A stretch of DNA of 64,000 bases from an uncultured Candidatus Actinomarina sp. (lineage in GTDB: Bacteria > Actinomycetota > Acidimicrobiia > Actinomarinales > Actinomarinaceae), in assembly GCA_902634185.1 (NCBI GenBank), contig CACPJC010000003.1, positions 96,001 to 160,000 on the forward strand. The letters run 5' to 3'. Below, one piece after another: positions 1-64,000 of the stretch. The notes under the pieces are model-generated. The model did not search any database. It was not told the origin of the DNA and saw only the letters and a list, made by a program, of their open reading frames with translations. How positions within the stretch are numbered: position 1 is the first letter of the stretch; every line of letters begins with the position of its first letter. Both the position numbers and the translations under genes were made by a program.

Positions 1-1003
1 GATTTACTCCATTAATTAATTTTTGAATCTCTTTTACAAAAATTTTTTTATTTAATGATCTATACATTTCAGAAATTCCTGTCCTGAAATATTTTTTCCC
101 TAGTTTGAGCATTCCGGGGAAAGTCAAAACTTTTGTTAAATCTACAAAATTAATATCTGTCCATTTATATCCTTCTTTTGAAAAAGCCAGTACTGCATTT
201 GGTCCAGCCTCAATGTCACCATTTGCAGTTTTTGTTAAATGTATACCTAGGAATGGAAGATCAGGATCAGCCAATGGATAAATCATATTGTTTAGAATTT
301 TATTTTTTGTGTTACTTATTTTGTAATACTCTCCCCTAAAAGGAATTATTTTTACATTTGGAGACATATTGTCTAATTTTGCAATTTCATCTGAGAAAAG
401 GCCTGCACAATTAATTAAAAATTCACAGTTGTATGTATATTTATTTCCCGAAATAGATTTCAAACCATTTTTATTTTCAATCTCTTTTATTTCCTCAATA
501 TATTTTATTTCTCCGCCCATCTCTATAAAATCATTTGCATATGCCTGAACAACTTCTTTATAGTCGACAACTCCTGCCTGAGGAACAAAAAGTCCATTTA
601 ACATTACTGAATTTGGTTCAATAGAAAGAAGTTCATCATTTTGAACAATTTTTACACCTTCCATCTCTAAATCAATACTTCTTTCTAATAAACTCTCTAA
701 TTTATCAAGATCATTATCAACTACTATCTTTCCTTCTTGCCGAAAGTTAATATTTTTCTTTTGTAAATATTCAACGAGTAAATTTCTTCCTTTTATAGAA
801 AGTTCAGACTTACTTGAATTTGGCTTATAGTAGATTCCTGAATGAATGACTCCTGAATTACGTCCAGATTGATGAAGTCCTGGTTCTTTTTCTTTTTCAA
901 GAACAACAACACTTAGATTTTGTTTTTGTAAGTGAAGAGCTGTAGACAAACCAACGATTCCAGCTCCAATCACTGCATAGTCATATGTGTTATTTAAATT
1001 CAT
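1..1003 (-). CDS. lhgO: L-2-hydroxyglutarate oxidase (FAD-dependent oxidoreductase), 3' end runs off the window
   Basis: Not in the ORF track. Manual translation from ATG at 1003 gives MNLNNTYDYAVIGAGIVGLSTA...EKEKEPGLHQSGRNSGVIHSGIYYKPNS (Rossmann GxGxxG plus the LhgO-type SGRNSGVIHSG motif), later PFLGIHLT and GPNAV. Confidence 0.8.
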   Translation of the reverse strand, partial: MNLNNTYDYAVIGAGIVGLSTALHLQKQNLSVVVLEKEKEPGLHQSGRNSGVIHSGIYYKPNSSKSELSIKGRNLLVEYLQKKNINFRQEGKIVVDNDLDKLESLLERSIDLEMEGVKIVQNDELLSIEPNSVMLNGLFVPQAGVVDYKEVVQAYANDFIEMGGEIKYIEEIKEIENKNGLKSISGNKYTYNCEFLINCAGLFSDEIAKLDNMSPNVKIIPFRGEYYKISNTKNKILNNMIYPLADPDLPFLGIHLTKTANGDIEAGPNAVLAFSKEGYKWTDINFVDLTKVLTFPGMLKLGKKYFRTGISEMYRSLNKKIFVKEIQKLINGVN

Positions 1004-1005
1004 TT

Positions 1006-1346
1006 TGGTGGAGGTGCGGGGAGTCGAACCCCGGTCCTTTTAAGCTACCCAACAGCTTCTCCGAGCGCATCTGGTGAAATACTATTGAGAGAGTCACCAG
1101 AAACAAATTCTCAATAGTTTCTACCTTAAATCTTAAAAGTTAGCCGGTAATCTAACTTAGCATCCCACATTTCGACGCCGATACTACCCGAGGTGGGAGC
1201 CCCGATAGTCGACGAGCAACAATTAAGCTGCTACGGCCAATTTAGGTTTGGCAGTTATCTTTTTTTTCCTACGTTTTTAATGAGGCCCTAGGACCCTCAG
1301 CTCGCTACTGAGAGGCTCGCTTCAAAGTCGAAGCCAGTTCACCCCC
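1006..1346 (-). ncRNA. ssrA: tmRNA (SsrA), tag peptide (A)AKPKLAVAA
   Basis: 5' GGGGGUGAACUGGCUUCGAC and 3' GGACCGGGGUUCGACUCCCCGCACCUCCACCA form an Ala-type acceptor stem (G3-U) and T-arm. The internal frame after AUAACU reads GCC AAA CCU AAA UUG GCC GUA GCA GCU UAA (1252..1223). smpB lies nearby. Confidence 0.97.
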
Positions 1347-1354
1347 ATATCACT

Positions 1355-1383
1355 ATTATGCCTTTACAATAGTTATTAGCCAA
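1355..1383 (-). promoter_or_regulatory. Putative sigma70-type promoter of ssrA
   Basis: Minus strand TTGGCT-17 nt-CATAAT ending 8 nt before the mature tmRNA 5' end. Confidence 0.45.
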
Positions 1384-1397
1384 TACATATTTATTAT

Positions 1398-2045
1398 ATG
1401 AAAATTGATAAACAAACTTTTGATTTAGAAGAAGAACTAAGTATCTCAATAGATTTTGAGGACAATGATGGTTTGATATTTATACCTAAAAATGTAAATG
1501 TAGAAATTAAAATAGCTAACTATTTTGGAAAAATAGTTATAAATAATTTATCTATTAAACATCTTGAAGATGAGCTCTCCCTGTCAAAAGTTGGATTAGA
1601 GCAAAACCTAAATAATCTAGATCTTAAACTTCTCGATAGATTTTTATTTAAGCAGTTGAGTGATAAAGCAACGTTTAATTATTCACCATTCGATTCGTTT
1701 TTAGAATATGATTTTTCTGTATATGAAAAATCAAGAAGACCGAGTGATCTTGATTGGTCTATGTTTGCATCCCTATATGTTTTTGCTTGTAATGTCATTC
1801 CCGAATCAATTAAAGTAGAGTTAACTCTTGCAAAATATTTAAGAGTATCTGAAGAAGTTTTTAAAAGACTATTAAAGAAAATTCCAGACAAAATATTTAG
1901 AAAAACAGGACACCTTGAATCTAGAGGTGGTAATTTAACTTTCGATGCTGAAGAGTTAATAAAGAAAAATCTTAACGACACTCAGGCAAAATTATTTGAA
2001 GAAAGTCCTTTTTTGAAATTTCATTCAGGTTCTGATTTGGTCTGA
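1398..2045 (+). CDS. Hypothetical protein, possible C-terminal winged HTH (DUF6214-like)
   Basis: 215-aa ORF. The C-terminus LAKYLRVSEEVFKRLLKK...RGGNLTFDAEELI loosely resembles actinobacterial HTH proteins. Confidence 0.4.
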   Translation: MKIDKQTFDLEEELSISIDFEDNDGLIFIPKNVNVEIKIANYFGKIVINNLSIKHLEDELSLSKVGLEQNLNNLDLKLLDRFLFKQLSDKATFNYSPFDSFLEYDFSVYEKSRRPSDLDWSMFASLYVFACNVIPESIKVELTLAKYLRVSEEVFKRLLKKIPDKIFRKTGHLESRGGNLTFDAEELIKKNLNDTQAKLFEESPFLKFHSGSDLV

Positions 2046-2464
2046 GCTCTGCTGACCATTGATATAACCTTACCAACATCAATTTCCCATATTTCTCTGG
2101 ATTTGAATCCTGCTTGCTCCCAAGTAACATCTTCTGTTCTACCATAAGGTTTACCTGAATATCTATTTGATAAATAATCTATGTGGTCATTTGCAGTCGA
2201 ATCTTGAACAATATTTTTAACAACACCCCTTATCTCCCAACATGTATACATATCAGATGGATGAAATATAACGAGTGAAATATTTGGTTCCTTCCTTATG
2301 TTTTCTGTTTTTTTTCTTCCTTGTTCTGTGTTGATAAGAATTTTATTATCTTTGTAATCAACCCACATTAAATGATTCTGCATCTCTTTTTCATTGATTT
2401 TGGTTGATAATGCACAAAAAGCATTGTTATCAATTGCTTGCTTAAGTTCATCTGGAAGTTGCAT
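2021..2464 (-). CDS. PPOX-class putative F420-dependent oxidoreductase
   Basis: MWVDY...INTEQGRKKTENIRKEPNISL...EIRG...HIDYLSNRYSGKPY pattern; cofD/cofE are in the same window. Confidence 0.8.
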   Translation of the reverse strand: MQLPDELKQAIDNNAFCALSTKINEKEMQNHLMWVDYKDNKILINTEQGRKKTENIRKEPNISLVIFHPSDMYTCWEIRGVVKNIVQDSTANDHIDYLSNRYSGKPYGRTEDVTWEQAGFKSREIWEIDVGKVISMVSRAQTKSEPE

Positions 2465-2494
2465 ACGCTTTTATTTTAAGTAAAAATTACTTAT

Positions 2495-3058
2495 ATGGCA
2501 TTTATAAAATTATTCAAATTTGAAGAATCATCTGGCTTATTAAAAAAAGAGTATGAAAAAGGTATGCGCAGAGCTGGAAGAATTTGGAATGTGCTTACAA
2601 TTCAATCACAAACTCCTGAAATATTAAAAGACTCAATGAATCTATATGGATCAACAATGTTTGGTAATTCAAATATTTCAAGGTTCGATAGTGAATTATT
2701 AGCTGTCGTTACTTCTATTTCAAACGAATGTGAATATTGAATACGAGCACATTTATATGATCTTCGGTCGGAGACAGATAATCAAAAATTAGTAGATGAA
2801 ATAGCAGAGGATTGGACCAAAAGCTCTATCTCACCAATACAAATGGCAATGTGTGAATTTGCTAAAAAATTAACGGAAAATCCAAATAAAGTTAATGAAA
2901 AAGATATTGAATTATTGAGAAGTTACGATTTATCAGATAAAGATATTTCACAAATCGTACAAATTATTGCATATTTTAATTATATAAATAGAGTCGCAGA
3001 TGGACTTGGATTAGAACCAGAAGAATTCATAGATAAAAAAGGTTATAAAAACAAATAA
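2495..3058 (+). CDS. AhpD/carboxymuconolactone decarboxylase-family peroxidase-related protein, putative selenoprotein (CxxU, Sec82)
   Basis: ORFs 2495..2740 and 2843..3058 are in the same frame with one TGA (2738-2740) and no other stop between them. Read-through gives ELLAVVTSISNECEY-U-IRAH...AYFNYINRVADGLG, 187 aa. Confidence 0.85.
2753..2781 (+). promoter_or_regulatory. Candidate bacterial SECIS hairpin
   Basis: UUAU-A-UG-A-UCUUC-[GGUC]-GGAGA-CA-G-AUAA. The apical loop starts with G, with 25 nt between the UGA and the loop. Confidence 0.65.
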
Positions 3059-3096
3059 ATATTGTTTCATTGTTTTTCAAGATATAACATTAAACA

Positions 3097-4017
3097 ATGA
3101 GTAACAACTCAAGATTAGTTATATTGTTCATTGCATTAACTGGAATAGCAGGATTGTCATTTTTTATATTTTCTGAGAATAATGTTGATCAGCAAACTAA
3201 TATCCAATCAGAGGCTGAAATTGAAACGACTACAACAATTTCAATTAATTCAACAACATCAACTTCTACTCCAACAACATTGATGGAAACAACTACAACA
3301 ACATCTACAACTAGTACGAGCACTACAACTACAACTACTATTCCACCAAATCAGACAGCAATATTTGCTACACAAGAAGAAATAAATAATAGTAAAAAAA
3401 TTTCTTATGATTACTTACAAAGTGGCTGTAAAAAAGATGAGCCTAATAATACAGATGAAGAATGGATAAAACCTCTTGAGGTATTTACATACGACGAAAA
3501 TAAAATAAATTTCAACTTAAAAATAGAGTCAACACTTCAACTAAAAGTTGATTGTATCGGAAAGCTAATCACTTCAATCCTCAATGATTCAAGAGGTTGG
3601 ATTAAAGTAACCGAGAAAGAGTTTCAGATAGTTGATAATGTCGAAAGTGAATTTGAATTCATTTTTGCATCGCCCGAAAAAACTGATGAGTTATGTTATC
3701 CACTCGAGACAAATGGAATATATTCATGTAGAAATGAACAACAAATTATTATTAATTTTTTTAGATGGGTTAATGGTGCAATTGATTTTGGATCTGATTT
3801 AGAAACGTATAGATTGTATCTTATCAATCATGAAGTTGGACATATTTTAGAATGGGGTCATGTTGGTTGTCCAAAAGAAGGTGCTTTAGCACCAGTAATG
3901 ATGCAACAAAGTAAATCTACCATGGGTTGCGAACCTTATGGATGGCCAATTTATGAAATTTTAGAAAAAGAATTTGGTATTAATACTTATTCTTATCTGC
4001 CCGAAATTGATAATTAA
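3097..4017 (+). CDS. DUF3152-domain membrane-anchored protein (putative zinc metallopeptidase) with Thr/Ser-rich linker
   Basis: N-terminal TM helix, Thr-rich stalk, ILNDSRGW, YSCRN, YRLYLINHEVGHILEWGH (HExxH) and APVMMQQS motifs. Confidence 0.8.
   Translation: MSNNSRLVILFIALTGIAGLSFFIFSENNVDQQTNIQSEAEIETTTTISINSTTSTSTPTTLMETTTTTSTTSTSTTTTTTIPPNQTAIFATQEEINNSKKISYDYLQSGCKKDEPNNTDEEWIKPLEVFTYDENKINFNLKIESTLQLKVDCIGKLITSILNDSRGWIKVTEKEFQIVDNVESEFEFIFASPEKTDELCYPLETNGIYSCRNEQQIIINFFRWVNGAIDFGSDLETYRLYLINHEVGHILEWGHVGCPKEGALAPVMMQQSKSTMGCEPYGWPIYEILEKEFGINTYSYLPEIDN
3226..3342 (+). repeat. Low-complexity Thr/Ser codon repeat (ACA/ACT)
   Basis: Encodes TTTTISINSTTSTSTPTTLMETTTTTSTTSTSTTTTTTI. 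Confidence 0.8.
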
Positions 4018-4094
4018 TTGGTGCCAGTAACAACTAATTGGTTATATCATTATCACTAAATTTAATTGTTATAACAAATACTTTTTTTATTTTT

Positions 4095-5021
4095 TTAAAT
4101 ATTTAAAACGCTTGAAAGCTCACCATTCAAAATATCTGAGACATTTTGCACAGTCTCTAAACCTGCTTTTAATTGTGCTTCATAAGTTGATGCACCAAGA
4201 TGAGGAGTGGTAACAATGTTTGATTTTGAAAATGTTTCATTAACATCAGGTGGTTCTTGACTAAACACATCTAGGCCGGCAAAAATAAAGTCTTCATTTG
4301 CTTTTTGGAAAAGAGATTCTTCATCAATTATTCCTCCTCTTGATGTATTTACTAAAATTCCACCTTTTTTGATTAAATTAAGCTTTTCATTATTGATCAA
4401 GTTTGTTGTCTCTTCAGTTTTTACAACATGAATTGATATAACATCTGATGTTTTCAATAGTTCGTCAAGATCAACTTTTTTAGCCTCTATTGTAGAACTA
4501 TCTACATAAGGATCATAAAAAACTATATTCATTCCAAATGCAGCTAATCTTTTTGCAACTTCTTTAGCCGCTTTTCCAAAGCCAACTAATCCTAATTGTT
4601 TTTGATAAAGTTCAGTTCCAAGAAATTTGTTCCTATCCCATTTTTTATCTTTGAGGGAATTATTTGATACATGAATTTTTCTAGCAGCAGAAATGATGAG
4701 CCCAATTGTTAATTCAGCAACTGAAATTATATTTGCATTTGGCGAATTAGTAACATAAATTTTTTTATTGGTTGCTTCCTCTATATCAACGTTGTCTACT
4801 CCTACTCCACACCTTGCAATAATTTTTAAATTGTTTGCATTTTCTAAAATATCTTTATTTATTTTGGTACCACTTCTAATAACAACAATCTCCGTATCGA
4901 CGATATTACTTTTCAAATCTTCCGTTTTTGTTTTGGATTCAGAAATATTTGTAATTTCACCAAGCTCTTCAAATTTATCTAAAACTTTTTCTTCTAACCT
5001 GTCGCAAACTAAGATTTTCAT
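4095..5021 (-). CDS. serA: D-3-phosphoglycerate dehydrogenase-like D-2-hydroxyacid dehydrogenase (no ACT domain)
   Basis: IARCGVGVDNVD, NSPNANIISVAE, VNTSRGGIIDE and TPHLGASTYEAQ motifs. Confidence 0.75.
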   Translation of the reverse strand: MKILVCDRLEEKVLDKFEELGEITNISESKTKTEDLKSNIVDTEIVVIRSGTKINKDILENANNLKIIARCGVGVDNVDIEEATNKKIYVTNSPNANIISVAELTIGLIISAARKIHVSNNSLKDKKWDRNKFLGTELYQKQLGLVGFGKAAKEVAKRLAAFGMNIVFYDPYVDSSTIEAKKVDLDELLKTSDVISIHVVKTEETTNLINNEKLNLIKKGGILVNTSRGGIIDEESLFQKANEDFIFAGLDVFSQEPPDVNETFSKSNIVTTPHLGASTYEAQLKAGLETVQNVSDILNGELSSVLNI

Positions 5022-5022
5022 A

Positions 5023-5817
5023 TTATTTATTTTTTAATTTCTCTAATGCTAACTCATGGAGTTCTTTAGAGGCTGAGGCTAAAACATAAACATCTTTATC
5101 ATCGAATAGAAGTCTGTTGCCATCCCAGTCTGTCATGACACCACCTGAGCCTTCAACAATTTTTATTAGTGGTAAATAATCATGAGGAGCAGTAAGTTTT
5201 TCGGCAACAATATCTACATACCCACTAGCTAACAATCCATAGTTATAACAGTCACTTCCAGTGGTCGTAACTTTAACACTCTCTTCAAGAGATTGGTAAG
5301 CTCTCCATTTCTTCATACCAAATTGATGACTTGAAGTTGTTGCCATAACTGAATTTTCAAGTTTGTCGATTTTTCTACATTGAATAATATTTCCATTTAC
5401 CATAGTTACATTTTTCTCAAAGGAAACCCATCTTTCTTTTAAGGCTGGGCAGTCAATTACTCCTCCAATAATCTCATCATTTTTGACCAGTCCAATCAAA
5501 GTTCCAAAATCATTTTTTCCAGCTATAAAACTTCTGGTTCCATCAATTGGGTCGATATACCATGTATATTGAGATTCATTATTAAGAACTTCAAACTCTT
5601 CACCGACAATATTATGCATTGGATACTTTTTTTCTATTTCTCTTCTAATTACTTGTTCAATTTGTTTATCCGCAAGCGTAACTGGACTTTCATCAACTTT
5701 AATTGTCATATCCCTTATGTCGCGAAAATGAGCTAATGCAATTTTTCCAGAAATATCTAGAGTTTCATTACAAAAATTTATAAAATCTTGAGAATCTATT
5801 TTATTATCCAACATCAC
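5023..5817 (-). CDS. hisN: Inositol monophosphatase family protein, likely histidinol-phosphatase
   Basis: SPVTLAD, GEEF, WYIDPIDGTRSF, DCYNYGLLASG and GGVMTDWDG motifs. Confidence 0.7.
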   Translation of the reverse strand: MMLDNKIDSQDFINFCNETLDISGKIALAHFRDIRDMTIKVDESPVTLADKQIEQVIRREIEKKYPMHNIVGEEFEVLNNESQYTWYIDPIDGTRSFIAGKNDFGTLIGLVKNDEIIGGVIDCPALKERWVSFEKNVTMVNGNIIQCRKIDKLENSVMATTSSHQFGMKKWRAYQSLEESVKVTTTGSDCYNYGLLASGYVDIVAEKLTAPHDYLPLIKIVEGSGGVMTDWDGNRLLFDDKDVYVLASASKELHELALEKLKNK

Positions 5818-5822
5818 TCAAA

Positions 5823-6083
5823 TTATAAAGAATTTAGTTTATCTATGAGTTCAACATCAGATGGTTCAACTAAATAGCTTCCATCTTCAAATACTATGGT
5901 TGGTATCCTAGGATTTTGATTTTGTAATTTCTTAGCTATTTCATATCCATCTTTATCAAAGTCAATATCAATTTCAGTAAATTTGATATTCAACTTATCA
6001 AAAACTTTCTTCGATCTTACACAGTCTCCACACCACTGTGTGCTGTACATGATAATTCCTGATTGATTATCCATTTGAACCAA
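5823..6083 (-). CDS. Glutaredoxin/mycoredoxin-like protein
   Basis: MYSTQWCGDC active site and IPTIVFEDGSYLVEPS. Confidence 0.8.
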   Translation of the reverse strand: MVQMDNQSGIIMYSTQWCGDCVRSKKVFDKLNIKFTEIDIDFDKDGYEIAKKLQNQNPRIPTIVFEDGSYLVEPSDVELIDKLNSL

Positions 6084-6327
6084 ATGGATCAGTTAATACT
6101 GAGAGTAATTCACTAAGTTTTCCAAGGTTCTCGAATAATGGCTCTAATTGATTAAAGTTATCAACTGCTTCTTCAATTTCAGGAAGCACAGTTTTCATAT
6201 CCTCTATTGTTAGTAGCGCAGTTTCTAATTGACCTGATAGCTCATTTACCGTATTTTGAATATTTAAAATAAAGAATCCGAACAACAAAAGTATTAGTAC
6301 TTGTAAAACTAATACAATTCGTAACAC
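6067..6327 (-). CDS. Small membrane-anchored coiled-coil hypothetical protein
   Basis: N-terminal hydrophobic helix followed by a heptad-like region; tightly packed between trxA and the glutaredoxin gene. Confidence 0.6.
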   Translation of the reverse strand: MLRIVLVLQVLILLLFGFFILNIQNTVNELSGQLETALLTIEDMKTVLPEIEEAVDNFNQLEPLFENLGKLSELLSVLTDPFGSNG

Positions 6328-6329
6328 TA

Positions 6330-6641
6330 TTAACCTAGTGAAGTAATTTTTTCTTTTATAACTTCTTTTGGTTGAACGCCAACAAATCTGTCTTTAACTT
6401 CACCATCTTTTAAAATAACTACGGTTGGTACGCCCATAACTTGATTTTGTCCGGCAATTTGGGGATGTTGATCAACGTCAAGTTTAACGAACTCAACACC
6501 TTCTATTTCATCATCTAATTCTTCTAAAATTGGACTCAATACTTTACATGGTCCACACCAAGTAGCATGAAAATCAATAACAACTGGATTAGATGAATTT
6601 ACAATTTCTGAATATTCTTCAGCATTTATTTCTTTTACCAT
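6330..6641 (-). CDS. trxA: Thioredoxin
   Basis: DFHATWCGPCK motif and GVPT. Confidence 0.95.
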   Translation of the reverse strand: MVKEINAEEYSEIVNSSNPVVIDFHATWCGPCKVLSPILEELDDEIEGVEFVKLDVDQHPQIAGQNQVMGVPTVVILKDGEVKDRFVGVQPKEVIKEKITSLG

Positions 6642-6706
6642 TATTTCCTTTAATTTCTTATTAAGTTTATAAATTATAAATTTATAAAAGTAATTTAAAA
6701 AAGAAA

Positions 6707-7141
6707 TTATTTAAAGTCTCTAATTTCTTTTCTAACTCTTTTATCTGTAATCTTTCTTCTTTTGTCGATATCTTTTTTACCTTTTGCAAGAGCTAGTTGA
6801 ATTTTAATATAGCCATTTTGCTCAAAGACTTTTGTTGCAATAAGGGTAAGGCCTTTTGTCGATATTAATCCGATAAGTCTTTTTATTTCTTTTTTATGGA
6901 GCAAAAGTTTTCTGGGGGTTTTGGGGTCATAATCAATTAAGTCAGCATATTTGTAAGGTTCAATATTCATTTCTCTTATTACAGCTTCTTCTTCCTCTAT
7001 TGTGGCAAATGCATCAATAATCGAGATTCCTCCATTTCTTGCACTTTTTGTTTCGGGACCAGTAAGAACAACTCCAGCTTCAAAAAATTCAAGAAATTCA
7101 TAGGAATTTCTTGCTTTACGATTCTCTGCAAAAACTTTCAT
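6707..7141 (-). CDS. smpB: SsrA-binding protein
   Basis: ENRKAR, EAGVVLTGPETKS, RKLLLHKKEI and LAKGKK motifs. Confidence 0.95.
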   Translation of the reverse strand: MKVFAENRKARNSYEFLEFFEAGVVLTGPETKSARNGGISIIDAFATIEEEEAVIREMNIEPYKYADLIDYDPKTPRKLLLHKKEIKRLIGLISTKGLTLIATKVFEQNGYIKIQLALAKGKKDIDKRRKITDKRVRKEIRDFK

Positions 7142-8514
7142 CTATCTAAAAAGCAATAAGGATTCATTCTTCCTCTAGAAGTAGGATCTAAGTAAGGAAG
7201 GCTACAACTAACAGAATTTGGATTCTTTAATCTTACTTCAAAATGTAAGTGTGGACCTGTTGACCTACCTGTTGTACCTACAGTACCAATAACATCACCT
7301 GTAATAACAGTCTGCCCAACAGATGCTCGTATTTCATTCATATGAAAATAAAGTGTCGTCATTCCACCACCATGATCAATAAAAACAGTTCTACCAGCCA
7401 ATCCGTAGTATCTAGCAAGAATGACTACTCCTCCAGCTGCCGCTTTTATAGGCGTACCTGTTCTTCCTGGAATATCTATAGCTCCATGAAAACTTGTTGT
7501 GCCTCTGAATCTTCTCCACTTATAACCACTTGAAACATAACTTCCAGTAATAGGCCAAGTTAACTTATTTGGAGCTACTCCACCAAGAGTGCTTAATCTG
7601 TTAATGTCAGCCTGGATAGCATCTTCAAGTTTTTCAAGATTTGCGTGTTCAGCATCTAATTTGGCCAATTGATTATTTGCTTCTGTTAAAAGGTTCTGAG
7701 CTTTCTTTCTTTCTGCTAAAACAGCAGCCTTTTTATTTTCGACTTGACGCTTTTCCCTTTCTACTCTATTTTTACTTTCCTCAACTTCATCTGCGTACTC
7801 TTCAGCCTCGATAGAAATCTGATTCTTCTTTTCCTCTTCAACTTGAAGAGAGGAAATTATTTCTTCTCTTTCTTCTTCACGTTCTGATAAGAACTCTGTT
7901 TGAGTTTCTGACAAACTCTCAAATGAATTTAAGGACTCAATAATTTCATAAGCTGTATTTACGATTGCAGATGCATAACCTAATGCAGCCAGAAAGTCAG
8001 ATAATTCATTCAAATTTATAAATAAAGCTGTTGCTGGACTCATAACCCCATTGATGTACATATCTACAGCTTTCACTTGTAACTCATCCTTCGCTGAATT
8101 TAGATTCTTTTGAGTTTCAAATAGTTCATCTTTTACTTTTATAATTTCATTTTTAGTTGTTCCTAATTTAACTTGTTCATTTACAATATTTTGTTGAACA
8201 GCCGCAAGATTATCAAGAGATTCATCATATCCTTCAAGCGCCTTTTCAAGTGCAAGCTCAGCTGCACCAAGTCTTCTTTGAACTTCAGCTAGCTCAGCAT
8301 TAACTTTTTTAAGTGACGAGTCATTTGCTAAAATTGCTTTTTCTAAATCTGTTTTATCACCTTCGTATTGTTTAATTTGGTTTGCAATTGCAATAAGCTG
8401 CTTTTCTACTTCTTCGAGTCTCTCCTCGGCAGTGATTGCAAAAGAATGATCAACAAATATTGTCTGTATAAAAATTAGAAATAATATTAGAATTGAAAAG
8501 AATTTTTTAGTCAT
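7138..8514 (-). CDS. EnvC-like murein hydrolase activator / M23 peptidase with long coiled coil
   Basis: Signal peptide, coiled coil, HGAID and STGPHLHFEVR M23 motifs; directly downstream of ftsEX. Confidence 0.88.
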   Translation of the reverse strand: MTKKFFSILILFLIFIQTIFVDHSFAITAEERLEEVEKQLIAIANQIKQYEGDKTDLEKAILANDSSLKKVNAELAEVQRRLGAAELALEKALEGYDESLDNLAAVQQNIVNEQVKLGTTKNEIIKVKDELFETQKNLNSAKDELQVKAVDMYINGVMSPATALFINLNELSDFLAALGYASAIVNTAYEIIESLNSFESLSETQTEFLSEREEEREEIISSLQVEEEKKNQISIEAEEYADEVEESKNRVEREKRQVENKKAAVLAERKKAQNLLTEANNQLAKLDAEHANLEKLEDAIQADINRLSTLGGVAPNKLTWPITGSYVSSGYKWRRFRGTTSFHGAIDIPGRTGTPIKAAAGGVVILARYYGLAGRTVFIDHGGGMTTLYFHMNEIRASVGQTVITGDVIGTVGTTGRSTGPHLHFEVRLKNPNSVSCSLPYLDPTSRGRMNPYCFLDR

Positions 8515-9382
8515 TAAGGGCTTTCCTTATTCCGACAAAGCTAGCAAAGAATCCAAAGCCAATAGTCGAAAACAACAAAATAAGAGTTAGATTTATCAAA
8601 TATGTGTCAGAAATAGCAATATCGAAAATACTTTCTGCAATAAATGATGTTTTTGAATACTGAATAAATCCCCAACCAAGACCCACAGCTATGCTTGTTC
8701 CAATTAAGGATTCGAAAACTGCTTCAAAAATAAAAGGAAGTCTTATGTATGTTGATGAAGCACCGATAGTTCTCATTATTTTTATTTCTTTTTTCTTTGC
8801 ATAAGCTGTAAGTCTTAACGTGTTGATAATTAAAATAAATGCTGCAAAGGCAATTAACGCAGCGAAGATTGTTGCAGATAAAACAAGTGTATCTGTTAAA
8901 CTCAAAAGGCGTTCAATCGCTTCTCCAGAAGCTCTAATCTCTTTTACAGCTGGGTTGCCATCCATTCTTTCAATAATCAATTTATAATCTGCAGGGTCAT
9001 TTAGATTTATACGTAAAGACGTTGGTAATATTTCAAAATCTACTTCTTGAAGTAATTCAGGTTGATCTTTGAATAATAATCTAAATTCATCCGAAGCCTC
9101 AGATTTCGAAAAATACTCTACCATCCTGACCTCTGGATAACTTTCTAAAGTATCTTGAAGTTGCTTATGTGCTGTAGAAGTTACCCTATCATCCAAAAAA
9201 ATAACAACATGAACCCCATTTTGCCAACGCGATGTATTGTTTTCAACGATTGCACGAGCAGAAAGTGTGGTAAAAACAAGAAATGAAGATACTAATACGG
9301 CGAGCATTGTTGCAATAACGAGTAATGGATTTCTTCTCATATTTATAAATGTATTTTTGAAAACATAGTTTAATTTTTTCAT
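8507..9382 (-). CDS. ftsX: Cell division permease
   Basis: Four-TM topology, EIKIMRTIGAS..YIRLPFIFE motif; follows ftsE. Confidence 0.93.
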   Translation of the reverse strand: MKKLNYVFKNTFINMRRNPLLVIATMLAVLVSSFLVFTTLSARAIVENNTSRWQNGVHVVIFLDDRVTSTAHKQLQDTLESYPEVRMVEYFSKSEASDEFRLLFKDQPELLQEVDFEILPTSLRINLNDPADYKLIIERMDGNPAVKEIRASGEAIERLLSLTDTLVLSATIFAALIAFAAFILIINTLRLTAYAKKKEIKIMRTIGASSTYIRLPFIFEAVFESLIGTSIAVGLGWGFIQYSKTSFIAESIFDIAISDTYLINLTLILLFSTIGFGFFASFVGIRKALND

Positions 9383-9388
9383 AAGTGC

Positions 9389-10066
9389 TTAAACATACCT
9401 TCCTTGATCTACATCACTCATTAATTTTCCATCTTTAAGTTGTAAAACTCTTTTTTTTCTTCTATTAACAATCGATGAATCATGAGTTGCCATTAAGACT
9501 GTTGTACCAGCCCTGTTTATTTTTTCTAATAATGTAATAATTTGAATGCTAAGTTCTGGATCTAAATTACCAGTTGGTTCGTCACATAAAAGGACAAGTG
9601 GGTTTGATGCTAAAGCTCTTGCTATACATGCTCTAGTTTGCTCTCCTCCTGAAAGTTGGCTTGGAAATTTATACATACTATCGTTTAATCCAACTAGATC
9701 TATCAATGTACTGGTCTTCTCATCAATTTCTTTTTCTTCAAAGCCAAGCACCTCAAGAGCAAAACTTATATTCTCAAAAGTTGTTCTATCTTCAAGAAGC
9801 TGTGGTTCTTGAGTAACAATTCCTAGTTTTCTTCTCAACAGTGGAATTTTCCACTTTGGCAAGCTTGTTACATCCATATCTACAACTTCTATTTCTCCTT
9901 TTGTCGGAGAATATTCTTTGTAAAGAAGTTTAAGTAAGGATGATTTTCCACTTCCAGAATGACCAATAAGATAGACAAATTCACCTTCTGAAATCTCTGT
10001 AGATACATTAGAAAGTGCAACACTTCCACCTTGAAAAACTAACGAAACATTATCTAACTTAATCAT
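9389..10066 (-). CDS. ftsE: Cell division ATP-binding protein
   Basis: GHSGSGKSS, LSGGEQ, LCDEPTGNLDP and GTTVLMATHD motifs. Confidence 0.93.
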   Translation of the reverse strand: MIKLDNVSLVFQGGSVALSNVSTEISEGEFVYLIGHSGSGKSSLLKLLYKEYSPTKGEIEVVDMDVTSLPKWKIPLLRRKLGIVTQEPQLLEDRTTFENISFALEVLGFEEKEIDEKTSTLIDLVGLNDSMYKFPSQLSGGEQTRACIARALASNPLVLLCDEPTGNLDPELSIQIITLLEKINRAGTTVLMATHDSSIVNRRKKRVLQLKDGKLMSDVDQGRYV

Positions 10067-11163
10067 TTAATCCCTGTCTACGCCATTTTAGATACTCATT
10101 GATAAATATGTTAATATCTCCATCTAAAACTGACTGAATATTTCCAACTTCAATATTTGTTCTTGAGTCTTTAACTTGTTGATAAGGTTGCATAACGTAT
10201 GACCTAATTTGCCTACCCCAGCCAGCTTCAACTTGTTCCCCTCGTATAGAATCAAGTTTTTTTAATTTTTCTTCTTTTTCTAACAGTATTAGTTTTGATT
10301 TTAGAAGGGCCAAAGCACGAACTTTGTTTTGTAATTGTGACCTTTCTGCCTGACAAGCAACTACTATTCCTGTAGGAATATGGGTAACTCTTACTGCTGA
10401 ATCGGTTGTATTTACATGTTGACCTCCAGCTCCAGAAGATCTATAAACATCAATACGGATGTCATCATCATTTAAATCAAACTCATCCGAATCATCAATT
10501 AATGGAATAACATCAACTCCTGCAAAACTAGTATGTCTTCTTTTGTTACTATCAAAAGGACTTATTCTAACTAATCTATGAACTCCTCTTTCACTTTCTA
10601 AATTTGCATAAGCTCTGAAACTTTCTACTCTTATCGATGCAGATTTTATTCCTGCTTCTTCTCCAGAAGAAATTTCCTCTATCTCATAGCTCATTTCTAT
10701 ACTATCTAAATATCTTGTGTACATTCTTAATAACATTTCTGCCCAGTCATGAGCATCAACACCTCCCGCACCAGCATTAACTGTAAGAACAGCTGAATGA
10801 TTATCGAACTCACTTGAGTACAGAGATTCTTCCTCTAGGTCTATAATCTTTTGCTCGATTTCTTCAAATTGAGGTTTTATTTCTTCCAGTTCAGATAGAT
10901 TATCTTTGCTTAATTCTGTTAATTCTTCCAAATCTTTAATCTCATTATCTAAAGTATTTAATAAATTAATTACTTTCTCAATGTTTGAAGCATTTTTAAC
11001 AATATTTTGAGGATTTGATATTTCTGACCAAAAATCTTTTTTTGAGATTATTATATTAAGTTTTTCTAGTTCTTCTTTTTTATTATCAAAGTCAAAGATA
11101 CTCCTTGGCAGAAGTTAATCTTTCTTTAAAATTTTTTATTTTGTTTCGGATATCTTTATACAT
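10059..11163 (-). CDS. prfB: Peptide chain release factor 2, with programmed +1 frameshift
   Basis: ATG at 11163 gives MYKDIRNKIKNFKERLTSAKEYL, then CTT TGA C. The +1 frame (DFDNKKEE...) joins ORF 10059..10931, which carries SPF and GGQ motifs. Confidence 0.95.
11091..11106 (-). promoter_or_regulatory. prfB frameshift cassette (internal SD plus slippery CUU-UGA-C)
   Basis: Minus strand reads AAGGAG TAT CTT TGA C. Confidence 0.93.
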
Positions 11164-13745
11164 CTATCATCTATTCCACATTTTTTATATTTAATCCCAC
11201 AACCCTCAGGACATGGATCATTTCTTCCAATTTTATCTTTATTATCAACATTTGATGTTTTTTTCTTTTCCTTGTCTAAATCATTATTTTCTTGTGAGAT
11301 TTTGTCAAAGTTTAATAAAAGTCTAACAACAGATAACTTAACATTGTGAATTAAATCTTCAAATAAATCATATCCTTCTTTTTGATATTCAACTAAAGGA
11401 TCTCTCTGACCCATTGCTCTTAATCCAATACCTGACCTGAGATAATCCATTTCTGAAAGGTGATTTTTCCAGGATTGATCTATAAACGAAAGTGAGCCCA
11501 TTCTTGCTAAATTCATGAAATTATTTTTGTCTGATTCGAAATTTTTATTGTACAGGGATTCCATACTTGATATTATTTCTAAATTATCATTTACTTCTAT
11601 GGTTTGCAATAACTGTTTTTTTACATTGTCAGATAAAATTAAACTTAATTCATTTTCAACGAAATTTCTATAATCTTCAAGTGTTTCATATTGTGTTTTG
11701 TAGTTATCAACATTATTTTGTAATTCGTCAAATATGTCATCTCTCCAATCAGTGATCAGATTTTCTATATTGTCGGACATGAGGAGTTCTCGTCTCCATT
11801 TATAAATTACATCTCTTTGTTGATTAAGAACCTGATCGAACTTAAGAACATTTTTTCTTATTTCAAAGTTTAATGATTCAACTTGTGCTTGAGCTCTTTC
11901 GATACTCTTAGTAACCATACTCTGCTCAATCTTTTCATCATCAGGCAAGTTGAGCTTATCCATAATTGATTGAATTCTTTCACCTTGGAATCTTCTCATT
12001 AAGTCGTCTTCAAGACTTATGTAAAATCTTGATTCGCCTGGATCACCCTGCCTTCCTGATCTCCCTCTTAATTGGTTATCAATTCTTCGAGATTCATGTC
12101 TTTCTGTCCCAATTACATAAAGACCTCCAAGTTCAATTACTTTTTCTTTTTCGTCATTGATCAAAGAATCAAATTTCGAAATTAACTCCTCCATATATTT
12201 TTTATCATCTACTTTGTTTTCTTTTTCAGCTTCATTTTTAGCCATAAATTCACTGTTACCACCTAATTTGATATCTACACCTCTTCCTGCCATATTCGTT
12301 GCAACGGTAACGGATTTTAATCGCCCGGCTTGAGCAATAATTGATGCTTCTTCTAAGTGATTTTTTGCATTTAAAACAGAATGCTTAATACTATTTTTTG
12401 TTAATTCTTTTGAAATTTCTTCTGATGAATCTACTGAGACTGTACCCAGTAAAACTGGTTGTCCAATTTCATGTCTTTTTTTTATATCATCTACAACTGC
12501 ATTTATTTTAGCTTTCTTAGTTTTGTAAACTGTGTCCTGATTGTCGTTTCTTGCTACTGGAAGATTGGTTGGAATCTCCACCACCTCAAGATTATATATC
12601 TGAATTAATTCCTCTTCTTCAGTTTTTGCCGTACCTGTCATACCAGATAGATGTTCATACATCCTAAAATAATTTTGATATGTGATCGATGCTAAAGTTT
12701 GGTTTTCATCCTGAATATTTACATTTTCTTTTGCCTCAATTGCTTGATGGAGTCCATCAGAATAACGCCTTCCCTCTAGAACACGTCCTGTAAATTCATC
12801 TACAATTTTTACCTGCCCATCAGATTTTATGTAATCAATATCCTTTTTATAAATTTCTTTAGCACGTAAAGAAGCTGTTAAATAATGAATAAAATTCGTT
12901 GATGTATTTTCATAAAGATTATCAATACCTAATTTTCCTTCAATAAATTCAATACCCACCTCGGTAGGGTGAATTTGTTTTTTTGATTCATCTACTTCAT
13001 AATGTATGTCTTTTTTCATTTGCTTAACTAATTTTGAAAATTGTAGATACCATTTCGTTGACTCCTCAACTCTTCCAGAAATAATTAAAGGTGTTCTGGC
13101 CTCGTCAACTAAGATTGAGTCAACTTCATCAATTACTGCGTAAAATAGGCTTCCTTGAGTTAGCTGTTCGGAGGATTGTGCCATGTTGTCTCTTAAATAA
13201 TCAAAACCAAATTCATTATTAGTTCCATAAACAATGTCTTTTTTATATTCTGAAACTTTTTCTTGGTAATCTTGATTTGAATAAATGAGGCCAACTTCAA
13301 GTCCTAAAAAGTTATAAATTGGACTCATCCATTCAGCATCTCTTCTTGATAGATAGTCATTCACTGTTACAACATGAACACTTTGATCAAAAAGTGACAT
13401 AAATGATATTGGAAGTGTAGAAACAAGTGTTTTACCTTCCCCTGTTTTCATCTCAGCTATTTTATTTCTTAATAAAACCATTCCACCAAACAACTGAACG
13501 TCATAATGGCGTTGACCAATTGTTCTTTTAGATGCTTCCCTTACTAAGGAAAATGCATCAACCTCAAAATCAAATTTGTTATCTGAAGTTATCTCATTTT
13601 TTAAATTTTGAAATTTATTTTTAATTTCATCGTCAGAATATTTTTCAACTTGAGATTCTTTAGAGTTAATTAACTCGACTTTTTTATCAAGCTCTTGTGC
13701 AAGTTTTCCACTTCCAACAGATAAAACTTTTTTAAAAATACTCAA
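11136..13745 (-). CDS. secA: Preprotein translocase ATPase
   Basis: EMKTGEGKTL, DEVDSILVDEARTPLIISG, VATNMAGRGVDI, RRIDNQLRGRSGRQGDPG and GRNDPC motifs. Confidence 0.98.
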   Translation of the reverse strand: MSIFKKVLSVGSGKLAQELDKKVELINSKESQVEKYSDDEIKNKFQNLKNEITSDNKFDFEVDAFSLVREASKRTIGQRHYDVQLFGGMVLLRNKIAEMKTGEGKTLVSTLPISFMSLFDQSVHVVTVNDYLSRRDAEWMSPIYNFLGLEVGLIYSNQDYQEKVSEYKKDIVYGTNNEFGFDYLRDNMAQSSEQLTQGSLFYAVIDEVDSILVDEARTPLIISGRVEESTKWYLQFSKLVKQMKKDIHYEVDESKKQIHPTEVGIEFIEGKLGIDNLYENTSTNFIHYLTASLRAKEIYKKDIDYIKSDGQVKIVDEFTGRVLEGRRYSDGLHQAIEAKENVNIQDENQTLASITYQNYFRMYEHLSGMTGTAKTEEEELIQIYNLEVVEIPTNLPVARNDNQDTVYKTKKAKINAVVDDIKKRHEIGQPVLLGTVSVDSSEEISKELTKNSIKHSVLNAKNHLEEASIIAQAGRLKSVTVATNMAGRGVDIKLGGNSEFMAKNEAEKENKVDDKKYMEELISKFDSLINDEKEKVIELGGLYVIGTERHESRRIDNQLRGRSGRQGDPGESRFYISLEDDLMRRFQGERIQSIMDKLNLPDDEKIEQSMVTKSIERAQAQVESLNFEIRKNVLKFDQVLNQQRDVIYKWRRELLMSDNIENLITDWRDDIFDELQNNVDNYKTQYETLEDYRNFVENELSLILSDNVKKQLLQTIEVNDNLEIISSMESLYNKNFESDKNNFMNLARMGSLSFIDQSWKNHLSEMDYLRSGIGLRAMGQRDPLVEYQKEGYDLFEDLIHNVKLSVVRLLLNFDKISQENNDLDKEKKKTSNVDNKDKIGRNDPCPEGCGIKYKKCGIDDRCIKISETK

Positions 13746-13747
13746 AT

Positions 13748-14992
13748 TTAGCTTGTGCCATGCTCCCAGGAGTCGAGATATTCAATTTGCTCTTTAGTAA
13801 GGATTTCTAATTCTCCACCCATGAGTCCTAATTTTGTAGCTGCAATTTTTAAATCAACTTCATTCGGAAGAGTATAAACTTTTGGCTCTAGGTCTTCATG
13901 ATTATCTTTTATCCATTCTGCAGCCAAGGCCTGGTTAGCAAATGACATATCCATCACTGAAGCAGGATGGCCAGTTGCAGCAGCTAAATTAACTAATCTT
14001 CCTTCAGCTAATACTAAAATTTCCTTACCATCGTACAAATAGCTTTCTACATGATCTCTAACTCTATGTACTTCAGCACTATCTTGTTTTAATGCTTCTA
14101 AATTGATTTCTACATCAAAATGTCCTGCATTAGCTAAAACTACTCCGTCTTTCATAACGTCAAAATGTTTCTTATCTAATGCATGCATGTTTCCTGTTAC
14201 AGATACAATTACATCAGCAATTTTTGCAGCATTAACACTACTTTTTACTTCATATCCATGCATTAAAGCTTCTAGAGCACGTACAGAGTTAGGCTCAACG
14301 ATTGTTACTTTAGCACCCATTCCATATGCTCGTTCTGCTACTCCTTTTCCACAATCTCCAAAACCAATCACAACAACATCTAAACCAGCAATCAAGAGAT
14401 CTGTTGCTCTTACAACACCATCCATAGCACTTTGACCTGTTCCAAATCGATTATCAAATAAATGCTTCGTGTCAGAGTCATTTACAGCAACGACAGGAAA
14501 GCGAAGTTTATTATTTTTTTCCATTGACTTCAGTCTTATTACTCCGGTAGTTGTTTCTTCCATTGAACCCATAACTGGTAAGTCAGATCTATCAGTTAAA
14601 AGTAAAGTAACTAAATCAGCTCCATCATCCATCGTTATGTCAGGTTTTGTGTCTAAAACAGAATTAAGATGCTTAAAGAATTCATCATTTGATACTCCAT
14701 GTACTGCATGTACTTCAACATCATTTTCAGCAAGATAGGCAGCGACTGAATCTTTAGTTGATAGTGGGTTCGACGCACACAATGCAACGTTTGCCCCAGC
14801 AGCTTTTAAAGTAAGCATTAAATTAGCTGTTTCTTTTGTTACGTGCATACATGCACCTATATTCAAACCATTTAATGGCTTATTACTTGAGAACTCTGTT
14901 TTAATTTCTTCAAGAACTTTCATTTGTCTAGCAGCCCAATCAACTTCTTGCTGGCCTACTGCTGATAGATTTTTGTCTTTTATAGTAGACAT
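13748..14992 (-). CDS. ahcY: Adenosylhomocysteinase (short form)
   Basis: SNPLSTKD, EETTTGV, KHLFDNRFGTGQS and EGRLVNLAAATGHP motifs. Confidence 0.96.
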   Translation of the reverse strand: MSTIKDKNLSAVGQQEVDWAARQMKVLEEIKTEFSSNKPLNGLNIGACMHVTKETANLMLTLKAAGANVALCASNPLSTKDSVAAYLAENDVEVHAVHGVSNDEFFKHLNSVLDTKPDITMDDGADLVTLLLTDRSDLPVMGSMEETTTGVIRLKSMEKNNKLRFPVVAVNDSDTKHLFDNRFGTGQSAMDGVVRATDLLIAGLDVVVIGFGDCGKGVAERAYGMGAKVTIVEPNSVRALEALMHGYEVKSSVNAAKIADVIVSVTGNMHALDKKHFDVMKDGVVLANAGHFDVEINLEALKQDSAEVHRVRDHVESYLYDGKEILVLAEGRLVNLAAATGHPASVMDMSFANQALAAEWIKDNHEDLEPKVYTLPNEVDLKIAATKLGLMGGELEILTKEQIEYLDSWEHGTS

Positions 14993-15987
14993 TATCCTCC
15001 TAGTAATTTTTTTAAATTTTCAATTGTATCAATATTTTCTGGATTAATAGTTAATTTGTTTGCTAAGTTTAAACTAACTAAATCACCTAGTAATACTAAC
15101 TCCAATAGGGTTTTTAGTGTACTTTCCTGATTTTTTAAATTAACTTCAAAAATATTTACCTTCTCTCCTATCAATTCTTTGGTAAATTCAAATCTTTTAC
15201 TTATTTGTGCATGTTCATTTTTATCCCGAATCAGAATAACAATATAATTTTTTTTACTTCCATCTATGTCTGCATCCCATGAGAGAATTTCATTGTGATG
15301 TACCTCTGGTAGATAACCAACAAAAGCTTTGGATTTTGAGTTCTCATTAATCTGAGTTTTCCAACGTGACGATACAACCTTTGACATATTGGTTCCTGAA
15401 TATAAAATTACAGTTTTCTTGTTGATACTTTCACATATATTTAAAGAAAATTTGTTGATATCAGACTCTTCAGCGTTTTCAGATAGTTTATCCAAATATG
15501 AACTTGCTTCATTCAATTGAGATACATAATCTGAACCTTCAACAATATCTAAAATTCTTGAAATAGCTAAAGTAAGATATCCAAATGCTGCCCTTGGTTG
15601 TAGTCCACTTGGTATCTTAATATACTCTTTACCTTCTTCTTGAGCGATATCTATTAACTTGCCGCCGCTTGAAATAACTATCCAATCTAAATTATTTTTT
15701 TTGGCATCAGATATACCTGATAACGTTTCTTCTGTGTTGCCAGAATATGAAATAAATAAACATAAAGGTCTAAATTTTAAAAACTGTTTTGGGATTGAAT
15801 AATCTTTGTGAATAATTATATTTTTGTCAGATATTTCATTAGAAAGTACTTTCATCACATCTCCTGCTACACCTGAACCACCCATTCCCATAATTAATAA
15901 ATTCTCATATGAAATTTTTTCTAGATTACTAGAAGACTCAAGATCAGATATTATTTGATTTTTTAGGTCGAATGCGATATTTAACAT
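14992..15987 (-). CDS. Bifunctional phosphoglucose/phosphomannose isomerase (SIS)
   Basis: GMGGSG, SYSGNTEET, QPRAA, RWKTQINENSK and PEVHHNEI motifs. Confidence 0.9.
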   Translation of the reverse strand: MLNIAFDLKNQIISDLESSSNLEKISYENLLIMGMGGSGVAGDVMKVLSNEISDKNIIIHKDYSIPKQFLKFRPLCLFISYSGNTEETLSGISDAKKNNLDWIVISSGGKLIDIAQEEGKEYIKIPSGLQPRAAFGYLTLAISRILDIVEGSDYVSQLNEASSYLDKLSENAEESDINKFSLNICESINKKTVILYSGTNMSKVVSSRWKTQINENSKSKAFVGYLPEVHHNEILSWDADIDGSKKNYIVILIRDKNEHAQISKRFEFTKELIGEKVNIFEVNLKNQESTLKTLLELVLLGDLVSLNLANKLTINPENIDTIENLKKLLGG

Positions 15988-15990
15988 CTA

Positions 15991-17328
15991 TTAATCTATT
16001 ATATTTGAAATTTTTTCAATGATGCTGTCTAAAGTTTTTTGATTGATTGCTTCTGCATTTAATCTAAGCATGGGCTCGGTATTAGATCCCCTCACGTTAA
16101 ACCAAAAGTCATCAGAAAAATATGATATTCCATCTAATTTATCAAATTCACCCTCAAAAGAATTTTCAATTTTTTTTAAACTTGTCTCTACATCTTCGAC
16201 AATGTAATTTATTTCACCAGATGAAGGCTTAAAGTTGTAATTTTGTACAAGTTCTGAACTTTTAATTTTTTTCTCAGATAATATTTTTAAAAATATTAAT
16301 AATGTCAATATTCCAGAATCAGCATAAAAATTTTCTCTCAAATAAAAATGAGCGCTGTGTTCTCCACCAAAATCTGCGTCATTATCTCTCATAATTTTTT
16401 TTATGTATGAATGACCAACTTTAGATCTTATTGTCTTTATTCCTTTATTTTTTAAATATTCAATAACAGATGGTTGAACATTTACATTATGAACTATCTT
16501 TATTTCAGATTTCTTTTCAAATAACCAATCAGAGATTAAACAAGTCATCATACTTCCACTAATTACGTTTCCTTTGTCATCGACAAATACAGATCTATCA
16601 GCATCTCCATCGAAAGCAACTCCAAAATCAAAATTTTGTGATAATACTTTATTCTTTAAATCTAAGAGATTGTCTTGGTTTGAAGGATCTGCTGGATGAT
16701 TTGGGAAGTTGCCATCTACTTCCATATAAAGACCTTCAAAATTTAAACTAAACGATTCTGCTAGATCTTCAATAATTGCACCAAGAACACCATTTCCACC
16801 ATCAATAGCAAATTTCACTTTGTCACTTATTTCAGATGGATCAACTATATTTTTAAAATGTTCTAGATAAAGTTGATTCATAGTTTTCATTTCAGGCAAT
16901 TCTGACATATTTAAATCATCATTAAATTTTTCTGCTAAATTCTTGATTTCTTTTAATCCTGTTTCTTGACCGATCGCCACTGCTCCACTGTCGCAAAACT
17001 TTAAACCTGTGTACTCTTTTGGATTGTGAGATGCTGTAATAATCAAACCAGGTAAATTCTTAATACCAGAAAGCGTATAAACAACATCTGTTGGAACCAT
17101 ACCAACATACAATACTTTTTTATTGACTGATTGTATTCCAGAACTTATAGCTGCGAACATTTCATTATTTGAAATACGGCCGTCATGTCCGACAATAATT
17201 TCATTTGAATCTACATAAGAAGCAAAAGCTGCGCCTATTTTAAAACCAACTTTTGGTGTAATTGTTTCATTAAAAACACCTCTTACATCGTAAGCTTTAA
17301 AAATTAAATCTAGTTTATTTTCATCCAC
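15991..17328 (-). CDS. manB: Phosphomannomutase/phosphoglucomutase
   Basis: IFKAYDVRG, ITASHNP, FDGDADR, GGEHSAH and RGSNTEP motifs. Confidence 0.9.
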   Translation of the reverse strand: MDENKLDLIFKAYDVRGVFNETITPKVGFKIGAAFASYVDSNEIIVGHDGRISNNEMFAAISSGIQSVNKKVLYVGMVPTDVVYTLSGIKNLPGLIITASHNPKEYTGLKFCDSGAVAIGQETGLKEIKNLAEKFNDDLNMSELPEMKTMNQLYLEHFKNIVDPSEISDKVKFAIDGGNGVLGAIIEDLAESFSLNFEGLYMEVDGNFPNHPADPSNQDNLLDLKNKVLSQNFDFGVAFDGDADRSVFVDDKGNVISGSMMTCLISDWLFEKKSEIKIVHNVNVQPSVIEYLKNKGIKTIRSKVGHSYIKKIMRDNDADFGGEHSAHFYLRENFYADSGILTLLIFLKILSEKKIKSSELVQNYNFKPSSGEINYIVEDVETSLKKIENSFEGEFDKLDGISYFSDDFWFNVRGSNTEPMLRLNAEAINQKTLDSIIEKISNIID

Positions 17329-17364
17329 TCCATATGTATTGTAATGTTTATGAAAATGAACAGC

Positions 17365-18084
17365 ATGATTAATAATTTTTCAGTTGTAATACCAGTATTT
17401 AATGAAGAAGAGATCTTTTTAGAATCTGCTAATAAAATTTTCAAAATTTGCCAAGAGATGAATATGCCGTTTGAAATTATTTTTTCCGAAAACGGGTCTT
17501 TAGACAACACAAAAAATCTCATTCAGGCCTTTATAGAAGATAAAGAAAATTGTTTTACGATAAATAGCAATTATGCAAACTATGGTCTTGCGTTAAAAAA
17601 TGGATTTGAAATTGCAAAAAATGATATTGTAATATCATTTGATATTGATTATTTTTCAAAAAAATTTCTTAAGCAATCATTGGAACTAGATGAGAATTAC
17701 GTAGCACTAGTTGCATCGAAAAGATTAAATGAATCTAAAGATGAAAGAACATTTATCAGAAAAATAGCAACATCAATATTTGTATTAATTTTAAAACTTT
17801 TATTTCGAACCTCACTAAGTGATACTCATGGAATGAAAGCTATAAGAAGATATAATATTCAAAAAGAAATCAATAACGTTATTTCAACACAAGATATTTT
17901 TGATACTGAACTTTTAATTAGAATAGAAAAATCAGGTTACAAAATTCTTGAAGTGCCTGCAAAAGTAAATGAGATTAGACCAAGTGTGTCTGTTATTTTT
18001 ACAAGAATTCCTAGAACACTAAAAAGTTTATTTTTTTTACGGCTTCAATTATTTAAAGAGTCTTTAAATACAAACAATTTGTAA
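17365..18084 (+). CDS. GT2 glycosyltransferase (polyprenol-phosphate sugar synthase-like)
   Basis: SVVIPVFNEE, ENGSLDNT, FDID (DxD) and FDTELL motifs. The start could be one of several upstream ATGs back to 17344. Confidence 0.8.
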   Translation: MINNFSVVIPVFNEEEIFLESANKIFKICQEMNMPFEIIFSENGSLDNTKNLIQAFIEDKENCFTINSNYANYGLALKNGFEIAKNDIVISFDIDYFSKKFLKQSLELDENYVALVASKRLNESKDERTFIRKIATSIFVLILKLLFRTSLSDTHGMKAIRRYNIQKEINNVISTQDIFDTELLIRIEKSGYKILEVPAKVNEIRPSVSVIFTRIPRTLKSLFFLRLQLFKESLNTNNL

Positions 18085-18515
18085 ATTAAATATTTGATGG
18101 GAAGAATAAATCCATGTATCAAAACAGTTGCTATAAGAAATTGTATTTCGTTATCTTGAATTGATGGTCTGATCAAGTCTATTAAAAACCATATAAACAA
18201 TGGAACAACTAAGTTGATTAAATTAGTAATCAAAAATTTAACAAATTCTTTTAATCCCCCCTCATATATAGATAATTTAAAAATAATTCGTCTAGACAAA
18301 AAATATGAAACTATAACTCCAATTGAAAAAGCAAAAATATTTGTTAAATAAGTTCTTAAAGGAATCTCAATTGAATAAAAAACAAAAAATTGAAATAAAT
18401 AGCTTATTCCAAGACCAAATACTAAATTGAATCCACCAACAATATACGTTCTTAATAGTTGCGCATAGGTGGAATCACCTCTTAATAAATTTGAATTTTT
18501 AAGTTTTTTTAACAT
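18045..18515 (-). CDS. GtrA-family membrane protein (putative lipid-linked sugar flippase)
   Basis: Four TM segments, QLLRTYIVGG, SYFLSRRIIF and C-terminal KLFVFK pattern. Confidence 0.7.
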   Translation of the reverse strand: MLKKLKNSNLLRGDSTYAQLLRTYIVGGFNLVFGLGISYLFQFFVFYSIEIPLRTYLTNIFAFSIGVIVSYFLSRRIIFKLSIYEGGLKEFVKFLITNLINLVVPLFIWFLIDLIRPSIQDNEIQFLIATVLIHGFILPIKYLIYKLFVFKDSLNN

Positions 18516-20697
18516 TTTTTAAAGATCTAATAAAAATAATCAATGATAAGACTAATGAAAATATTGAAAAATAGAAGCTGTTTTTTTCTAGTGTGGTGTT
18601 TTCAAAGTTGATCTCTACATATTCTTGATTGGGTATAACTGACATAAATGATGGAGAGGTCCTAAATGGCCCAAGCCCGTTTGAGATAGACCAATTTGGA
18701 AAGTAAGAAACTTTAATTAAATGTAATTCACCAGGATTGTTTGTAAAAAATGAAATTTTCTTATTTGTAATTTTTATGTCTGTGACTTCTAAATCATTCT
18801 TATTCGATGGCTGTATCAATATTTCATTACTTACTTCAACAACTCTCTTTTCATCAAGTTCATCAAAATTTTCATATGCTTTTTGAAAAAAATTAGTTAT
18901 ATTAGTGTCCCTAAAAACTGAACTAAGAATGCCTTCTTGTTTGTTTACTTTTGAAAACAATTCAATATCTTGATAAATTAATTCTACTTTTGAGGAGTTG
19001 ACTTCAAATACTGAAAACGGCTCTGACGAAAAAAGAAATGTCAGTCCATCAGAATTCATTGCTTTACTTTCAATTTCTTCCGTATACGTAATGAAATAAT
19101 CTACTCCTAGGTCATAAAGATAATCTACACCTTTATCAAATTGATTATTTATATATGACAGTCCACCTACTGGATTTGATGGTCTTTTTGCCAAACCGGA
19201 TACAGATATAAAATGAAATGGGGTTGTAATACTTGAATCAAAATATAGACCTTCCATGCTTGTATGTTTTGTAAAATAAGGAATTGTCATTAGAGTCATC
19301 GGTGTTCCATATTTATTCATATCTGAATTTGGTTCCCACATAATCCTTCCAGGTTTTAAATTGTCTAATTGAGTGTATAAGTTTTGAATTTGATTCCAGT
19401 CGTTCTTTCCTTCGTAACCTGTAAAATTCCAATTAAGCCAATGTGGCAAGAAAGATATAGTAGAAAAAATAATTGAAACAATTAGCAAATTAAGTTGTAC
19501 AACAATATTTTTTAAATTTAGGATTGCAAAAATCATTATCAGAAAAATGATTGGTATGTAAAGATTTAAATATGATTGGTTAGTAGACCATTTTTCATAA
19601 AATATATACAAACAATAAATTGTTCCACCTAAAAATAGACCCGTTAATACATTGACTCCCTGTTGATAAAGATTCATATCATCAATAAAAATTTCTACCG
19701 CTTTGAAAAATAGAAAAATAATTCCAAGATTGAAAAATGGTACCAATCTACCATTCCAAAGAGCACCTTCTGGGACATAAAAATAAAGGAGAACAGATGA
19801 GGAGATAATATAAAGATCAAATAAGTTTATTGTCTTGTTTTTAATCAAATTTTTATGCTTTGCTATCAATAAACCAATCAAGATAAAGATGATGGGTAAA
19901 ATATCTTTCTTGATCAAATCATCTAATCTAGAAAATGGAGTGTAAGTCATATTTGTTGTATATTCTAAATTCATCAACAATGAGACGGACCATCTTGATG
20001 CAAGTGCTAAGAAAATAAAGATTGAGAGTATTCTTTGATTTAGATTTTGTTTTTTTGATAACCAATAAAATGCATAAATTGGAGAATAGATAATAAATGG
20101 AATTAAATGAGACAACAAACAGAGAGCAAGAAAGATTGAACTGATTGTGAATCTAAAATTATTTTTTGATTTTATTAAATAAAAAATTGATAGATTTGCA
20201 AATGCTAATGAATACGCAAAAGAAAACTGCCCTGCCAATGTTGATGCTAAATTACCACCATAAATAGTAAACGACTCAGTAAAAACGTAAAATAATCCAG
20301 CCGTAGCACCATAGATTGAAATTTGATTCGATGTTTTTCTCATTAATTTTTCGATAGAGTAAACAACTAAAATGGTGGACATCACAACCATAATTTTGAA
20401 AGCAATTCCAAAAGGGAATACAAGATTAAAGATGAATGTGATTATTGCTGGAATAGGAAAATAAAAATAGTACAGAGGATATCCACCAAACCAATCATTT
20501 GACCATCCGTTTATTTGAAAATTTGGCATAAAATCTTTTATAAAAGTATCAATTGCAACAATATGAGCTCCCATATCTCCACCAGTAGGTGTATTGTTTT
20601 CAAAAACTAAATCAACTCTTAGAAATAAGACTAAAACTAGTAAATAAAATAATTGTTGTGATATATTTGAATTTAAATTTTTACTAACTGATTTCAT
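18499..20697 (-). CDS. Polytopic membrane protein, GT-C-fold-like ('PTPS-related' family) glycosyltransferase candidate
   Basis: GGDMGAH and GWSNDWFGGYPLYYFYFP loop motifs, many TM helices, C-terminal KVSYFPNW (YfhO-like). Confidence 0.65.
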   Translation of the reverse strand: MKSVSKNLNSNISQQLFYLLVLVLFLRVDLVFENNTPTGGDMGAHIVAIDTFIKDFMPNFQINGWSNDWFGGYPLYYFYFPIPAIITFIFNLVFPFGIAFKIMVVMSTILVVYSIEKLMRKTSNQISIYGATAGLFYVFTESFTIYGGNLASTLAGQFSFAYSLAFANLSIFYLIKSKNNFRFTISSIFLALCLLSHLIPFIIYSPIYAFYWLSKKQNLNQRILSIFIFLALASRWSVSLLMNLEYTTNMTYTPFSRLDDLIKKDILPIIFILIGLLIAKHKNLIKNKTINLFDLYIISSSVLLYFYVPEGALWNGRLVPFFNLGIIFLFFKAVEIFIDDMNLYQQGVNVLTGLFLGGTIYCLYIFYEKWSTNQSYLNLYIPIIFLIMIFAILNLKNIVVQLNLLIVSIIFSTISFLPHWLNWNFTGYEGKNDWNQIQNLYTQLDNLKPGRIMWEPNSDMNKYGTPMTLMTIPYFTKHTSMEGLYFDSSITTPFHFISVSGLAKRPSNPVGGLSYINNQFDKGVDYLYDLGVDYFITYTEEIESKAMNSDGLTFLFSSEPFSVFEVNSSKVELIYQDIELFSKVNKQEGILSSVFRDTNITNFFQKAYENFDELDEKRVVEVSNEILIQPSNKNDLEVTDIKITNKKISFFTNNPGELHLIKVSYFPNWSISNGLGPFRTSPSFMSVIPNQEYVEINFENTTLEKNSFYFSIFSLVLSLIIFIRSLKNVKKT

Positions 20698-20938
20698 TTA
20701 AAATCTTTCCAAGATATTTAGTACTTCTTTTACCATTTTCTGACCACTCAGCATACCAATACGGTCCATGAGGACAACTATTACAAGATTCTCTTCCACA
20801 TTTTATTAATTTTTGCCTATAGGATATGTTTTGTTCATTACCTGTGGGCCCAAGCTTGTTATCAATTAGGATACGTAATCTTTTTAAATCTGATTCTCCT
20901 AATTCAGATATTGCTTCTAGAATTTCTCTATCTACCAT
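20684..20938 (-). CDS. Small DUF6788-like putative Zn-binding protein
   Basis: KCGRESCNSCPHGPYWY...GKRSTKYLG motif. Confidence 0.6.
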   Translation of the reverse strand: MVDREILEAISELGESDLKRLRILIDNKLGPTGNEQNISYRQKLIKCGRESCNSCPHGPYWYAEWSENGKRSTKYLGKILNEIS

Positions 20939-20978
20939 TATTAAAATGTTAATGGAATATTGGTAAGAGTAATAAAGT

Positions 20979-21875
20979 ATGAAAAAAATTGTTTATTTAT
21001 CAGGTGGAATTGGTGGAGCAAAACTTGCAAAAGGTTTTTACAATCTCAAAGAAATCGACCTAACAATTATTATTAATACCGGTGATGATGAAACTATACA
21101 GGGAGTTAGGTTATCTCCAGATATAGATTCTGTAATTTATGCATTAGCTGGAATTGAGGGTGATCTTGGATGGGGCCAAAAAAATGATAGTTTTGTTGTA
21201 AGTGAAGAATTTAAAAAATATTTTCCTCAAGAATTCAGTATTGGCGATAAAGATCTTGCTTTAAACCTTTTTAGAAATCAGTTATTTTCAGAGGGCAAGT
21301 CACTTACTCAGATAACGAAGATAATTTCTGATAAATTTAGATTAAATTGCAAAATACTTCCAATGACAGATAATTTAGTTAGTACAAAATTGAAAACCAC
21401 TGAAAATAAATTATTAGACTTTCAAGAATATTTTGTTGAATTAAAATCGGAACCTGATTTGAGTGATGTTATCTATTTAAATTCTGAGGATGCAGATATA
21501 ACTAATGAAGTTTCTAGAGCAATTGAAAAAGCTGACAAAATAGTGATTGGACCTTCAAATCCAATCCTTTCTATTGGACCAATTCTCTCGATAAAAAATT
21601 TAAAGGAAAAATTAATTAACCATGATACAACATACATTGTTTCACCATTCATACAAGATAAAGCAATTAAGGGTCCTTCCAAAAAAAATTTTGAAGATCT
21701 TGGTTATACGAGTGACATAAGTGGAATTAAAAAGTTTTATGATTATGTTGGAAATTTCTATATAGTGCATGATGGTGATTCCGATGGAGCTGAAAATACA
21801 ATCGAAACAAATATATTATTTAAATCTATAGAAGACACCACCAACTTAGCTAAATTCATTATTGAACATGAATAA
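20979..21875 (+). CDS. cofD: 2-phospho-L-lactate transferase (F420 biosynthesis)
   Basis: LSGGIGGAK, NTGDD, SPDIDSVIY, IGDKD, FQEYFV and GPSNPILSIGPIL motifs. Confidence 0.92.
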   Translation: MKKIVYLSGGIGGAKLAKGFYNLKEIDLTIIINTGDDETIQGVRLSPDIDSVIYALAGIEGDLGWGQKNDSFVVSEEFKKYFPQEFSIGDKDLALNLFRNQLFSEGKSLTQITKIISDKFRLNCKILPMTDNLVSTKLKTTENKLLDFQEYFVELKSEPDLSDVIYLNSEDADITNEVSRAIEKADKIVIGPSNPILSIGPILSIKNLKEKLINHDTTYIVSPFIQDKAIKGPSKKNFEDLGYTSDISGIKKFYDYVGNFYIVHDGDSDGAENTIETNILFKSIEDTTNLAKFIIEHE

Positions 21876-22566
21876 TATAACTATCATTCCTATTAAAAAA
21901 CTACCTGAATTTTCACCAAAGCATGATTTAGTTGATGAATTAATAAAAGGATTTGAAAACAACAATATTGCTCTGCAAGACAATGATGTAATAGTTGTCA
22001 CTCAAAAGATCGTCTCTAAAGTTGAGAATAGATTGATAGAAAACAATTTTGAAAATATTGAAGAATTAATTGAAAAAGAATCTTTAGAAATTTTAAGAAA
22101 AAGAGGCGATACGATAATTGCAAGAACAAAACATGGTTTTATTTGTGCAAATGCAGGAATAGATAAATCAAACATAAAAAAAGGTTCTTTTTTACTATTG
22201 CCTGAAGATCCAGATAAAACATCTAGGGATATACAAAAAAAAATTGAATACAACACGAATAAAAAAGTCAGCGTGATCATATCTGATACTTTTGGAAGAG
22301 CATGGAGAAAAGGTCAAACTAATGTTGCTATTGGTTCATCTGGAATTGAACCTTTGGAAAGCTATATCGGTGAAAAAGATGCTTTCGATAATGAACTTTT
22401 TGCCACTGAAATTGCAATTATTGACGAACTAGCTGGTGCTGCAGAATTAGTTATGAAAAAAAGTGACAATATTCCTGTAGCAATCATAAGAGGTGTTGAT
22501 TATAAATCCTCTGATTTGGGAGTTGGAGAATTAATAAGAAAAGAAGACGAAGATTTCTTTCTTTAA
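21868..22566 (+). CDS. cofE: Coenzyme F420-0:L-glutamate ligase
   Basis: TQKIVSKVE, CANAGIDKSN, LLPEDPD, DTFGRAWRKG and DELAGAAELV motifs. Confidence 0.92.
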   Translation: MNNITIIPIKKLPEFSPKHDLVDELIKGFENNNIALQDNDVIVVTQKIVSKVENRLIENNFENIEELIEKESLEILRKRGDTIIARTKHGFICANAGIDKSNIKKGSFLLLPEDPDKTSRDIQKKIEYNTNKKVSVIISDTFGRAWRKGQTNVAIGSSGIEPLESYIGEKDAFDNELFATEIAIIDELAGAAELVMKKSDNIPVAIIRGVDYKSSDLGVGELIRKEDEDFFL

Positions 22567-22573
22567 AAATTTT

Positions 22574-23509
22574 TTATGAATTCTTAAACCAATCTACTAA
22601 TTCTTCAATACCTTTTTTTAAATCATACTCTGGTTCCCAATCCAAACTTTTCTTCGCTTTGTTATTATTTAAAACACTCCTCAGCAATTCTCCGTCTCTC
22701 TGTGGTTTGTAATCAGGTTCTCCTTCCCATGAAGTTTTTGTTGCGATTAGTGACACCAACTCATTTACAGATGTTTCAACACCTGTACCTATATTTAAAA
22801 ATAAATCATTATCATTTTCAGATGATTTAATTAATGCACTCACAACATCCGCAACATATACATAATCTCTTGTTTGGTTTCCATCACCATAAATTATTGG
22901 TTTTTCTTTATTTAGCATTTTTCCAGTAAATATTGACATTACTCCTGCTTCTCCGTGAGGGTCTTGACGTGGACCATAAACATTTGATAAATTCAAAATT
23001 GAGTATGACATTTTTTCATTTTCTAACATCAATTTTATAAAGTCATTAAGCTTTTTTTTTGCTACACCATAAGGAGAAACTGGCTCACCTGCAAAGTCTT
23101 CTTCAGAAGTTGGAATGATATTAGGTTCACCAAATATTGTTCCTCCAGAAGAGCTAAAAACAAACTTCTTACAATCTGTACTTATTAATGTCTGTATTAA
23201 TTTGATAGGCTGTAAAAGATTATGTTCAAAATCTAGCAATGGATCTTCTACAGAAATTACAACTGAAGATTGTGCTGCTAAATGAAAACAAATTTCTGGA
23301 TTAAATTTTTCAATTTCTTTTATTGACTCATTAGATCCAAGGTCATCATAAATTACGTCTACGTTTTCTAATCTGTCTAAATTTGTTTTTTTTCCTGTCA
23401 ATAAATTATCGATAACTAAAACTCTTACATTGTTTTTGAGTAATTCCTCTACTAAATGTGAACCAATAAATCCAGCTCCACCTGTTACTAATGCATTTTT
23501 ATATTTCAT
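22574..23509 (-). CDS. NAD-dependent epimerase/dehydratase (UDP-glucose 4-epimerase-like)
   Basis: VTGGAGFIGSH, SPYGVAK and NVYGPRQDPHGEAGV motifs. Confidence 0.88.
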   Translation of the reverse strand: MKYKNALVTGGAGFIGSHLVEELLKNNVRVLVIDNLLTGKKTNLDRLENVDVIYDDLGSNESIKEIEKFNPEICFHLAAQSSVVISVEDPLLDFEHNLLQPIKLIQTLISTDCKKFVFSSSGGTIFGEPNIIPTSEEDFAGEPVSPYGVAKKKLNDFIKLMLENEKMSYSILNLSNVYGPRQDPHGEAGVMSIFTGKMLNKEKPIIYGDGNQTRDYVYVADVVSALIKSSENDNDLFLNIGTGVETSVNELVSLIATKTSWEGEPDYKPQRDGELLRSVLNNNKAKKSLDWEPEYDLKKGIEELVDWFKNS

Positions 23510-24369
23510 GATTTAAAAATTTCGTCATTTATGACTGCCTCATCTTCAATTATCGCTTCACTGCAGATTATTGAATTATTAACTTGAGCATTGTTTCCAA
23601 TGGAACTTGAACCTAATATAACGCTATTTTCTATAACCGTGTCTTTTCCGATGGTCACTGATTCAGAAATCCAATTAGTTTGATTTTCTGTATGAGCATA
23701 TATATACGACTCTCTTGTTCCTACATCTAACATATTTCCATCTACACTAAAACAATCCAATAAATTGTTTTTCGCTAATTCAGGAAATACATTTTTCTCA
23801 AAAGAACAGGGTACTTCTAAATTGTTTTTGATTTCTTTGATATCTTTTTTGTGAAAACAATAGACACCTAGGCTTATATTGTTTCCATATTTCATATCTT
23901 TTGGCTTCTCAATAAAGTTTATTATTTTTGTATCTTTCAACTCAAGCACTCCATATCTTGACGGATCTTCAACGGGTATTGAACAGATAGTTGAATTTTT
24001 TGAACTATTTGCAACTTCTAGAAACGATTCAAAATTCATATCAATGAGTAAGTCTCCATTCATGCACAAAAATTTATCATCAAAATTTTCTATATTTTCA
24101 ACTACATATCCTCCAGTATCTAATTTTTCATGTTCAAAATGTAAGTTCACCTTATATTTGGAATTCTTTTTGTAGTCTGTCCAATAGCTTTCATGCTTTA
24201 TTGAACAAATTAAATTTATGTTATCTAAATTTGATTCTTCCAAATTCTCAAGAATTAAATCAATTAACAGTCTTCCCTTTATCGTAAGTAATGCTTTAGG
24301 TATGCCTTCTGATAGAGGCCTAAGTCTAGTGGCTTCTCCTCCAACTAAGAGATATATGTCTTTAATCAT
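23506..24369 (-). CDS. NDP-sugar pyrophosphorylase (mannose-1-phosphate guanylyltransferase-like)
   Basis: GGEATRLRPLS..PKAL, NGD, FIEKP motifs and C-terminal hexapeptide repeats. Confidence 0.82.
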   Translation of the reverse strand: MIKDIYLLVGGEATRLRPLSEGIPKALLTIKGRLLIDLILENLEESNLDNINLICSIKHESYWTDYKKNSKYKVNLHFEHEKLDTGGYVVENIENFDDKFLCMNGDLLIDMNFESFLEVANSSKNSTICSIPVEDPSRYGVLELKDTKIINFIEKPKDMKYGNNISLGVYCFHKKDIKEIKNNLEVPCSFEKNVFPELAKNNLLDCFSVDGNMLDVGTRESYIYAHTENQTNWISESVTIGKDTVIENSVILGSSSIGNNAQVNNSIICSEAIIEDEAVINDEIFKS

Positions 24370-25741
24370 TGTCCAAAAAATTTAAAAGTTCTTTAAAGCC
24401 AGATTCTATATCGATTTGTAATATGTTTTCCCATAAATTTTCAGCTTTTTTATCTGAAAAGTAATTTTTAACATTTTTAACAAATTTATCTTTCAGTAAG
24501 GGTATAGCCTCATCTCTTCTATCTGGATGACCTATAGGAGTTTCTATTTTTACTTTATCAGAAAATGAGCCATCGTTATATTTAAAGTAAATCTCATTTG
24601 AAATATGTCGTTTAGTAATGTCATAATAATTCTTTGTAAAGTCTTTATTTTCATAAACTTTTATCTTCTTTCTTAAAGAATTTACTTGATTTAAACCATG
24701 AAAATTATCACTATAAGTTTCCGAGGTTAAATCATTAAAAATTAGGGCGGCAGATACCATATATTCAAGAGAGTGATCTCTATCCGAGGAATTATTAAGT
24801 TCTTTTTTATTACTAATGATTCTCAATGCTGGCTCATGCGTTTCAATAATTATTTCCTTGATGTCTTTCTCTTTTTCATGAAATAAATCAGATAATTGAA
24901 AAGAAGCTTCTACTGCAGATTGTCCATGAAACTCTGCCGGATACAAGACCTTAAACAAAATATTTTGAATTACCCAATCATCAAGTTCTTTACCAAAGGA
25001 TAGAATATTGTCATCTAAAAAAACTTTGTTAAATCCCCAAATCTGATCATCTTGTATATTTTCGTAAATATTATCAGCAAACTCACTTATTTCAGCAATC
25101 TCAATACCTCTGGATGCAGCATCTCCCGCAGCCCAGCTTTTTCTTTTACCAACATTTGGTGCCTGTCTATAAGATCTTAAATTGACACCATCTTGTAAAA
25201 CGTTATTTACTGTTCTTGATATTGATTCTTCATTTTGATTTGATAATAGAGACGAAAATACTGCACCCGATGCGAGTTTGACATAAAAGACATGGTCGTA
25301 ACCTTTTTCGTTTAAGGAGGTGCCTAATGCTAAGGACCCTTGTATTTCATACATTTGGATTATCGACTGAAAAAATTGTGATAGATTTTTGTCTTTGTGT
25401 TTAAAAAAGTAACCAAATACTGTTCCAATATTGTCAGAAGGATGTGCCCACTCTTTTGCCAAAAAGGTATCGTTATAATCAAACCATCTGGTCAATATTG
25501 AAAGATACCTTGTAATTTCTTTGGAAGATTGGATATCATTTATAACCAAAAAAGGATTTGTATTAGAACCATACTCACCTCTTGTTGCAAATCTCATTGG
25601 ATCTTCATAAGTTGAAGCATTATAAATACAACCCAGAGTGTCTAAAAGTGACAATTTAGTGGCAAGTAAATTTTTCTCAGAAAATACAATATTCTTTGTA
25701 AGATAATTCGAGATTATTTTATCAATATTTTGTTGAACCAA
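24362..25741 (-). CDS. prpD: 2-methylcitrate dehydratase (MmgE/PrpD)
   Basis: RWFDYNDTFLAKEWAHPSDN, RKSWAAGDA, PAEFHGQSAVE and PIGHPDRR motifs. Confidence 0.92.
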   Translation of the reverse strand: MVQQNIDKIISNYLTKNIVFSEKNLLATKLSLLDTLGCIYNASTYEDPMRFATRGEYGSNTNPFLVINDIQSSKEITRYLSILTRWFDYNDTFLAKEWAHPSDNIGTVFGYFFKHKDKNLSQFFQSIIQMYEIQGSLALGTSLNEKGYDHVFYVKLASGAVFSSLLSNQNEESISRTVNNVLQDGVNLRSYRQAPNVGKRKSWAAGDAASRGIEIAEISEFADNIYENIQDDQIWGFNKVFLDDNILSFGKELDDWVIQNILFKVLYPAEFHGQSAVEASFQLSDLFHEKEKDIKEIIIETHEPALRIISNKKELNNSSDRDHSLEYMVSAALIFNDLTSETYSDNFHGLNQVNSLRKKIKVYENKDFTKNYYDITKRHISNEIYFKYNDGSFSDKVKIETPIGHPDRRDEAIPLLKDKFVKNVKNYFSDKKAENLWENILQIDIESGFKELLNFLDND

Positions 25742-25744
25742 AAA

Positions 25745-26794
25745 TTAGTCTCTTTCTTCAACTCCAATATATTTTGCAGCAGGTCTAATTAATGTGTCAT
25801 CTGCTCTTTGTTCAAAATAATGAGCTGCCCAGCCAACTGATCTACCTGCAACAAAAATAGGAGTGAATAAATTTACATCGAAATCTAACTCTGAAAGCAA
25901 AAGACCACCATAGAAATCAACATTTGGAAATAATTTTTTTTCTTTATCCATAATTTCATCAATTTTCTTAGCGATTTCAAATCTCAGTTTTGCATCATCA
26001 TCAGAAATTAGTTTTTCAACCCAACTTTTAACAACCGGACTTCTAGGATCTTGAATTTTGTAAACACCATGACCAAATCCCATAATTTTTTTCTTTTCTT
26101 CAAGCATTTTCATAACACCTGATGTTGCGTCATCTACATCTTTAAATGAATTTATTAATTCAACTGCTCGCTCATTTGCTCCTCCGTGCAATTCACCTTT
26201 TAACGTTCCTATGCCAGAGACAATTGAACTTGTTAAATCGGATCTTGTAGAGCCTGTAACTCTTGTAGCAAAAGTTGATGCATTAAATCCATGCTCCGCA
26301 TAAAGAATCAAGATATCATCTAGCGCTTGTAACTGATCACTTGATGCATTATTACTTAACATAGAACTAGCAACTGTATAATTATCATCTAATTCGCTGG
26401 TATCATTCTCGTTGTAACTCGCTATAACATAAGCTACAGCAGCAGAAATTTGAGTTGTTAATTCTAAATCAGATTTTTTGTCTGATTCTCCAATATAAGA
26501 AACAATTGTTCTAATAACATCCATAGGGTGAAGTCTTGATTTAATTTGTTTGAAAAGATTATTAACATCATTGTCCCCATCTAATTCTGCATAATATTGC
26601 TTGAAAAAAGTTGTAAAATCAGAACCGTTTAGATCATCACTTATTATTAGGGATGCAACATCCTCATACGTATGAGTTTCTGTAAGCTTTATTGCATCGT
26701 AGCCACGATATCTTAAAGAGGTTCCTTCCATTCCGACGGTAGAAATTTTGGTTTCTCCAGCAATTACTCCTCTTAGACCTGGTGAATATTCCAT
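25745..26794 (-). CDS. prpC: Citrate/2-methylcitrate synthase
   Basis: AEHGFNASTF, LHGGANE, MGFGHGVY..DPR and PNVDFY motifs; adjacent to prpD. Confidence 0.75.
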   Translation of the reverse strand: MEYSPGLRGVIAGETKISTVGMEGTSLRYRGYDAIKLTETHTYEDVASLIISDDLNGSDFTTFFKQYYAELDGDNDVNNLFKQIKSRLHPMDVIRTIVSYIGESDKKSDLELTTQISAAVAYVIASYNENDTSELDDNYTVASSMLSNNASSDQLQALDDILILYAEHGFNASTFATRVTGSTRSDLTSSIVSGIGTLKGELHGGANERAVELINSFKDVDDATSGVMKMLEEKKKIMGFGHGVYKIQDPRSPVVKSWVEKLISDDDAKLRFEIAKKIDEIMDKEKKLFPNVDFYGGLLLSELDFDVNLFTPIFVAGRSVGWAAHYFEQRADDTLIRPAAKYIGVEERD

Positions 26795-26870
26795 AGTTAA
26801 TTAATTCTACATATAAATTAATAAATTCGACTAGTACAAAGTTGAATTTTATGAATACTAAAATCTTTTC

Positions 26871-29825
26871 ATGGCACAAATTCATGAACTTGAATCAAAA
26901 TCAAGATTTGGAACCAGATATATAGTCGGGATAATTTTAGCAATTTCAACTCTTCTAGTTGCTGGTTGGATTGGATTTTTTGTATTTCTTCCAATCAAAT
27001 CTGGAATGAGTACGATATATGAACTTGAGGATAGGTTTCTTCCAAGAGCAGAAGGGATGGTTTTGGATTTCGTATCTTTATCGGAGCCATCAATAATTAT
27101 TACAAGTGATGATGTAATTCTTGATGAGTTGCATGATGGTTTAAATCGCGATCCAATCAAATTAGCCGATGTTCCACCATTTGTTGTTAACACTTTGCTA
27201 GCAGCAGAAGATAGTAATTATTATCAACATGAAGGTGTCGATTTTATTGCGATTTTAAGCGCAGTTCTTGACAACTTAAGAGGTGTAACCAGAGGTGGGT
27301 CAACAATAACTTCACAAGTTGCCAAACAATCATTCGTTGGAGATGAAATTTCAATAAGAAGAAAAGTAGCAGAAGCAGTGGTTGCAGCTGAACTGGAGAG
27401 AAGGTATACAAAAGATCAAATATTAGAGTATTACATAAATTCAATTTATTGGGGATCAGGTGCATATGGACTCCAATCAGCAGCATTTGAATATTTCAAT
27501 AAAGAGGTATCTGAACTTACATTAGATCAGGCTGCAACTTTAGTTGTTATTATCAGAAGTCCTGCATACTACAATCCAAGAAAATATCCTGAGAGAGTTC
27601 TCGAAAGAAGAAATGATGTATTAGATATTATGCTCAAAGAAGGGTTCATTGTTGATGTTCAGCACAGGTCAGCAAAGTTAGCCCCTTTGGTCATATCAGA
27701 ACCAAATAATATTGAAAACAATGCAGAGCACGTATCAGCGGAAGTCAAAAGGCAATTACTTAATGATCCTCAGTTTGCCTTTTTAGGAGATACAAAAGAA
27801 GATAGAAAGAAAAAACTTTTTGGTTGCCCATCTGACGATACAAGTTGTACTGGTGGAGGTGGTTTAAAAATTTATATAACTGTGAACCTCGCATTACAAG
27901 AGCATGCAAATTCAATTCTGAACAAATGGGTTCCACCTTCAATTGATGAGGATTCAGAAGAAGAAAATGAGCCAAAACCGACAGGGGTAATAACACTACT
28001 AAATAACTTTACAGGTGCAATTGAAGTAATGGCATCAGGAATTCCTTTTGATGAAGAGCAATATAATTTAGCTACTCAAGGAAAAAGAAATCCAGGATCT
28101 GCATTTAAACCAATTACACTCCTTGCAGCATTAGAAACAGGTTCGCAATTATATAGTTATCGAGACTCCAGATCTCCCACTGAAATTGATTGTGGATATC
28201 CATGTGCTCCTGATGGAGTTGGAACTAACTGGGTTGTAAGAAACTATGGAACATCCATAACAGCTGACAGATACATAAATAAAATTGCTGCTCAAGACCG
28301 TGCGATTGAGCTTCAATGCATTGGAACCCATATAGATGAAATTAAAAATAAAGACTTTATTGAGCAATTTCCTTTAGCTGAAGGGCTTGATGACATTGAA
28401 AAAGATAGTGATAAATTATTGGAGATAGGAAAGACACTAAACCAATTTGATGAAGAGGGTGTTCCAATAATTTATAGTGAAAATGAAAATATTGAAAAAG
28501 AAGAGAATCAAACCGTAGTTTCAGATGAATTACTTATTGATGAGCAAAGTAACTTAATACAAATCGAGCTTGAAGCTGAGAAGCAATATATTTTCAAACC
28601 ATGTCAGGACAAATCGGAGTACAACAGATCTATAAAATTACTTGATACATCTGGAATGGTATCGCTTGAGGAAGCTACTAGAAGATCAATTAATACAGTT
28701 TTTGCTCAGTTGGCATCAGAAATTGGAGGGGAAAAACTCGCTAGTACGGCAAAAAGAATTGGTATTGATTCAGAACTTGAACCAGTAATTTCTTTAACTC
28801 TCGGTGCTGGAGCTGTTACACCTATTGAATTAGCTTCTGCATATTCTTCCTTTGCTACAAATGGAAAATTAGCACCACCATATTTAATAGAGAAAATTGA
28901 AGACTCAAATGGACAACTACTTTATAAACATATTGTCTCTACTAGAACAAGTATTCCAGATCCAGCAGCAGCTGCTGCAGTCAGAAAAACACTTGAGGTT
29001 GCAGCTCAAATTGGTACAGGTACAAGGGCAGTTTTAGACGATAGACCAATCGCCGGTAAAACAGGTACCCACCAAGGATTCAGAGAAGCATGGTTCATAG
29101 GATTCATTCCTCAATATACATCCTCAGTTTGGATTGGTTTTGCTGAGGAACAATTACCACTTACTGATGTAGAGATTAATGGTGAGCTCATTAAAAATGT
29201 TTCGGGAGGTAGAGTTCCCGCACCAATTTGGAAAGAATTTATGGAAGAAGTTGTTAAGGGTTTACCTATTCAAGAATGGCCTGAAGATCCTATCGATATA
29301 GATAGATATTATGAAATTCCTAAAATAGAAATTCCAGAATTAGTTGGATTAAACGTTCTTGATGCAGAGGAAATTGCTTTCTCTGGTTATATACTTCCAA
29401 CAATAAATCTTATTGACTCAGAAGAAGCACCTGGATTAGTCCTAAAACAAAATGTTAAAAATTGTAATCGTGAGGAAGAATCCAATGATTCAGATGAAAA
29501 TGATAATAACTCTGAAGAGGAAGACGATTGTATTGGAGTTGAAATGCCTGAGGGTACAGAAGTCATTCTTGAAGTATCAGGTAAAAAATTTACTGGAAAT
29601 CTTCCGAATCTACCACCTTGTGAATATACAATCGATGAGGCAAAAAGTTTAGTTAAGGAATTTATGAGAGAGACAAATGTGATACTTTTTCTTAAAAATA
29701 CATTTGAAGAAACGGACTTAGAAAATTGTGAAGGAAAAGTCATTGGAACTAATGTTGCTCAAGGTGGTACCGTATCTACTGGCGACACACTTTCATTTAT
29801 TATTGGAAGTAAAAATGAAGACTAA
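26871..29825 (+). CDS. Class A penicillin-binding protein (transglycosylase-transpeptidase) with C-terminal PASTA-like domains
   Basis: AEDSNYYQHEGVD, GGSTITSQ, RKVAE, SAFK (SxxK), SIN (SxN) and KTGT motifs. Confidence 0.93.
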   Translation: MAQIHELESKSRFGTRYIVGIILAISTLLVAGWIGFFVFLPIKSGMSTIYELEDRFLPRAEGMVLDFVSLSEPSIIITSDDVILDELHDGLNRDPIKLADVPPFVVNTLLAAEDSNYYQHEGVDFIAILSAVLDNLRGVTRGGSTITSQVAKQSFVGDEISIRRKVAEAVVAAELERRYTKDQILEYYINSIYWGSGAYGLQSAAFEYFNKEVSELTLDQAATLVVIIRSPAYYNPRKYPERVLERRNDVLDIMLKEGFIVDVQHRSAKLAPLVISEPNNIENNAEHVSAEVKRQLLNDPQFAFLGDTKEDRKKKLFGCPSDDTSCTGGGGLKIYITVNLALQEHANSILNKWVPPSIDEDSEEENEPKPTGVITLLNNFTGAIEVMASGIPFDEEQYNLATQGKRNPGSAFKPITLLAALETGSQLYSYRDSRSPTEIDCGYPCAPDGVGTNWVVRNYGTSITADRYINKIAAQDRAIELQCIGTHIDEIKNKDFIEQFPLAEGLDDIEKDSDKLLEIGKTLNQFDEEGVPIIYSENENIEKEENQTVVSDELLIDEQSNLIQIELEAEKQYIFKPCQDKSEYNRSIKLLDTSGMVSLEEATRRSINTVFAQLASEIGGEKLASTAKRIGIDSELEPVISLTLGAGAVTPIELASAYSSFATNGKLAPPYLIEKIEDSNGQLLYKHIVSTRTSIPDPAAAAAVRKTLEVAAQIGTGTRAVLDDRPIAGKTGTHQGFREAWFIGFIPQYTSSVWIGFAEEQLPLTDVEINGELIKNVSGGRVPAPIWKEFMEEVVKGLPIQEWPEDPIDIDRYYEIPKIEIPELVGLNVLDAEEIAFSGYILPTINLIDSEEAPGLVLKQNVKNCNREEESNDSDENDNNSEEEDDCIGVEMPEGTEVILEVSGKKFTGNLPNLPPCEYTIDEAKSLVKEFMRETNVILFLKNTFEETDLENCEGKVIGTNVAQGGTVSTGDTLSFIIGSKNED

Positions 29826-31162
29826 TCTAAATTTTTAAAAAATTCGTAAAGTGATAAAACTCCAAATCCAGTTGCACCTTTTCTATTATCTGATCGTGCT
29901 GGACCCGCTATGTCCAAATGTATCCAGTCATTTTCACCGATAAACTCTTTTAAAAGAAGAGCGGCAGTTATTGCTCCACCAAATCTCCCACCAGTATTTT
30001 TCATATCAGCTAAATCTGAATCAATTAGCTTTCTATATCCATCAAATAATGGAAGAGGATGAAACTCTTCTTTTATGCTTTTGGCACATTCTATAAATTT
30101 CTTTTCTAAATCGTTGTTGTTTGAAAATGTAGCACCAATATCTAAACCTAATGCAACCACTGAGGCACCTGTTAAAGTCGCAATATCACAAATTAAATCT
30201 GGATTAGTTTCAGCTGCATAAGCTAAGGCATCAGACATAATTAGTCTTCCTTCAGCGTCAGTGTTCATAACCTCAATAGTCTTTCCATTTCTTGTCTTAA
30301 GTACATCACCAGGTCTTATCGCGGAACCGCTAACCATATTTTCTACAATCGGCGTATAAACAGTTAGTCCAATATCCTGATTTGTTCTAGCTACTATATT
30401 TATAACGCCCCAAGCACTTGCTGCACCAGACATATCAGTTTTCATTGTTTCCATACCAGCAGGACTCTTCAATGAATATCCTCCTGTATCGAAAAGAACA
30501 CCTTTTCCAATTAGTGATACTTGGTATTTTGCTTTCGGATTATATTTACCAACAAGAAAATAGGGAGGTCTATCAGACCCTTTTCCAACACCTAAAACAC
30601 CACCAAAATTGTTTTCTTCAAGCCATTTTTTGTCATGTACTTGAATATCTACCAACGAAGAATCGACCAACTCATTTACTTTATCAATGAATACTCCAGG
30701 TGACTTATCCAAAGCAGGTGTATTGATTAAATCTCTTACCCAAAATACTGAATCCTTCTTTATTTCATTTTCAGTAGATTCAATATTTTTAAATGAAATA
30801 GTATTTATTGAAGAGCTGTCTTCAGATTTATAATCATTAAATTTGTATTGAGCATATAAAATTCCGTCAATTATTAAATTGGTATTTTCGTCATTATTTA
30901 AAAAATTAATTTCGGCATCAGATTCAATTTTTGAACCTATTAAAATTCCTATGTCATAAAAGTTGATATCATCATTATTTTCACCTGTTCCAACCAGAAA
31001 CGTTGAATTTTGATTCTTTGAAAATGATGGTGGAACTGAAAGTATTTGATTTTGTTTACCTGTAAAAGAATGTGTTTCACAATATTCTTCAAACTGCTTT
31101 TTATCAAAAAATTCTTCAAAACCAGTTAATTCATTATCTAGAAATAATATATCAATATTCAT
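29822..31162 (-). CDS. pepA: Leucyl aminopeptidase (M17)
   Basis: GKGVLFDTGG, MKTDMSG, NTDAEGRL and WIHLDIAG motifs. Confidence 0.92.
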   Translation of the reverse strand: MNIDILFLDNELTGFEEFFDKKQFEEYCETHSFTGKQNQILSVPPSFSKNQNSTFLVGTGENNDDINFYDIGILIGSKIESDAEINFLNNDENTNLIIDGILYAQYKFNDYKSEDSSSINTISFKNIESTENEIKKDSVFWVRDLINTPALDKSPGVFIDKVNELVDSSLVDIQVHDKKWLEENNFGGVLGVGKGSDRPPYFLVGKYNPKAKYQVSLIGKGVLFDTGGYSLKSPAGMETMKTDMSGAASAWGVINIVARTNQDIGLTVYTPIVENMVSGSAIRPGDVLKTRNGKTIEVMNTDAEGRLIMSDALAYAAETNPDLICDIATLTGASVVALGLDIGATFSNNNDLEKKFIECAKSIKEEFHPLPLFDGYRKLIDSDLADMKNTGGRFGGAITAALLLKEFIGENDWIHLDIAGPARSDNRKGATGFGVLSLYEFFKNLD

Positions 31163-31701
31163 TTACTTGGTGTCCAATCACTTTCAAACTCTCTCGCTAA
31201 CATCCATAATAGATCAGAAAGTCGATTTAAATATACTACCACTTCTGAATCATCAATTTCTAAATGTCTTTGCCATCTTACGCACTTTCTTTCTGCTCTT
31301 CTTGAAACTACTCTTGCCCAGTCAAATTTAGCCGAAATTTCATTTTCTCCTGGAACTACAAAAAACTCTGGGATACCATTCTTTTCTTCTAAAAAATCGA
31401 TATCCTTTTCAAGTTTTAGAATCATTTTCTTCTCGACTAAAGTTTTATCTGGCTCTAGTTTTTTTCTATTTTCCTTTGTTGTTGCTAACTCTGCTCCAAC
31501 TATGAATAATTCTCTTTGAATCCTAAGTACAGATTCCTGGACTTCGATTGGAAGTTTTTTGTCTGCTCTGATTAGTCCTAATGCCGCAACTAATTCGTCA
31601 ACAGATCCGTATGCATCAGGAGCAAGGTCATCTTTAGAGACTGCATCACCAAAGAGCATCCGTGTGTTACCTTTATCACCTTTTTTTGTGTAAATCTTCA
31701 T
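31159..31701 (-). CDS. Cob(I)alamin adenosyltransferase, PduO type
   Basis: KIYTKKGDKG, YGSVDEL, RVVSRRAER and YLNRLSDLLW motifs. Confidence 0.9.
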   Translation of the reverse strand: MKIYTKKGDKGNTRMLFGDAVSKDDLAPDAYGSVDELVAALGLIRADKKLPIEVQESVLRIQRELFIVGAELATTKENRKKLEPDKTLVEKKMILKLEKDIDFLEEKNGIPEFFVVPGENEISAKFDWARVVSRRAERKCVRWQRHLEIDDSEVVVYLNRLSDLLWMLAREFESDWTPSK

Positions 31702-31717
31702 TACTATCAATATAGTC

Positions 31718-32371
31718 CTAGGACAAAAGTAAAAGACCTCCAGAAGCTCCTAGTGAAACAATTAATGACAAATAACTCAATCCTGTAGAAGCCATAACTC
31801 CTGTATATGATTTTTCACCTAAAGATTTATATGAAGCAAACGACAAAATTGATGTAGAAAGAAAAAGTATCAAGATTACATTTTTGAATATATTCTCAAT
31901 ATCTTGACCAACAAATTCAAAAAACACAAGTGGTATAAGAATTAAAGATTGAAAAGTACTGGTAATAGCTATTTTTTTCATACCTTCTTTTGATATTGTT
32001 GGGTCTACCAAAAACCAATGACCAATCATCATAGATGAAAAAACACCACTTACTAAGGATATTGGAAATAAATAATTTAGAAAAAAATCGAAAATGTTTA
32101 AATTTAGTGTATTGAAAATCTCATAATTGAGCAACATAAAACTTAAACCATAAAAATAGGGATATATTTTTTTATTTTTTATCAGCAAAGTTATAACCAA
32201 CAAGAGAGTACCAAATACAGTTAAAAGGCTAAAATTTAGCAAGATAATAGTAGAAATAATCGAAATAAATAATATACTGAATCCTTTTCTTGGCTTAATT
32301 CTGAAGTTTGAATATGAAAGATAGGGAATACAAAATGTTAGTAAAACATAAACAAATAGGTTCAATTCCAT
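31718..32371 (-). CDS. Polytopic membrane protein of unknown function
   Basis: Multiple TM segments with MMIGHWFL and STGLSY motifs. Confidence 0.6.
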   Translation of the reverse strand: MELNLFVYVLLTFCIPYLSYSNFRIKPRKGFSILFISIISTIILLNFSLLTVFGTLLLVITLLIKNKKIYPYFYGLSFMLLNYEIFNTLNLNIFDFFLNYLFPISLVSGVFSSMMIGHWFLVDPTISKEGMKKIAITSTFQSLILIPLVFFEFVGQDIENIFKNVILILFLSTSILSFASYKSLGEKSYTGVMASTGLSYLSLIVSLGASGGLLLLS

Positions 32372-32393
32372 ATATCTTTTACAATAACAATAT

Positions 32394-32738
32394 ATGTTAA
32401 AGAATATAAATCAGCTTAGGATTTTAAAAGCGGTAGTCATATCATTTATCTTCATTTACATTACAAATAATATTTTTAATTTGAATGAATTTACTCTAGG
32501 TATAAATTTTTTCATGTCCTTGGGTATTTATTCAATTCTTAGCTACGTAGCCCTTATTGGTTACAAATTAAATAAGCTGGTTGGTTTAATATTGTTTTTT
32601 TCAATTACATTTCTTTCACCAAATATGTACCCTGAACTAGAGGGTCAACTTTTTCCAGTTACATATGTTATTTTTGCTTTATTTTTAACATATCACTTTG
32701 GTGTTGAAATGTATAAAAAGTGGAAAACGACTATCTAA
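32394..32738 (+). CDS. Small hypothetical membrane protein
   Basis: 114 aa with about 4 hydrophobic segments. Confidence 0.55.
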   Translation: MLKNINQLRILKAVVISFIFIYITNNIFNLNEFTLGINFFMSLGIYSILSYVALIGYKLNKLVGLILFFSITFLSPNMYPELEGQLFPVTYVIFALFLTYHFGVEMYKKWKTTI

Positions 32739-32775
32739 ATTAAATAAATTAGAAAGGGTAGGTTAGAATAGAATA

Positions 32776-35748
32776 ATGTTACGGGGCATTTTCAAATTTA
32801 TATTATCATTCTTTTTTGCTTCAATTTTTGTGATATCTGTTGGACAGACTGAGGCTTTTTCTAATACTCATTCTCATTCAATTGTGAGACATGATGTAAA
32901 TATAGGTTGTGCAGACAATGCTGTTGCACCATTAAATTCAATAAAAGATATTCAAACATTTTTAAACTGTAACGGTTTTAGTCCAGGTCCGATAGATGGT
33001 GTATCTGGTGGAAGAACTACTGGAGCTATAAAAAGTTTTCAAGCTAGCGTAGGACTAACTGCAGATGGTGTTGTTGGTCCGGCAACAAAGCAAGCAATGA
33101 GAAGTTATAGTTCAACTACTTTTACTTTTACTGGGAGTGGATGGGGACATGGTGTTGGCTTAAGCCAATATGGAACAAAAGGCTTAACAGAGTTGGGTGC
33201 ACAATTTTGTAGTAACACAAGTTCTTGTACTTCTAATGAAGTTGTTAATTATTATTTTCAAGGTACAAATGTAAGAAATTTAGGAGATATTTCTCTGTCT
33301 TCTCCAGATATAGCATCAAATAACAATGCTTTATGGGTGGGTCTTGCTAGGAATGCAAAAAGTATAACATTAACAACTCTACCTTCGTCGAGTCCACCAT
33401 CTCTTAATATCTGTCAAGATGGATTATCAAATACTGCTGGAGTGCAATTATTTCTCACTTCAAGAGGATTTGAGCCGGGTCCTATTGATGGTGCCTATGG
33501 TGATAAAACCGCAGATGCAATTAGAAGTTATCAAGCATCTGTAGGATTAGGTCAAACAGGATCTATAAATGATGAGCTTATCAATAAAATAAAATCTGAT
33601 GCAACATCTGATGGCCCATGTGAGTCTGTTTGGGGTCCTTTGAAAATTGGTGGTGGTGCAACTATCAGTGTAATAAACAGTGGAAGTGAATGTTACATGA
33701 CAGGTCATCCACTTGTTCCAAAAATAAGAGCAAGTTGCAATATGAGCATTAAATGGTCTGATGGAGGAAGAATTAGAGTTGGACCCCGAGAACATAAGCA
33801 CGGAATTTTGAAATTGAGATCAAAAAATGTTTCGTCTGGTTTTCATGTAGTTTTGTCAGTAAACCTAGAAAAATATTTATATGGCCTAGCTGAAATGCCC
33901 TCTCATTGGAATGTTAAAGCGCTTGAAGCCCAAGCTCTTGTTGGGAGAAGTTATGCAGTTTTCCACTATTTAGATGAGAATATACCATCTTCGTCGACAA
34001 ATCTAGATGCTGGCTTAAGTGAAAAACAAAAGGCTTATTGTTGGTGTCATATAGGCTCTACGGCTTCAAGTCAGTATTATTATGGTTATCTTAAAGAAAT
34101 TTCTGGACCAAATTGGGTACAAGCTGTAAATAATACCTCTGGAAAAGTAATCACCTATGACGGTTCATATACTCGTAGCACAGTAATTCAAGCATTTTAT
34201 TCTTCATCAACTGGTGGTAAGACTAACACAAATGTTGTTGGATTTGGATCTGCCACACCGTGGCCTTACCTTAAAACCGTTGATGATCCATGGTCAATAG
34301 ATAATAGAGTTGGTAATTCTAAAGCTGCCTGGTCCTTTGACTTCAATACCTATCAACTATCTAAAAATATATTATGTGGTGATACTCCTTGTTTTGATGC
34401 AATTACTGACATTTATGTTTCATCGGTTGCAGAGTCTGGTGCTGCTTTAGAGGTCACAATGAAAGGTTTCAAAAATGGATCAGCAAAGTCAGTAACAAAA
34501 TCTGGAAGAAATATTAAGTCACAGTTAGGATTTCGATCTCATTACTTTAAATCTTCAAGTACATCTGACGTTTCAAATCTTGCAGTAGGACCAGTCCAGG
34601 CTAATACATCTTCAAGTGCTAACGGTGCATCAGAGAATTTGTCAGCTGGAGAAACAGCCCAATACGCAACCTCAAGCGCAGGACTTTCTTATCTTGCAAA
34701 AGCAGGTTTAATAAATAAATGTGATGGTAATTCATCTGGTTGTCAGGCAAAAACACTGACAAGAGAGGAAGCTGCAGCGATTATCACTGTAGTTGGAGGT
34801 ATTCCACAAGATTCACCAAATGCTTATAGTGATGACGATACAAGTATTTACCAATCTGCAATCAATGGATTGCCATACTATGGAATGCAAGTATGTTTTG
34901 GAAGTCCATTCGAAATTTTACCCAAAGAAACAGTCGCTAGAGATGAGTTTGCATGTCTATTAGTTAGATCAATTAAAGCTGGAACAACAACAAATCTTTC
35001 TGGATCAGTTGATAAATATTCAGATGAAGGTGCAAGTAAGTGGACAAATGAGATAAATACCCTTGCAGCTAACGATGTGATTCCAGCATGCAGTTCAATA
35101 AGTGATAAATTTTGCCCAAGTAGAAAAATTTCAATAGGAGAAGTCTCATACATTATCGATAAGCTTGTAGGTAAATCATTAATTTCAACTAATTTATTTG
35201 AGTCATCACCTTTTAATAACTCTTGGGAACCATCTGGTGGCGAGGTTGAAAATGTAGCCGAAACAGCTGTTTCAAATCCTAACGCGGGTAATGATGCTTG
35301 TGTGCCAAAAGATAATTCTGGAATCATAATTAATTCAGTATTAGATATTCAACAATTTCTTGCTAACAACGGATTTAACCCTGGGCCTGTAGATGGGCAA
35401 TCTGGACCAAAAACTAAAGCTGCTATCAAGGCATTTCAGCAAAAAGCGGGTCTGTATGCAGATGGCATTGTTGGTAATAAAACTAAAGCAGCAATGAAAG
35501 CTTACACCGGTTGTGAGTCTGGAAACGTTTGTAAAGCGAGGGATAATAGTGGAGCGAAACTTGATAGCGTTGCAGGGGTACAAACATTTTTAGCAAATAA
35601 TGGATTTAATCCAGGAATTATTGATGGTGAAATGGGTTCATACACTAGAGAGGCTATTAAAGCATTTCAAAGAAAAGTTGGTTTGATCCCTGATGGAGTT
35701 GCAGGAACAAGAACTAAAGCAGCAATGAAATCTTATACAGGTTGTTAA
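32776..35748 (+). CDS. Secreted SpoIID/LytB-domain peptidoglycan hydrolase with four peptidoglycan-binding domains and SLH-like region
   Basis: GSGWGHGVGLSQYG, LEKYLYGLAEMP..W..ALEAQA..GRSYA, AFYSSSTGG and PYLKTVDDPW motifs; four 'Q.FL...GF.PG.IDG..G..T..AI..FQ..GL' repeats. Confidence 0.85.
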   Translation: MLRGIFKFILSFFFASIFVISVGQTEAFSNTHSHSIVRHDVNIGCADNAVAPLNSIKDIQTFLNCNGFSPGPIDGVSGGRTTGAIKSFQASVGLTADGVVGPATKQAMRSYSSTTFTFTGSGWGHGVGLSQYGTKGLTELGAQFCSNTSSCTSNEVVNYYFQGTNVRNLGDISLSSPDIASNNNALWVGLARNAKSITLTTLPSSSPPSLNICQDGLSNTAGVQLFLTSRGFEPGPIDGAYGDKTADAIRSYQASVGLGQTGSINDELINKIKSDATSDGPCESVWGPLKIGGGATISVINSGSECYMTGHPLVPKIRASCNMSIKWSDGGRIRVGPREHKHGILKLRSKNVSSGFHVVLSVNLEKYLYGLAEMPSHWNVKALEAQALVGRSYAVFHYLDENIPSSSTNLDAGLSEKQKAYCWCHIGSTASSQYYYGYLKEISGPNWVQAVNNTSGKVITYDGSYTRSTVIQAFYSSSTGGKTNTNVVGFGSATPWPYLKTVDDPWSIDNRVGNSKAAWSFDFNTYQLSKNILCGDTPCFDAITDIYVSSVAESGAALEVTMKGFKNGSAKSVTKSGRNIKSQLGFRSHYFKSSSTSDVSNLAVGPVQANTSSSANGASENLSAGETAQYATSSAGLSYLAKAGLINKCDGNSSGCQAKTLTREEAAAIITVVGGIPQDSPNAYSDDDTSIYQSAINGLPYYGMQVCFGSPFEILPKETVARDEFACLLVRSIKAGTTTNLSGSVDKYSDEGASKWTNEINTLAANDVIPACSSISDKFCPSRKISIGEVSYIIDKLVGKSLISTNLFESSPFNNSWEPSGGEVENVAETAVSNPNAGNDACVPKDNSGIIINSVLDIQQFLANNGFNPGPVDGQSGPKTKAAIKAFQQKAGLYADGIVGNKTKAAMKAYTGCESGNVCKARDNSGAKLDSVAGVQTFLANNGFNPGIIDGEMGSYTREAIKAFQRKVGLIPDGVAGTRTKAAMKSYTGC

Positions 35749-37658
35749 TTCAATAAACTTCTTATTTCATCAGATATTTTTTCAGCATTAAAGTTAAATT
35801 TTTCAGCTAATTGATCGATCGGGGCTGATTCACCAAAAGAATCTATTGAGAATGATTTTTTAATGTTCTGAATATACGTATCCCAACCTATTGTTCTTCC
35901 CAACTCAATCGTAAAAATATTTTGATTAAGACTTAATGATTCAAGCCTCTCTTCGTTTAATCTATTTAAAATTGGAGCGCTAATTATTTGGACAGATAAA
36001 TCTTTTAATTTCGTACTTATTTCAAACGCAAGTTCAAGTTCTGAACCAGTTGCAATTAAAGTAATATCTGAACCAGGCATAAATTCATAAGCACCCGTTT
36101 GAAAATCCTTATAGCTAACGTCATTATCAAAAAACTTCATATTCTGTCTTGATAAAATTATTGCTTTAGGATTTTCTCTTTTTTCCAATGCATATCTATA
36201 AGAATGAATTAACTCCATACTGTTTGATGGCCTAATAACATCAAGATTAGGTATCAGTCTTAGCGACATTAAATGTTCAATAGGCTGATGTGTTGGTCCA
36301 TCCTCTCCAAGATATATTGAATCATGAGTGAATATAAATAACGAATTAATATTCATCAAAGATGCTAATCGCATACTTGGCCTCATATAGTCGGAGAAAA
36401 CTAGAAAAGTTGATCCATATGGGATTAAATTACTATGTAATGCAAGACCGTTAACAATTCCACCCATTGCATGTTCTCTAATTCCGAATTCAATACTGTT
36501 TCCTCCAAAATTATTTGAGCCAAAGGTATTATCACTTATTACTTGTTTTGTTGAAGCAGCTAAATCTGCAGATCCACCAATAATAAATTTGTTAGATAAA
36601 CCATATTCATTCAATATTTTGCCACCGACAACCCTTGAAGCCTCATCGCTTGACCACTCAAGTTCAACCTCTGAGGTTTCAAAATTATTAAACTGATTCC
36701 ACAATTGCCTAAAATTCTTGTCAGATTGAAGTTTCGATTCTAAGTTAGCATTCCATTCATCAAATTTTGAATTATCATCTGCTCTTTTTTCATCAAAATA
36801 TGAATAAATTTCCGAATCGTGCAAAAATGGATCACCCGAAAACCCAATATTTTGTAAAAAAAGCTCGAATTCATTTTCACCCAATGGAGAACCGTGAACT
36901 CCACTTGTGTTTTCTTTATTTGGAGCGTACTTACCGATTGTTGATTTAGAGATAATTAATGTCGGCTTATTGGTAACACTTTTTGCAGATTCAACTGCGT
37001 CAATAATTTCATTTTCATTATGTGCATCAATTTCGAGCACATCCCATCCCATCGAAATAAATTTTTGTTTTTGGTTAGTTACCGACACCTGCGTAACATT
37101 TCCATCAATAGAAATGTTGTTGTCATCAAAAAAGTAAATTAGTTTGCCGAGCTCCCATAATCCGGCTAATTCTGCGGCCTCAGTTGAAATACCCTCCATT
37201 AAATCACCATCAGAAACAATCCCATAAATATGATGGTCCACAACATCCCCTCCAAAGACAGAAGCTAGATATCTCTCAGCCACTGCTAAACCTACGCCAT
37301 TTGCAAATCCTTGTCCAAGTGGTCCTGTAGTTGTATCTATTCCAATCTCAAAATCTTTTTCTGGATGTCCTGCAGTTTTTGATCCTAATTGTCTAAAATT
37401 TTTTATTTCATCTATAGATATATCGAATCCATTGAAGTGTAAAAGACTATATAGAAGCATTGAACCGTGTCCTGCGCTTAAGACAAATCTATCCCGATTG
37501 ATCCAGTCTGGATGTTTATTTGATACTTTTAAAAAGTTTTTGTACAAAACAACCCCAATATCCGCCATACCTAGTGGCATACCAGGATGTCCAGAGTTTG
37601 CTCTTTCAACAGCGGCAGCAGAAAGAACTCTTATAGATTTTGTTACATCGTCAAACAT
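35745..37658 (-). CDS. tkt: Transketolase
   Basis: SGHPGMPLG, DRFVLSAGHGSM, TGPLGQG, FGIREHAM and THDSIYLGEDGPTHQP motifs. Confidence 0.97.
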   Translation of the reverse strand: MFDDVTKSIRVLSAAAVERANSGHPGMPLGMADIGVVLYKNFLKVSNKHPDWINRDRFVLSAGHGSMLLYSLLHFNGFDISIDEIKNFRQLGSKTAGHPEKDFEIGIDTTTGPLGQGFANGVGLAVAERYLASVFGGDVVDHHIYGIVSDGDLMEGISTEAAELAGLWELGKLIYFFDDNNISIDGNVTQVSVTNQKQKFISMGWDVLEIDAHNENEIIDAVESAKSVTNKPTLIISKSTIGKYAPNKENTSGVHGSPLGENEFELFLQNIGFSGDPFLHDSEIYSYFDEKRADDNSKFDEWNANLESKLQSDKNFRQLWNQFNNFETSEVELEWSSDEASRVVGGKILNEYGLSNKFIIGGSADLAASTKQVISDNTFGSNNFGGNSIEFGIREHAMGGIVNGLALHSNLIPYGSTFLVFSDYMRPSMRLASLMNINSLFIFTHDSIYLGEDGPTHQPIEHLMSLRLIPNLDVIRPSNSMELIHSYRYALEKRENPKAIILSRQNMKFFDNDVSYKDFQTGAYEFMPGSDITLIATGSELELAFEISTKLKDLSVQIISAPILNRLNEERLESLSLNQNIFTIELGRTIGWDTYIQNIKKSFSIDSFGESAPIDQLAEKFNFNAEKISDEIRSLLN

Positions 37659-37679
37659 TGCTCTAAGTATATTTATATA

Positions 37680-39326
37680 TCAAACAGAGGCAAAGGAATC
37701 TTTTGCATGATATGAAGATCTTACAAGAGGTCCTGATTCAATATGTGGGATACCAAGCTCTTGTCCGATAGTTTTATATTGTTGAAATTCTTCTTCAGAG
37801 ACGTACCTATCAATTAATCTATGTCTTTGTGTAGGTCTTAAATACTGTCCAATAGTGACAATATCTATATTGATACGAGATAAATCCTTAAGTACTGCTA
37901 TTACCTCTTCAAATTCTTCACCCATGCCAACAATTAAACCAGTCTTGGTCTTTCCGAGAAAATGAGATTCCTTAGCGTATTGAATTAGAGCTAGAGAACG
38001 ACCATAAGATGCCGCAGTTCTTATTTCTCTTTGAAGACGTGGAACAGTTTCTAAATTATGATTCAATACTTCAGGATTGGCATTTATGATATTATCTATT
38101 GCTTCTTTGCTACCTTTAAAATCAGGGATTAAGACCTCAATAGATGTTTGATTATTTTTAAGTCTGACCTCATCAATGGTTTTTGCAAAAAATGCAGAAC
38201 CTCCATCATCAAGATCATCTCTATTTACAGAAGTTATAACAGCATGGGTAAGGCCCATAATTTTTACACTTTCTGCGACTCTATAAGGTTCATCCATATC
38301 TAGATCACATGGTTTTCCTGTATTTACATCACAAAATCCACATGCTCTTGTACAGGTATCACCCATAATCATGAATGTTGCGGTGCCCATAGACCAACAC
38401 TCATATATATTTGGACATGATGCTTCTTCACATACTGTGTTGAGTCGTTTTTCTTTAATTAAACTTTTTAGTGAGAGGTAATCTTTACCAAGGTTGGCTT
38501 TGACTTTCATCCATTCCGGTCTCTCTGGTTCACTCTTAATTGATGAATTTAAAGTAATTGGAACGGAGTTTTTAGAGGCATTGAACACCCCGTTGTTTAC
38601 CAATTGATCGATATGAAATTCTTTTTTCTTCTTTAATTGTCTTGGGGTAAATTGAGAAAACTGTTTATCTACTTTCTCATATTTAAATATTTCAACAAAT
38701 TTTCTTGAAATTATTTCGGTAACTTCTTTAAATGAAACTGTCTCATCATATTGCTGGATAGAAACTACATGTTCATCACTGCTTCCACACGGATTTATAA
38801 AATCAAACCCTTTTGTATTTTCACTTATGTTTAATGAGAATCCGTGAAGTGTTGTCCATTTACTGACTTTTATTCCAATAGAAGCAATTTTTCCTTCTTT
38901 GGTCCATACTCCAGTGTCATCAGTTTTTGAGAAAGCCTCTATTGATAGTTCAGCAAGTGTATCAATAATTACATTTTCAATTTTACGCACAAAAGGAACT
39001 ACTTTTTTTGGATCATCTAATCTAATTATTGGATATCCAATTAATTGACCATCGCCATGAAAGGTTATATCTCCCCCTCTATCTGTTTCAAAAAATTCAA
39101 TATTATTTTCATTAAGTATATTTTTTGAAACTAGTAAATTGTTGATATCTCCTGATCTTCCAATTGTCACTACATTATTGTGTTCTAACAAAAGTAAGTA
39201 ATCGAATGGTGAACTTTCTTGACTAGTAGCTGAATGAAGACCTTTTTGAAGAATATAGGCTTCTCCATAAGGTAATTTTCCCAACCATCTAATGTTTAAT
39301 TCTCTCAAGATATTTCCTGAGACCAA
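37680..39326 (-). CDS. lipA: Fused octanoyltransferase (LipB) - lipoyl synthase (LipA)
   Basis: N-half: LLLEH..TIGR, DRGGDITFHG.GQLIGYP, KIASIG, HGFSLN, INPCG. C-half: CEEASCPNIYEC, CTRACGFC, VRSSY. Confidence 0.92.
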   Translation of the reverse strand: MVSGNILRELNIRWLGKLPYGEAYILQKGLHSATSQESSPFDYLLLLEHNNVVTIGRSGDINNLLVSKNILNENNIEFFETDRGGDITFHGDGQLIGYPIIRLDDPKKVVPFVRKIENVIIDTLAELSIEAFSKTDDTGVWTKEGKIASIGIKVSKWTTLHGFSLNISENTKGFDFINPCGSSDEHVVSIQQYDETVSFKEVTEIISRKFVEIFKYEKVDKQFSQFTPRQLKKKKEFHIDQLVNNGVFNASKNSVPITLNSSIKSEPERPEWMKVKANLGKDYLSLKSLIKEKRLNTVCEEASCPNIYECWSMGTATFMIMGDTCTRACGFCDVNTGKPCDLDMDEPYRVAESVKIMGLTHAVITSVNRDDLDDGGSAFFAKTIDEVRLKNNQTSIEVLIPDFKGSKEAIDNIINANPEVLNHNLETVPRLQREIRTAASYGRSLALIQYAKESHFLGKTKTGLIVGMGEEFEEVIAVLKDLSRINIDIVTIGQYLRPTQRHRLIDRYVSEEEFQQYKTIGQELGIPHIESGPLVRSSYHAKDSFASV

Positions 39327-40588
39327 TCTGTATTTTCAAGCTTATTTTTAATTGAATTTAAAAACATCAGAGCTGTAGACCCATCAAAAGCTCTATGATC
39401 CCAAGTTAAACTCAATATTCCAACGTGACGAATTGCAATTGAGTCGGAACCATCATCCATCTCTAAAACTACTGGTCGTTTTTTAACTGACTCAGTTGAG
39501 AGTATTGCTACATTCGGCTGATTTATAATCGGTGAAGTAAGAAAGGAGTTGAATGATCCATTATTTGATATGGTAAAGGTACTTCCTGTTACATCGTCTA
39601 GATTATATTTTCCATCCCTCAATAGCTTTGAAATTTCAGATATTTTTCTTGCGGTACCTTTTAAATTATAGGAATCAGCTTCTCTGATAGTTCCAACAAG
39701 AAGCCCTTCTTGATTTATATCAACTGCAATGCCTAGTTCAATATTTTCATAAACTGTATGAACTCCTTTTTCCAAATCAAATGAACTATTTACTACTGAA
39801 TGCTCTCTTAATGCACTAACAACAGCTGTTGCAATAAATGGCAAATAAGTTAATGAAAAATTATTTTCTTCCTTAAATTTATTCTTTACTTTGCTTCTTA
39901 TGTTTTCCACATTTTCGAAATCTACCTCTACTGATGTCATCACATGTGCAGATGTTTGTTTTGATAAAATCATATTTTCAGCAATTTTTTTCCTCAACCT
40001 TGGAATCTCTGAAGTACCAATTTCAGCAGATTTTGATTGCGTCATTGAGGGTTTTGTTTGACTGCTAATTTTTTCAGATCCGTTGTTTATAAAATGATCA
40101 ATATCTTTTCTTGTAACCCTGCCGTCTTTACCTGTTCCCTGTACAGATTCTAAATCAATGTTATTCTCTGATGCCAACCTTCTGACTACTGGTGAGACTT
40201 TACCAATATTTTTTACTTTAGTTATTGGCTGATCTTTTTCTACAACTTCTTTATTTTCTTCAATTTCTTGAACTGGATTTTGATCAGTTGGAGCTTCTAC
40301 AACCTCTTCAACCACATCATTGGTATCATTTATAACATCTTCTGACGACTCTTCTCCATCCAATTCAAGTAATGGAGAACCAACTTCTACAGTTTCACCC
40401 TCCTCGACTAATAATGCAGAAACTGTTCCAGAAAAGGGACTTGGAACTTCAGTATCAACTTTATCTGTAGAAATTTCTAATATTGGATCATCTTCTTTTA
40501 TTGAATCTCCAACATTTACAAGCCATCGGAGTATCGTACCCTCAGTTACAGTTTCGCCAAGCTGTGGCATAGTTATGCGTTCACTCAT
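39305..40588 (-). CDS. 2-oxoacid dehydrogenase E2 dihydrolipoamide acyltransferase
   Basis: One lipoyl domain (STDKVDTEVPSP), an E3-binding domain (GTGKDGRVTRKD) and catalytic WDHRAFDG. Confidence 0.92.
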   Translation of the reverse strand: MSERITMPQLGETVTEGTILRWLVNVGDSIKEDDPILEISTDKVDTEVPSPFSGTVSALLVEEGETVEVGSPLLELDGEESSEDVINDTNDVVEEVVEAPTDQNPVQEIEENKEVVEKDQPITKVKNIGKVSPVVRRLASENNIDLESVQGTGKDGRVTRKDIDHFINNGSEKISSQTKPSMTQSKSAEIGTSEIPRLRKKIAENMILSKQTSAHVMTSVEVDFENVENIRSKVKNKFKEENNFSLTYLPFIATAVVSALREHSVVNSSFDLEKGVHTVYENIELGIAVDINQEGLLVGTIREADSYNLKGTARKISEISKLLRDGKYNLDDVTGSTFTISNNGSFNSFLTSPIINQPNVAILSTESVKKRPVVLEMDDGSDSIAIRHVGILSLTWDHRAFDGSTALMFLNSIKNKLENTDWSQEIS

Positions 40589-40592
40589 ATAT

Positions 40593-42599
40593 TTATTGTA
40601 ATTCCTTTATAGCATTTATAACTTTTTCAACACTTGGAATGAATGCATCCTCTAAAACAGGGGCAAATGGAATATGGGTATTTGGTGATGTAACTTTTTT
40701 AATAGGGTTATCAAGATTCCAAAAACCTTTTTCAGCAACAAGTGATGAAATTTCTGAAGCAACTGATGAAAAGGGAACATCCTCTTGAAGAATGCAAATA
40801 TTTGATGTTTTCTCGACAGAATTCAATATTATTTCTTCATCAAGTGGAACTATGGTTCTTATATCGACTATCTCGACCGAGATATTTTCTTTTTCAAGTT
40901 TTTCAGCAGCTTCTTGTGCAACTGAAACCATACCAGACCAAGTAACTATGGTTACATCAGATCCTTCACGAACAATTTTTCCTTTACCAATCTCAACCTC
41001 ATACAGTCCTACTGGTACATCCATTTTGAGATCTGGTTTTCTATATAGTTTTTTATGCTCTAAATACATGACCGGATTGGGGTCATTAACTGCAGCAACT
41101 AGTAATCCTTTTGCATCATAAGGATTTGATGGTGCAACAACTTTGATACCAGGGTGATGGGCTAATAAAGATTCAGGACTAATTGAATGAAATGGTCCAG
41201 ATCTTGTTCCTGCTCCAGTTGGTCCTCTTACAACCATTGGAACTGCTTTTCCAGCTTTCCAATAATATTTTGCAGCTTCGGTTGTTAATTGATCAAGTGC
41301 TGGATAAACAAAATCATAAAATTGTAATTCAACAATTGGTTTTTGCCCAGCTAATGCAGCACCTACTGCTGCACCTGTGAAACCCCCTTCAGATATTGCA
41401 GTATCAATAACTCTAAATGGTCCGAATTTATCAAATAATCCTTTTGTCGCTTTAAATGCTCCCTCAAACACACCAACATCTTCACCCATAATGAATACAC
41501 CTTCATCATCAGTCATGAGTTCGTCTAAACCATTATTTATTGCTTCAATATAATTCATTGTTTTTAAGTTGTTTAAATTATTTTCAATTGTTGGTTTTGT
41601 TCGAACAGCGAACATATCTTTAAGTTCATCATTAGGATCAGGATCTTCTTGGCTTTTTGCCCACTCAAGGGTATCTCTAATTTCAACTTCTAAATTAGAT
41701 CCTAAATCTAAAAAGTCTTGTTCTGTAAATAGTCCTTCATTAATTAATGAATCTTCAAACCTAGCTATAGGATCTCTTTTCATCCAAAAATCTCTAACTT
41801 CATCCTCAACGTAATCAGCTGGATCATGTCCAGCGTGTCCATAATGTCTAAATGTGACTAATTCAATTAATGTTGGACCTTGACCGTTCCGAGCATTTTC
41901 ACATGCTTCGTGGATGGTATCAATGACATCATAAATATCATTACCGTCAATTATTAAAGATGGAATACCGTATCCTGCTCCTCTATCAGCTACATTTGGA
42001 GTTCCAAATTCAGTCTCATTCGGTGAAGAGTAAGCAAATTGATTATTTTGAACTGTAAAAACGACTGGAAGGTTTAAAACGCCAGCCATATTTACACTTT
42101 CATGCCAAGTTCCTGTTGCAGTTGCACCTTCACCGCAGTTTGCAACAGCTACAACGCCACTTCCTTGTTGTTGAGAAGCTAATGCCCAACCTACTGCGAC
42201 AGGTGCAGAATCAGGGAGTGGGGAAACAACCATTAAAGTTCCCTTATCAACTACCCCAAAGTGACTGTTTCCATCTCTTCCTTTTGATGGACCATCTTTT
42301 TTCCCAAAAAAGTTAAGTGCAACTTCCTTTAAAGTTACACCTTTCATGAGCTGGACACCTAAATCACGATGAGTTCCTCCAAATATATCTTGTTTGGCCA
42401 TTCCTGCCCCTATACCTGCCATTGAAGCTTCCTGACCAATTCCTGGATAAACTGCACCGCTTAACTGTCCACCTTTGTACATTTTTAATAAACGATCCTC
42501 AAGAAGTCTTTGTGTTTTCATAGATTTATATACTTCCCAAAGTTGTTCGCTTGAGAGAGTAGATGAATGTCCTTTTCTTACTATTTTTTCTACTTTCAC
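40593..42599 (-). CDS. Fused E1 alpha/beta 2-oxoacid dehydrogenase (branched-chain/pyruvate type)
   Basis: GQEA, GEGA...NNQFA ThDP motif and RHYGH in the alpha part; MGEDVG, DTAISE, HSISPE and YLEHKKLY in the beta part. Confidence 0.9.
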   Translation of the reverse strand: MKVEKIVRKGHSSTLSSEQLWEVYKSMKTQRLLEDRLLKMYKGGQLSGAVYPGIGQEASMAGIGAGMAKQDIFGGTHRDLGVQLMKGVTLKEVALNFFGKKDGPSKGRDGNSHFGVVDKGTLMVVSPLPDSAPVAVGWALASQQQGSGVVAVANCGEGATATGTWHESVNMAGVLNLPVVFTVQNNQFAYSSPNETEFGTPNVADRGAGYGIPSLIIDGNDIYDVIDTIHEACENARNGQGPTLIELVTFRHYGHAGHDPADYVEDEVRDFWMKRDPIARFEDSLINEGLFTEQDFLDLGSNLEVEIRDTLEWAKSQEDPDPNDELKDMFAVRTKPTIENNLNNLKTMNYIEAINNGLDELMTDDEGVFIMGEDVGVFEGAFKATKGLFDKFGPFRVIDTAISEGGFTGAAVGAALAGQKPIVELQFYDFVYPALDQLTTEAAKYYWKAGKAVPMVVRGPTGAGTRSGPFHSISPESLLAHHPGIKVVAPSNPYDAKGLLVAAVNDPNPVMYLEHKKLYRKPDLKMDVPVGLYEVEIGKGKIVREGSDVTIVTWSGMVSVAQEAAEKLEKENISVEIVDIRTIVPLDEEIILNSVEKTSNICILQEDVPFSSVASEISSLVAEKGFWNLDNPIKKVTSPNTHIPFAPVLEDAFIPSVEKVINAIKELQ

Positions 42600-43963
42600 T
42601 AATGCAATCCTTTCCCAGTCAAACCAAGTAATGATTCTCCTACTGCCTCGCTTAATGTTGGATGAGCATGAATAAATTCTGCTGCCTCTTCAGGTAGAGC
42701 CTCCCATCCAACCATATACATTATTTCATGTATCATTTCTCCAGCGGAAGGTCCACAAACACTCGCGCCTACTATAGGCCCATCTTTTTCTGCATAAACT
42801 TTTACTAATCCTTGGTTTTGCTCTGTAATCAATGCTCTTCCTACACCAGCAAAGCTGTGCTGAGATTGTTCAATTTCTATATTTTCTAATTTAGCTTTTT
42901 CGGCATTAAGTCCAATTTCTGCCAATTCTGGCCTTGTATAAACAACATATGGTATTGCTTTATAATCTAATGGCTTTTTTATACCAGAGGCAATGTATGT
43001 AATCGCGGATATTGCTTCGGCAAAAGCTGCATGAGCTAATTGAGGTGTATTGTTCACGATATCCCCAAGTGCAAAAATATTAGCAACAGATGTTTCAAAG
43101 GTGTCTAAATCTACATTTATAAAACCATTTTCTGAAGCAATATTTACGTTATCTAATCCAATGTTTTCAGTTAATGGAGCTCTGCCAACGGCAATTAATA
43201 CTGTATCGAATTCTTTCTTTTCACCATCTGAAAAATTAACAGTCTTATCATCTATTCCATCAATTGATGTATTTAGCTTAAACTCAACTCCTCGCTTGGT
43301 TAGTTGCTTTCTTAGTTCACCTGATGTTCTCTTGTCCAAACCAGGAAGTATCTCTTTAGCTAATTCAACAACAGTCACTTCTGATTCAAGATCATTTAAC
43401 AGACTTGCAAATTCACAACCAATCGCACCAGCACCAACGATACAAACTTTTTTTGGCGGCTCTTCCCAGTTCAGTGCAGTATCTGATGTGATAATGAAGT
43501 CTTCATCTGGTTCAATATTTGGAAGATTTCTTGGTTTAGATCCAGTTGCAAGAATAATAAAATCGGAATCAATTTTTTCACTGGTTCCATCTGATTTTTG
43601 TACTAAAACTGAAGACTGATTTTCAATAGAGCCCCATCCTTCTATGACATTTACATTCTTACTTTTTAAAAGCATTTTTATGCCAGATACAAGTTTTTCT
43701 ACTATTTCAATTCTTTTGAGTGATGTTTTATTCCAATCTATTGATTTCCCATCCACATTTATTCCATAGTTTTCTGATGTTGAAATTTCATGGTTTAACT
43801 CTGCAACATGGAGCCAATATTTTGCAGGTATACAACCGCGGTTTAGACATGTTCCACCTAAGACATCAGACTCTATAAGTGTTACTTCAAGATTAAAGTT
43901 GTGAGCGTATAGTGCAGCTGCGTATCCAGCTGGTCCCCCGCCAATAATTGTTATTTTTTTCAA
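42599..43963 (-). CDS. lpdA: Dihydrolipoyl dehydrogenase
   Basis: GGGPAGY, GGTCLNRGCIP and HAHPTLSE motifs. Confidence 0.95.
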   Translation of the reverse strand: MKKITIIGGGPAGYAAALYAHNFNLEVTLIESDVLGGTCLNRGCIPAKYWLHVAELNHEISTSENYGINVDGKSIDWNKTSLKRIEIVEKLVSGIKMLLKSKNVNVIEGWGSIENQSSVLVQKSDGTSEKIDSDFIILATGSKPRNLPNIEPDEDFIITSDTALNWEEPPKKVCIVGAGAIGCEFASLLNDLESEVTVVELAKEILPGLDKRTSGELRKQLTKRGVEFKLNTSIDGIDDKTVNFSDGEKKEFDTVLIAVGRAPLTENIGLDNVNIASENGFINVDLDTFETSVANIFALGDIVNNTPQLAHAAFAEAISAITYIASGIKKPLDYKAIPYVVYTRPELAEIGLNAEKAKLENIEIEQSQHSFAGVGRALITEQNQGLVKVYAEKDGPIVGASVCGPSAGEMIHEIMYMVGWEALPEEAAEFIHAHPTLSEAVGESLLGLTGKGLH

Positions 43964-44002
43964 ATTACCTCTTTCAAGATAGGGTTTCTATCAAATCGAG
44001 AT

Positions 44003-44053
44003 AATAACTACACCATATCTAGGGGTTCCCTGAATATGGTGATCAAAGTTATT
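44003..44053. other. Long imperfect hairpin in the lpd leader / divergent intergenic region
   Basis: AATAACT (44003-09) pairs with AGTTATT (44047-53), CACCATAT (44011-18) with ATATGGTG (44034-41), and AGGG with CCCT apically. Confidence 0.6.
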
Positions 44054-44127
44054 TTCACTATTAAATCTAACCTAAAAGATGACATCCTCCAACTCAAGAT
44101 AACTCATTAATAAGATAAAATACTTTT

Positions 44128-44214
44128 ATGCAAACTAGACATCTAATAATTGCTTCCCTGATTACAGCGATAGTTATTGTTGTTGCATTTGGTGTTTGGG
44201 TGATGACTAACTAA
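44128..44214 (+). CDS. Unannotated 28-aa single-TM microprotein MQTRHLIIASLITAIVIVVAFGVWVMTN
   Basis: ATG..TAA ORF encoding one TM helix; TAAAAT lies 6 nt before the ATG and the stop is 1 nt before the next gene's TTG. Confidence 0.65.
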   Translation: MQTRHLIIASLITAIVIVVAFGVWVMTN

Positions 44215-44215
44215 A

Positions 44216-45172
44216 TTGAAAAGCTTTAATCTTGGTCACGGCATATTACATTTCCCTTTAAAACTTCCATGGGCTCCTCCAGGTTTTGTAAATATTTATT
44301 TAATTGAGGATGATGAAGGCTTCATCATGATTGATTGTGGAGTTAATGGAGATGAGTATTTTGATGAACTAAAAATAAATCTACAAAACTTAAACATTGA
44401 TTTTTCAGATATAAATTTATTGATCGGTACACACATGCATTCAGACCACATCGGTCTTTCTGGAGTTTTGAGAGAAGAAGGATTGAAATTTGGACTTTAT
44501 GAAAATTCTGAAGAGTTTATTCCCAAATATAATGATTGGACTGATCGATTTAGATTAATTAGTGAGTTTGCAAAAAAACAAGGTGCTCCGAAAGAATTTG
44601 TAGAAGATCTGAACTCGATTACAACTCCATCTACGACTGGCAAGCTAACCACCCCCGATGTTCTATTAAAAGAAGGAAAAATAAAAGATATAAGTCGAAA
44701 TCTAGAAGTTATTTTTACACCCGGACATGATATTTCAGAAATATCAATTTATGACCCATCAAGTAAAATTATCTTTTCTGGTGATCACATACTTCCAAGA
44801 ATTACACCTTTCATTCCTATTCATGATGAAGAAACAAGTATGTTAAATCATTATGTCGACTCACTAAATAAAATGAAGTCCTTTGAACATACAAAAATTG
44901 CACCTGGTCATTTTGAGATAATAGATAATCCACAAAATAGGGTTGAGCAAATACTTCTCCACCACGAAAAAAGGTCTGAGAAAATAATTAATATTTTAAA
45001 AGATGGTGAACTAACCGGATGGGAAGTTACGAAGAAATTATTTTCGCGACCGCTTGATGCAATGAATCTTCGTCTAGCTTTCCAAGAAACCATGGCCCAC
45101 CTTAAATATATTGAGTCACAGGGGAAAATTAAACAAAAAGTTTCAGAAGTGAATACTTGGAGCCTTACTTAA
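44216..45172 (+). CDS. MBL-fold metallo-hydrolase with C-terminal winged helix
   Basis: THMHSDHIG, TPGH, SGDHILPRITP, PGH and ETMAHLKY motifs. Confidence 0.88.
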   Translation: MKSFNLGHGILHFPLKLPWAPPGFVNIYLIEDDEGFIMIDCGVNGDEYFDELKINLQNLNIDFSDINLLIGTHMHSDHIGLSGVLREEGLKFGLYENSEEFIPKYNDWTDRFRLISEFAKKQGAPKEFVEDLNSITTPSTTGKLTTPDVLLKEGKIKDISRNLEVIFTPGHDISEISIYDPSSKIIFSGDHILPRITPFIPIHDEETSMLNHYVDSLNKMKSFEHTKIAPGHFEIIDNPQNRVEQILLHHEKRSEKIINILKDGELTGWEVTKKLFSRPLDAMNLRLAFQETMAHLKYIESQGKIKQKVSEVNTWSLT

Positions 45173-45371
45173 AAGGTTTAAAACTTCTATTCTTTGCTTC
45201 CTCTAAAGAGTCCGGAGCAAAAGATTGTAATTGATTATTTTTTACAAGTTCTTTTTCTTCTTCAAGTTGTTCTAATGCTTTAAAATGATCAGGATTATCA
45301 CAATCATAAACTTTCATATTTTTTCTATATCCTATAAATCTGTAACTTTCGAATTTTGGAAGTCTTGGCAA
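45165..45371 (-). CDS. Small conserved hypothetical protein
   Basis: 68-aa ORF coupled to the acyl-CoA dehydrogenase gene; RFIG..MKVYDCD and FAPDSLEEAKNR.F motifs. Confidence 0.55.
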   Translation of the reverse strand: MPRLPKFESYRFIGYRKNMKVYDCDNPDHFKALEQLEEEKELVKNNQLQSFAPDSLEEAKNRSFKPFK

Positions 45372-45372
45372 T

Positions 45373-46494
45373 TTATAAACTTAAAAGTCTGGATACATCA
45401 TTTCGAGCAGATTTGGCAGTTCCAAAAATAAGCGAATCAGATTTAGCTTTTTTAAAATAAAGATGTGCGGGATGCTCCCAAGTAAACCCAATTCCACCAT
45501 GAACTTGTATGTTATCTCCTGATACTTTATTGAATACATCTGAACAATAAGCTTTTGCCATTGAAGAACTCATTTCTAGTTCAACAATATCGTCAGAGTC
45601 AACTCTTACAGAACTGTAGGCAATAGATTTTGCACTTTCGATTTGAAGAAGCATATCTGCGCACATATGTTGTATTGCTTGGAAAGATCCAATTGGTCTT
45701 CCAAATTGAATTCTTTCTTTTGCATATTGAGTAGACATATCTAAACAAGCTTGTGCTCCCCCAACTTGCTCCATAGCAAGAAAAGAGATAGATATATGCT
45801 TTACTTTATTCCATATATTTTCATCTTCTTTAATATCGAACATAAAGTTTTCATTACCAACCTCGACATTCTCAAGTATTATCTCAGCCATTGGTCTTGT
45901 TTGATCTAAGGATGTTGTTTCTGAAATTGTTACTCCAGGATTATCTTTATCTACCATTATGAATTTGAATCCATCTTCAGATTTAGCAAGAATAGCAAAA
46001 TAATCAGAAGTATCTCCAAACATCACATAACTTTTCTTGCCATTAAGTAGGTATCCATTGTCATTATTTTCAGCTACTGTTGAAATATTTTCATCATTTA
46101 TCTCATATCGGTCATTTTCATAAATGCCAAATGAACCAATCTTTGAGCCAGAAACTATTTCGGGAAGAATTTTATTTTTTAGTTCAGAAGGAGAGTGTAA
46201 AAGTAGTTGCTTGAATACAACACCTGAACTAAAAATGGGAACTATCGGCATGTAATACCCAAACACTTCAGAGAGTATGGATGAATCCACTTTTGAAAAA
46301 CCTAATCCTCCATCTTCCTCAGAAACATCTAAACCCAACCAACCTTGTTCACTAACCAGCTCCCATAACTCATTGTCAATTCTTGTGTTATCGTCAACTT
46401 TTTTAATTAACTCAAGCAAATCAACTTTTTCAGAAAGAAGCTTTTGAGCATTTTCTTTAATTTCATTTTGAAGTTCTGTAAGACTGAATTGCAT
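45373..46494 (-). CDS. Acyl-CoA dehydrogenase family protein
   Basis: LNGKKSYV, YAKERIQFGRPIGSFQAIQH and QVHGGIGFTWEH motifs. Confidence 0.92.
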   Translation of the reverse strand: MQFSLTELQNEIKENAQKLLSEKVDLLELIKKVDDNTRIDNELWELVSEQGWLGLDVSEEDGGLGFSKVDSSILSEVFGYYMPIVPIFSSGVVFKQLLLHSPSELKNKILPEIVSGSKIGSFGIYENDRYEINDENISTVAENNDNGYLLNGKKSYVMFGDTSDYFAILAKSEDGFKFIMVDKDNPGVTISETTSLDQTRPMAEIILENVEVGNENFMFDIKEDENIWNKVKHISISFLAMEQVGGAQACLDMSTQYAKERIQFGRPIGSFQAIQHMCADMLLQIESAKSIAYSSVRVDSDDIVELEMSSSMAKAYCSDVFNKVSGDNIQVHGGIGFTWEHPAHLYFKKAKSDSLIFGTAKSARNDVSRLLSL

Positions 46495-46569
46495 TCCCTT
46501 ATTCTAATTTTGTTTTCAAATTTGACTAATCAAATGTCGTTTGTTTTTTTATAGAATTAATATAGTTAT

Positions 46570-47295
46570 GTGTTAAAAATTGAAAATTTACATGCATCTG
46601 TGGAATCAACTCCAATTATAAATGGAGTGAACCTAGAAATTAACCCTGGTGAAGTTCATGCAATCATGGGACCTAATGGCTCAGGAAAATCAACTCTTGC
46701 TAATGTTTTAATGGGTAACCCAGTATATGAAATTACAGATGGAAAAATTACATTCAGTGGAGAGGATGTCACTGAAGAACCAGTAGACAATCGAGCAAAG
46801 AAAGGGATGTTTCTTGCTTTTCAATATCCCGAGTCAATACCTGGAGTGACGATAGTTAATATGCTCAAAACTGCTCTTACTAATATTGAAGAAACTGAAT
46901 ACACAACTGTAGAGCTCAGATTAAAAGTTGCTGAAGCAATGAAAGATTTAGGTCTTTCACCAGATTTTGTTGATAGATACTTAAACGATGGTTTTTCAGG
47001 CGGAGAGAGAAAAAGAAATGAGATTCTACAACTTGCAGTACTAAATCCTAAACTTGCAATTTTAGATGAAACTGATTCAGGTCTTGATGTTGATGGTCTA
47101 AGAATCGTAGGAGAAGGAATAAGTAATTTAAGAACTCCTGATCGCGCTTATTTAGTCGTTACCCATTATCAGAGATTATTGGAATATGTTAAACCAGACT
47201 ATGTTCATGTATTTGTGGATGGAAATATTGTAGAAACTGGTGGTGTAGAATTATCTGAAAAACTTGAGAAAGAAGGATACGAATCTTACCAATGA
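46570..47295 (+). CDS. sufC: Fe-S cluster assembly ATPase
   Basis: HAIMGPNGSGKSTL, FLAFQYP, FSGGERKRNE, LDETDSGLD and THYQRLL motifs. Confidence 0.95.
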   Translation: MLKIENLHASVESTPIINGVNLEINPGEVHAIMGPNGSGKSTLANVLMGNPVYEITDGKITFSGEDVTEEPVDNRAKKGMFLAFQYPESIPGVTIVNMLKTALTNIEETEYTTVELRLKVAEAMKDLGLSPDFVDRYLNDGFSGGERKRNEILQLAVLNPKLAILDETDSGLDVDGLRIVGEGISNLRTPDRAYLVVTHYQRLLEYVKPDYVHVFVDGNIVETGGVELSEKLEKEGYESYQ

Positions 47296-48515
47296 GCAAA
47301 TTTTCAGACATAAAAAAAGATTTTCCAATATTTGAAAGAGATATCAATGGAAAGAAATTAACTTACTTAGACTCAGGTGCAACCTCACAGAAACCTAACT
47401 CAGTAATAGATAAGATGAATGATATTTACAAATTTAATAATGCAAATGTTCACAGAGGAACTTATGTGCTTTCATCAGAAACTACCAGCGAATATGAATC
47501 AGTTAGGTATAAGCTTCAATCTTTCTTAAATGCATCTGAATCAGATGAGATAATTTTTACTAAGGGTACAACTGAAGCACTTAATTTTTTAGCTAATTCA
47601 ATAGCAAATAAATTTATGGGTGAGGGTGATGAGATTATCTTATCGGAGATTGAACATCATGCAAATATTATCCCTTGGCAAATGGTTGCAGAAAAATACA
47701 AATTAACCATTAATTACGTAAAAGTAAATGATGACTTTTCACTAGATCTTGATGATTTATCTTCAAAGCTTTCATCAAAAACAAAAGTGGTTTCAATTGT
47801 TGGTGAATCTAATCTTTCTGGAATGCTCCCAGATATTAAAGAAATAAATAATTTAGTTAGATCAAATTCTGATGCTTTACTAATTATTGATGGTGCTCAA
47901 TTAGTACCACATAGAAAAGTAGATGTTCAGGATTTAGGAATTGATTTCTTAGTATTCTCCGGACATAAAATGCTTGGACCTACTGGTATTGGTGTTGTTT
48001 GGGGCAAGAAAGAATTATTGAATTCTCTTGATCCAGTTTATGGAGGTGGAGATATGATTGAAGAAGTTCATTATGATAAAGCAACTTGGGCACCCGTTCC
48101 TCATAAATTCGAAGCAGGAACTCCCCCATACGTAGAGGCAATTGGCCTTGGAGCAGCTGTAGATTATTTAGAAAATTTAGGTATGTCTGAGGTTGAAAAA
48201 CATTCTGATGAATTGCGTGAATACGGTAGAAAAGTTTTACTAGATATCGATGGTGTGAATGTAATACATGCCGAACAAGATATTGCAGGATGTACTTTTG
48301 GTATGTATGTTGACGGTGTTCATGCAGCAGACCTTTCGTTAATGCTAGATACACATGGAGTTGCTGTAAGAGCAGGTCATCATTGTGTTCAACCATTTCA
48401 CAGAAAATTAGGTATTGATGCAACTATTAGATCAACAGCCTACATTTATAACGACAAAGAAGATATTGACACATTAAAGTCAGCACTAATATCTAGTGTC
48501 GAAATATTGAGATAA
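47292..48515 (+). CDS. sufS: Cysteine desulfurase (SufS type)
   Basis: YLDSGATSQKP, EHHANIIPW, FSGHKMLGPTGIG, FEAGTP and RAGHHC motifs. Confidence 0.94.
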   Translation: MSKFSDIKKDFPIFERDINGKKLTYLDSGATSQKPNSVIDKMNDIYKFNNANVHRGTYVLSSETTSEYESVRYKLQSFLNASESDEIIFTKGTTEALNFLANSIANKFMGEGDEIILSEIEHHANIIPWQMVAEKYKLTINYVKVNDDFSLDLDDLSSKLSSKTKVVSIVGESNLSGMLPDIKEINNLVRSNSDALLIIDGAQLVPHRKVDVQDLGIDFLVFSGHKMLGPTGIGVVWGKKELLNSLDPVYGGGDMIEEVHYDKATWAPVPHKFEAGTPPYVEAIGLGAAVDYLENLGMSEVEKHSDELREYGRKVLLDIDGVNVIHAEQDIAGCTFGMYVDGVHAADLSLMLDTHGVAVRAGHHCVQPFHRKLGIDATIRSTAYIYNDKEDIDTLKSALISSVEILR

Positions 48516-48517
48516 AA

Positions 48518-48931
48518 ATGTCTATAAGAGAAAAAGTTGATGAATACAAAAAAATACTAGATATTTTCCCAAATGATCAGGAAAAATATCAATATTTAAT
48601 TGAAAAAGCTAAAGAGAATGATTCTTTTCCTCTAGAACTACGACTCGATAACTTTAAAGTAAATGGTTGTCAAAGCCAAGTTTGGCTTGTTCCTGAAGAA
48701 AAAGATGAAAAACTTTTTTTTAATAGTGATTCAGATGCTCTTATTGCAAAAGGATTGGTTACTTTAATTGCATCAATATACTCTGATGAAAAAGCAGAAG
48801 ATATTGTTTCGTCAGAAATTGATTTGATGGAAGAATTTGAGCTAGGTGTAATTTTAAGTCCTGCTCGTAGAAATGGAGCTTACAGCATGCTCAAAACAAT
48901 TAAAGAGTATGCTAAAAATCTAGTTTCTTAG
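48518..48931 (+). CDS. sufE: Sulfur acceptor protein
   Basis: VNGCQSQVWL, DSDALIAKG and LSPARRNG motifs. Confidence 0.92.
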   Translation: MSIREKVDEYKKILDIFPNDQEKYQYLIEKAKENDSFPLELRLDNFKVNGCQSQVWLVPEEKDEKLFFNSDSDALIAKGLVTLIASIYSDEKAEDIVSSEIDLMEEFELGVILSPARRNGAYSMLKTIKEYAKNLVS

Positions 48932-48932
48932 A

Positions 48933-49385
48933 TTATTGTTTCCACCAAGATTCATGTGGAAAATCCACCCATACATTTTCTGTATCTTTTGCTAAATCCC
49001 TTATATAATAATGAGGTTCAAAATCGCATTCATTGTTCCACCAGAGCGATACAAATCTAACATCACATTCATGATTTATATTTTCTTTTATATATTCAGA
49101 AAGCCTTTCAAAGGTTTCACCGCTGTCACAAATATCATCAACAATAAGAACTTTTTCATCTTTAGACTTGGGTAAGTAATTTTCCCAATGTGGAAAATCT
49201 CTTGTTGATGCATGTACTGGCTTAAATGGAATATTTAATTTATGAGAAATCATAACTCCGGGTATTAACCCTCCACGACTAATACCAACAATTACATCTG
49301 GAACAAAATCATCTTTCTCAATAAGTTCACAAATTTCGTTTGTATCTTTTAGTTGTTCATCCCAAGAGTAAAATAATTTTTCCAT
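48933..49385 (-). CDS. Purine phosphoribosyltransferase (xanthine/hypoxanthine-guanine type)
   Basis: VGISRGGLIPG, VLIVDDICDSGET (PRPP motif) and WVDFPHE. Start taken at MEKLF. Confidence 0.75.
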   Translation of the reverse strand: MEKLFYSWDEQLKDTNEICELIEKDDFVPDVIVGISRGGLIPGVMISHKLNIPFKPVHASTRDFPHWENYLPKSKDEKVLIVDDICDSGETFERLSEYIKENINHECDVRFVSLWWNNECDFEPHYYIRDLAKDTENVWVDFPHESWWKQ

Positions 49386-49513
49386 AATTGTAAGTGCTAA
49401 TTCTATCAAAAATTTAAATCATAAATCTTGTTTCTTTCATAAAAAAATGATTCCTAAAAGAATAATGTACTGAAGCCAATGTCTATAATGAAAATTATGA
49501 AAAGGAGGTAAGG

Positions 49514-50521
49514 ATGCGCAGAAGTTGGGCAGTAGGCCTAATTATTATCAGTATTCTTACTATGGCCTGCGGTGGAGCCGCAGACGTAGATGATTACAAA
49601 GCTGCATTTGTGTATGTAGGACCAGCTGACGATGGTGGATGGTCACAAGCACATGATGTGGGTCGACAATTCTTAGTAGATGAAACTGGAATCGAAACAG
49701 CTTACACAGAGCTAATTCCTGAGGATGCTACTGAGTTCAGAACAGTTGCAGAAGCTTATATTGAACAAGGTTACAATATTATTTTTGGAACAACCTTTGG
49801 TTACATTGATGCTATGGCAGAAATGGCAGAGGAATATCCAGACGTAATATTCCTTCATTGTTCAGGCTACTTAAGTAATGACAGTAACTTTGGAAACTAT
49901 TTTGGAAAAATGTATCAACCAAGATACCTATCTGGTTTAGCTGCAGGAGCAATGACAGAATCAAACAAAATCGGTTATGTTGCTGCATTTCCTATTCCTG
50001 AGGTTATTAGAGGAATCAATGCTTTTGCTACTGGTGTAAAAGAAGTAAATCCAGATGCTACAGTTGAGGTTGTTTGGACATTCACATGGTTTGGACCTGA
50101 AGAGGAAACTCAGGCAGCAAATGCTCTAATTGAGACAGGTGTGGATGTATTAGCTCAACACCAAGACTCACCTTCAACTGGTGTAGTTGCAGAAGCAAAT
50201 GGAGCAAAATGGATCTCATATAACACTGCATACGGTCAAGAAGCTGCACCGGGCGCATTTGTTACAGCTCCAGTTTGGGCCTGGGGACCATATTATGTTG
50301 ACGTTGTAAATTCAATTATCGATGGTGAATTTGCAGGTGGTGCTTATTGGGGTGGAATGGATACTGGACTTGTCTCATTATATGACTTAAGCTCTGATGT
50401 TCCATCTGACATTGCCGATTTAATTTCACAAAGAACAGATGAAATTATTGCAGGTGATTTTGATCCTCCAATAGTTGAGGAAGAGTTCATCGACAACGTT
50501 ATTGGTACAGTTAGCCCGTAA
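49514..50521 (+). CDS. BMP-family nucleoside ABC transporter substrate-binding lipoprotein
   Basis: Lipobox-like TMAC, FVYVGPADDGGWSQAH and IPEVIRGINAF motifs; strong SD AGGAGG. Confidence 0.9.
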   Translation: MRRSWAVGLIIISILTMACGGAADVDDYKAAFVYVGPADDGGWSQAHDVGRQFLVDETGIETAYTELIPEDATEFRTVAEAYIEQGYNIIFGTTFGYIDAMAEMAEEYPDVIFLHCSGYLSNDSNFGNYFGKMYQPRYLSGLAAGAMTESNKIGYVAAFPIPEVIRGINAFATGVKEVNPDATVEVVWTFTWFGPEEETQAANALIETGVDVLAQHQDSPSTGVVAEANGAKWISYNTAYGQEAAPGAFVTAPVWAWGPYYVDVVNSIIDGEFAGGAYWGGMDTGLVSLYDLSSDVPSDIADLISQRTDEIIAGDFDPPIVEEEFIDNVIGTVSP

Positions 50522-50532
50522 CAATTATTTTT

Positions 50533-50565
50533 AAAACACTCCAGCTTTAATGCTGGAGTGTTTTT
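50533..50565 (+). terminator. Intercistronic hairpin (terminator or mRNA stabiliser) after the binding-protein gene
   Basis: AAAACACTCCAGC-TTTAAT-GCTGGAGTGTTTT perfect 13-bp inverted repeat ending in a T run. Confidence 0.75.
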
Positions 50566-50579
50566 ACTACCATTACTAA

Positions 50580-52076
50580 ATGAAAAAATATATTCTCGAA
50601 GCAAAAAATATTTCAAAATCTTTTGGAAATGTGAAAGCACTTGAGGATGTAAACTTCTATCTTCAAAAAGGAAAAATTCATGGCTTACTTGGGGAAAATG
50701 GTGCGGGTAAATCATCATTAATGAATATACTTTCGGGAATCTATCAGCCTGAAAAAGGAAGTATATATATTAATGATATTAAACAAAAAAGTCTTGATCC
50801 TGAGTCTGCATCAGAACTTGGAATTGGAATGGTACACCAAGAATTCAGACTTATAGAAAGTTTTAGTATTCAAGACAACTTAACACTTTCAAAAGCAAAT
50901 ATTTATCAAGACAATTTCAAAGAAGCATATGACAAATATTCTGAAATATTTTCTTTATCTGTAAATCCTGAAAAGAAAATTGTACAACTTTCAGTTGGAG
51001 AAAAGCAAAAAATTGAAATAATGAAATTAATTTTTAAAAACAGCAACATTATGCTTTTAGATGAACCTACTGCTGTTTTGACACCTCAAGAAACAGACCA
51101 ACTAAGGATTTCTCTAGAAAGATTGTCAGATGAAGATGAAAAAACCATTGTATTGATTTCTCATAAACTTAGAGAAATCAGAGATTTTACAGAAAAAGTT
51201 TTTGTAATGAAAAATGGAAAAATGGTTGCTGAAGATCTTTCAACGGTAGATGTTACTGACGATGATCTTGTTGAATTAATGATGGGAAGTATACAAAAAT
51301 CAATTATCGACAAATCAAATAAGACTGGAGATACAAAATTAAGCGTAGAGTCAATCGAATATATCGATAGAGTAAGTAATTATAAGATTTTAGAAGATAT
51401 TAGTTTAGAAATAAAAGCTGGCGAAATTCTTGGCATTGCAGGAGTATCTGGAAATGGACAAGTAGAACTTGCAAATATTATTAGTGGTGTTGAGATTGAT
51501 TATTCTGGAAAAATATTCATTAATAATAAAGATGTTTCAAGAAAAGGAGTTAAGTCTCGAAAAAAACTTAATTTGTCTTACATTCCTGAAAATAGGCTTG
51601 GTGTAGGATTAGCACCAGGTGTCTCTGTTTTAGACAATTCAATAGTTAGAGATTATTTCAAAACAAGACTGGGTCCACATCTCTCTAGATCTAAAACTGA
51701 AACTTATCTTGAAAGTTTAATTAAAAAATTTTCAATTAAAGCTCCAGATTCGAAGGCGGAAATATCAACTTTATCAGGTGGAAATATGCAGAAGTTATTG
51801 ATGGGAAGAGAGTTGGTCAGTAATCCAGAAGTAATTATTGCTTCGCAACCAACGAGAGGTCTTGATGTAAATGCTGTAGAAGCTATTCATACCTTGCTCG
51901 TTGACCAAAGAGATAAGGGCTCAGCTATTTTGTTGATTTCAGAGGATCTTGATGAATTATTTAAATTAAGCAATCGTCTACATGTTATGTATGAAGGAAA
52001 AATTGTAAAATCATTCGACATTGACAATGCAGATATTAATAATGTTGGTCTTGCAATGGCAGGTGTAATTGAATAA
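50580..52076 (+). CDS. Nucleoside/sugar ABC transporter ATPase (two domains)
   Basis: GENGAGKSS, LSVGEKQ, LSGGNMQK and QPTRGLD motifs. Confidence 0.92.
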   Translation: MKKYILEAKNISKSFGNVKALEDVNFYLQKGKIHGLLGENGAGKSSLMNILSGIYQPEKGSIYINDIKQKSLDPESASELGIGMVHQEFRLIESFSIQDNLTLSKANIYQDNFKEAYDKYSEIFSLSVNPEKKIVQLSVGEKQKIEIMKLIFKNSNIMLLDEPTAVLTPQETDQLRISLERLSDEDEKTIVLISHKLREIRDFTEKVFVMKNGKMVAEDLSTVDVTDDDLVELMMGSIQKSIIDKSNKTGDTKLSVESIEYIDRVSNYKILEDISLEIKAGEILGIAGVSGNGQVELANIISGVEIDYSGKIFINNKDVSRKGVKSRKKLNLSYIPENRLGVGLAPGVSVLDNSIVRDYFKTRLGPHLSRSKTETYLESLIKKFSIKAPDSKAEISTLSGGNMQKLLMGRELVSNPEVIIASQPTRGLDVNAVEAIHTLLVDQRDKGSAILLISEDLDELFKLSNRLHVMYEGKIVKSFDIDNADINNVGLAMAGVIE

Positions 52077-53127
52077 CTTTAAACTTTTTAAAAGACAAAC
52101 AGTAAATGAACTATCAACTTTTTACTCTTTTTTAATAGGATTTATAATTGCCATAATTATTGGTTCGATAATATTACTTATACAGGACAAAAATCCAATA
52201 GATACTTTTTCATTAATGTTAAGACTCTCTGTGGGAAGTGTTAATAGCTTAAGCTCATCTTTAAATAAAGCGATTCCACTTATACTTGCTGGTCTGGGAA
52301 TTTCTATTATTAATTCTGTCAAGTTATGGAATATTGGTGCAGAAGGCCAAATTTTCTTAGGGGCCATTGCAGTAAATTTTATTTACATAAATACTCAATT
52401 TAATAACCCCTCGTTTCATATTCTCGTTTTGCTCCTTGCTGGTTTTGTTGGTGGATCAGTTTGCATATTGATACCAGCAATAACAAAAGTAGTTTTTGGC
52501 GTAAATGAAATAATTACGACACTATTAACAAACTATATAGTTTTTGGTGTGACAATTTTTCTTATTAATGGTCCATGGAAAGATCCTAAGTCTTTAAATT
52601 TTCCAGCTGCAGCATATGTCGGTGAGGAAGTATTTTTACCGACAGTAATTGGGAAGCTTAGTTTTGGGTTTTTAATATGTATACTTTTTACTTTCGTAGC
52701 TCATTATCTCAAAAATAAATCTGTATTTGGTTTTGAAATGAGAATTGCTGGTGGGTCTGCAATGACTGCTATTTATGCAGGAATTAATGCAAAACAAAAA
52801 GCTTTTATTGCCATGTTGATTGGCGGAGGTTTTGCTGGACTTGCAGGTGCTATCGAATTGTTAAGCCAAACACACAGAGTCTCTACTGGAATTTCGCAAG
52901 GTTTTGGATATACGGCAATAATTGTTGCTGCAATTACTGGCATGAGACCACTTGGAATTTTCTTAGTTGGTTCTTTATTTGGTGCTCTCTCAATTGGTGG
53001 ATCTGTAATACAAACAATTGGAGTAAGTACTTATATTGCAGATATAATTCAGGCTTCAACTCTTTTTGGTGCACTTATAATTCAATTTTTCTTTACTTAT
53101 CAAATAAAAAGAGTAGAAAATGATTGA
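52069..53127 (+). CDS. Nucleoside ABC transporter permease
   Basis: WNIGAEGQ, VNEIITTLL and GFGYTAIIVA motifs. Confidence 0.88.
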   Translation: MNNFKLFKRQTVNELSTFYSFLIGFIIAIIIGSIILLIQDKNPIDTFSLMLRLSVGSVNSLSSSLNKAIPLILAGLGISIINSVKLWNIGAEGQIFLGAIAVNFIYINTQFNNPSFHILVLLLAGFVGGSVCILIPAITKVVFGVNEIITTLLTNYIVFGVTIFLINGPWKDPKSLNFPAAAYVGEEVFLPTVIGKLSFGFLICILFTFVAHYLKNKSVFGFEMRIAGGSAMTAIYAGINAKQKAFIAMLIGGGFAGLAGAIELLSQTHRVSTGISQGFGYTAIIVAAITGMRPLGIFLVGSLFGALSIGGSVIQTIGVSTYIADIIQASTLFGALIIQFFFTYQIKRVEND

Positions 53128-54043
53128 TATTCAACTTATTGGACTTTTAAATGCAACATTGCAAGCAGCAACTTTGTTATTCATTGCTGCATTGGGAGAA
53201 TTAATTACCGAAAAATCTGGAATACTCAACCTTGGAGTAGAAGGTATGATCTCAGTTGGTGCGGTAACTGGCTTCATGACAGCAATTAATACGGAAAATA
53301 TATTCCTGGCAGTTTTAGTTGGTGTTTTGTCTTCCTCTATCTTTGCATCAATACATGCACTTGTTACTGTTGTTTTAAAACAAGACCAAACAGTCTCAGG
53401 ATTGATTCTTACAATTTTAGGTTTAGCCCTCTCATCATTACTTGGGAAAAATTACGTCGGAAGAAAGCTTGTTACAAAATTAGAAAGTGTTAGCTCAATA
53501 ACAGAACCTTCAAATATAATTGAGGTCTTAATCAGCCAAAATATAATCTTTTATTTAGCTGTTGTTTTAATGATATCTACATCCTTTGTATTAAAACGAA
53601 CAATGTTTGGTAGAAGGCTTGAAGCTGTCGGGGAGGACTCTAAATCATCAGATTCAATGGGTTTAAAAGTTGCAAAAACACAATTTATCGCAACTTGTGT
53701 AGGAGGTGCATTTGCAGGACTTTCAGGTGTTTATCTCACACTAAGTTATGTTCCATATTGGACTGATAACATGACTTCAGGAAGAGGCTGGATTGCTTTA
53801 GCACTTGTTATATTTGGGGGTTGGAAGCCATATAGAACTGCTTTGGGTGCACTTTTGTTTGGATTTCTAGAAGCCTTGGTTCCAAGATTACAAACTTATG
53901 GTTTTGAATTAAGTCCTTACATAGTAAAAATAACTCCATACGTAATTACGATTTTGGTTTTAGTTATTCTTACAATCTATAAAGGAGGAAAGACAGGAGC
54001 ACCTAGAAATATTGGAGTTCCATTTTTTCGAGAAAATAGATAA
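53120..54043 (+). CDS. Nucleoside ABC transporter permease
   Basis: EKSGILNLGVEGM, AVGED and GRGWIALALVIFGGWKP motifs. Confidence 0.88.
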   Translation: MIDIQLIGLLNATLQAATLLFIAALGELITEKSGILNLGVEGMISVGAVTGFMTAINTENIFLAVLVGVLSSSIFASIHALVTVVLKQDQTVSGLILTILGLALSSLLGKNYVGRKLVTKLESVSSITEPSNIIEVLISQNIIFYLAVVLMISTSFVLKRTMFGRRLEAVGEDSKSSDSMGLKVAKTQFIATCVGGAFAGLSGVYLTLSYVPYWTDNMTSGRGWIALALVIFGGWKPYRTALGALLFGFLEALVPRLQTYGFELSPYIVKITPYVITILVLVILTIYKGGKTGAPRNIGVPFFRENR

Positions 54044-54084
54044 TTAACCAAACGTATTCAACAAGTTTGGTAATATATATATAG

Positions 54085-54115
54085 CTTTAAACAATGTCAG
54101 CGAGCATTGAAAGGA
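54085..54115 (+). promoter_or_regulatory. PyrR-binding RNA loop overlapping the pyrR ribosome-binding site
   Basis: CUUUAA-A-CAAUG-[UCAGCGAG]-CAUUG-AAAGGA contains the CUUUAA element and a CNGNGAG loop; CUUU pairs with the AAAG of the SD. Confidence 0.7.
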
Positions 54116-54119
54116 TAAA

Positions 54120-54596
54120 ATGACAATAGATAAAATTCTATTCCGCCTCAGTAAAGAAATCATTGAATCAAACACAGATAATCCATACTTATTAGGCATA
54201 CCAAAAAGAGGAGATCTTCTAGCTCAAAGGATATCTAATAATTTATTGAGCGAAAACTTTAAACACGACATAGGAAAAGTAGATTACTTACCGTTCAGAG
54301 ATGATTTAGATAAGAATCCAAAAAAGAACAATCTTGCTATATCACCAAAAGATAGAGAAGTTATATTAATTGATGACGTTATTTATACCGGCAGAACATT
54401 AAGGGCATCTATTGAAGCTGTAATGTACTCTGGTCGACCTAAATCTATTTCACTTTTATGTTTAATTGACCGAGGACATAGAGAATTACCTATCACCCCT
54501 AAATTTGTAGGTAAAAATATACCAACTAATCAAGATGAGTATGTTTCCGTTTTTTTGAAAGAAATAGATAACGAAGACAAGGTCGAGGTTACATAG
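54120..54596 (+). CDS. pyrR: Pyrimidine operon regulator / uracil phosphoribosyltransferase
   Basis: FRDD, VILIDDVIYTGRT and DRGHRELPI...VGKNIPT motifs. Confidence 0.93.
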   Translation: MTIDKILFRLSKEIIESNTDNPYLLGIPKRGDLLAQRISNNLLSENFKHDIGKVDYLPFRDDLDKNPKKNNLAISPKDREVILIDDVIYTGRTLRASIEAVMYSGRPKSISLLCLIDRGHRELPITPKFVGKNIPTNQDEYVSVFLKEIDNEDKVEVT

Positions 54597-54598
54597 AA

Positions 54599-55477
54599 AT
54601 GAAACATCTTTTAGATTTTCAAGATGTAAACAAAAATCATTTAGAAAATCTAATTGACAAAACTAGAAGTCTTGAAGTTAAACTAGAAAATCTCGGCTCT
54701 TTAGCTCTATTAAAGTTTGACGAACCTTCAACAAGAACGAGACTTTCTTTTGCAATAGCAGCAGATAAACTTGGAATTAAAACTTTCGAAACTTCAGATG
54801 TAGTATCGGCGAAACAAAAAGGGGAAATTCTTAAACATGAGATAGAGACATATGTTTCTATGGGTATTGAAGTTTTAGTATTAAGGACAAAAGAAAATAA
54901 TATCGATGATTATCGAGAATTTAATAACATCAGTGTTATAAGTGCTGGTTTTGGAAATAAATCTCATCCAACTCAAGCATTGATAGATATATCTACACTA
55001 TATAGCCTGAATAAAATCAATGAAAAACGTACCCCTGTAACTTATGTTGGGGACGTAAAACATTCAAGAGTTTTTGAATCTGGAAGACAGCTCCTAAATA
55101 TATTAGGATTCAAAGTTGGTGTCTTTACAGATAAAAAACTATTACCCGACAATAAAAATGACCTTGAAATTTATCAATCATGGGATGAAGTATTTGAAAA
55201 TTCTAACGCAATAGAACTTCTAAGAATACAGAAAGAAAGATTAGAAGACAATGAAGAACTAAGCTTTGACGAATACATAAATAGTTATCAACTTACAAAT
55301 GAAGTTTTAAGTAAATCTCAAAGTGATTTAGCTGTTCTTCATCCAATGCCAATCAATATTGGTATTGAGATTTCTAAAGAAGCTATTGAAGATAGCAAAA
55401 TGAAATATAAAGACCAGCTTTTACACGCAATACCTTCACGAGTTACAGCCTTCAAATATGTAAGGGATGAAATATGA
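54599..55477 (+). CDS. pyrB: Aspartate carbamoyltransferase catalytic subunit
   Basis: EPSTRTRLSF, HPTQAL, GDVKHSRV, LRIQKER and LHPMP motifs. Confidence 0.93.
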   Translation: MKHLLDFQDVNKNHLENLIDKTRSLEVKLENLGSLALLKFDEPSTRTRLSFAIAADKLGIKTFETSDVVSAKQKGEILKHEIETYVSMGIEVLVLRTKENNIDDYREFNNISVISAGFGNKSHPTQALIDISTLYSLNKINEKRTPVTYVGDVKHSRVFESGRQLLNILGFKVGVFTDKKLLPDNKNDLEIYQSWDEVFENSNAIELLRIQKERLEDNEELSFDEYINSYQLTNEVLSKSQSDLAVLHPMPINIGIEISKEAIEDSKMKYKDQLLHAIPSRVTAFKYVRDEI

Positions 55478-56529
55478 TTGAAATTCCTGGATTTATCGAT
55501 CTACATACCCATACAAGATATCCTGACAATAATAAATTTCCTTTCATCGATATCGATGATTCAGCAATTAATGGTGGTTTCTCAACAATCCTCGCAATGC
55601 CAAATTCTGAAATACCTATTGACTCAATCAAAAACCTACGAATTGCAGAGGAAATAGACAAAAAATTAAAAACAAAGGTACACCGTGTTGGCTCATTGAC
55701 CATAAATTTAGAAGGAAAAGAACTTGTTAATTATAAAGAATTCGTTGAAAACGGTATCACAATTTTTTCAGATGATGGAAAATCTTTAATTGATGATCAT
55801 TTAGCTGATGAGGCATTTAAACAAATTAGCAAACTTGGTGGTGCAGTCTTTCAACATTGTGAAAAAAGTTGTCACTCCAAGCCTGGTGATATTGCTCCAC
55901 CAAATAGTGATAGTGACTTGATTCCAATAAATAATGATGAGGAGTTGGAAGTTCTTGAAAGAGACTTAAGTTTATCTGAAAAATACGGGACAAGATACCA
56001 TGCTCAGCACCTTTCAACTTTTGAAAGTGTTCAGCTGATAAAAAAAGCAAAACAAGAGGGTCTTCCTGTCACTGCGGAAGTAACACCACATCATATACTT
56101 CTAAATAATGAAAATTTAGACACAAATAATGGACTATTTAAGATGTACCCACCCCTCAGAACTGAAAAGGACAGAGAGGGATTGGTTGATGGCTTACAGT
56201 CTGAAATTATAGATGTCATTGCTACAGATCACGCACCTCATAAAGCAGAAACTAAAAATGTCCCTTTTAAGGATGCTAATCGTGGCGTTGTTGGTCTTGA
56301 ATCAGCTTTTCCCTTGATTTATAGTTCAAATATTTTTGATATAGATCAAATGTTGAAATTTTTAGTCGTAAATCCTACAAAAATACTCAATGAACTTGGT
56401 TACGAAATTCCCAAGACGGTAAATACATGGAAGAAATCAAAGTCAGTTTTTATTACAAAATCAAAATTCAAAAATTCATTATTTGAAAATGAAAATATAG
56501 AAATTGTAAGGGTTCTTTCAGGTGTATAA
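55474..56529 (+). CDS. pyrC: Dihydroorotase
   Basis: PGFIDLHTHTR, MPN, SDDG, EVTPHH and ATDHAPH motifs. Confidence 0.92.
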   Translation: MIEIPGFIDLHTHTRYPDNNKFPFIDIDDSAINGGFSTILAMPNSEIPIDSIKNLRIAEEIDKKLKTKVHRVGSLTINLEGKELVNYKEFVENGITIFSDDGKSLIDDHLADEAFKQISKLGGAVFQHCEKSCHSKPGDIAPPNSDSDLIPINNDEELEVLERDLSLSEKYGTRYHAQHLSTFESVQLIKKAKQEGLPVTAEVTPHHILLNNENLDTNNGLFKMYPPLRTEKDREGLVDGLQSEIIDVIATDHAPHKAETKNVPFKDANRGVVGLESAFPLIYSSNIFDIDQMLKFLVVNPTKILNELGYEIPKTVNTWKKSKSVFITKSKFKNSLFENENIEIVRVLSGV

Positions 56530-57622
56530 AAAAGCAATTCTGTTGAATCAAAATGGTGATGAATTTCTAGGTTGGACAACTGAAATATTTGAGCCAACAA
56601 CTGGAGAACTTATTTTCAATACAGCGATGACTGGGTTTGTCGAAATATTAAGTGATCCATCATATATAAATCAGATTGTAACTTTTACTTCCTCACATAT
56701 AGGAAATTACGGTATGTCAAAAAATGATTTTGAATCCAATAAACCAAAAATTGAAGCAGCAATTGGAAATTCTTTTACAAACACTCCATCTTCATGGAGA
56801 TCTGAGAAATCAATAACGTCATGGTTGAAAGAATATGAGATTCCATACAGTGGTGGATTTGATGTAAGAAATATAACAAAATATCTAAGAGACAACGGTT
56901 CGAGTATGTTTGCACTTGGTATAGATGTCGATACAAGAGATTTAAAGGAAATTTTATCAAAAGCAAAAAATATTCTTGGTGACAGTTCAGCAATGACTGC
57001 AGGAAACCAGAATAATGAAAACACTCCAACTGAAGGAAAGATTGGAATTATAGATCTTGGAGCTAAAAGAAGCATTATAAAAGTGCTTGAAGACCATGAT
57101 TACAAAGTTGTAATGATCTCCCCCTCTACGACATCAAATGAGATTTTAAAAATGAATTTAAAAGGTCTTTTAATTTCGAACGGACCAGGTGACCCAAGAT
57201 CATTGCTTACAGTAATAGATACCGTTCAAAACCTTATAGGAAAACTTCCAATATTTGGAATTTGTCTTGGTCATCAAATACTTGCTTTGGCTTGTGGTCT
57301 TAAAGTTAAAAAAATGCAATTTGGTCATCATGGTTCAAATCACCCAGTTGAAATAGAGGGAATAAAAAAAGCACTAATAACCGCACAGAACCATGGTTTC
57401 TCTATTGAGGAGTTTGAAGATGGGTTTGAGCATGAAAATTTTGGAAACATTAGTGTCTTTGCAAGGAATTTAAATGATGGAACAAATGAAGGAATTAGTC
57501 TTTGGGATTCCATGGCGTACTCAGTTCAATTTCATCCAGAATCAGGACCTGGTACAACTGATGGATTACAAATTTTTAATCCTTTTTTTGAAATGATTGA
57601 GAATAACTATGGCAAAAAATAA
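56522..57622 (+). CDS. carA: Carbamoyl-phosphate synthase small subunit
   Basis: FNTAMTG..E..SDPSY, SNGPGDP, GICLGHQ and QFHPE motifs. Confidence 0.96.
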
Positions 57623-60600
57623 AGAAATTAAGAGTATTTTGATAATTGGTTCGGGACCAATTGTTATAGGTCAAGCTTGCGAGTTTGATTATTCAGGATC
57701 TCAAGCAGCTAAAGCACTTAAAAAAGAAGGATTTCGTGTAATTCTAGTTAATTCAAATCCAGCAACTATTATGACAGATCCAGAAATGGCACATGCCACA
57801 TACATCGAGCCTTTAACTCACGACTACCTAAAAAAAATAATCGAAATAGAAAAGCCTGATGCTGTTTTACCAACATTAGGAGGACAAACTGCACTTAACT
57901 TATCGATTGAATTAGAAAAAAGTGGTGTTTTAAAAGAAAATAATGTGGAACTTCTTGGAGCCTCGGCCAATGCTATTGAGATTGCAGAAAACAGATGGAA
58001 ATTTAAAGAAGCTATGGATGGAGTTGGTATTAAAACACTTAAGGCAACTTATGCTAAATCTTTTGATGAGGGAATAAGCGCTAGTAAAGAAATTGGTTTT
58101 CCATTAATGCTAAGACCATCATTTATTCTTGGTGGTGGTGGAACAAGTGTAGTGAATAATGAAGAAGACTTTAAATCAAAATTATCTGACGCGTTTAATG
58201 CTTCTCCTACTCAGGAAGTCTTAATTGAAGAATCAATATATGGATGGAAAGAATTCGAACTTGAAGTAATGAGAGATAGTGATGGTAATGGTGTAATTGT
58301 TTGCGGAATAGAAAATTTTGATCCCATGGGTGTCCATACTGGAGACTCAATAACAGTTGCTCCTATTCAAACATTATCTGATAAAGAATATCAAACTATG
58401 AGGGATGAGGCACTACTTTGTTTGGACACTATTGGAATAGCAACTGGTGGTAGCAATGTTCAATTTGCTATAAACCCTGAAAATGGAGATAGAAGAATAA
58501 TTGAGATGAATCCTAGGGTCTCAAGGTCGTCTGCTCTAGCTTCAAAAGCAACTGGATTTCCTATTGCCAAGTTTGCTGCCCTGTTGGCAGTAGGTTACAA
58601 CTTAACTGAACTTGAAAATGACATAACTGGAACAACACCGGCTAGTTTTGAACCCGTCCAAGATTATGTTGTGGTTAAAATTCCTAGATTTGATTTTCCA
58701 AAATTTCCATCAACAGATGACATATTAGGCACATCAATGCAGAGTGTGGGTGAAGTTATGTCAATAGCTTCTACTTTTACAGAAAGCTTAACTAAAGCCA
58801 TTAGGTCACTCGAAATTGGTAAATCAGGAATAAGAAATATAGACAATAGGTTTATAGGAATGCCAAAAGAAATTCTACAAGATGAAATCAGAACACCTAG
58901 ACCTAGAAGAATATTTGCGATCCTTGAAGCGATTAGAAGAAACTGGCCACTTGAAGACATAGCAAAAATATCCTCTGTAGATATATGGTTTTTACAAGAA
59001 ATTGAAAAAAGTTTTAATGTTAACCCTGAAAATACTCCATCCTCTGTTCTGAAAATGCTTGGATGGACGGAAGAAGATCTTGATAATAAAGAGTCTAAAA
59101 ATGAATTAGAAAATAATAGAGTTTATAAGTTAGTTGATACATGTTCTGCAGAGTTCGAGTCCAAAACGCCTTACTTATATTCAACAAATGGTGTAAGTAA
59201 CGACGATACAACAACTGACAAGAAGAAGGTTGTAGTTATTGGATCGGGTCCAAATAGAATTGGCCAAGGAATTGAGTTTGATTATTGCTGTGTTCATGGA
59301 ATCAGTTCATTAAAAGAAAATGGATTTGAAGCAATAATGATAAACTCAAATCCGGAAACGGTTTCTACAGACTACGATACTGCAGATAAACTATATTTTG
59401 AGCCTCTTACATGGAGAGAAGTAAAATCTGTACTAAATAGAGAAAAGCCTGATTCGGTAATAATTCAACTTGGAGGTCAAACTCCATTAAAACTTGCAAA
59501 AAATATATCCAAAGAAGGTTTTAATATTGCTGGATCATCATTAGATGTAATTGACAAAACAGAAGATAGAGATCTATTTCAAAAACTATGTTTAGATCAG
59601 AATATTCGACAACCAGAGTCTAAAATCGCAAAAAATGAGAATGAGTTAGTTGAAGCTGTAAAAGAAATAGGTTTTCCAGTCTTGTTACGGCCAAGTTATG
59701 TATTAGGTGGAAGAGCCATGAGAGTTGTTCAAAGTGATGAAGAACTTGAAAATTATTTGGATATATTAGCGAGTGCAGATGAAGATGGTAATCCATTTAA
59801 ATCTGGTCCCCTTTTGGTTGATCAGTTTTTAACGGACACTATTGAAATTGATGTTGACTTAATTTCTGATGGAAAAGAAGTTTATATTGCAGGAATTTTA
59901 GAACATCTTGAGCCTGCTGGAGTACATAGTGGTGATTCTACAGCGGTCATTCCACCTTATAGTGTTAATGAGGAAATGTTGAAAGAGGTAGAGGAAAAAA
60001 GTAAAAAGCTTGCTTTAGGTCTGAATGTAAAGGGACTTCTAAATATACAATTTGCCATTAAAGATGAAGAATTATTTATATTAGAGGCGAATCCTAGAGC
60101 ATCAAGAACGATGCCATTTGTTGCAAAAGTAACCGGCAATCAAATTATTAAAGCTGGAACATTATTAATGCTTGGTTATTCAATTGATGAAGTTAGAAAT
60201 AAGACTAAATACTTGAGTAGTTCATCAAATAAAGTTGCAATTAAAAAGGCTATATTTCCATGGTCTAGATTTCCAGCTGAAGACACTATGTTAGGACCGG
60301 AAATGAAAGCAACTGGTGAAGTATTAGGAGTTGGAAAAGAGTTTGGTACTGCATTAAATAAAGCATATGCAGCTGCAGGTGTAGAAATTAATAATAAAGA
60401 GAAAGGGATATTTGTAACTTTAAGTGACAGCGAAAAGCCAAATTTTATTCAGACAGTCAATAAATATCTTGAACTTGGCTTCACACTTTACTCAACTGAA
60501 GGAACAGGAAAATTTCTTGAAACTAATGGTATTGATTCAGTAATAGTTGGTAAAGCTGATGACTTAGGACAAACTTCGTTAACAATAATTGAAAATAAAT

Positions 60601-60791
60601 TAGTTTCTTTAGTAATCAATACACCAACATATGCAAATGAATTGTCAGATGGTTGGAAAATTAGACGTTTATCACATGAAACTGGAGTGGCGGTTGTTTC
60701 GTCTGTAAGAGAAGCTGATGCATTTATTGAAGCTTTTTTAAATCAGAACTTAGTGTTAGATGATCTGGAGGTCATACAAGATGTCAGTTAA
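57609..60791 (+). CDS. carB: Carbamoyl-phosphate synthase large subunit
   Basis: [51 protein letters not shown] motifs and a C-terminal MGS domain. Confidence 0.98.
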
Positions 60792-61419
60792 ACCAATTTT
60801 CTTTGCACTGGATGGTAAATCCCTAAAAGAATTTAAAGAACAATTAGATATCTTAAAGGATCATATTTATGGGGTAAAAGTTGGATTAGAACTTTTTACT
60901 TCTGAAGGCCCTTCATGTGTTGAACAACTTAAGAATGATGGGTGGGTTGTTTTTTTAGATTTAAAACTACATGACATCCCAAACACTGTAGGTGAAGCGG
61001 CTGCTTCAGTTTCAAATATTGGAGCAGACTATTTAACTTTACATATATCATCTGGGAAAGAAGCATTATCAGAAGCTGTGGATAAAAAAAGTAAAGATTT
61101 AAATCTTCTTGGAGTCAGTAGTGCTTTAACAAGTAAATCAGTTGATTCAAATACAAGCAAGATTGTTAAAGATGAGTTTCAAATAGCTAAAGACTCAAAT
61201 TTAGAAGGCGTTATTTGTCCAGCATCTGAAATTGCTAATACAGCAAATTTATTTGATCTAATTGTTACACCAGGCATTAGATTAGAAAATGATTTACATG
61301 GAGATCAAAAAAACATAACTACTCCTAAAAAGGCTATCGAGCTTGGAGCAAAATATATTGTTATGGGACGATCAATTAAAAATAATCCTGAAATGGTAAT
61401 AAATGAATTAGAAGTATGA
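60781..61419 (+). CDS. pyrF: Orotidine 5'-phosphate decarboxylase
   Basis: [25 protein letters not shown] and MGRSI motifs. Confidence 0.94.
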
Positions 61420-62093
61420 ATAAATTTATTGCAGCACCTTTTGGAAACTACATAAAGACTAAAAATACTATTTCCGTATCTGGTAGTTGGACTGTTGAAA
61501 AAAGAACAGGTCGAATTGTTCAAATAGTTAAAACTTTACGATATACAAAACGTGGATGGGTTAACAAAATTGGTTTAAGAAATCCTGGTTTAACAATTGG
61601 GCTTCCTAAACATAAGACTGGTGAAGTCTTTTCAATTGCAGGAATAGAAAAAGATGACTGGAGATTATTTGCGGAGAGAATACCAAATGATTTCAATATT
61701 GAAGTCAATATGTCATGTCCAAATATAGACGCACATTACATTGACGGAATTGAAGATTTTGAGCCAGATACAAGAAACTGGTACATAGGAAAAATTTCGC
61801 CACTTACTACTTTTCAGGAATTGGATGAGTACATCAACAAATTTAGATTCAAACAGATTCATGCATGCAATACATTACCAATAGATAAAGGAGGACTAAG
61901 TGGTAAAGAGTTAATCCCATATACTTCAAAGTTTGTTAAACACATTAAAGATTCTTATCCTGATATTGAAGTTATTGCAGGTGGAGGTATTGATTCTCTA
62001 AAAGATATAGAGTACTACAAAAATATTGGTGCCGATCATATTAGTTTGGGTACTGTTTGTTTCAATCCACTAAAATTAAGGAAGTTAATATGA
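61416..62093 (+). CDS. pyrD: Minimal, divergent dihydroorotate dehydrogenase
   Basis: NKIGLRNPG, EVNMSCPN (catalytic Cys), CNT, GGLSG and IAGGGI motifs; only 225 aa; located in the pyr operon. Confidence 0.75.
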   Translation: MNKFIAAPFGNYIKTKNTISVSGSWTVEKRTGRIVQIVKTLRYTKRGWVNKIGLRNPGLTIGLPKHKTGEVFSIAGIEKDDWRLFAERIPNDFNIEVNMSCPNIDAHYIDGIEDFEPDTRNWYIGKISPLTTFQELDEYINKFRFKQIHACNTLPIDKGGLSGKELIPYTSKFVKHIKDSYPDIEVIAGGGIDSLKDIEYYKNIGADHISLGTVCFNPLKLRKLI

Positions 62094-62446
62094 ATTTATT
62101 TATTAAAGAAGATTTCATCTCTCATGCTGGCTTACCACTTACATGGAAAGTGGAATGTGATGCACTAGATGAAAATGACTACGAAGCATTAGCAAAAATA
62201 GTTAGTGAGAAAATGACTTTTAGAAATGTCAAAGGTATTCCACGTGGCGGCATACCGTTTGAAAAAGCATTAAAACCTTACTGTTCAAATAATGATACAG
62301 ATCCACTACTAATTTGTGATGATGTTTATACAACTGGTACTTCTATGAGAGAAGTCTATGAAGACGGAGCATTAGGTATTGTTGTATTCGCTAGAAATGA
62401 AATTCAAGATGACTGGGTTAAAGCTATTTGGCAGTTATCAATATAA
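62090..62446 (+). CDS. pyrE: Minimal orotate phosphoribosyltransferase-like protein
   Basis: FISHAG..LTWKVECD, GIPRGG and LICDDVYTTGTS PRPP motif; ATGA overlap with the pyrD stop. Confidence 0.65.
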   Translation: MNLFIKEDFISHAGLPLTWKVECDALDENDYEALAKIVSEKMTFRNVKGIPRGGIPFEKALKPYCSNNDTDPLLICDDVYTTGTSMREVYEDGALGIVVFARNEIQDDWVKAIWQLSI

Positions 62447-62448
62447 AG

Positions 62449-63309
62449 ATGATAGAAAATAAGTATGCCTCAGCTTTAGATGGTCTTGAAATAGAAGATC
62501 CAGTAAAAAGCTTTTTTGATTTCTGTAAAGAACGAGAAAAGATAAGAATTTCACGAGAAAATGGTGAAGATTTTCCATGGAGTGCAGATGAAATTTTTCA
62601 AAATGGAAGGTTCTTGAATGTCTTTAGAGAAGATGATCGAGTTAGTAAATCAATTATTAATTTTGCGGATAATTTAAATGAAGAGCCATCAAAACTTATT
62701 AACGCTGTATTTTTTGCAAGGTGGTGCAATAGGCAAGAAGTTTTAGATACTTTAACGCCCGATGATTTAAATAATCCTGAAAACTTAAAAAATAAATTAG
62801 AAAGTATTGATCCATGGTGTAATGAAACTGCATATCCGGTTGAACCAGTTACATGGAAAGGTAAACAATACTCAAGAATTGATGCTGCAACTAAATTATT
62901 TTACGAGATACAAGGTTCTTTATTAAACATTCTTAAATCATCAAACAAAAGTGTAATTACTGCAACCAACAACATAAATAAAGAATTTCAGATGCAAAAT
63001 GATTTTCCAATTTTCATGGCAGTGATTGATATTGCTTGGTTTAGACCCGATATTATTCCAATTGAAAGTGAGGTTCCTACAGGAATAGGTGCTGTTGCTT
63101 ATCTGGATAGATTACAAAATCATCTTGGTTTAAGTTCCCACCAAGAAGTTGGTGAAAAAATGATTGAACTTCAAAAAACATACTGGCCTGAAGCAAAACG
63201 TGGTTTTAATCCAATAGATATAGAATATTTAGCTTGTGAATGTAGAAAATACTATAGCTATATAAATGGGACAAAGGTTTTTGAAGGTAAAAACAAATTT
63301 ATACCTTAA
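62449..63309 (+). CDS. aGPT-Pplase1 / amino acid:DNA transferase (5-hmdU DNA kinase helical domain) family homolog
   Basis: FCKERE.IR..R..G..FPWS.DEIF..GRFLNVFREDDRVS at the N-terminus, TGIGA..YL in the middle, and DIEYLACECRKY at the C-terminus. Confidence 0.7.
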   Translation: MIENKYASALDGLEIEDPVKSFFDFCKEREKIRISRENGEDFPWSADEIFQNGRFLNVFREDDRVSKSIINFADNLNEEPSKLINAVFFARWCNRQEVLDTLTPDDLNNPENLKNKLESIDPWCNETAYPVEPVTWKGKQYSRIDAATKLFYEIQGSLLNILKSSNKSVITATNNINKEFQMQNDFPIFMAVIDIAWFRPDIIPIESEVPTGIGAVAYLDRLQNHLGLSSHQEVGEKMIELQKTYWPEAKRGFNPIDIEYLACECRKYYSYINGTKVFEGKNKFIP

Positions 63310-63741
63310 TTAGCTAAGTTTATTAATTCTATTTATGTATCTTTCCTCATTTAAAAAAGAGGAATTTAAAAATGACTCAGTTATTTCTTTTGCAGCCTCA
63401 ATATCAAGATTTTCCGAACCGAGACATAGAACATTTACATCATTATGCTCAACAGATTGAATAGCGGTTTTTACATTAGTGACATTAGAAGCTCTTATAC
63501 CTTTTACTTTATTTGCTGCAATAGACATGCCAACACCTGTCCCACAGATTAAAACTCCCTTTGTGTCTTCATTATCCAAAACGAATTCGGATACTTTCGT
63601 TGCATAATCTGGAAAATCACAAGGTTCCAAACTATCAGTTCCTAAGTCCTCAATTTCAAGATCAGAAGATAAAGATTCTATTAATAATTGTTTTAATTCA
63701 AAACCTGCATGATCAGAGGCAATAGCGATTTTATTAATCAC
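63310..63741 (-). CDS. rpiB: Ribose-5-phosphate isomerase B
   Basis: IASDHAGFELK, DFPD, ICGTGVGMSIAANKVKGIRA and HNDVNVLCLG motifs. Confidence 0.95.
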   Translation of the reverse strand: MINKIAIASDHAGFELKQLLIESLSSDLEIEDLGTDSLEPCDFPDYATKVSEFVLDNEDTKGVLICGTGVGMSIAANKVKGIRASNVTNVKTAIQSVEHNDVNVLCLGSENLDIEAAKEITESFLNSSFLNEERYINRINKLS

Positions 63742-64000
63742 TAGATAAGCTTCTCAATATCCAAAAGATCATCAATATCACCCTCTGACATTAATTCCTT
63801 GCTAAGCAATACATCTTTAATTGTTAATCCACTTTCCATAGCTTCTTTAGCTACTTCAGCAGCAACATCATACCCAAGCTTTGGTACAAGTGCTGTAACT
63901 AGGATTGAGTTTTTTTGAGTATCTTCATTTAGCTTTTCAGTGTTTGCTTCTAAGTCTTTAATTAGTTTTTCCCCAAACACACTCACTCCAGTAGTGAGTA
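63741..64000 (-). CDS. fumC: C-terminal part of class II fumarase / aspartate ammonia-lyase (5' end off the window)
   Basis: LVTALVPKLGYDVAAEVAKEA..SGLTIKD motif. Confidence 0.75.
   Translation of the reverse strand, partial: LTTGVSVFGEKLIKDLEANTEKLNEDTQKNSILVTALVPKLGYDVAAEVAKEAMESGLTIKDVLLSKELMSEGDIDDLLDIEKLI

What the first reader, a model, noticed from the sequence alone, without database searches (positions are those of the whole stretch)
2495..3058. Hidden selenoprotein: AhpD/CMD-like peroxidase with C-E-Y-UGA redox motif and SECIS-like hairpin
Seen: two same-frame ORFs separated by one TGA. It sits exactly at the second Cys of the family's CxxCxxxH motif (NECEY*IRAH), with no other stop. 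A hairpin follows, its G-initiated loop (UCUUC-GGUC-GGAGA) 25 nt after the UGA, built from locally GC-rich codons (CTT CGG TCG GAG) unusual for this AT-rich DNA. Known: Sec is decoded at UGA with a directly downstream bacterial SECIS, and AhpD-like CxxU selenoproteins have been described from marine metagenomes. Inference: this streamlined actinobacterium uses selenocysteine, or another UGA read-through route, for an antioxidant enzyme that standard annotation would split or call a pseudogene.
Basis: partly seen in the sequence, partly recalled or inferred. Interest (0 to 1): 0.85.

Follow-up and report, generated by a model that had tools for sequence, protein, structure and literature searches.

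The report
Selenocysteine AhpD-like redox enzyme gene
This is one intact gene for a small antioxidant-type redox enzyme whose in-frame TGA almost certainly codes for selenocysteine, a member of a selenoprotein family already described from ocean metagenomes.

Summary
Window 2495-3058 (+) is one 187-codon gene with a single in-frame TGA (2738-2740) at the second Cys of the CxxCxxxH motif of an AhpD-like "peroxidase-related enzyme" (TIGR01926, 135.6 bits).

- **TGA conservation:** the TGA is kept in 19 of 19 full-length same-genus homologs. It is also kept in 69 of 71 homologs from other lineages.
- **SECIS hairpin:** a 5-bp hairpin with a GGUC loop lies 25 nt downstream (2761-2774). It is built from the genome's rarest codons, and CGG-TCG-GAG is invariant in 19 of 19. 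Across 89 sequences the stem shows compensatory changes.
- **Sec machinery:** the genome carries selA, selB (with the SECIS-binding wing domain), selD (itself with a Sec codon) and tRNA-Sec(UCA).
- **Genetic code:** TGA is otherwise an ordinary stop, ending 152 of 644 long ORFs.

The nearest named records are "Candidatus Actinomarina".

The family is already in print as a CxxU selenoprotein (Sargasso Sea 2005, GOS 2008, and a 2026 review that lists TIGR01926). A 2026 preprint reports Sec machinery in Actinomarina. This is therefore a new member of a known kind: a sound annotation fix, not a new mechanism. Selenium incorporation itself was not shown here.

The parts
2495..3058 (+). Complete coding sequence (187 codons plus TAA) of an AhpD-like / peroxidase-related selenoprotein
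   Evidence: TIGR01926 scores 135.6 bits against a cut-off of 81.8 and Pfam CMD 32.3 bits. The AlphaFold2 model has pLDDT 86.2 and TM about 0.8 to 3c1l, 2pfx and 6k40.
2738..2740 (+). In-frame TGA, codon 82, read as selenocysteine (second position of C-E-Y-U)
   Evidence: TGA stands here in 19 of 19 full-length genus homologs and in 78 of 80 loci from genome contigs. It aligns with Cys in 6k40 and 3c1l.
2729..2731 (+). Cys79 codon (TGT), first position of the CxxU motif
   Evidence: TGT in 16 and TGC in 3 of the 19 genus sequences.
2693..2695 (+). Glu67 codon, 12 residues before Cys79, at the proton-relay Glu position of AhpD-type sites
   Evidence: Invariant in the 26-sequence alignment A1. 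The spacing matches E36/C48/Y50/C51/H55 of PA0269 and E118/C130/H132/C133/H137 of M. tuberculosis AhpD, as given in PMC3141380.
2750..2752 (+). His86 codon of CxxUxxxH
   Evidence: Invariant in A1. Spacing as.
2761..2774 (+). SECIS-like hairpin: stem 2761-2765 with 2770-2774, apical loop GGUC at 2766-2769
   Evidence: RNAalifold predicts this stem independently. Codons 91-93 (CGG TCG GAG) are invariant in 19 of 19, and the longest invariant nucleotide run in the gene (11 nt) lies here. Pair 24-37 of alignment A3 reads C-G in 59 sequences, U-A in 21, U-G in 3 and unpaired in 3.

Best explanation
The gene encodes a 187-residue all-helical AhpD-like thiol/selenol oxidoreductase. It belongs to the TIGR01926 'peroxidase-related enzyme' subfamily of the CMD/AhpD superfamily. 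The second redox residue of the E...C-x-Y-C-x-x-x-H active site is selenocysteine. During translation, SelB carrying Sec-tRNA(UCA) is recruited by the short hairpin 20-36 nt downstream of the UGA, and Sec is inserted instead of termination. The enzyme then cycles between a selenol/thiol state and a selenenylsulfide (Cys79-Sec82) state. It either reduces a hydroperoxide directly or re-reduces an oxidised partner such as a peroxiredoxin. Shown here: the gene structure, the family, the fold, the conservation of the TGA and the hairpin, and the presence of the machinery. Inferred: actual Sec insertion, the substrate, and the reductant.
For: (1) There is a single in-frame TGA at the CxxC second position.
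(2) The TGA is kept in 19 of 19 full-length homologs found in 23 genomes of the genus, own genome included, at 71-88% protein identity while synonymous sites vary freely. Of the other four genomes, three had no match and one had a 37-residue fragment at a contig end.
(3) Of 80 loci from the species-representative collection, 78 have TGA, 1 has TGC and 1 was unresolved. Among the 71 that are not Actinomarina, 69 have TGA. By record title these are Acidimicrobiia, Chloroflexota, Acidobacteriota, Latescibacterota, Planctomycetota, Marinimicrobia and others.
(4) Hairpin conservation is strong. Only 6 of 83 amino-acid-invariant degenerate codons are also codon-invariant, and three of these are the consecutive codons 91-93, which use the rarest Arg and Ser codons.
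(5) Covariation supports the stem. In 86 distinct sequences, pair 24-37 is C-G in 59, U-A in 21 and U-G in 3. Pair 25-36 has one C-G to U-A switch. None of 500 shuffles reached the observed covariation score, and pairing falls from 81% to 34-47% when the partner is slid by 1-3 columns.
(6) The machinery is present: selD at 371 bits with U in GAGUACK; selA at 374 bits; an adjacent 559-aa EF-Tu-type GTPase with a SelB-wing_3 domain at 48 bits; and tRNA-Sec at 74.6 bits with anticodon TCA.
(7) TGA is a normal stop. It ends 152 of 644 ORFs of 200 aa or more. The tRNA-Trp anticodon is CCA, and the only TCA anticodon belongs to tRNA-Sec.
(8) Four further genes in the genome show the same pattern of a conserved TGA at a redox motif.
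(9) Contigs from metatranscriptome libraries of two studies bridge the TGA unchanged. This is weak evidence, because DNA can be present in such libraries.
(10) The family is listed in print as a CxxU selenoprotein.
Against: No experiment shows selenium in this protein. The hairpin in this genome is small and weak: 5 bp including a U-G pair, -4.0 kcal/mol, and a fold z-score of only -0.26. The two outer pairs present in GC-rich relatives are lost in the genus. Within the genus the stem is almost invariant, so covariation comes only from the wider set. Many of the U-A cases there are kin, so the number of independent events is small, roughly five lineages by eye. The hairpin overlaps a conserved peptide, D-L-R-S/A-E, so part of the nucleotide conservation is protein-level. 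SelB scores below NCBIfam's cut-off (208 against 242 bits). No Rfam family matched the region at gathering threshold. The function is weakly grounded: there is no ahpC or other conserved neighbour, and biochemical evidence for this subfamily is limited to the D. radiodurans CxxC protein, seen here only through a review.
Confidence: 0.93

Rival explanations
1. Pseudogene or sequencing/assembly error: the TGA is a disabling mutation or a miscall of TGT/TGC, and no full-length protein is made.
For: A single base separates TGA from TGT/TGC. Gene callers do split the gene in some public records.
Against: The same TGA is present in 19 of 19 genus homologs from separate assemblies. It is also present in 69 of 71 homologs from other lineages and in metagenome and metatranscriptome contigs. 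The reading frame is intact on both sides, with synonymous-type variation.
Confidence: 0.01
2. Genome-wide or local recoding of TGA to a standard amino acid (Trp as in table 4, Gly as in table 25), or near-cognate read-through without the Sec system.
For: Public metagenome gene calls show W at position 82. That is the output of a table-4 gene call on short AT-rich contigs.
Against: TGA ends 152 of 644 long ORFs. tRNA-Trp carries CCA, and the only tRNA with a TCA anticodon is tRNA-Sec. The position aligns with catalytic Cys, not Trp or Gly, in homologs and solved structures. A full Sec apparatus is present.
Confidence: 0.03
3. It is a real Sec protein with a different chemistry from peroxide defence. 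Examples are a reductive dehalogenase like the AhpD-fold debrominase Bmp8, or a general selenol-disulfide reductase for a non-peroxiredoxin substrate.
For: The model also matches Bmp8 (6ohj/6ohi, TM 0.78, 16% identity). There is no ahpC neighbour and no conserved partner gene in 71 loci. The family name 'peroxidase-related' is an annotation, not an assay.
Against: The closest sequence and structure relatives are the TIGR01926-type proteins 6k40, 3c1l, 2pfx and 2oyo. Loss of the D. radiodurans member increases H2O2 sensitivity, according to a review. The E/C/Y/C/H relay of AhpD-type peroxidases is complete here.
Confidence: 0.15

Closest known systems
'AhpD-like protein' / 'AhpD-like 1' selenoprotein family of marine metagenomes (COG2128, CxxU; TIGR01926 in a 2026 review table)
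   Same: Same domain family, same CxxU motif with Sec at the second position, same marine surface habitat, and a SECIS with a guanosine in a small apical loop. There were 27 sequences in the Sargasso Sea set and 299 in GOS (passages and tables read).
   Different: Nothing essential differs. Those reports are of unassigned reads, whereas here the gene sits in a genome with its Sec machinery and in a named lineage. I could not compare sequences with theirs, since figures and supplements are not held.
DR1765 of Deinococcus radiodurans (PDB 6k40) and the structural-genomics proteins 3c1l, 2pfx, 2oyo and 2prr
   Same: Best PDB sequence matches (E 1e-35 to 2e-25) and best fold matches (TM 0.77-0.82). 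The motif sits at the same place (NRCVYCAVSH, NHCYYCLTAH).
   Different: They carry Cys, not Sec, at 26-34% identity. They lack the D-L-R-S/A-E segment that carries the hairpin (one search shows HGAILRIRAK in the Cys forms).
Mycobacterium tuberculosis AhpD (PDB 1knc)
   Same: Same superfamily, and the same proton-relay layout of Glu, Cys, His/Tyr, Cys, His.
   Different: The relation is distant (TM 0.58, 8% identity). The active site lies in a different part of the chain. MtAhpD is encoded next to ahpC, which is not the case here.
NF041238 AhpD_rel_CFYUT (seleno)protein ('hypothetical protein 1' of the Sargasso Sea)
   Same: A CxxU selenoprotein with an AhpD-related domain.
   Different: The score is only 51 bits against a cut-off of 175, and only the C-terminal 126 positions of a 357-position model are matched. 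This gene is not a member.

Membership tests
Bacterial selenoprotein gene (UGA decoded as Sec) | In-frame UGA aligned with Cys in homologs | tested here: met
   U82 aligns with Cys in 6k40 and 3c1l, in L039/L043/L044/L046, and in P0046-P0053 and L088.
Bacterial selenoprotein gene (UGA decoded as Sec) | Stem-loop just downstream of the UGA with a small apical loop containing G (feature as stated in PMC1088965) | tested here: met
   The stem is 5 bp in this genus and 6-7 bp in GC-rich relatives. The loop is GGUC or CG(G/U)GNN, starting 25 nt after the UGA. It is conserved and partly covarying. It is weak energetically in this genome.
Bacterial selenoprotein gene (UGA decoded as Sec) | selA, selB, selC and selD in the same genome | tested here: met
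   selB is below the NCBIfam cut-off, but it is adjacent to selA and carries SelB-wing_3.
Bacterial selenoprotein gene (UGA decoded as Sec) | Selenium actually incorporated at the UGA | not testable with these tools
   Needs 75Se labelling or mass spectrometry.
TIGR01926 peroxidase-related enzyme (AhpD-like, COG2128 type) | Score above the curated cut-off over the full length | tested here: met
   135.6 bits against 81.8, covering residues 16-176 of the protein and positions 15-176 of the 178-position model.
TIGR01926 peroxidase-related enzyme (AhpD-like, COG2128 type) | All-helical AhpD/CMD fold | tested here: met
   The model has pLDDT 86.2 and pTM 0.83, with nine helices. TM is 0.77-0.82 to 3c1l, 2pfx, 6k40, 2prr and 2oyo.
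TIGR01926 peroxidase-related enzyme (AhpD-like, COG2128 type) | Glu ... C-x-(Y/H)-C-x-x-x-H relay residues | tested here: met
   E67, C79, Y81, U82 and H86 are present. E67, Y81 and H86 are invariant in 26 sequences. The spacing is as in PMC3141380.
TIGR01926 peroxidase-related enzyme (AhpD-like, COG2128 type) | Hydroperoxide- or peroxiredoxin-reducing activity | not testable with these tools
   The only evidence is indirect: the D. radiodurans mutant phenotype as reported in a review.
Canonical AhpC-AhpD system (M. tuberculosis type) | ahpD encoded beside ahpC, with close similarity to MtAhpD | tested here: not met
   The neighbours are a PNPOx-like gene and a DUF3152 gene. The five AhpC-TSA family hits in the genome lie elsewhere. 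1knc matches at TM 0.58 and 8% identity.
NF041238 AhpD_rel_CFYUT (seleno)protein | Score above the curated cut-off | tested here: not met
   51 bits against 175.
Rfam RNA families (any, including SECIS models) | Match at gathering score in the window | tested here: not met
   Only tmRNA matched. The 2026 preprint also reports that Rfam SECIS models fail on these genomes.

The most novel reading that the evidence does not exclude
The Actinomarina SECIS may be close to a minimal working bacterial SECIS: a 14-nt hairpin of 5 bp plus a GGUC tetraloop, at -4 to -7.5 kcal/mol. It is held in place in a 32% GC genome by that genome's rarest codons and is read by a divergent SelB. The hairpin and the peptide it encodes, D-L-R-S/A-E, are co-conserved in Sec forms whose record titles name many different phyla, and the core is degraded in the one Cys form whose DNA I had. 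The peptide motif may therefore be imposed by the RNA element, with gene and SECIS spreading between phyla as a single unit.
Probability: 0.3. Interest if true: 0.45.

Novelty: new member of a known kind. Interest (0 to 1): 0.3.

Why it matters
The result turns two ORF fragments, or a supposed pseudogene, into one functional gene. This gene is the only CMD/AhpD-family gene found in this roughly 1-Mb genome.

Together with SelD, a SelW-like protein and two thioredoxin-fold proteins, it makes a five-member selenoproteome, all redox-type. The nearest named relatives belong to one of the most abundant surface-ocean bacterial groups, so antioxidant capacity in that lineage would depend on selenium supply.

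It also gives functional names to selenoproteins that the 2026 preprint's main text describes as mostly uncharacterised. Finally, it supplies a well-conserved small SECIS that could be used to improve bacterial SECIS models for AT-rich genomes.

Tried and rejected
**Folding the single sequence.** This gave no signal (z = -0.26), and its minimum-energy structure is not the conserved hairpin. I relied on comparative data instead.

**Rfam scan of the window.** Only tmRNA matched.

**First extraction scripts.** The first script missed loci stored on the minus strand; one search corrected this. The CDS extraction failed for L023, which starts MTFI rather than MAFI; one search corrected this.

**Counter line.** It counts the first regex hit per locus and so prints 75 TGA. 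Reading the rows at the homologous site gives 78 TGA, 1 TGC (L088) and 1 locus with no motif found (L120, not examined further).

**Neighbour analysis for a functional partner.** GC-rich loci produce many spurious long ORFs, so the clusters are noisy. The most frequent real neighbour clusters occur in at most 14 of 71 loci (S10-peptidase-like), followed by 11 of 71 (AraC/Ada-MGMT-like). No partner can be inferred.

**OsmC family.** It was not found in the own genome, which is 83% complete. This is not evidence of absence.

**GtrA-like ORF at window 17940-18515 (-).** It looked like a TGA read-through candidate, but the Pfam domain ends before the TGA, so this is an ordinary stop. Candidates at window 10906-11115, C12:53-325, C12:338-670 and C8:7-324 had no family match and were dropped.

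**Metatranscriptome contigs.** They show presence in RNA libraries only. They give no strand, no expression level and no proof of transcription. Run X20's contig has only 14 letters left of the TGA and was not counted as bridging. Parts without cover are not interpreted.

**Papers.** I read passages only (find mode) of 10.64898/2026.04.03.716425, PMC2398784, PMC1088965, PMC13188914, PMC8945050 and PMC3141380. I saw no figures or supplements. The supplements of the 2026 preprint may list this very protein among its 69 deep-Sep families. Two points are recalled and come from no call: that Cys133 is the attacking residue of M. tuberculosis AhpD, and that the E. coli fdhF SECIS has a GGUC-type loop.

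Full report
**Observation**

ORFs 2495-2740 and 2843-3058 share a frame. Reading 2495-3058 with TGA=U gives 187 residues with one internal stop, U82 at 2738-2740, in the context NECEYUIRAH. The hairpin UCUUC-GGUC-GGAGA lies at 2761-2774, and its loop starts 25 nt after the UGA.

The codons that build it are rare in this 32% GC genome. In 644 ORFs of 200 aa or more, CGG is 1.1% of Arg codons, TCG 4.6% of Ser, CTC 4.8% of Leu and GAG 24% of Glu. Folding the single sequence is not significant (z = -0.26). The hairpin alone is only -4.0 kcal/mol.

**What the protein is**

The read-through product scores 135.6 bits on TIGR01926 'peroxidase-related enzyme' (cut-off 81.8) and 32.3 bits on Pfam CMD. 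It is not a member of NF041238, where it scores 51 bits against a cut-off of 175.

A profile of 26 homologs finds the PDB entries 6k40 (D. radiodurans AhpD-like), 3c1l, 2oyo, 2pfx and 2prr at E 1e-35 to 2e-25. Their CxxC motif sits exactly on C79 and U82. An AlphaFold2 model (pLDDT 86.2, pTM 0.83, nine helices) matches these structures at TM 0.77-0.82. M. tuberculosis AhpD matches only at TM 0.58.

E67, C79, Y81, U82 and H86 reproduce the spacing of the AhpD proton relay: E36/C48/Y50/C51/H55 in PA0269 and E118/C130/H132/C133/H137 in MtAhpD (passages of PMC3141380). E67, Y81 and H86 are invariant in the 26-sequence alignment.

**Is the TGA real and conserved?**

One search examined 39 genomes: the own genome, 22 others of its genus, and 16 of its class.
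- 19 genomes of the genus, own included, have a full-length match, each with exactly one TGA.
- Three genus genomes had no match (completeness 87, 87 and 77%).
- One had a 37-residue fragment at a contig end.

In all 19 full-length matches the TGA is codon 82.

The best 80 of 583 confirmed loci from the species-representative collection give TGA in 78, TGC in 1 (L088) and an unresolved motif in 1 (L120). Nine of the 80 are Actinomarina records, and some duplicate loci. Of the other 71, 69 have TGA. Their titles name Acidimicrobiia, Chloroflexota, Acidobacteriota, Latescibacterota, Planctomycetota, Marinimicrobia and others.

More distant paralog-type relatives (24-32% identity) carry CxxC with TGC. 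A group at 45-47% identity carries T-x-x-C, that is, Cys at the Sec position with the first Cys lost.

Public metagenome proteins at 72-92% identity show W at position 82. This is what a table-4 gene call makes of a TGA. Others are 104-residue fragments that begin just after the TGA. Standard annotation therefore does mis-handle the gene.

**The hairpin**

Among the 19 genus sequences, 83 codons are amino-acid-invariant and degenerate. Only 6 of these are also codon-invariant, and three of them are the consecutive codons 91-93, CGG TCG GAG. The longest invariant nucleotide run in the gene (11 nt) lies there, and the next longest is 5 nt. RNAalifold on 21 sequences predicts exactly the 5-bp stem with the GGUC loop.

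I then aligned 89 sequences: 14 of the 19 genus loci (near-duplicates left out), L036 and L037, and 73 loci. In these:
- The stem extends to GACCUC/GAGGUC in GC-rich genomes.
- Pair 24-37 is C-G in 59 of 86 distinct rows, U-A in 21, U-G in 3 and unpaired in 3.
- Pair 25-36 has one C-G to U-A switch.
- 81% of cells pair, against 34-47% when the partner is slid by 1-3 columns.
- None of 500 shuffles reaches the observed covariation score.

There are caveats. Many U-A cases are kin, the shuffle control ignores relatedness, and the hairpin overlaps the conserved peptide D-L-R-S/A-E.

In the one Cys form with DNA available (L088), the three central pairs become U-G, A-A and U-G, and the hairpin drops to -5.2 kcal/mol. 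The mean for GC-rich Sec forms is -9.9 kcal/mol. This is a single case and only suggestive.

**Sec machinery and genetic code**

The own genome is 974 kb in 16 contigs and 83% complete. It holds:
- selD at 371 bits, with an in-frame TGA in GAGUACK.
- selA at 374 bits (Pfam SelA 323 bits).
- Directly downstream of selA, a 559-aa GTPase covering positions 2-572 of the SelB model. It scores 208 bits, below the 242 cut-off, and has a SelB-wing_3 domain at 48 bits.
- tRNA-Sec at 74.6 bits with anticodon TCA.

ARAGORN finds 39 tRNAs. Trp has the CCA anticodon only, and the sole TCA anticodon belongs to tRNA-Sec. TGA ends 152 of 644 long ORFs, so the organism does not use table 4 or table 25.

**Context and function**

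The neighbours are a divergent PNPOx-like gene (2021-2464, minus strand) and a DUF3152 gene (3097-4017). No neighbour is conserved across 71 loci from other lineages.

The genome has five AhpC-TSA family hits elsewhere, no second CMD-family gene, and no OsmC hit. A review reports that loss of the D. radiodurans homolog raises H2O2 sensitivity and that its CxxC cysteines matter (passages of PMC8945050).

I therefore read the protein as a selenol/thiol oxidoreductase of peroxide defence, acting through a Cys79-Sec82 selenenylsulfide. Substrate and reductant are unknown. A Bmp8-like dehalogenase chemistry is a minor alternative.

**Expression hint**

Contigs from metatranscriptome libraries of two studies (X15: 2594-2862; X17: 2555-2877) bridge the TGA with no change at 2738-2740 or in the hairpin. 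The differences nearby are at positions 2744, 2746 and 2755. The 2744 and 2746 changes, read together, and the 2755 change leave the amino acids unchanged. Such libraries can contain DNA, so this is weak evidence.

**Lineage and prior knowledge**

The nearest titled records (92% and 88% identity) are 'uncultured Candidatus Actinomarina sp.'. One of them covers the same contig range as a genome that the tool labels 'same genus'.

- The Sargasso Sea paper lists 'AhpD-like protein, COG2128, CXXU, 27 sequences'.
- The GOS paper lists 'AhpD-like 1, COG2128, CxxU, 299 sequences in 37 samples'.
- A 2026 review table lists 'AhpD-like protein, TIGR01926, CxxU'.
- A 2026 preprint reports selA, selB, selC and selD in all 84 complete Actinomarina genomes. 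It predicts about 5 selenoproteins per genome and calls most of them uncharacterised.

The preprint's main text contains none of the words AhpD, peroxid-, thioredoxin or SelW. I could not see its supplements.

A search for Actinomarina plus selenocysteine found only that preprint. A search for AhpD-like plus selenoprotein found 9 papers.

**Verdict**

This is a real selenoprotein gene, correctly spotted. It belongs to a family long known to use Sec in the surface ocean, in a lineage whose Sec use has just been reported. The novelty class is 'new member of a known kind'. The residual points of interest are the very small rare-codon SECIS and the functional naming of the lineage's five-member selenoproteome.

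Noticed in passing
own genome G000:C12:1183-1425 (+) (locus L134:1183-1425): An 80-codon gene of the Rdx/SelW-like family (Pfam 68.4 bits) has an in-frame TGA in C-I-V-U and a hairpin with an AGUUA loop after it. A single TGA is kept in 20 of the 21 genus genomes searched. Counted from its second Met it is 78 aa, so it may be the '78 aa, uncharacterised' top family of the 2026 preprint. That link is a guess and was not checked.
   Followed up: partly
own genome G000:C5:13575-14036 (+) (locus L132): A lipoprotein-like thioredoxin-fold (TlpA/Redoxin-type) gene has TGA in W-A-D-Y-U-G-I-C (UxxC). The Pfam domains span the TGA, and a strong hairpin follows it. The best match has one TGA in 19 of the 21 genus genomes searched; in one of these a TAA is also present.
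   Followed up: partly
own genome G000:C1:108460-108933 (-) (locus L133): A membrane-anchored thioredoxin-like gene has TGA in S-D-Y-U-L-G-C (UxxC). One TGA is kept in 19 of the 21 genus genomes searched. With SelD and the AhpD-like gene this makes five selenoprotein genes in this genome.
   Followed up: partly
own genome G000:C7:19503-20525 (+) (locus L001:1498-2520): selD is itself a selenoprotein gene (GAGUACK), followed by a CUCAC/GUGAG hairpin 11 nt after the UGA.
   Followed up: partly
proteins P0046-P0053 and locus L088:1744-1806: The only Cys forms inside the Sec clade read N-S-T-R-Y-C. Cys replaces Sec, and the first Cys of the motif is lost at the same time (TxxC). The hairpin core is degraded in L088.
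   Followed up: partly
proteins P0050 and P0056 (metagenome gene calls): Two homologs at 42-48% identity show Arg at the Sec position (C-D-Y-R, C-H-Y-R). It is unclear whether this is a real CGA/AGA codon or a translation artefact. I had no DNA to check.
   Followed up: no
protein P0039 (140 aa): A close homolog lacks residues about 57-104, which is the whole active-site and hairpin segment. It may be a deletion allele, a misassembly or a gene-model artefact.
   Followed up: no
genomes G001, G008 and G021 (same genus): No homolog of the AhpD-like gene was found in these three genomes. One of them is a single 1.0-Mb contig that does carry the SelW-like and both thioredoxin-like TGA genes. The AhpD-like selenoprotein may therefore not be universal in the genus.
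   Followed up: no
window 1006-1346 (-): A tmRNA gene (Rfam 157 bits; tag peptide AKPKLAVAA) lies about 1.1 kb upstream of the finding.
   Followed up: no
window 3097-4017 (+): The downstream gene encodes a DUF3152 protein with a signal/anchor segment, a long Thr/Ser-rich linker and an HEVGH motif, which suggests a secreted or surface metalloprotease-like protein.
   Followed up: no

What the first reader, a model, noticed from the sequence alone, without database searches (positions are those of the whole stretch)
61416..63309. pyr operon ends in a phage-type DNA thymine-hypermodification enzyme homolog
Seen: a 286-aa ORF starts 2 nt after the pyrE stop, apparently as the last cistron of the PyrR-controlled operon, with ER..IR..R..G..PWS.D.IF..RF.NV.REDDRVS and DIE..ACE.RKY motifs. 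Known: these motifs typify the aGPT-Pplase1/amino acid:DNA transferase family, which in phages installs amine or amino-acid groups on phosphorylated 5-hydroxymethyluracil in DNA together with a 5-hmdU kinase and a dUMP hydroxymethylase. Neither partner is in this window. Inference: a cellular, possibly pyrimidine-regulated use of this fold, such as host DNA/RNA base modification, removal or salvage of hypermodified pyrimidines from phage DNA, or anti-phage defence. Such a system in a minimal genome may be undescribed.
Basis: partly seen in the sequence, partly recalled or inferred. Interest (0 to 1): 0.8.

Follow-up and report, generated by a model that had tools for sequence, protein, structure and literature searches.

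The report
Lone phage-type thymine-modification domain in Actinomarina
The last gene of this marine bacterium's pyrimidine operon is a well-conserved, stand-alone copy of a DNA-glycosylase-like domain otherwise known from phage thymine-hypermodification clusters, but its place beside the pyrimidine genes looks positional rather than functional and its role in cells is still unknown.

Summary
ORF 62449-63309 (+, 286 aa) starts 2 nt after the stop of a 118-aa OPRTase-like gene and carries the quoted motifs. It is a full-length member of Pfam PF18723 (HMUDK_hel, the old aGPT-Pplase clade 1). It is not in the amino-acid:DNA transferase family (PF18724, clade 2). The AF2 model (pLDDT 96) is closest to PaMx11 gp46/PUGT, QNG1 and HhH DNA glycosylases. 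An E-x3-C-E motif sits where PUGT has its catalytic Cys247.

The organism is Ca. Actinomarina. The gene was found in 30 of 34 genus genomes, with dN/dS of 0.10-0.25 and 28 motif residues nearly invariant in 79 sequences. No 5-hmdU kinase or dUMP hydroxymethylase was found, so a hypermodification pathway is not supported.

The pyr link is weak. In the genus the gene lies at the pyr/rpiB locus in 11 of 30 genomes, and in 3 of those the pyr operon is deleted. In the other 19 it lies behind umuC. In SAR406 (63-67% identical) it follows LptF/G, OYE or glycerophosphotransferase genes.

Best reading: a stand-alone, DNA-acting, base-flipping Cys enzyme for C5-altered uracil or thymine, with a housekeeping role. 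The chemistry is inferred, not shown. Interest is moderate.

The parts
62449..63309 (+). Stand-alone PF18723 (HMUDK_hel / aGPT-Pplase clade 1) protein, 286 aa ('hel')
   Evidence: Pfam 68.3 bits, E 9.3e-19. phrog_2396, E 2.6e-22. AF2 pLDDT 96.3. Fold matches. hhalign to phage Ab18 ORF13: probability 100, E 1.3e-43.
62533..62637 (+). N-terminal conserved block, R29...R60-E-D-D63 (ER..IR...PW..D...N.FREDD)
   Evidence: Invariant or nearly invariant columns in A1/A2. Of the 28 positions checked, 25 are identical in all 79 marine cellular sequences; D47 is 77 of 79, R54 and N177 are 78 of 79.
63082..63093 (+). G212-I-G214-A215, read as the hairpin of a helix-hairpin-helix motif
   Evidence: G212, G214 and A215 are invariant. 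Reading this as an HhH hairpin is my inference from the fold matches.
63223..63252 (+). E259-Y-L-A-C263-E264-C-R266-K267-Y268, the putative catalytic Cys/Glu helix
   Evidence: Invariant in 79 of 79 sequences. The only local hhalign alignment to the ADDT profile puts E259/C263 on ADDT E243/C247 (not significant). The VIA range 20..272 to 8..256 on PUGT gives the same offset (inference).
62090..62446 (+). 118-aa miniature OPRTase-like gene ('pyrE'); an alternative TTG start at 62057 gives 129 aa
   Evidence: Pfam PRTase only 16.5 bits. Small family of 180 proteins, some named OPRTase by JGI. The AF2 model is closest to OPRTases. The other PRTase genes found are placed as PyrR, Hpt, Upp and PRPP-synthetase-sized ORFs, plus one 158-aa PRTase I did not classify.
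61416..62093 (+). Short (225 aa) dihydroorotate-dehydrogenase-like gene (pyrD)
   Evidence: PF01180, 48.1 bits in two stretches. PDB DHODH hits at E 3e-9. It is the only DHO_dh match in the assembly.
54120..61419 (+). pyrR-like, pyrB, pyrC, carA, carB, pyrF: the upstream part of the pyr operon
   Evidence: ORFs. PyrR-like PRTase. pyrF OMPdecase, 125.9 bits. pyrB/pyrC/carA/carB are named from reading the translations and from position; I did not run them through Pfam.
49514..54043 (+). Bmp/PnrA-type ABC transporter (binding protein, ATPase, two permeases) directly upstream of pyrR
   Evidence: Pfam PF02608, PF00005, PF02653 x2. In 3 genus genomes hel follows its last permease directly.
63310..63741 (-). 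rpiB, convergent; its stop abuts the hel stop
   Evidence: PF02502, E 1.7e-48. In genomes without hel at this locus, the OPRTase-like gene abuts rpiB directly.

Best explanation
The ORF encodes a stand-alone cellular member of PF18723 (the phage 'Pplase1 / 5-hmdU DNA kinase helical domain' family). It has an all-alpha fold like helix-hairpin-helix DNA glycosylases.

Shown:
- Family membership, and a confident fold closest to PUGT, QNG1 and HhH glycosylases.
- An intact set of family-invariant residues, including E259-x3-C263-E264.
- Strong purifying selection and near-universal presence in Ca. Actinomarina.
- Close relatives (63-67% identity) in SAR406.
- No kinase, dUMP hydroxymethylase or ADDT partner found.
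- A variable genomic position, always as the last co-directional gene behind unrelated genes.

Inferred: the protein binds DNA, flips out a uracil- or thymine-type base, and uses Cys263 (with Glu259/Glu264) to attack C6 and work on a C5 substituent, as the sister family ADDT does. Its substrate would be a C5-altered pyrimidine that arises without a phage pathway, such as 5-hydroxymethyl- or 5-formyl-uracil from thymine oxidation. Its role would be housekeeping DNA maintenance in these small, AT-rich, sunlit-ocean genomes.

It is probably read through from the pyr operon here, but that link is positional. It is not part of pyrimidine biosynthesis, and it does not install hypermodifications.
For: Family and fold:
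- Family.
- Fold: AF2 pLDDT 96.3, pTM 0.91. In the VIA wide search the 15 best rows are all PUGT, QNG1 or HhH glycosylases: 8z2m Z 8.6 (206 residues aligned, rmsd 4.2), 7ugk Z 8.3, Ogg/AlkA/Mag1/AGOG Z 7-7.9.
- BFVD: 8 hits at E<=0.001, led by the phiRSL1, SP10 kinase and PhiW-14 proteins; ADDT-domain proteins at ranks 9 and 12.
- Catalytic motif: E259/C263/E264/R266/K267 are invariant and are placed like ADDT E243/C247. Cys247 is the catalytic nucleophile of PUGT (passages of PMC11472151). The Cys and neighbouring Glu are essential in M6 gp51 and ViI gp247 (passages of PMC8989533).

Selection: dN/dS is 0.10-0.25 in 16 of 16 pairs, across all genomic contexts.

Distribution:
- 30 of 34 genus genomes, G000 included; 0 of 24 genomes from other families of the class.
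- 4 of 400 other Actinomycetota genomes.

No partners:
- PF00303: 0 in the own genome and 1 of 38 in the genus.
- PF18748: 0.
- PF13521: nothing over cut-off.
- The genus makes dTMP with ThyX (33 of 38).

Positional link only.

DNA-repair neighbourhood: in 19 of 30 genus genomes the gene lies 34-50 nt behind a Y-family polymerase gene, with a divergent UmuD/LexA-like S24 gene.
Against: - No activity is known for any clade-1 protein in what I could read. M6 gp55 was dispensable in the reconstituted step.
- Profile-profile comparison with ADDT is not significant (probability 0.9%), so the Cys equivalence rests on a short local alignment and on range arithmetic.
- For helical proteins, VIA Z values of about 8 can reflect only a common arrangement (note). 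Foldseek against PDB found nothing at E<=0.001.
- Dehydrating unphosphorylated 5-hmU is chemically harder than displacing a phosphate, and no reductant or nucleophile partner is evident.
- No LexA/Cheo box was found by the umuC-hel unit, so SOS control is not shown.
- The hel tree (quick method, long outgroup branches) places pyr-locus genes in three Actinomarina clusters and umuC-locus genes in one. The pyr/rpiB position may therefore be ancestral in the genus, which keeps a pyrimidine-related role possible.
- The genome already has two canonical HhH-GPD genes.
Confidence: 0.5

Rival explanations
1. Anti-phage defence. The protein recognises, excises or strips 5-hmdU-type or hypermodified thymidines in incoming phage DNA, so that the DNA is damaged or exposed to host nucleases.
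For: - The family is otherwise phage-borne and sits in 5-hmdU clusters. Within the 68 viral loci fetched, a TS-like gene occurs in 61, a P-loop kinase in 48 and an ADDT gene in 28.
- The DefensePredictor paper lists an aGPT-Pplase domain among predicted, unvalidated defence domains. It validated an E. coli system with TS, dNMP kinase, 5-hmdU kinase and NMAD domains (passages of PMC13092281).
- Canonical PF18723 genes in two other Actinomycetota genomes lie beside MazG_C, or beside a thymidylate-synthase-like gene and IrrE-type peptidase genes.
Against: - It behaves as a core gene: 30 of 34 genus genomes, only two stable loci, dN/dS 0.10-0.25.
- Its neighbours are housekeeping genes, not defence islands.
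- It is a single gene with no effector or partner.
Confidence: 0.2
2. Pyrimidine or nucleoside salvage enzyme acting on free nucleotides, in the manner of QNG1. It would clean up or recycle C5-modified (deoxy)uridine nucleotides taken up from seawater, and would be functionally tied to the nucleoside transporter and pyr operon.
For: - QNG1/DUF2419, an HhH-fold enzyme solved with queuosine-5'-monophosphate, is the second-best structural match (Z 8.3 and 7.9).
- The gene follows the Bmp/PnrA ABC transporter plus pyr operon here, and stays directly behind the transporter where the pyr genes are deleted.
- The pyr/rpiB position may be ancestral in the genus.
Against: - 19 of 30 genus genomes have it behind umuC, and their pyr operons end without it.
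- SAR406 contexts are unrelated to nucleotide metabolism.
- It is kept whether or not pyrF is found (pyrF in 23 of 38 genus genomes, hel in 30 of 34).
- Every characterised relative acts on DNA.
- The G-I-G-A hairpin is invariant.
Confidence: 0.15
3. One reading: a pyrimidine-regulated enzyme that installs amine or amino-acid groups on the host's own DNA or RNA, that is, a cellular hypermodification system.
For: - Same superfamily as ADDT, with a similarly placed Cys/Glu motif.
- Co-directional 2-nt spacing behind the pyr genes.
Against: - It is not an ADDT-family member.
- No 5-hmdU kinase was found and no dUMP hydroxymethylase. No TET/JBP-type source of 5-hmU was searched for.
- The pyr linkage is not conserved.
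Confidence: 0.04
4. A non-catalytic leftover: a DNA- or base-binding module that lost its fused kinase and now acts only as a binding or regulatory protein, or needs an unidentified host kinase.
For: - Among homologues longer than 501 aa, 22 of 24 are PF18723+AAA_28 fusions at 42-62% identity.
- Pfam names the domain as the helical part of the kinase.
Against: - The stand-alone form dominates: 1525 near-length proteins against 22 fused clusters.
- Fused forms are nested inside the stand-alone clade in the tree (root uncertain).
- The Cys/Glu motif is invariant under strong purifying selection.
Confidence: 0.08

Closest known systems
Phage PF18723 proteins (Pplase1 / HMUDK_hel): Pseudomonas phage Ab18 ORF13 and PAE1 Orf49, the SP10 5-hmdU DNA kinase (637 aa), PhiW-14 and phiRSL1 proteins
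   Same: Same Pfam family over its full length. hhalign probability 100, E 1.3e-43 to Ab18 ORF13, including the E..LCE..KY motif. Best BFVD structural matches, TMq 0.6-0.7.
   Different: About 20-28% identity over the full length. The phage genes lie directly behind, or are fused to, a P-loop 5-hmdU kinase and lie near a thymidylate-synthase-like gene. The Actinomarina gene has none of these anywhere in its assembly.
Amino-acid:DNA transferase (ADDT, PF18724, aGPT-Pplase2), e.g. PaMx11 gp46/PUGT, PDB 8z2m
   Same: Best solved-structure match: Z 8.6, 206 residues aligned, rmsd 4.2. An E-x3-C motif lies on the last long helix at the same offset as the catalytic Cys247.
   Different: Different Pfam family with no HMM hit. 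The profile comparison is not significant. The ADDT-invariant residues W146 and K150 that hold glycine could not be mapped. ADDT needs 5-PmdU made by a kinase, which is absent here.
Marine PF18723+AAA_28 fusion proteins (P0121, P0124, a Rhodothermales MAG locus L122, P0391-P0412)
   Same: 42-62% identity over the whole PF18723 part. Same marine clade in the tree.
   Different: They carry a C-terminal P-loop kinase-like domain of about 200 aa. The window's protein ends after the helical domain, and no such kinase was found elsewhere in the assembly.
QNG1 / DUF2419 queuine salvage hydrolase (PDB 7ugk, 7u07)
   Same: HhH-glycosylase-like fold, Z 8.3 and 7.9. It is an example of this fold working on a free modified nucleotide.
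   Different: No sequence similarity (10-12% identity in the structural alignment). Whether the Cys/Glu motif has a counterpart there was not tested.
HhH-GPD DNA glycosylases (Ogg, AlkA, Mag1, AGOG, EndoIII, MutY)
   Same: Shared overall fold, Z 5-7.9, and a G-x-G hairpin.
   Different: No PF00730 hit. A catalytic Asp/Lys could not be assigned. The genome has two ordinary HhH-GPD genes elsewhere.

Membership tests
PF18723 HMUDK_hel (aGPT-Pplase clade 1) | Pfam HMM match above the gathering score, over the whole domain | tested here: met
   68.3 bits against a cut-off of 25; profile positions 4-272 of 281. The same holds in 30 of 34 genus genomes.
PF18723 HMUDK_hel (aGPT-Pplase clade 1) | Family-invariant residues (R29, R60, D63, R91, Y129, D194, G212/G214, E259, C263, E264, K267) | tested here: met
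   Present in the window's protein. Of the 28 positions checked, 25 are identical in 79 of 79 marine sequences and 3 in 77-78 of 79. The motif aligns with phage Ab18 ORF13.
PF18723 HMUDK_hel (aGPT-Pplase clade 1) | Fold like that of phage family members | tested here: met
   BFVD: 8 hits at E<=0.001, the named ones all PF18723 proteins, probability 1.00, TMq 0.59-0.71.
PF18723 HMUDK_hel (aGPT-Pplase clade 1) | Adjacent to, or fused with, a P-loop 5-hmdU DNA kinase (the usual context, not a sequence criterion) | tested here: not met
   The neighbours are the OPRTase-like gene and rpiB. No PF18748 match and no PF13521 match over cut-off in the 83%-complete assembly. The PF18748 control rang in no control genome, so that search is weak.
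Thymidine hypermodification pathway (system) | dUMP hydroxymethylase (ThyA-like) to supply 5-hmdU | tested here: not met
   PF00303: 0 in the own genome and 1 of 38 genus genomes. The genus has ThyX (33 of 38).
Thymidine hypermodification pathway (system) | Group-transferring ADDT (PF18724) enzyme | not tested
   No genome-wide PF18724 search was run. Only the ORF itself was scanned, with no hit at E<=1.
ADDT / aGPT-Pplase2 (PF18724) | HMM or profile similarity to ADDT | tested here: not met
   No Pfam hit. hhalign probability 2.6% to one ADDT sequence and 0.9% to a 14-sequence ADDT alignment.
ADDT / aGPT-Pplase2 (PF18724) | Catalytic Cys with a nearby essential Glu on the C-terminal helix | tested here: inconclusive
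   E259-x3-C263 has the same spacing as ADDT E243-x3-C247. It is the only local hhalign alignment and fits the VIA ranges, but there is no residue-level structural alignment or statistical support.
HhH-GPD DNA glycosylase superfamily | HhH-GPD Pfam signature and a catalytic Asp after the hairpin | tested here: inconclusive
   No PF00730 hit. Fold Z 5-7.9 to Ogg, AlkA, Mag1, AGOG, NTHL1 and EndoIII. A G-I-G-A hairpin is present. D257 is invariant, but its equivalence to the catalytic Asp was not established.
pyr operon (functional member) | Conserved linkage to pyr genes across relatives | tested here: not met
   Genus: 7 genomes behind the OPRTase-like gene, 1 at a contig start, 3 behind the ABC permease with the pyr genes gone, 19 behind umuC. 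SAR406: LptF/G, OYE, glycerophosphotransferase and other neighbours.
pyr operon (functional member) | Co-transcription with pyr genes in this genome | tested here: inconclusive
   2-nt gap and no terminator-like site. Contigs from RNA libraries bridge the junction in 3 of 4 runs, but contigs cannot prove a single transcript and DNA carry-over is possible.
Known anti-phage defence systems (PADLOC-DB) | Match to a defence-protein model | tested here: inconclusive
   No PADLOC family at E<=0.01 for the ORF. The library dates from 2023 and would not hold newer predictions.

The most novel reading that the evidence does not exclude
A new kind of DNA repair or processing enzyme. A lone Pplase1-type protein uses thymidylate-synthase-like Cys-C6 chemistry, without a kinase, to process oxidised thymine (5-hydroxymethyl- or 5-formyl-uracil) or foreign modified thymidine directly in DNA. 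It would be a core function shared by horizontal transfer among the most abundant streamlined marine bacteria (Actinomarina, SAR406). If so, it would also give the first function for the uncharacterised clade-1 paralogue of phage hypermodification clusters.
Probability: 0.12. Interest if true: 0.85.

Novelty: new variant of a known kind. Interest (0 to 1): 0.5.

Why it matters
In the papers I could search, PF18723 (Pplase clade 1) is the one recurrent gene of phage thymidine-hypermodification clusters that has no demonstrated activity. Here it appears stripped of every pathway partner. It is kept under strong purifying selection as a near-universal gene of a roughly 1-Mb streamlined genus, and it is shared at about 65% identity with SAR406.

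That makes this marine clade a clean system for asking what the domain does on its own. It also raises the possibility that abundant ocean bacteria have an unrecognised way of handling C5-modified pyrimidines in DNA.

The finding also corrects a tempting inference. Being the last cistron of the pyr operon does not, in this case, indicate a role in pyrimidine metabolism.

Tried and rejected
1. 'The genome has no thymidylate synthase, so this Cys enzyme might replace it.' PF00303 and PF02511 were both missing from G000, but ThyX is present in 33 of 38 genus genomes. The gap in G000 is due to incompleteness. Rejected.

2. Foldseek against PDB gave no match at E<=0.001. Only the Foldseek-independent VIA search showed the fold.

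3. phmmer against PDB sequences found nothing meaningful for hel (best E 0.1), for the fused P0121 or for the OPRTase-like protein.

4. hhalign of the family profile against one ADDT sequence and against an ADDT alignment was not significant.

5. NCBIfam gave no family for hel or for the OPRTase-like protein.

6. PADLOC gave no hit for hel, the umuC-like protein or the umuD-like protein. The fused Rhodothermales protein weakly hit mad8 through its P-loop part.

7. Regulation:
- Rfam found no element in 48000-64000 at E<=1.
- The recalled PyrR-box motif occurs at chance level: 30 matches against 32 expected.
- Promoter-like sites are below the shuffled expectation, and no terminator-like site lies near the junction.
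- The recalled Cheo/LexA box near umuC is at chance level, with no match at the divergent region.

8. A close phage donor was not found. All 68 IMG/VR relatives have at most 28% identity over the full length, and all 20 INPHARED hits cover at most 31% of the query. The ESM Atlas labels some near-identical clusters 'Viruses' on the basis of a few members. I treat that only as a lead.

9. RNA evidence:
- Only Logan contigs were available, so strand, transcript ends and expression level could not be read.
- Parts of hel without cover in single runs say nothing.
- An odd 'goes back 136' joint in one X8 contig at 62668>62533 was not pursued.

10. A single deaminase-PF18723 fusion protein (P0397, one 1.7-kb contig) is most simply a read-through with an upstream TadA-like gene. 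I did not use it.

11. Iyer et al. 2013, the paper that defined the aGPT-Pplase clades, is not held. What I say about it comes from how cite it.

12. My statement that I found no experimental function for clade 1 rests on searches and on passages.

Full report
**1. What is at the coordinates**

The finding's range (61416-63309) holds three co-directional genes:
- a 225-aa dihydroorotate-dehydrogenase-like gene, 61416-62093;
- a 118-aa phosphoribosyltransferase-like gene, 62090-62446 (129 aa from a TTG at 62057);
- the ORF in question, 62449-63309, 286 aa.

The upstream TAA is at 62444-62446 and the ATG at 62449, so the gap is 2 nt.

Upstream lie pyrF, carB, carA, pyrC, pyrB and a PyrR-like PRTase gene (named). 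Before these comes a Bmp/PnrA-type ABC transporter. Downstream, rpiB and fumC converge on the ORF.

**2. Family**

- The ORF matches Pfam PF18723 HMUDK_hel ('5-hmdU DNA kinase, helical domain') at E 9.3e-19, 68.3 bits, over profile positions 4-272 of 281. It hits nothing else at E<=1.
- It also hits phrog_2396, of unknown function.
- Viral models that match its predicted structure are named either '5-hmdU DNA kinase helical domain-containing protein' or 'Pplase1 alpha-glutamyl/putrescinyl thymine pyrophosphorylase clade 1'.

That activity was shown for clade 2, now Pfam PF18724 ADDT. Examples are M6 gp51, ViI gp247 and PaMx11 gp46.

In Pseudomonas phages Ab18 and PAE1 the homologue of our ORF is the second paralogue. 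It lies directly behind the P-loop kinase and near a thymidylate-synthase-like gene. Our family profile aligns with Ab18 ORF13 at probability 100, E 1.3e-43.

In the passages I read, M6 gp55 was not required for the reconstituted glycinylation step. I found no demonstrated activity for clade 1 (searches; passages). Supplements were closed.

**3. Fold and active site**

- With a 35-sequence alignment, AlphaFold2 gave pLDDT 96.3 and pTM 0.91, an all-alpha protein.
- Foldseek against PDB gave nothing at E<=0.001.
- The Foldseek-independent VIA search ranked PaMx11 gp46/PUGT first (8z2m: Z 8.6, 206 residues aligned, rmsd 4.2). Next came the queuine-salvage hydrolase QNG1/DUF2419 (Z 8.3 and 7.9), then Ogg, AlkA, Mag1, AGOG, MUTYH, NTHL1 and EndoIII (Z 5-7.9). 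The 15 best rows all belong to this one structural class.
- The tool warns that Z near 8 is weak for helical proteins. The coherence of the list and the BFVD result are what make the assignment credible.

Conservation:
- Invariant across distant relatives: R29, R60, Y129, G214.
- Present in at least 90% of them: P43, D47, N57, D63, R91, F186, D194, G212, E259, C263, E264, K267.
- In 79 marine cellular sequences, 25 of 28 motif positions are invariant and the other 3 differ in one or two sequences.

An ADDT alignment has invariant E243 and C247. C247 is the catalytic nucleophile of PUGT. The only local alignment hhalign returns between the two profiles puts E259/C263 on E243/C247, but at probability 0.9%. 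The VIA ranges (model 20..272 on chain 8..256) give the same 16-residue offset. I take the Cys equivalence as likely but not shown.

**4. Organism and distribution**

- Record titles of near-identical loci name Candidatus Actinomarina.
- The assembly has 974,068 bases in 16 contigs and is 83% complete.
- The gene is single-copy.
- It was found in 30 of 34 genus genomes (G000 included) and in 0 of 24 genomes of other families of the class.
- It was found in 4 of 400 other Actinomycetota genomes sampled. One of those, G198, is flagged unpublished.
- In two of those four that I examined, canonical PF18723 genes lie beside a MazG_C gene, or beside a thymidylate-synthase-like gene and IrrE-type peptidase genes.
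- The protein databases hold 1525 near-length relatives and 915 cluster representatives at E<=0.001.
- Of the 80 genome-contig loci kept (out of 174 relatives), 42 are Actinomarina or other Actinomycetota. The other 38 are mostly Marinimicrobia/SAR406 or unclassified marine MAGs at 61-68% identity, plus one Pelagibacteraceae MAG and one Rhodothermales MAG.
- Identity across these phyla equals that between Actinomarina subgroups, which suggests horizontal transfer.
- dN/dS is 0.10-0.25 in 16 of 16 pairs, across all contexts.

**5. Partners**

- No ThyA-like gene in the own genome, and 1 of 38 in the genus.
- No PF18748 kinase match (the control rang in no control genome, so this is weak).
- No AAA_28 match over cut-off.
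- ThyX is missing from G000 but present in 33 of 38 genus genomes. The genus therefore makes dTMP normally, and I rejected the idea that it lacks a thymidylate synthase.
- By contrast, within the 68 viral loci fetched, a TS-like gene occurs in 61, a P-loop kinase in 48 and an ADDT gene in 28.
- Close relatives do exist as fusions. 22 of 24 homologues longer than 501 aa are PF18723+AAA_28 at 42-62% identity. In the quick tree they are nested within the stand-alone SAR406 clade (root uncertain).

**6. Is it part of the pyr operon?**

In this genome it probably is, physically:
- The gap is 2 nt, with no terminator-like site.
- Contigs assembled from metatranscriptome libraries of four studies cover the gene. 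In 3 of 4 runs they bridge the junction. Contigs cannot prove one transcript, and DNA carry-over is possible.

Comparatively, the link does not hold. Among the 30 genus genomes with the gene:

| Position of the gene | Genomes |
|---|---|
| Behind the OPRTase-like gene | 7 |
| Same rpiB-flanked locus, at a contig start | 1 |
| Directly behind the last ABC permease, with pyrR through the OPRTase-like gene gone | 3 |
| 34-50 nt behind a Y-family polymerase (umuC-like) gene, with a divergent UmuD/LexA-like gene | 19 |

- The three permease-adjacent cases include a species whose protein is 93% identical to ours.
- The umuC-adjacent arrangement is documented.
- In umuC-type genomes the pyr operon ends at the OPRTase-like gene and abuts rpiB.
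- In G000 the umuC locus lacks the gene.
- pyrF was found in 23 of 38 genus genomes, so the gene is at least as widely kept as the pyr operon.
- In the 38 non-Actinomarina loci, the gene follows LptF/G permease (16), Old-Yellow-Enzyme-type oxidoreductase (6) or glycerophosphotransferase (5) genes. In 4 it lies next to divergent DEAD-box helicase or PLP-enzyme genes, and in 7 none of my reference neighbours is upstream.
- The common theme is a small gene tacked onto the 3' end of unrelated transcription units.
- One caveat: the hel tree puts pyr-locus genes in three Actinomarina clusters and umuC-locus genes in one. The pyr/rpiB position may therefore be the older one in the genus (quick method, long outgroup branches).

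**7. Reading**

- The solid part: this is a functional, stand-alone cellular PF18723 enzyme with the catalytic-looking Cys/Glu helix of its ADDT sister family. It has no hypermodification partners, and its pyr linkage is positional.
- The inferred part: by analogy with ADDT/PUGT and the HhH fold, it flips a uracil- or thymine-type base out of DNA and attacks C6 with Cys263 to act on a C5 substituent. With no kinase to make 5-PmdU, the plausible substrates are oxidised thymines, or modified thymidines of foreign DNA.
- The umuC neighbourhood in most species of the genus mildly favours DNA-damage handling. I could not show SOS control.
- The rivals are defence (against the core-gene behaviour), QNG1-like nucleotide salvage (and the transporter/pyr position), and a non-catalytic remnant. 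All remain open.

**8. Verdict**

- This is a new variant (stand-alone, cellular, core) of a known but functionally uncharacterised family.
- Cellular homologues of this family were already noted in print. An aGPT-Pplase domain has been predicted in defence systems.
- Interest is therefore moderate, about 0.5, rather than the 0.8 first given.

Noticed in passing
window 62090-62446 (+): The 'pyrE' is a 118-aa miniature PRTase, against about 170-220 aa for solved OPRTases. It falls below the Pfam cut-off and has no PDB sequence hit. Its AF2 model (pLDDT 91.6) is nevertheless closest to OPRTases. It belongs to a small family of 180 proteins. No canonical pyrE was found in the 83%-complete assembly.
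   Followed up: partly
window 61416-62093 (+): pyrD is also shortened, 225 aa against about 300. It matches DHO_dh only in two separate stretches and is far below the NCBIfam equivalog cut-offs (60 bits against 269). It is the only DHODH-like gene in the assembly. No electron-transfer subunit was looked for.
   Followed up: no
L010 (G014) 1380-1480; also L012 (G003), L048 (G019): In three Actinomarina species the whole pyrR-to-OPRTase block (about 8.3 kb) is absent. The ABC permease gene is followed after about 22 nt by the PF18723 gene. pyrF was found in only 23 of 38 genus genomes. De novo pyrimidine synthesis seems to be variably lost in this genus, presumably replaced by nucleoside uptake.
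   Followed up: partly
L023 (G008) 9067-10903; own genome L030 5902-7732: A umuC-like Y-family polymerase gene and a divergent UmuD/LexA-like S24-peptidase gene have annotated starts only about 4 nt apart. The S24 protein has a Lys/Arg/Gly-rich N-terminus in place of a recognisable wHTH. No Cheo-type LexA box is nearby.
   Followed up: partly
L122 5956-7443 (Rhodothermales MAG); P0121, P0124, P0391-P0412: Marine PF18723+AAA_28 fusion proteins (about 490-640 aa) are 42-62% identical to the stand-alone form. This is a cellular helical-domain plus P-loop architecture that uses a different P-loop family (PF13521) from the phage kinase (PF18748).
   Followed up: partly
viral loci L131-L198: More viral contigs carry PF18723, the kinase and a TS-like gene than carry a detectable ADDT gene within the fetched flanks (48 with kinase, 61 with TS-like, 28 with ADDT, of 68). 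This hints that clade 1 plus the kinase may form a module of its own in some phages. Many loci are truncated, so this is only a lead.
   Followed up: no
window 60800-63750, run X8: One metatranscriptome contig shows a 'goes back 136' joint, 62668>62533, inside the PF18723 gene. It appears in a single run and is probably an assembly artefact or strain mix.
   Followed up: no
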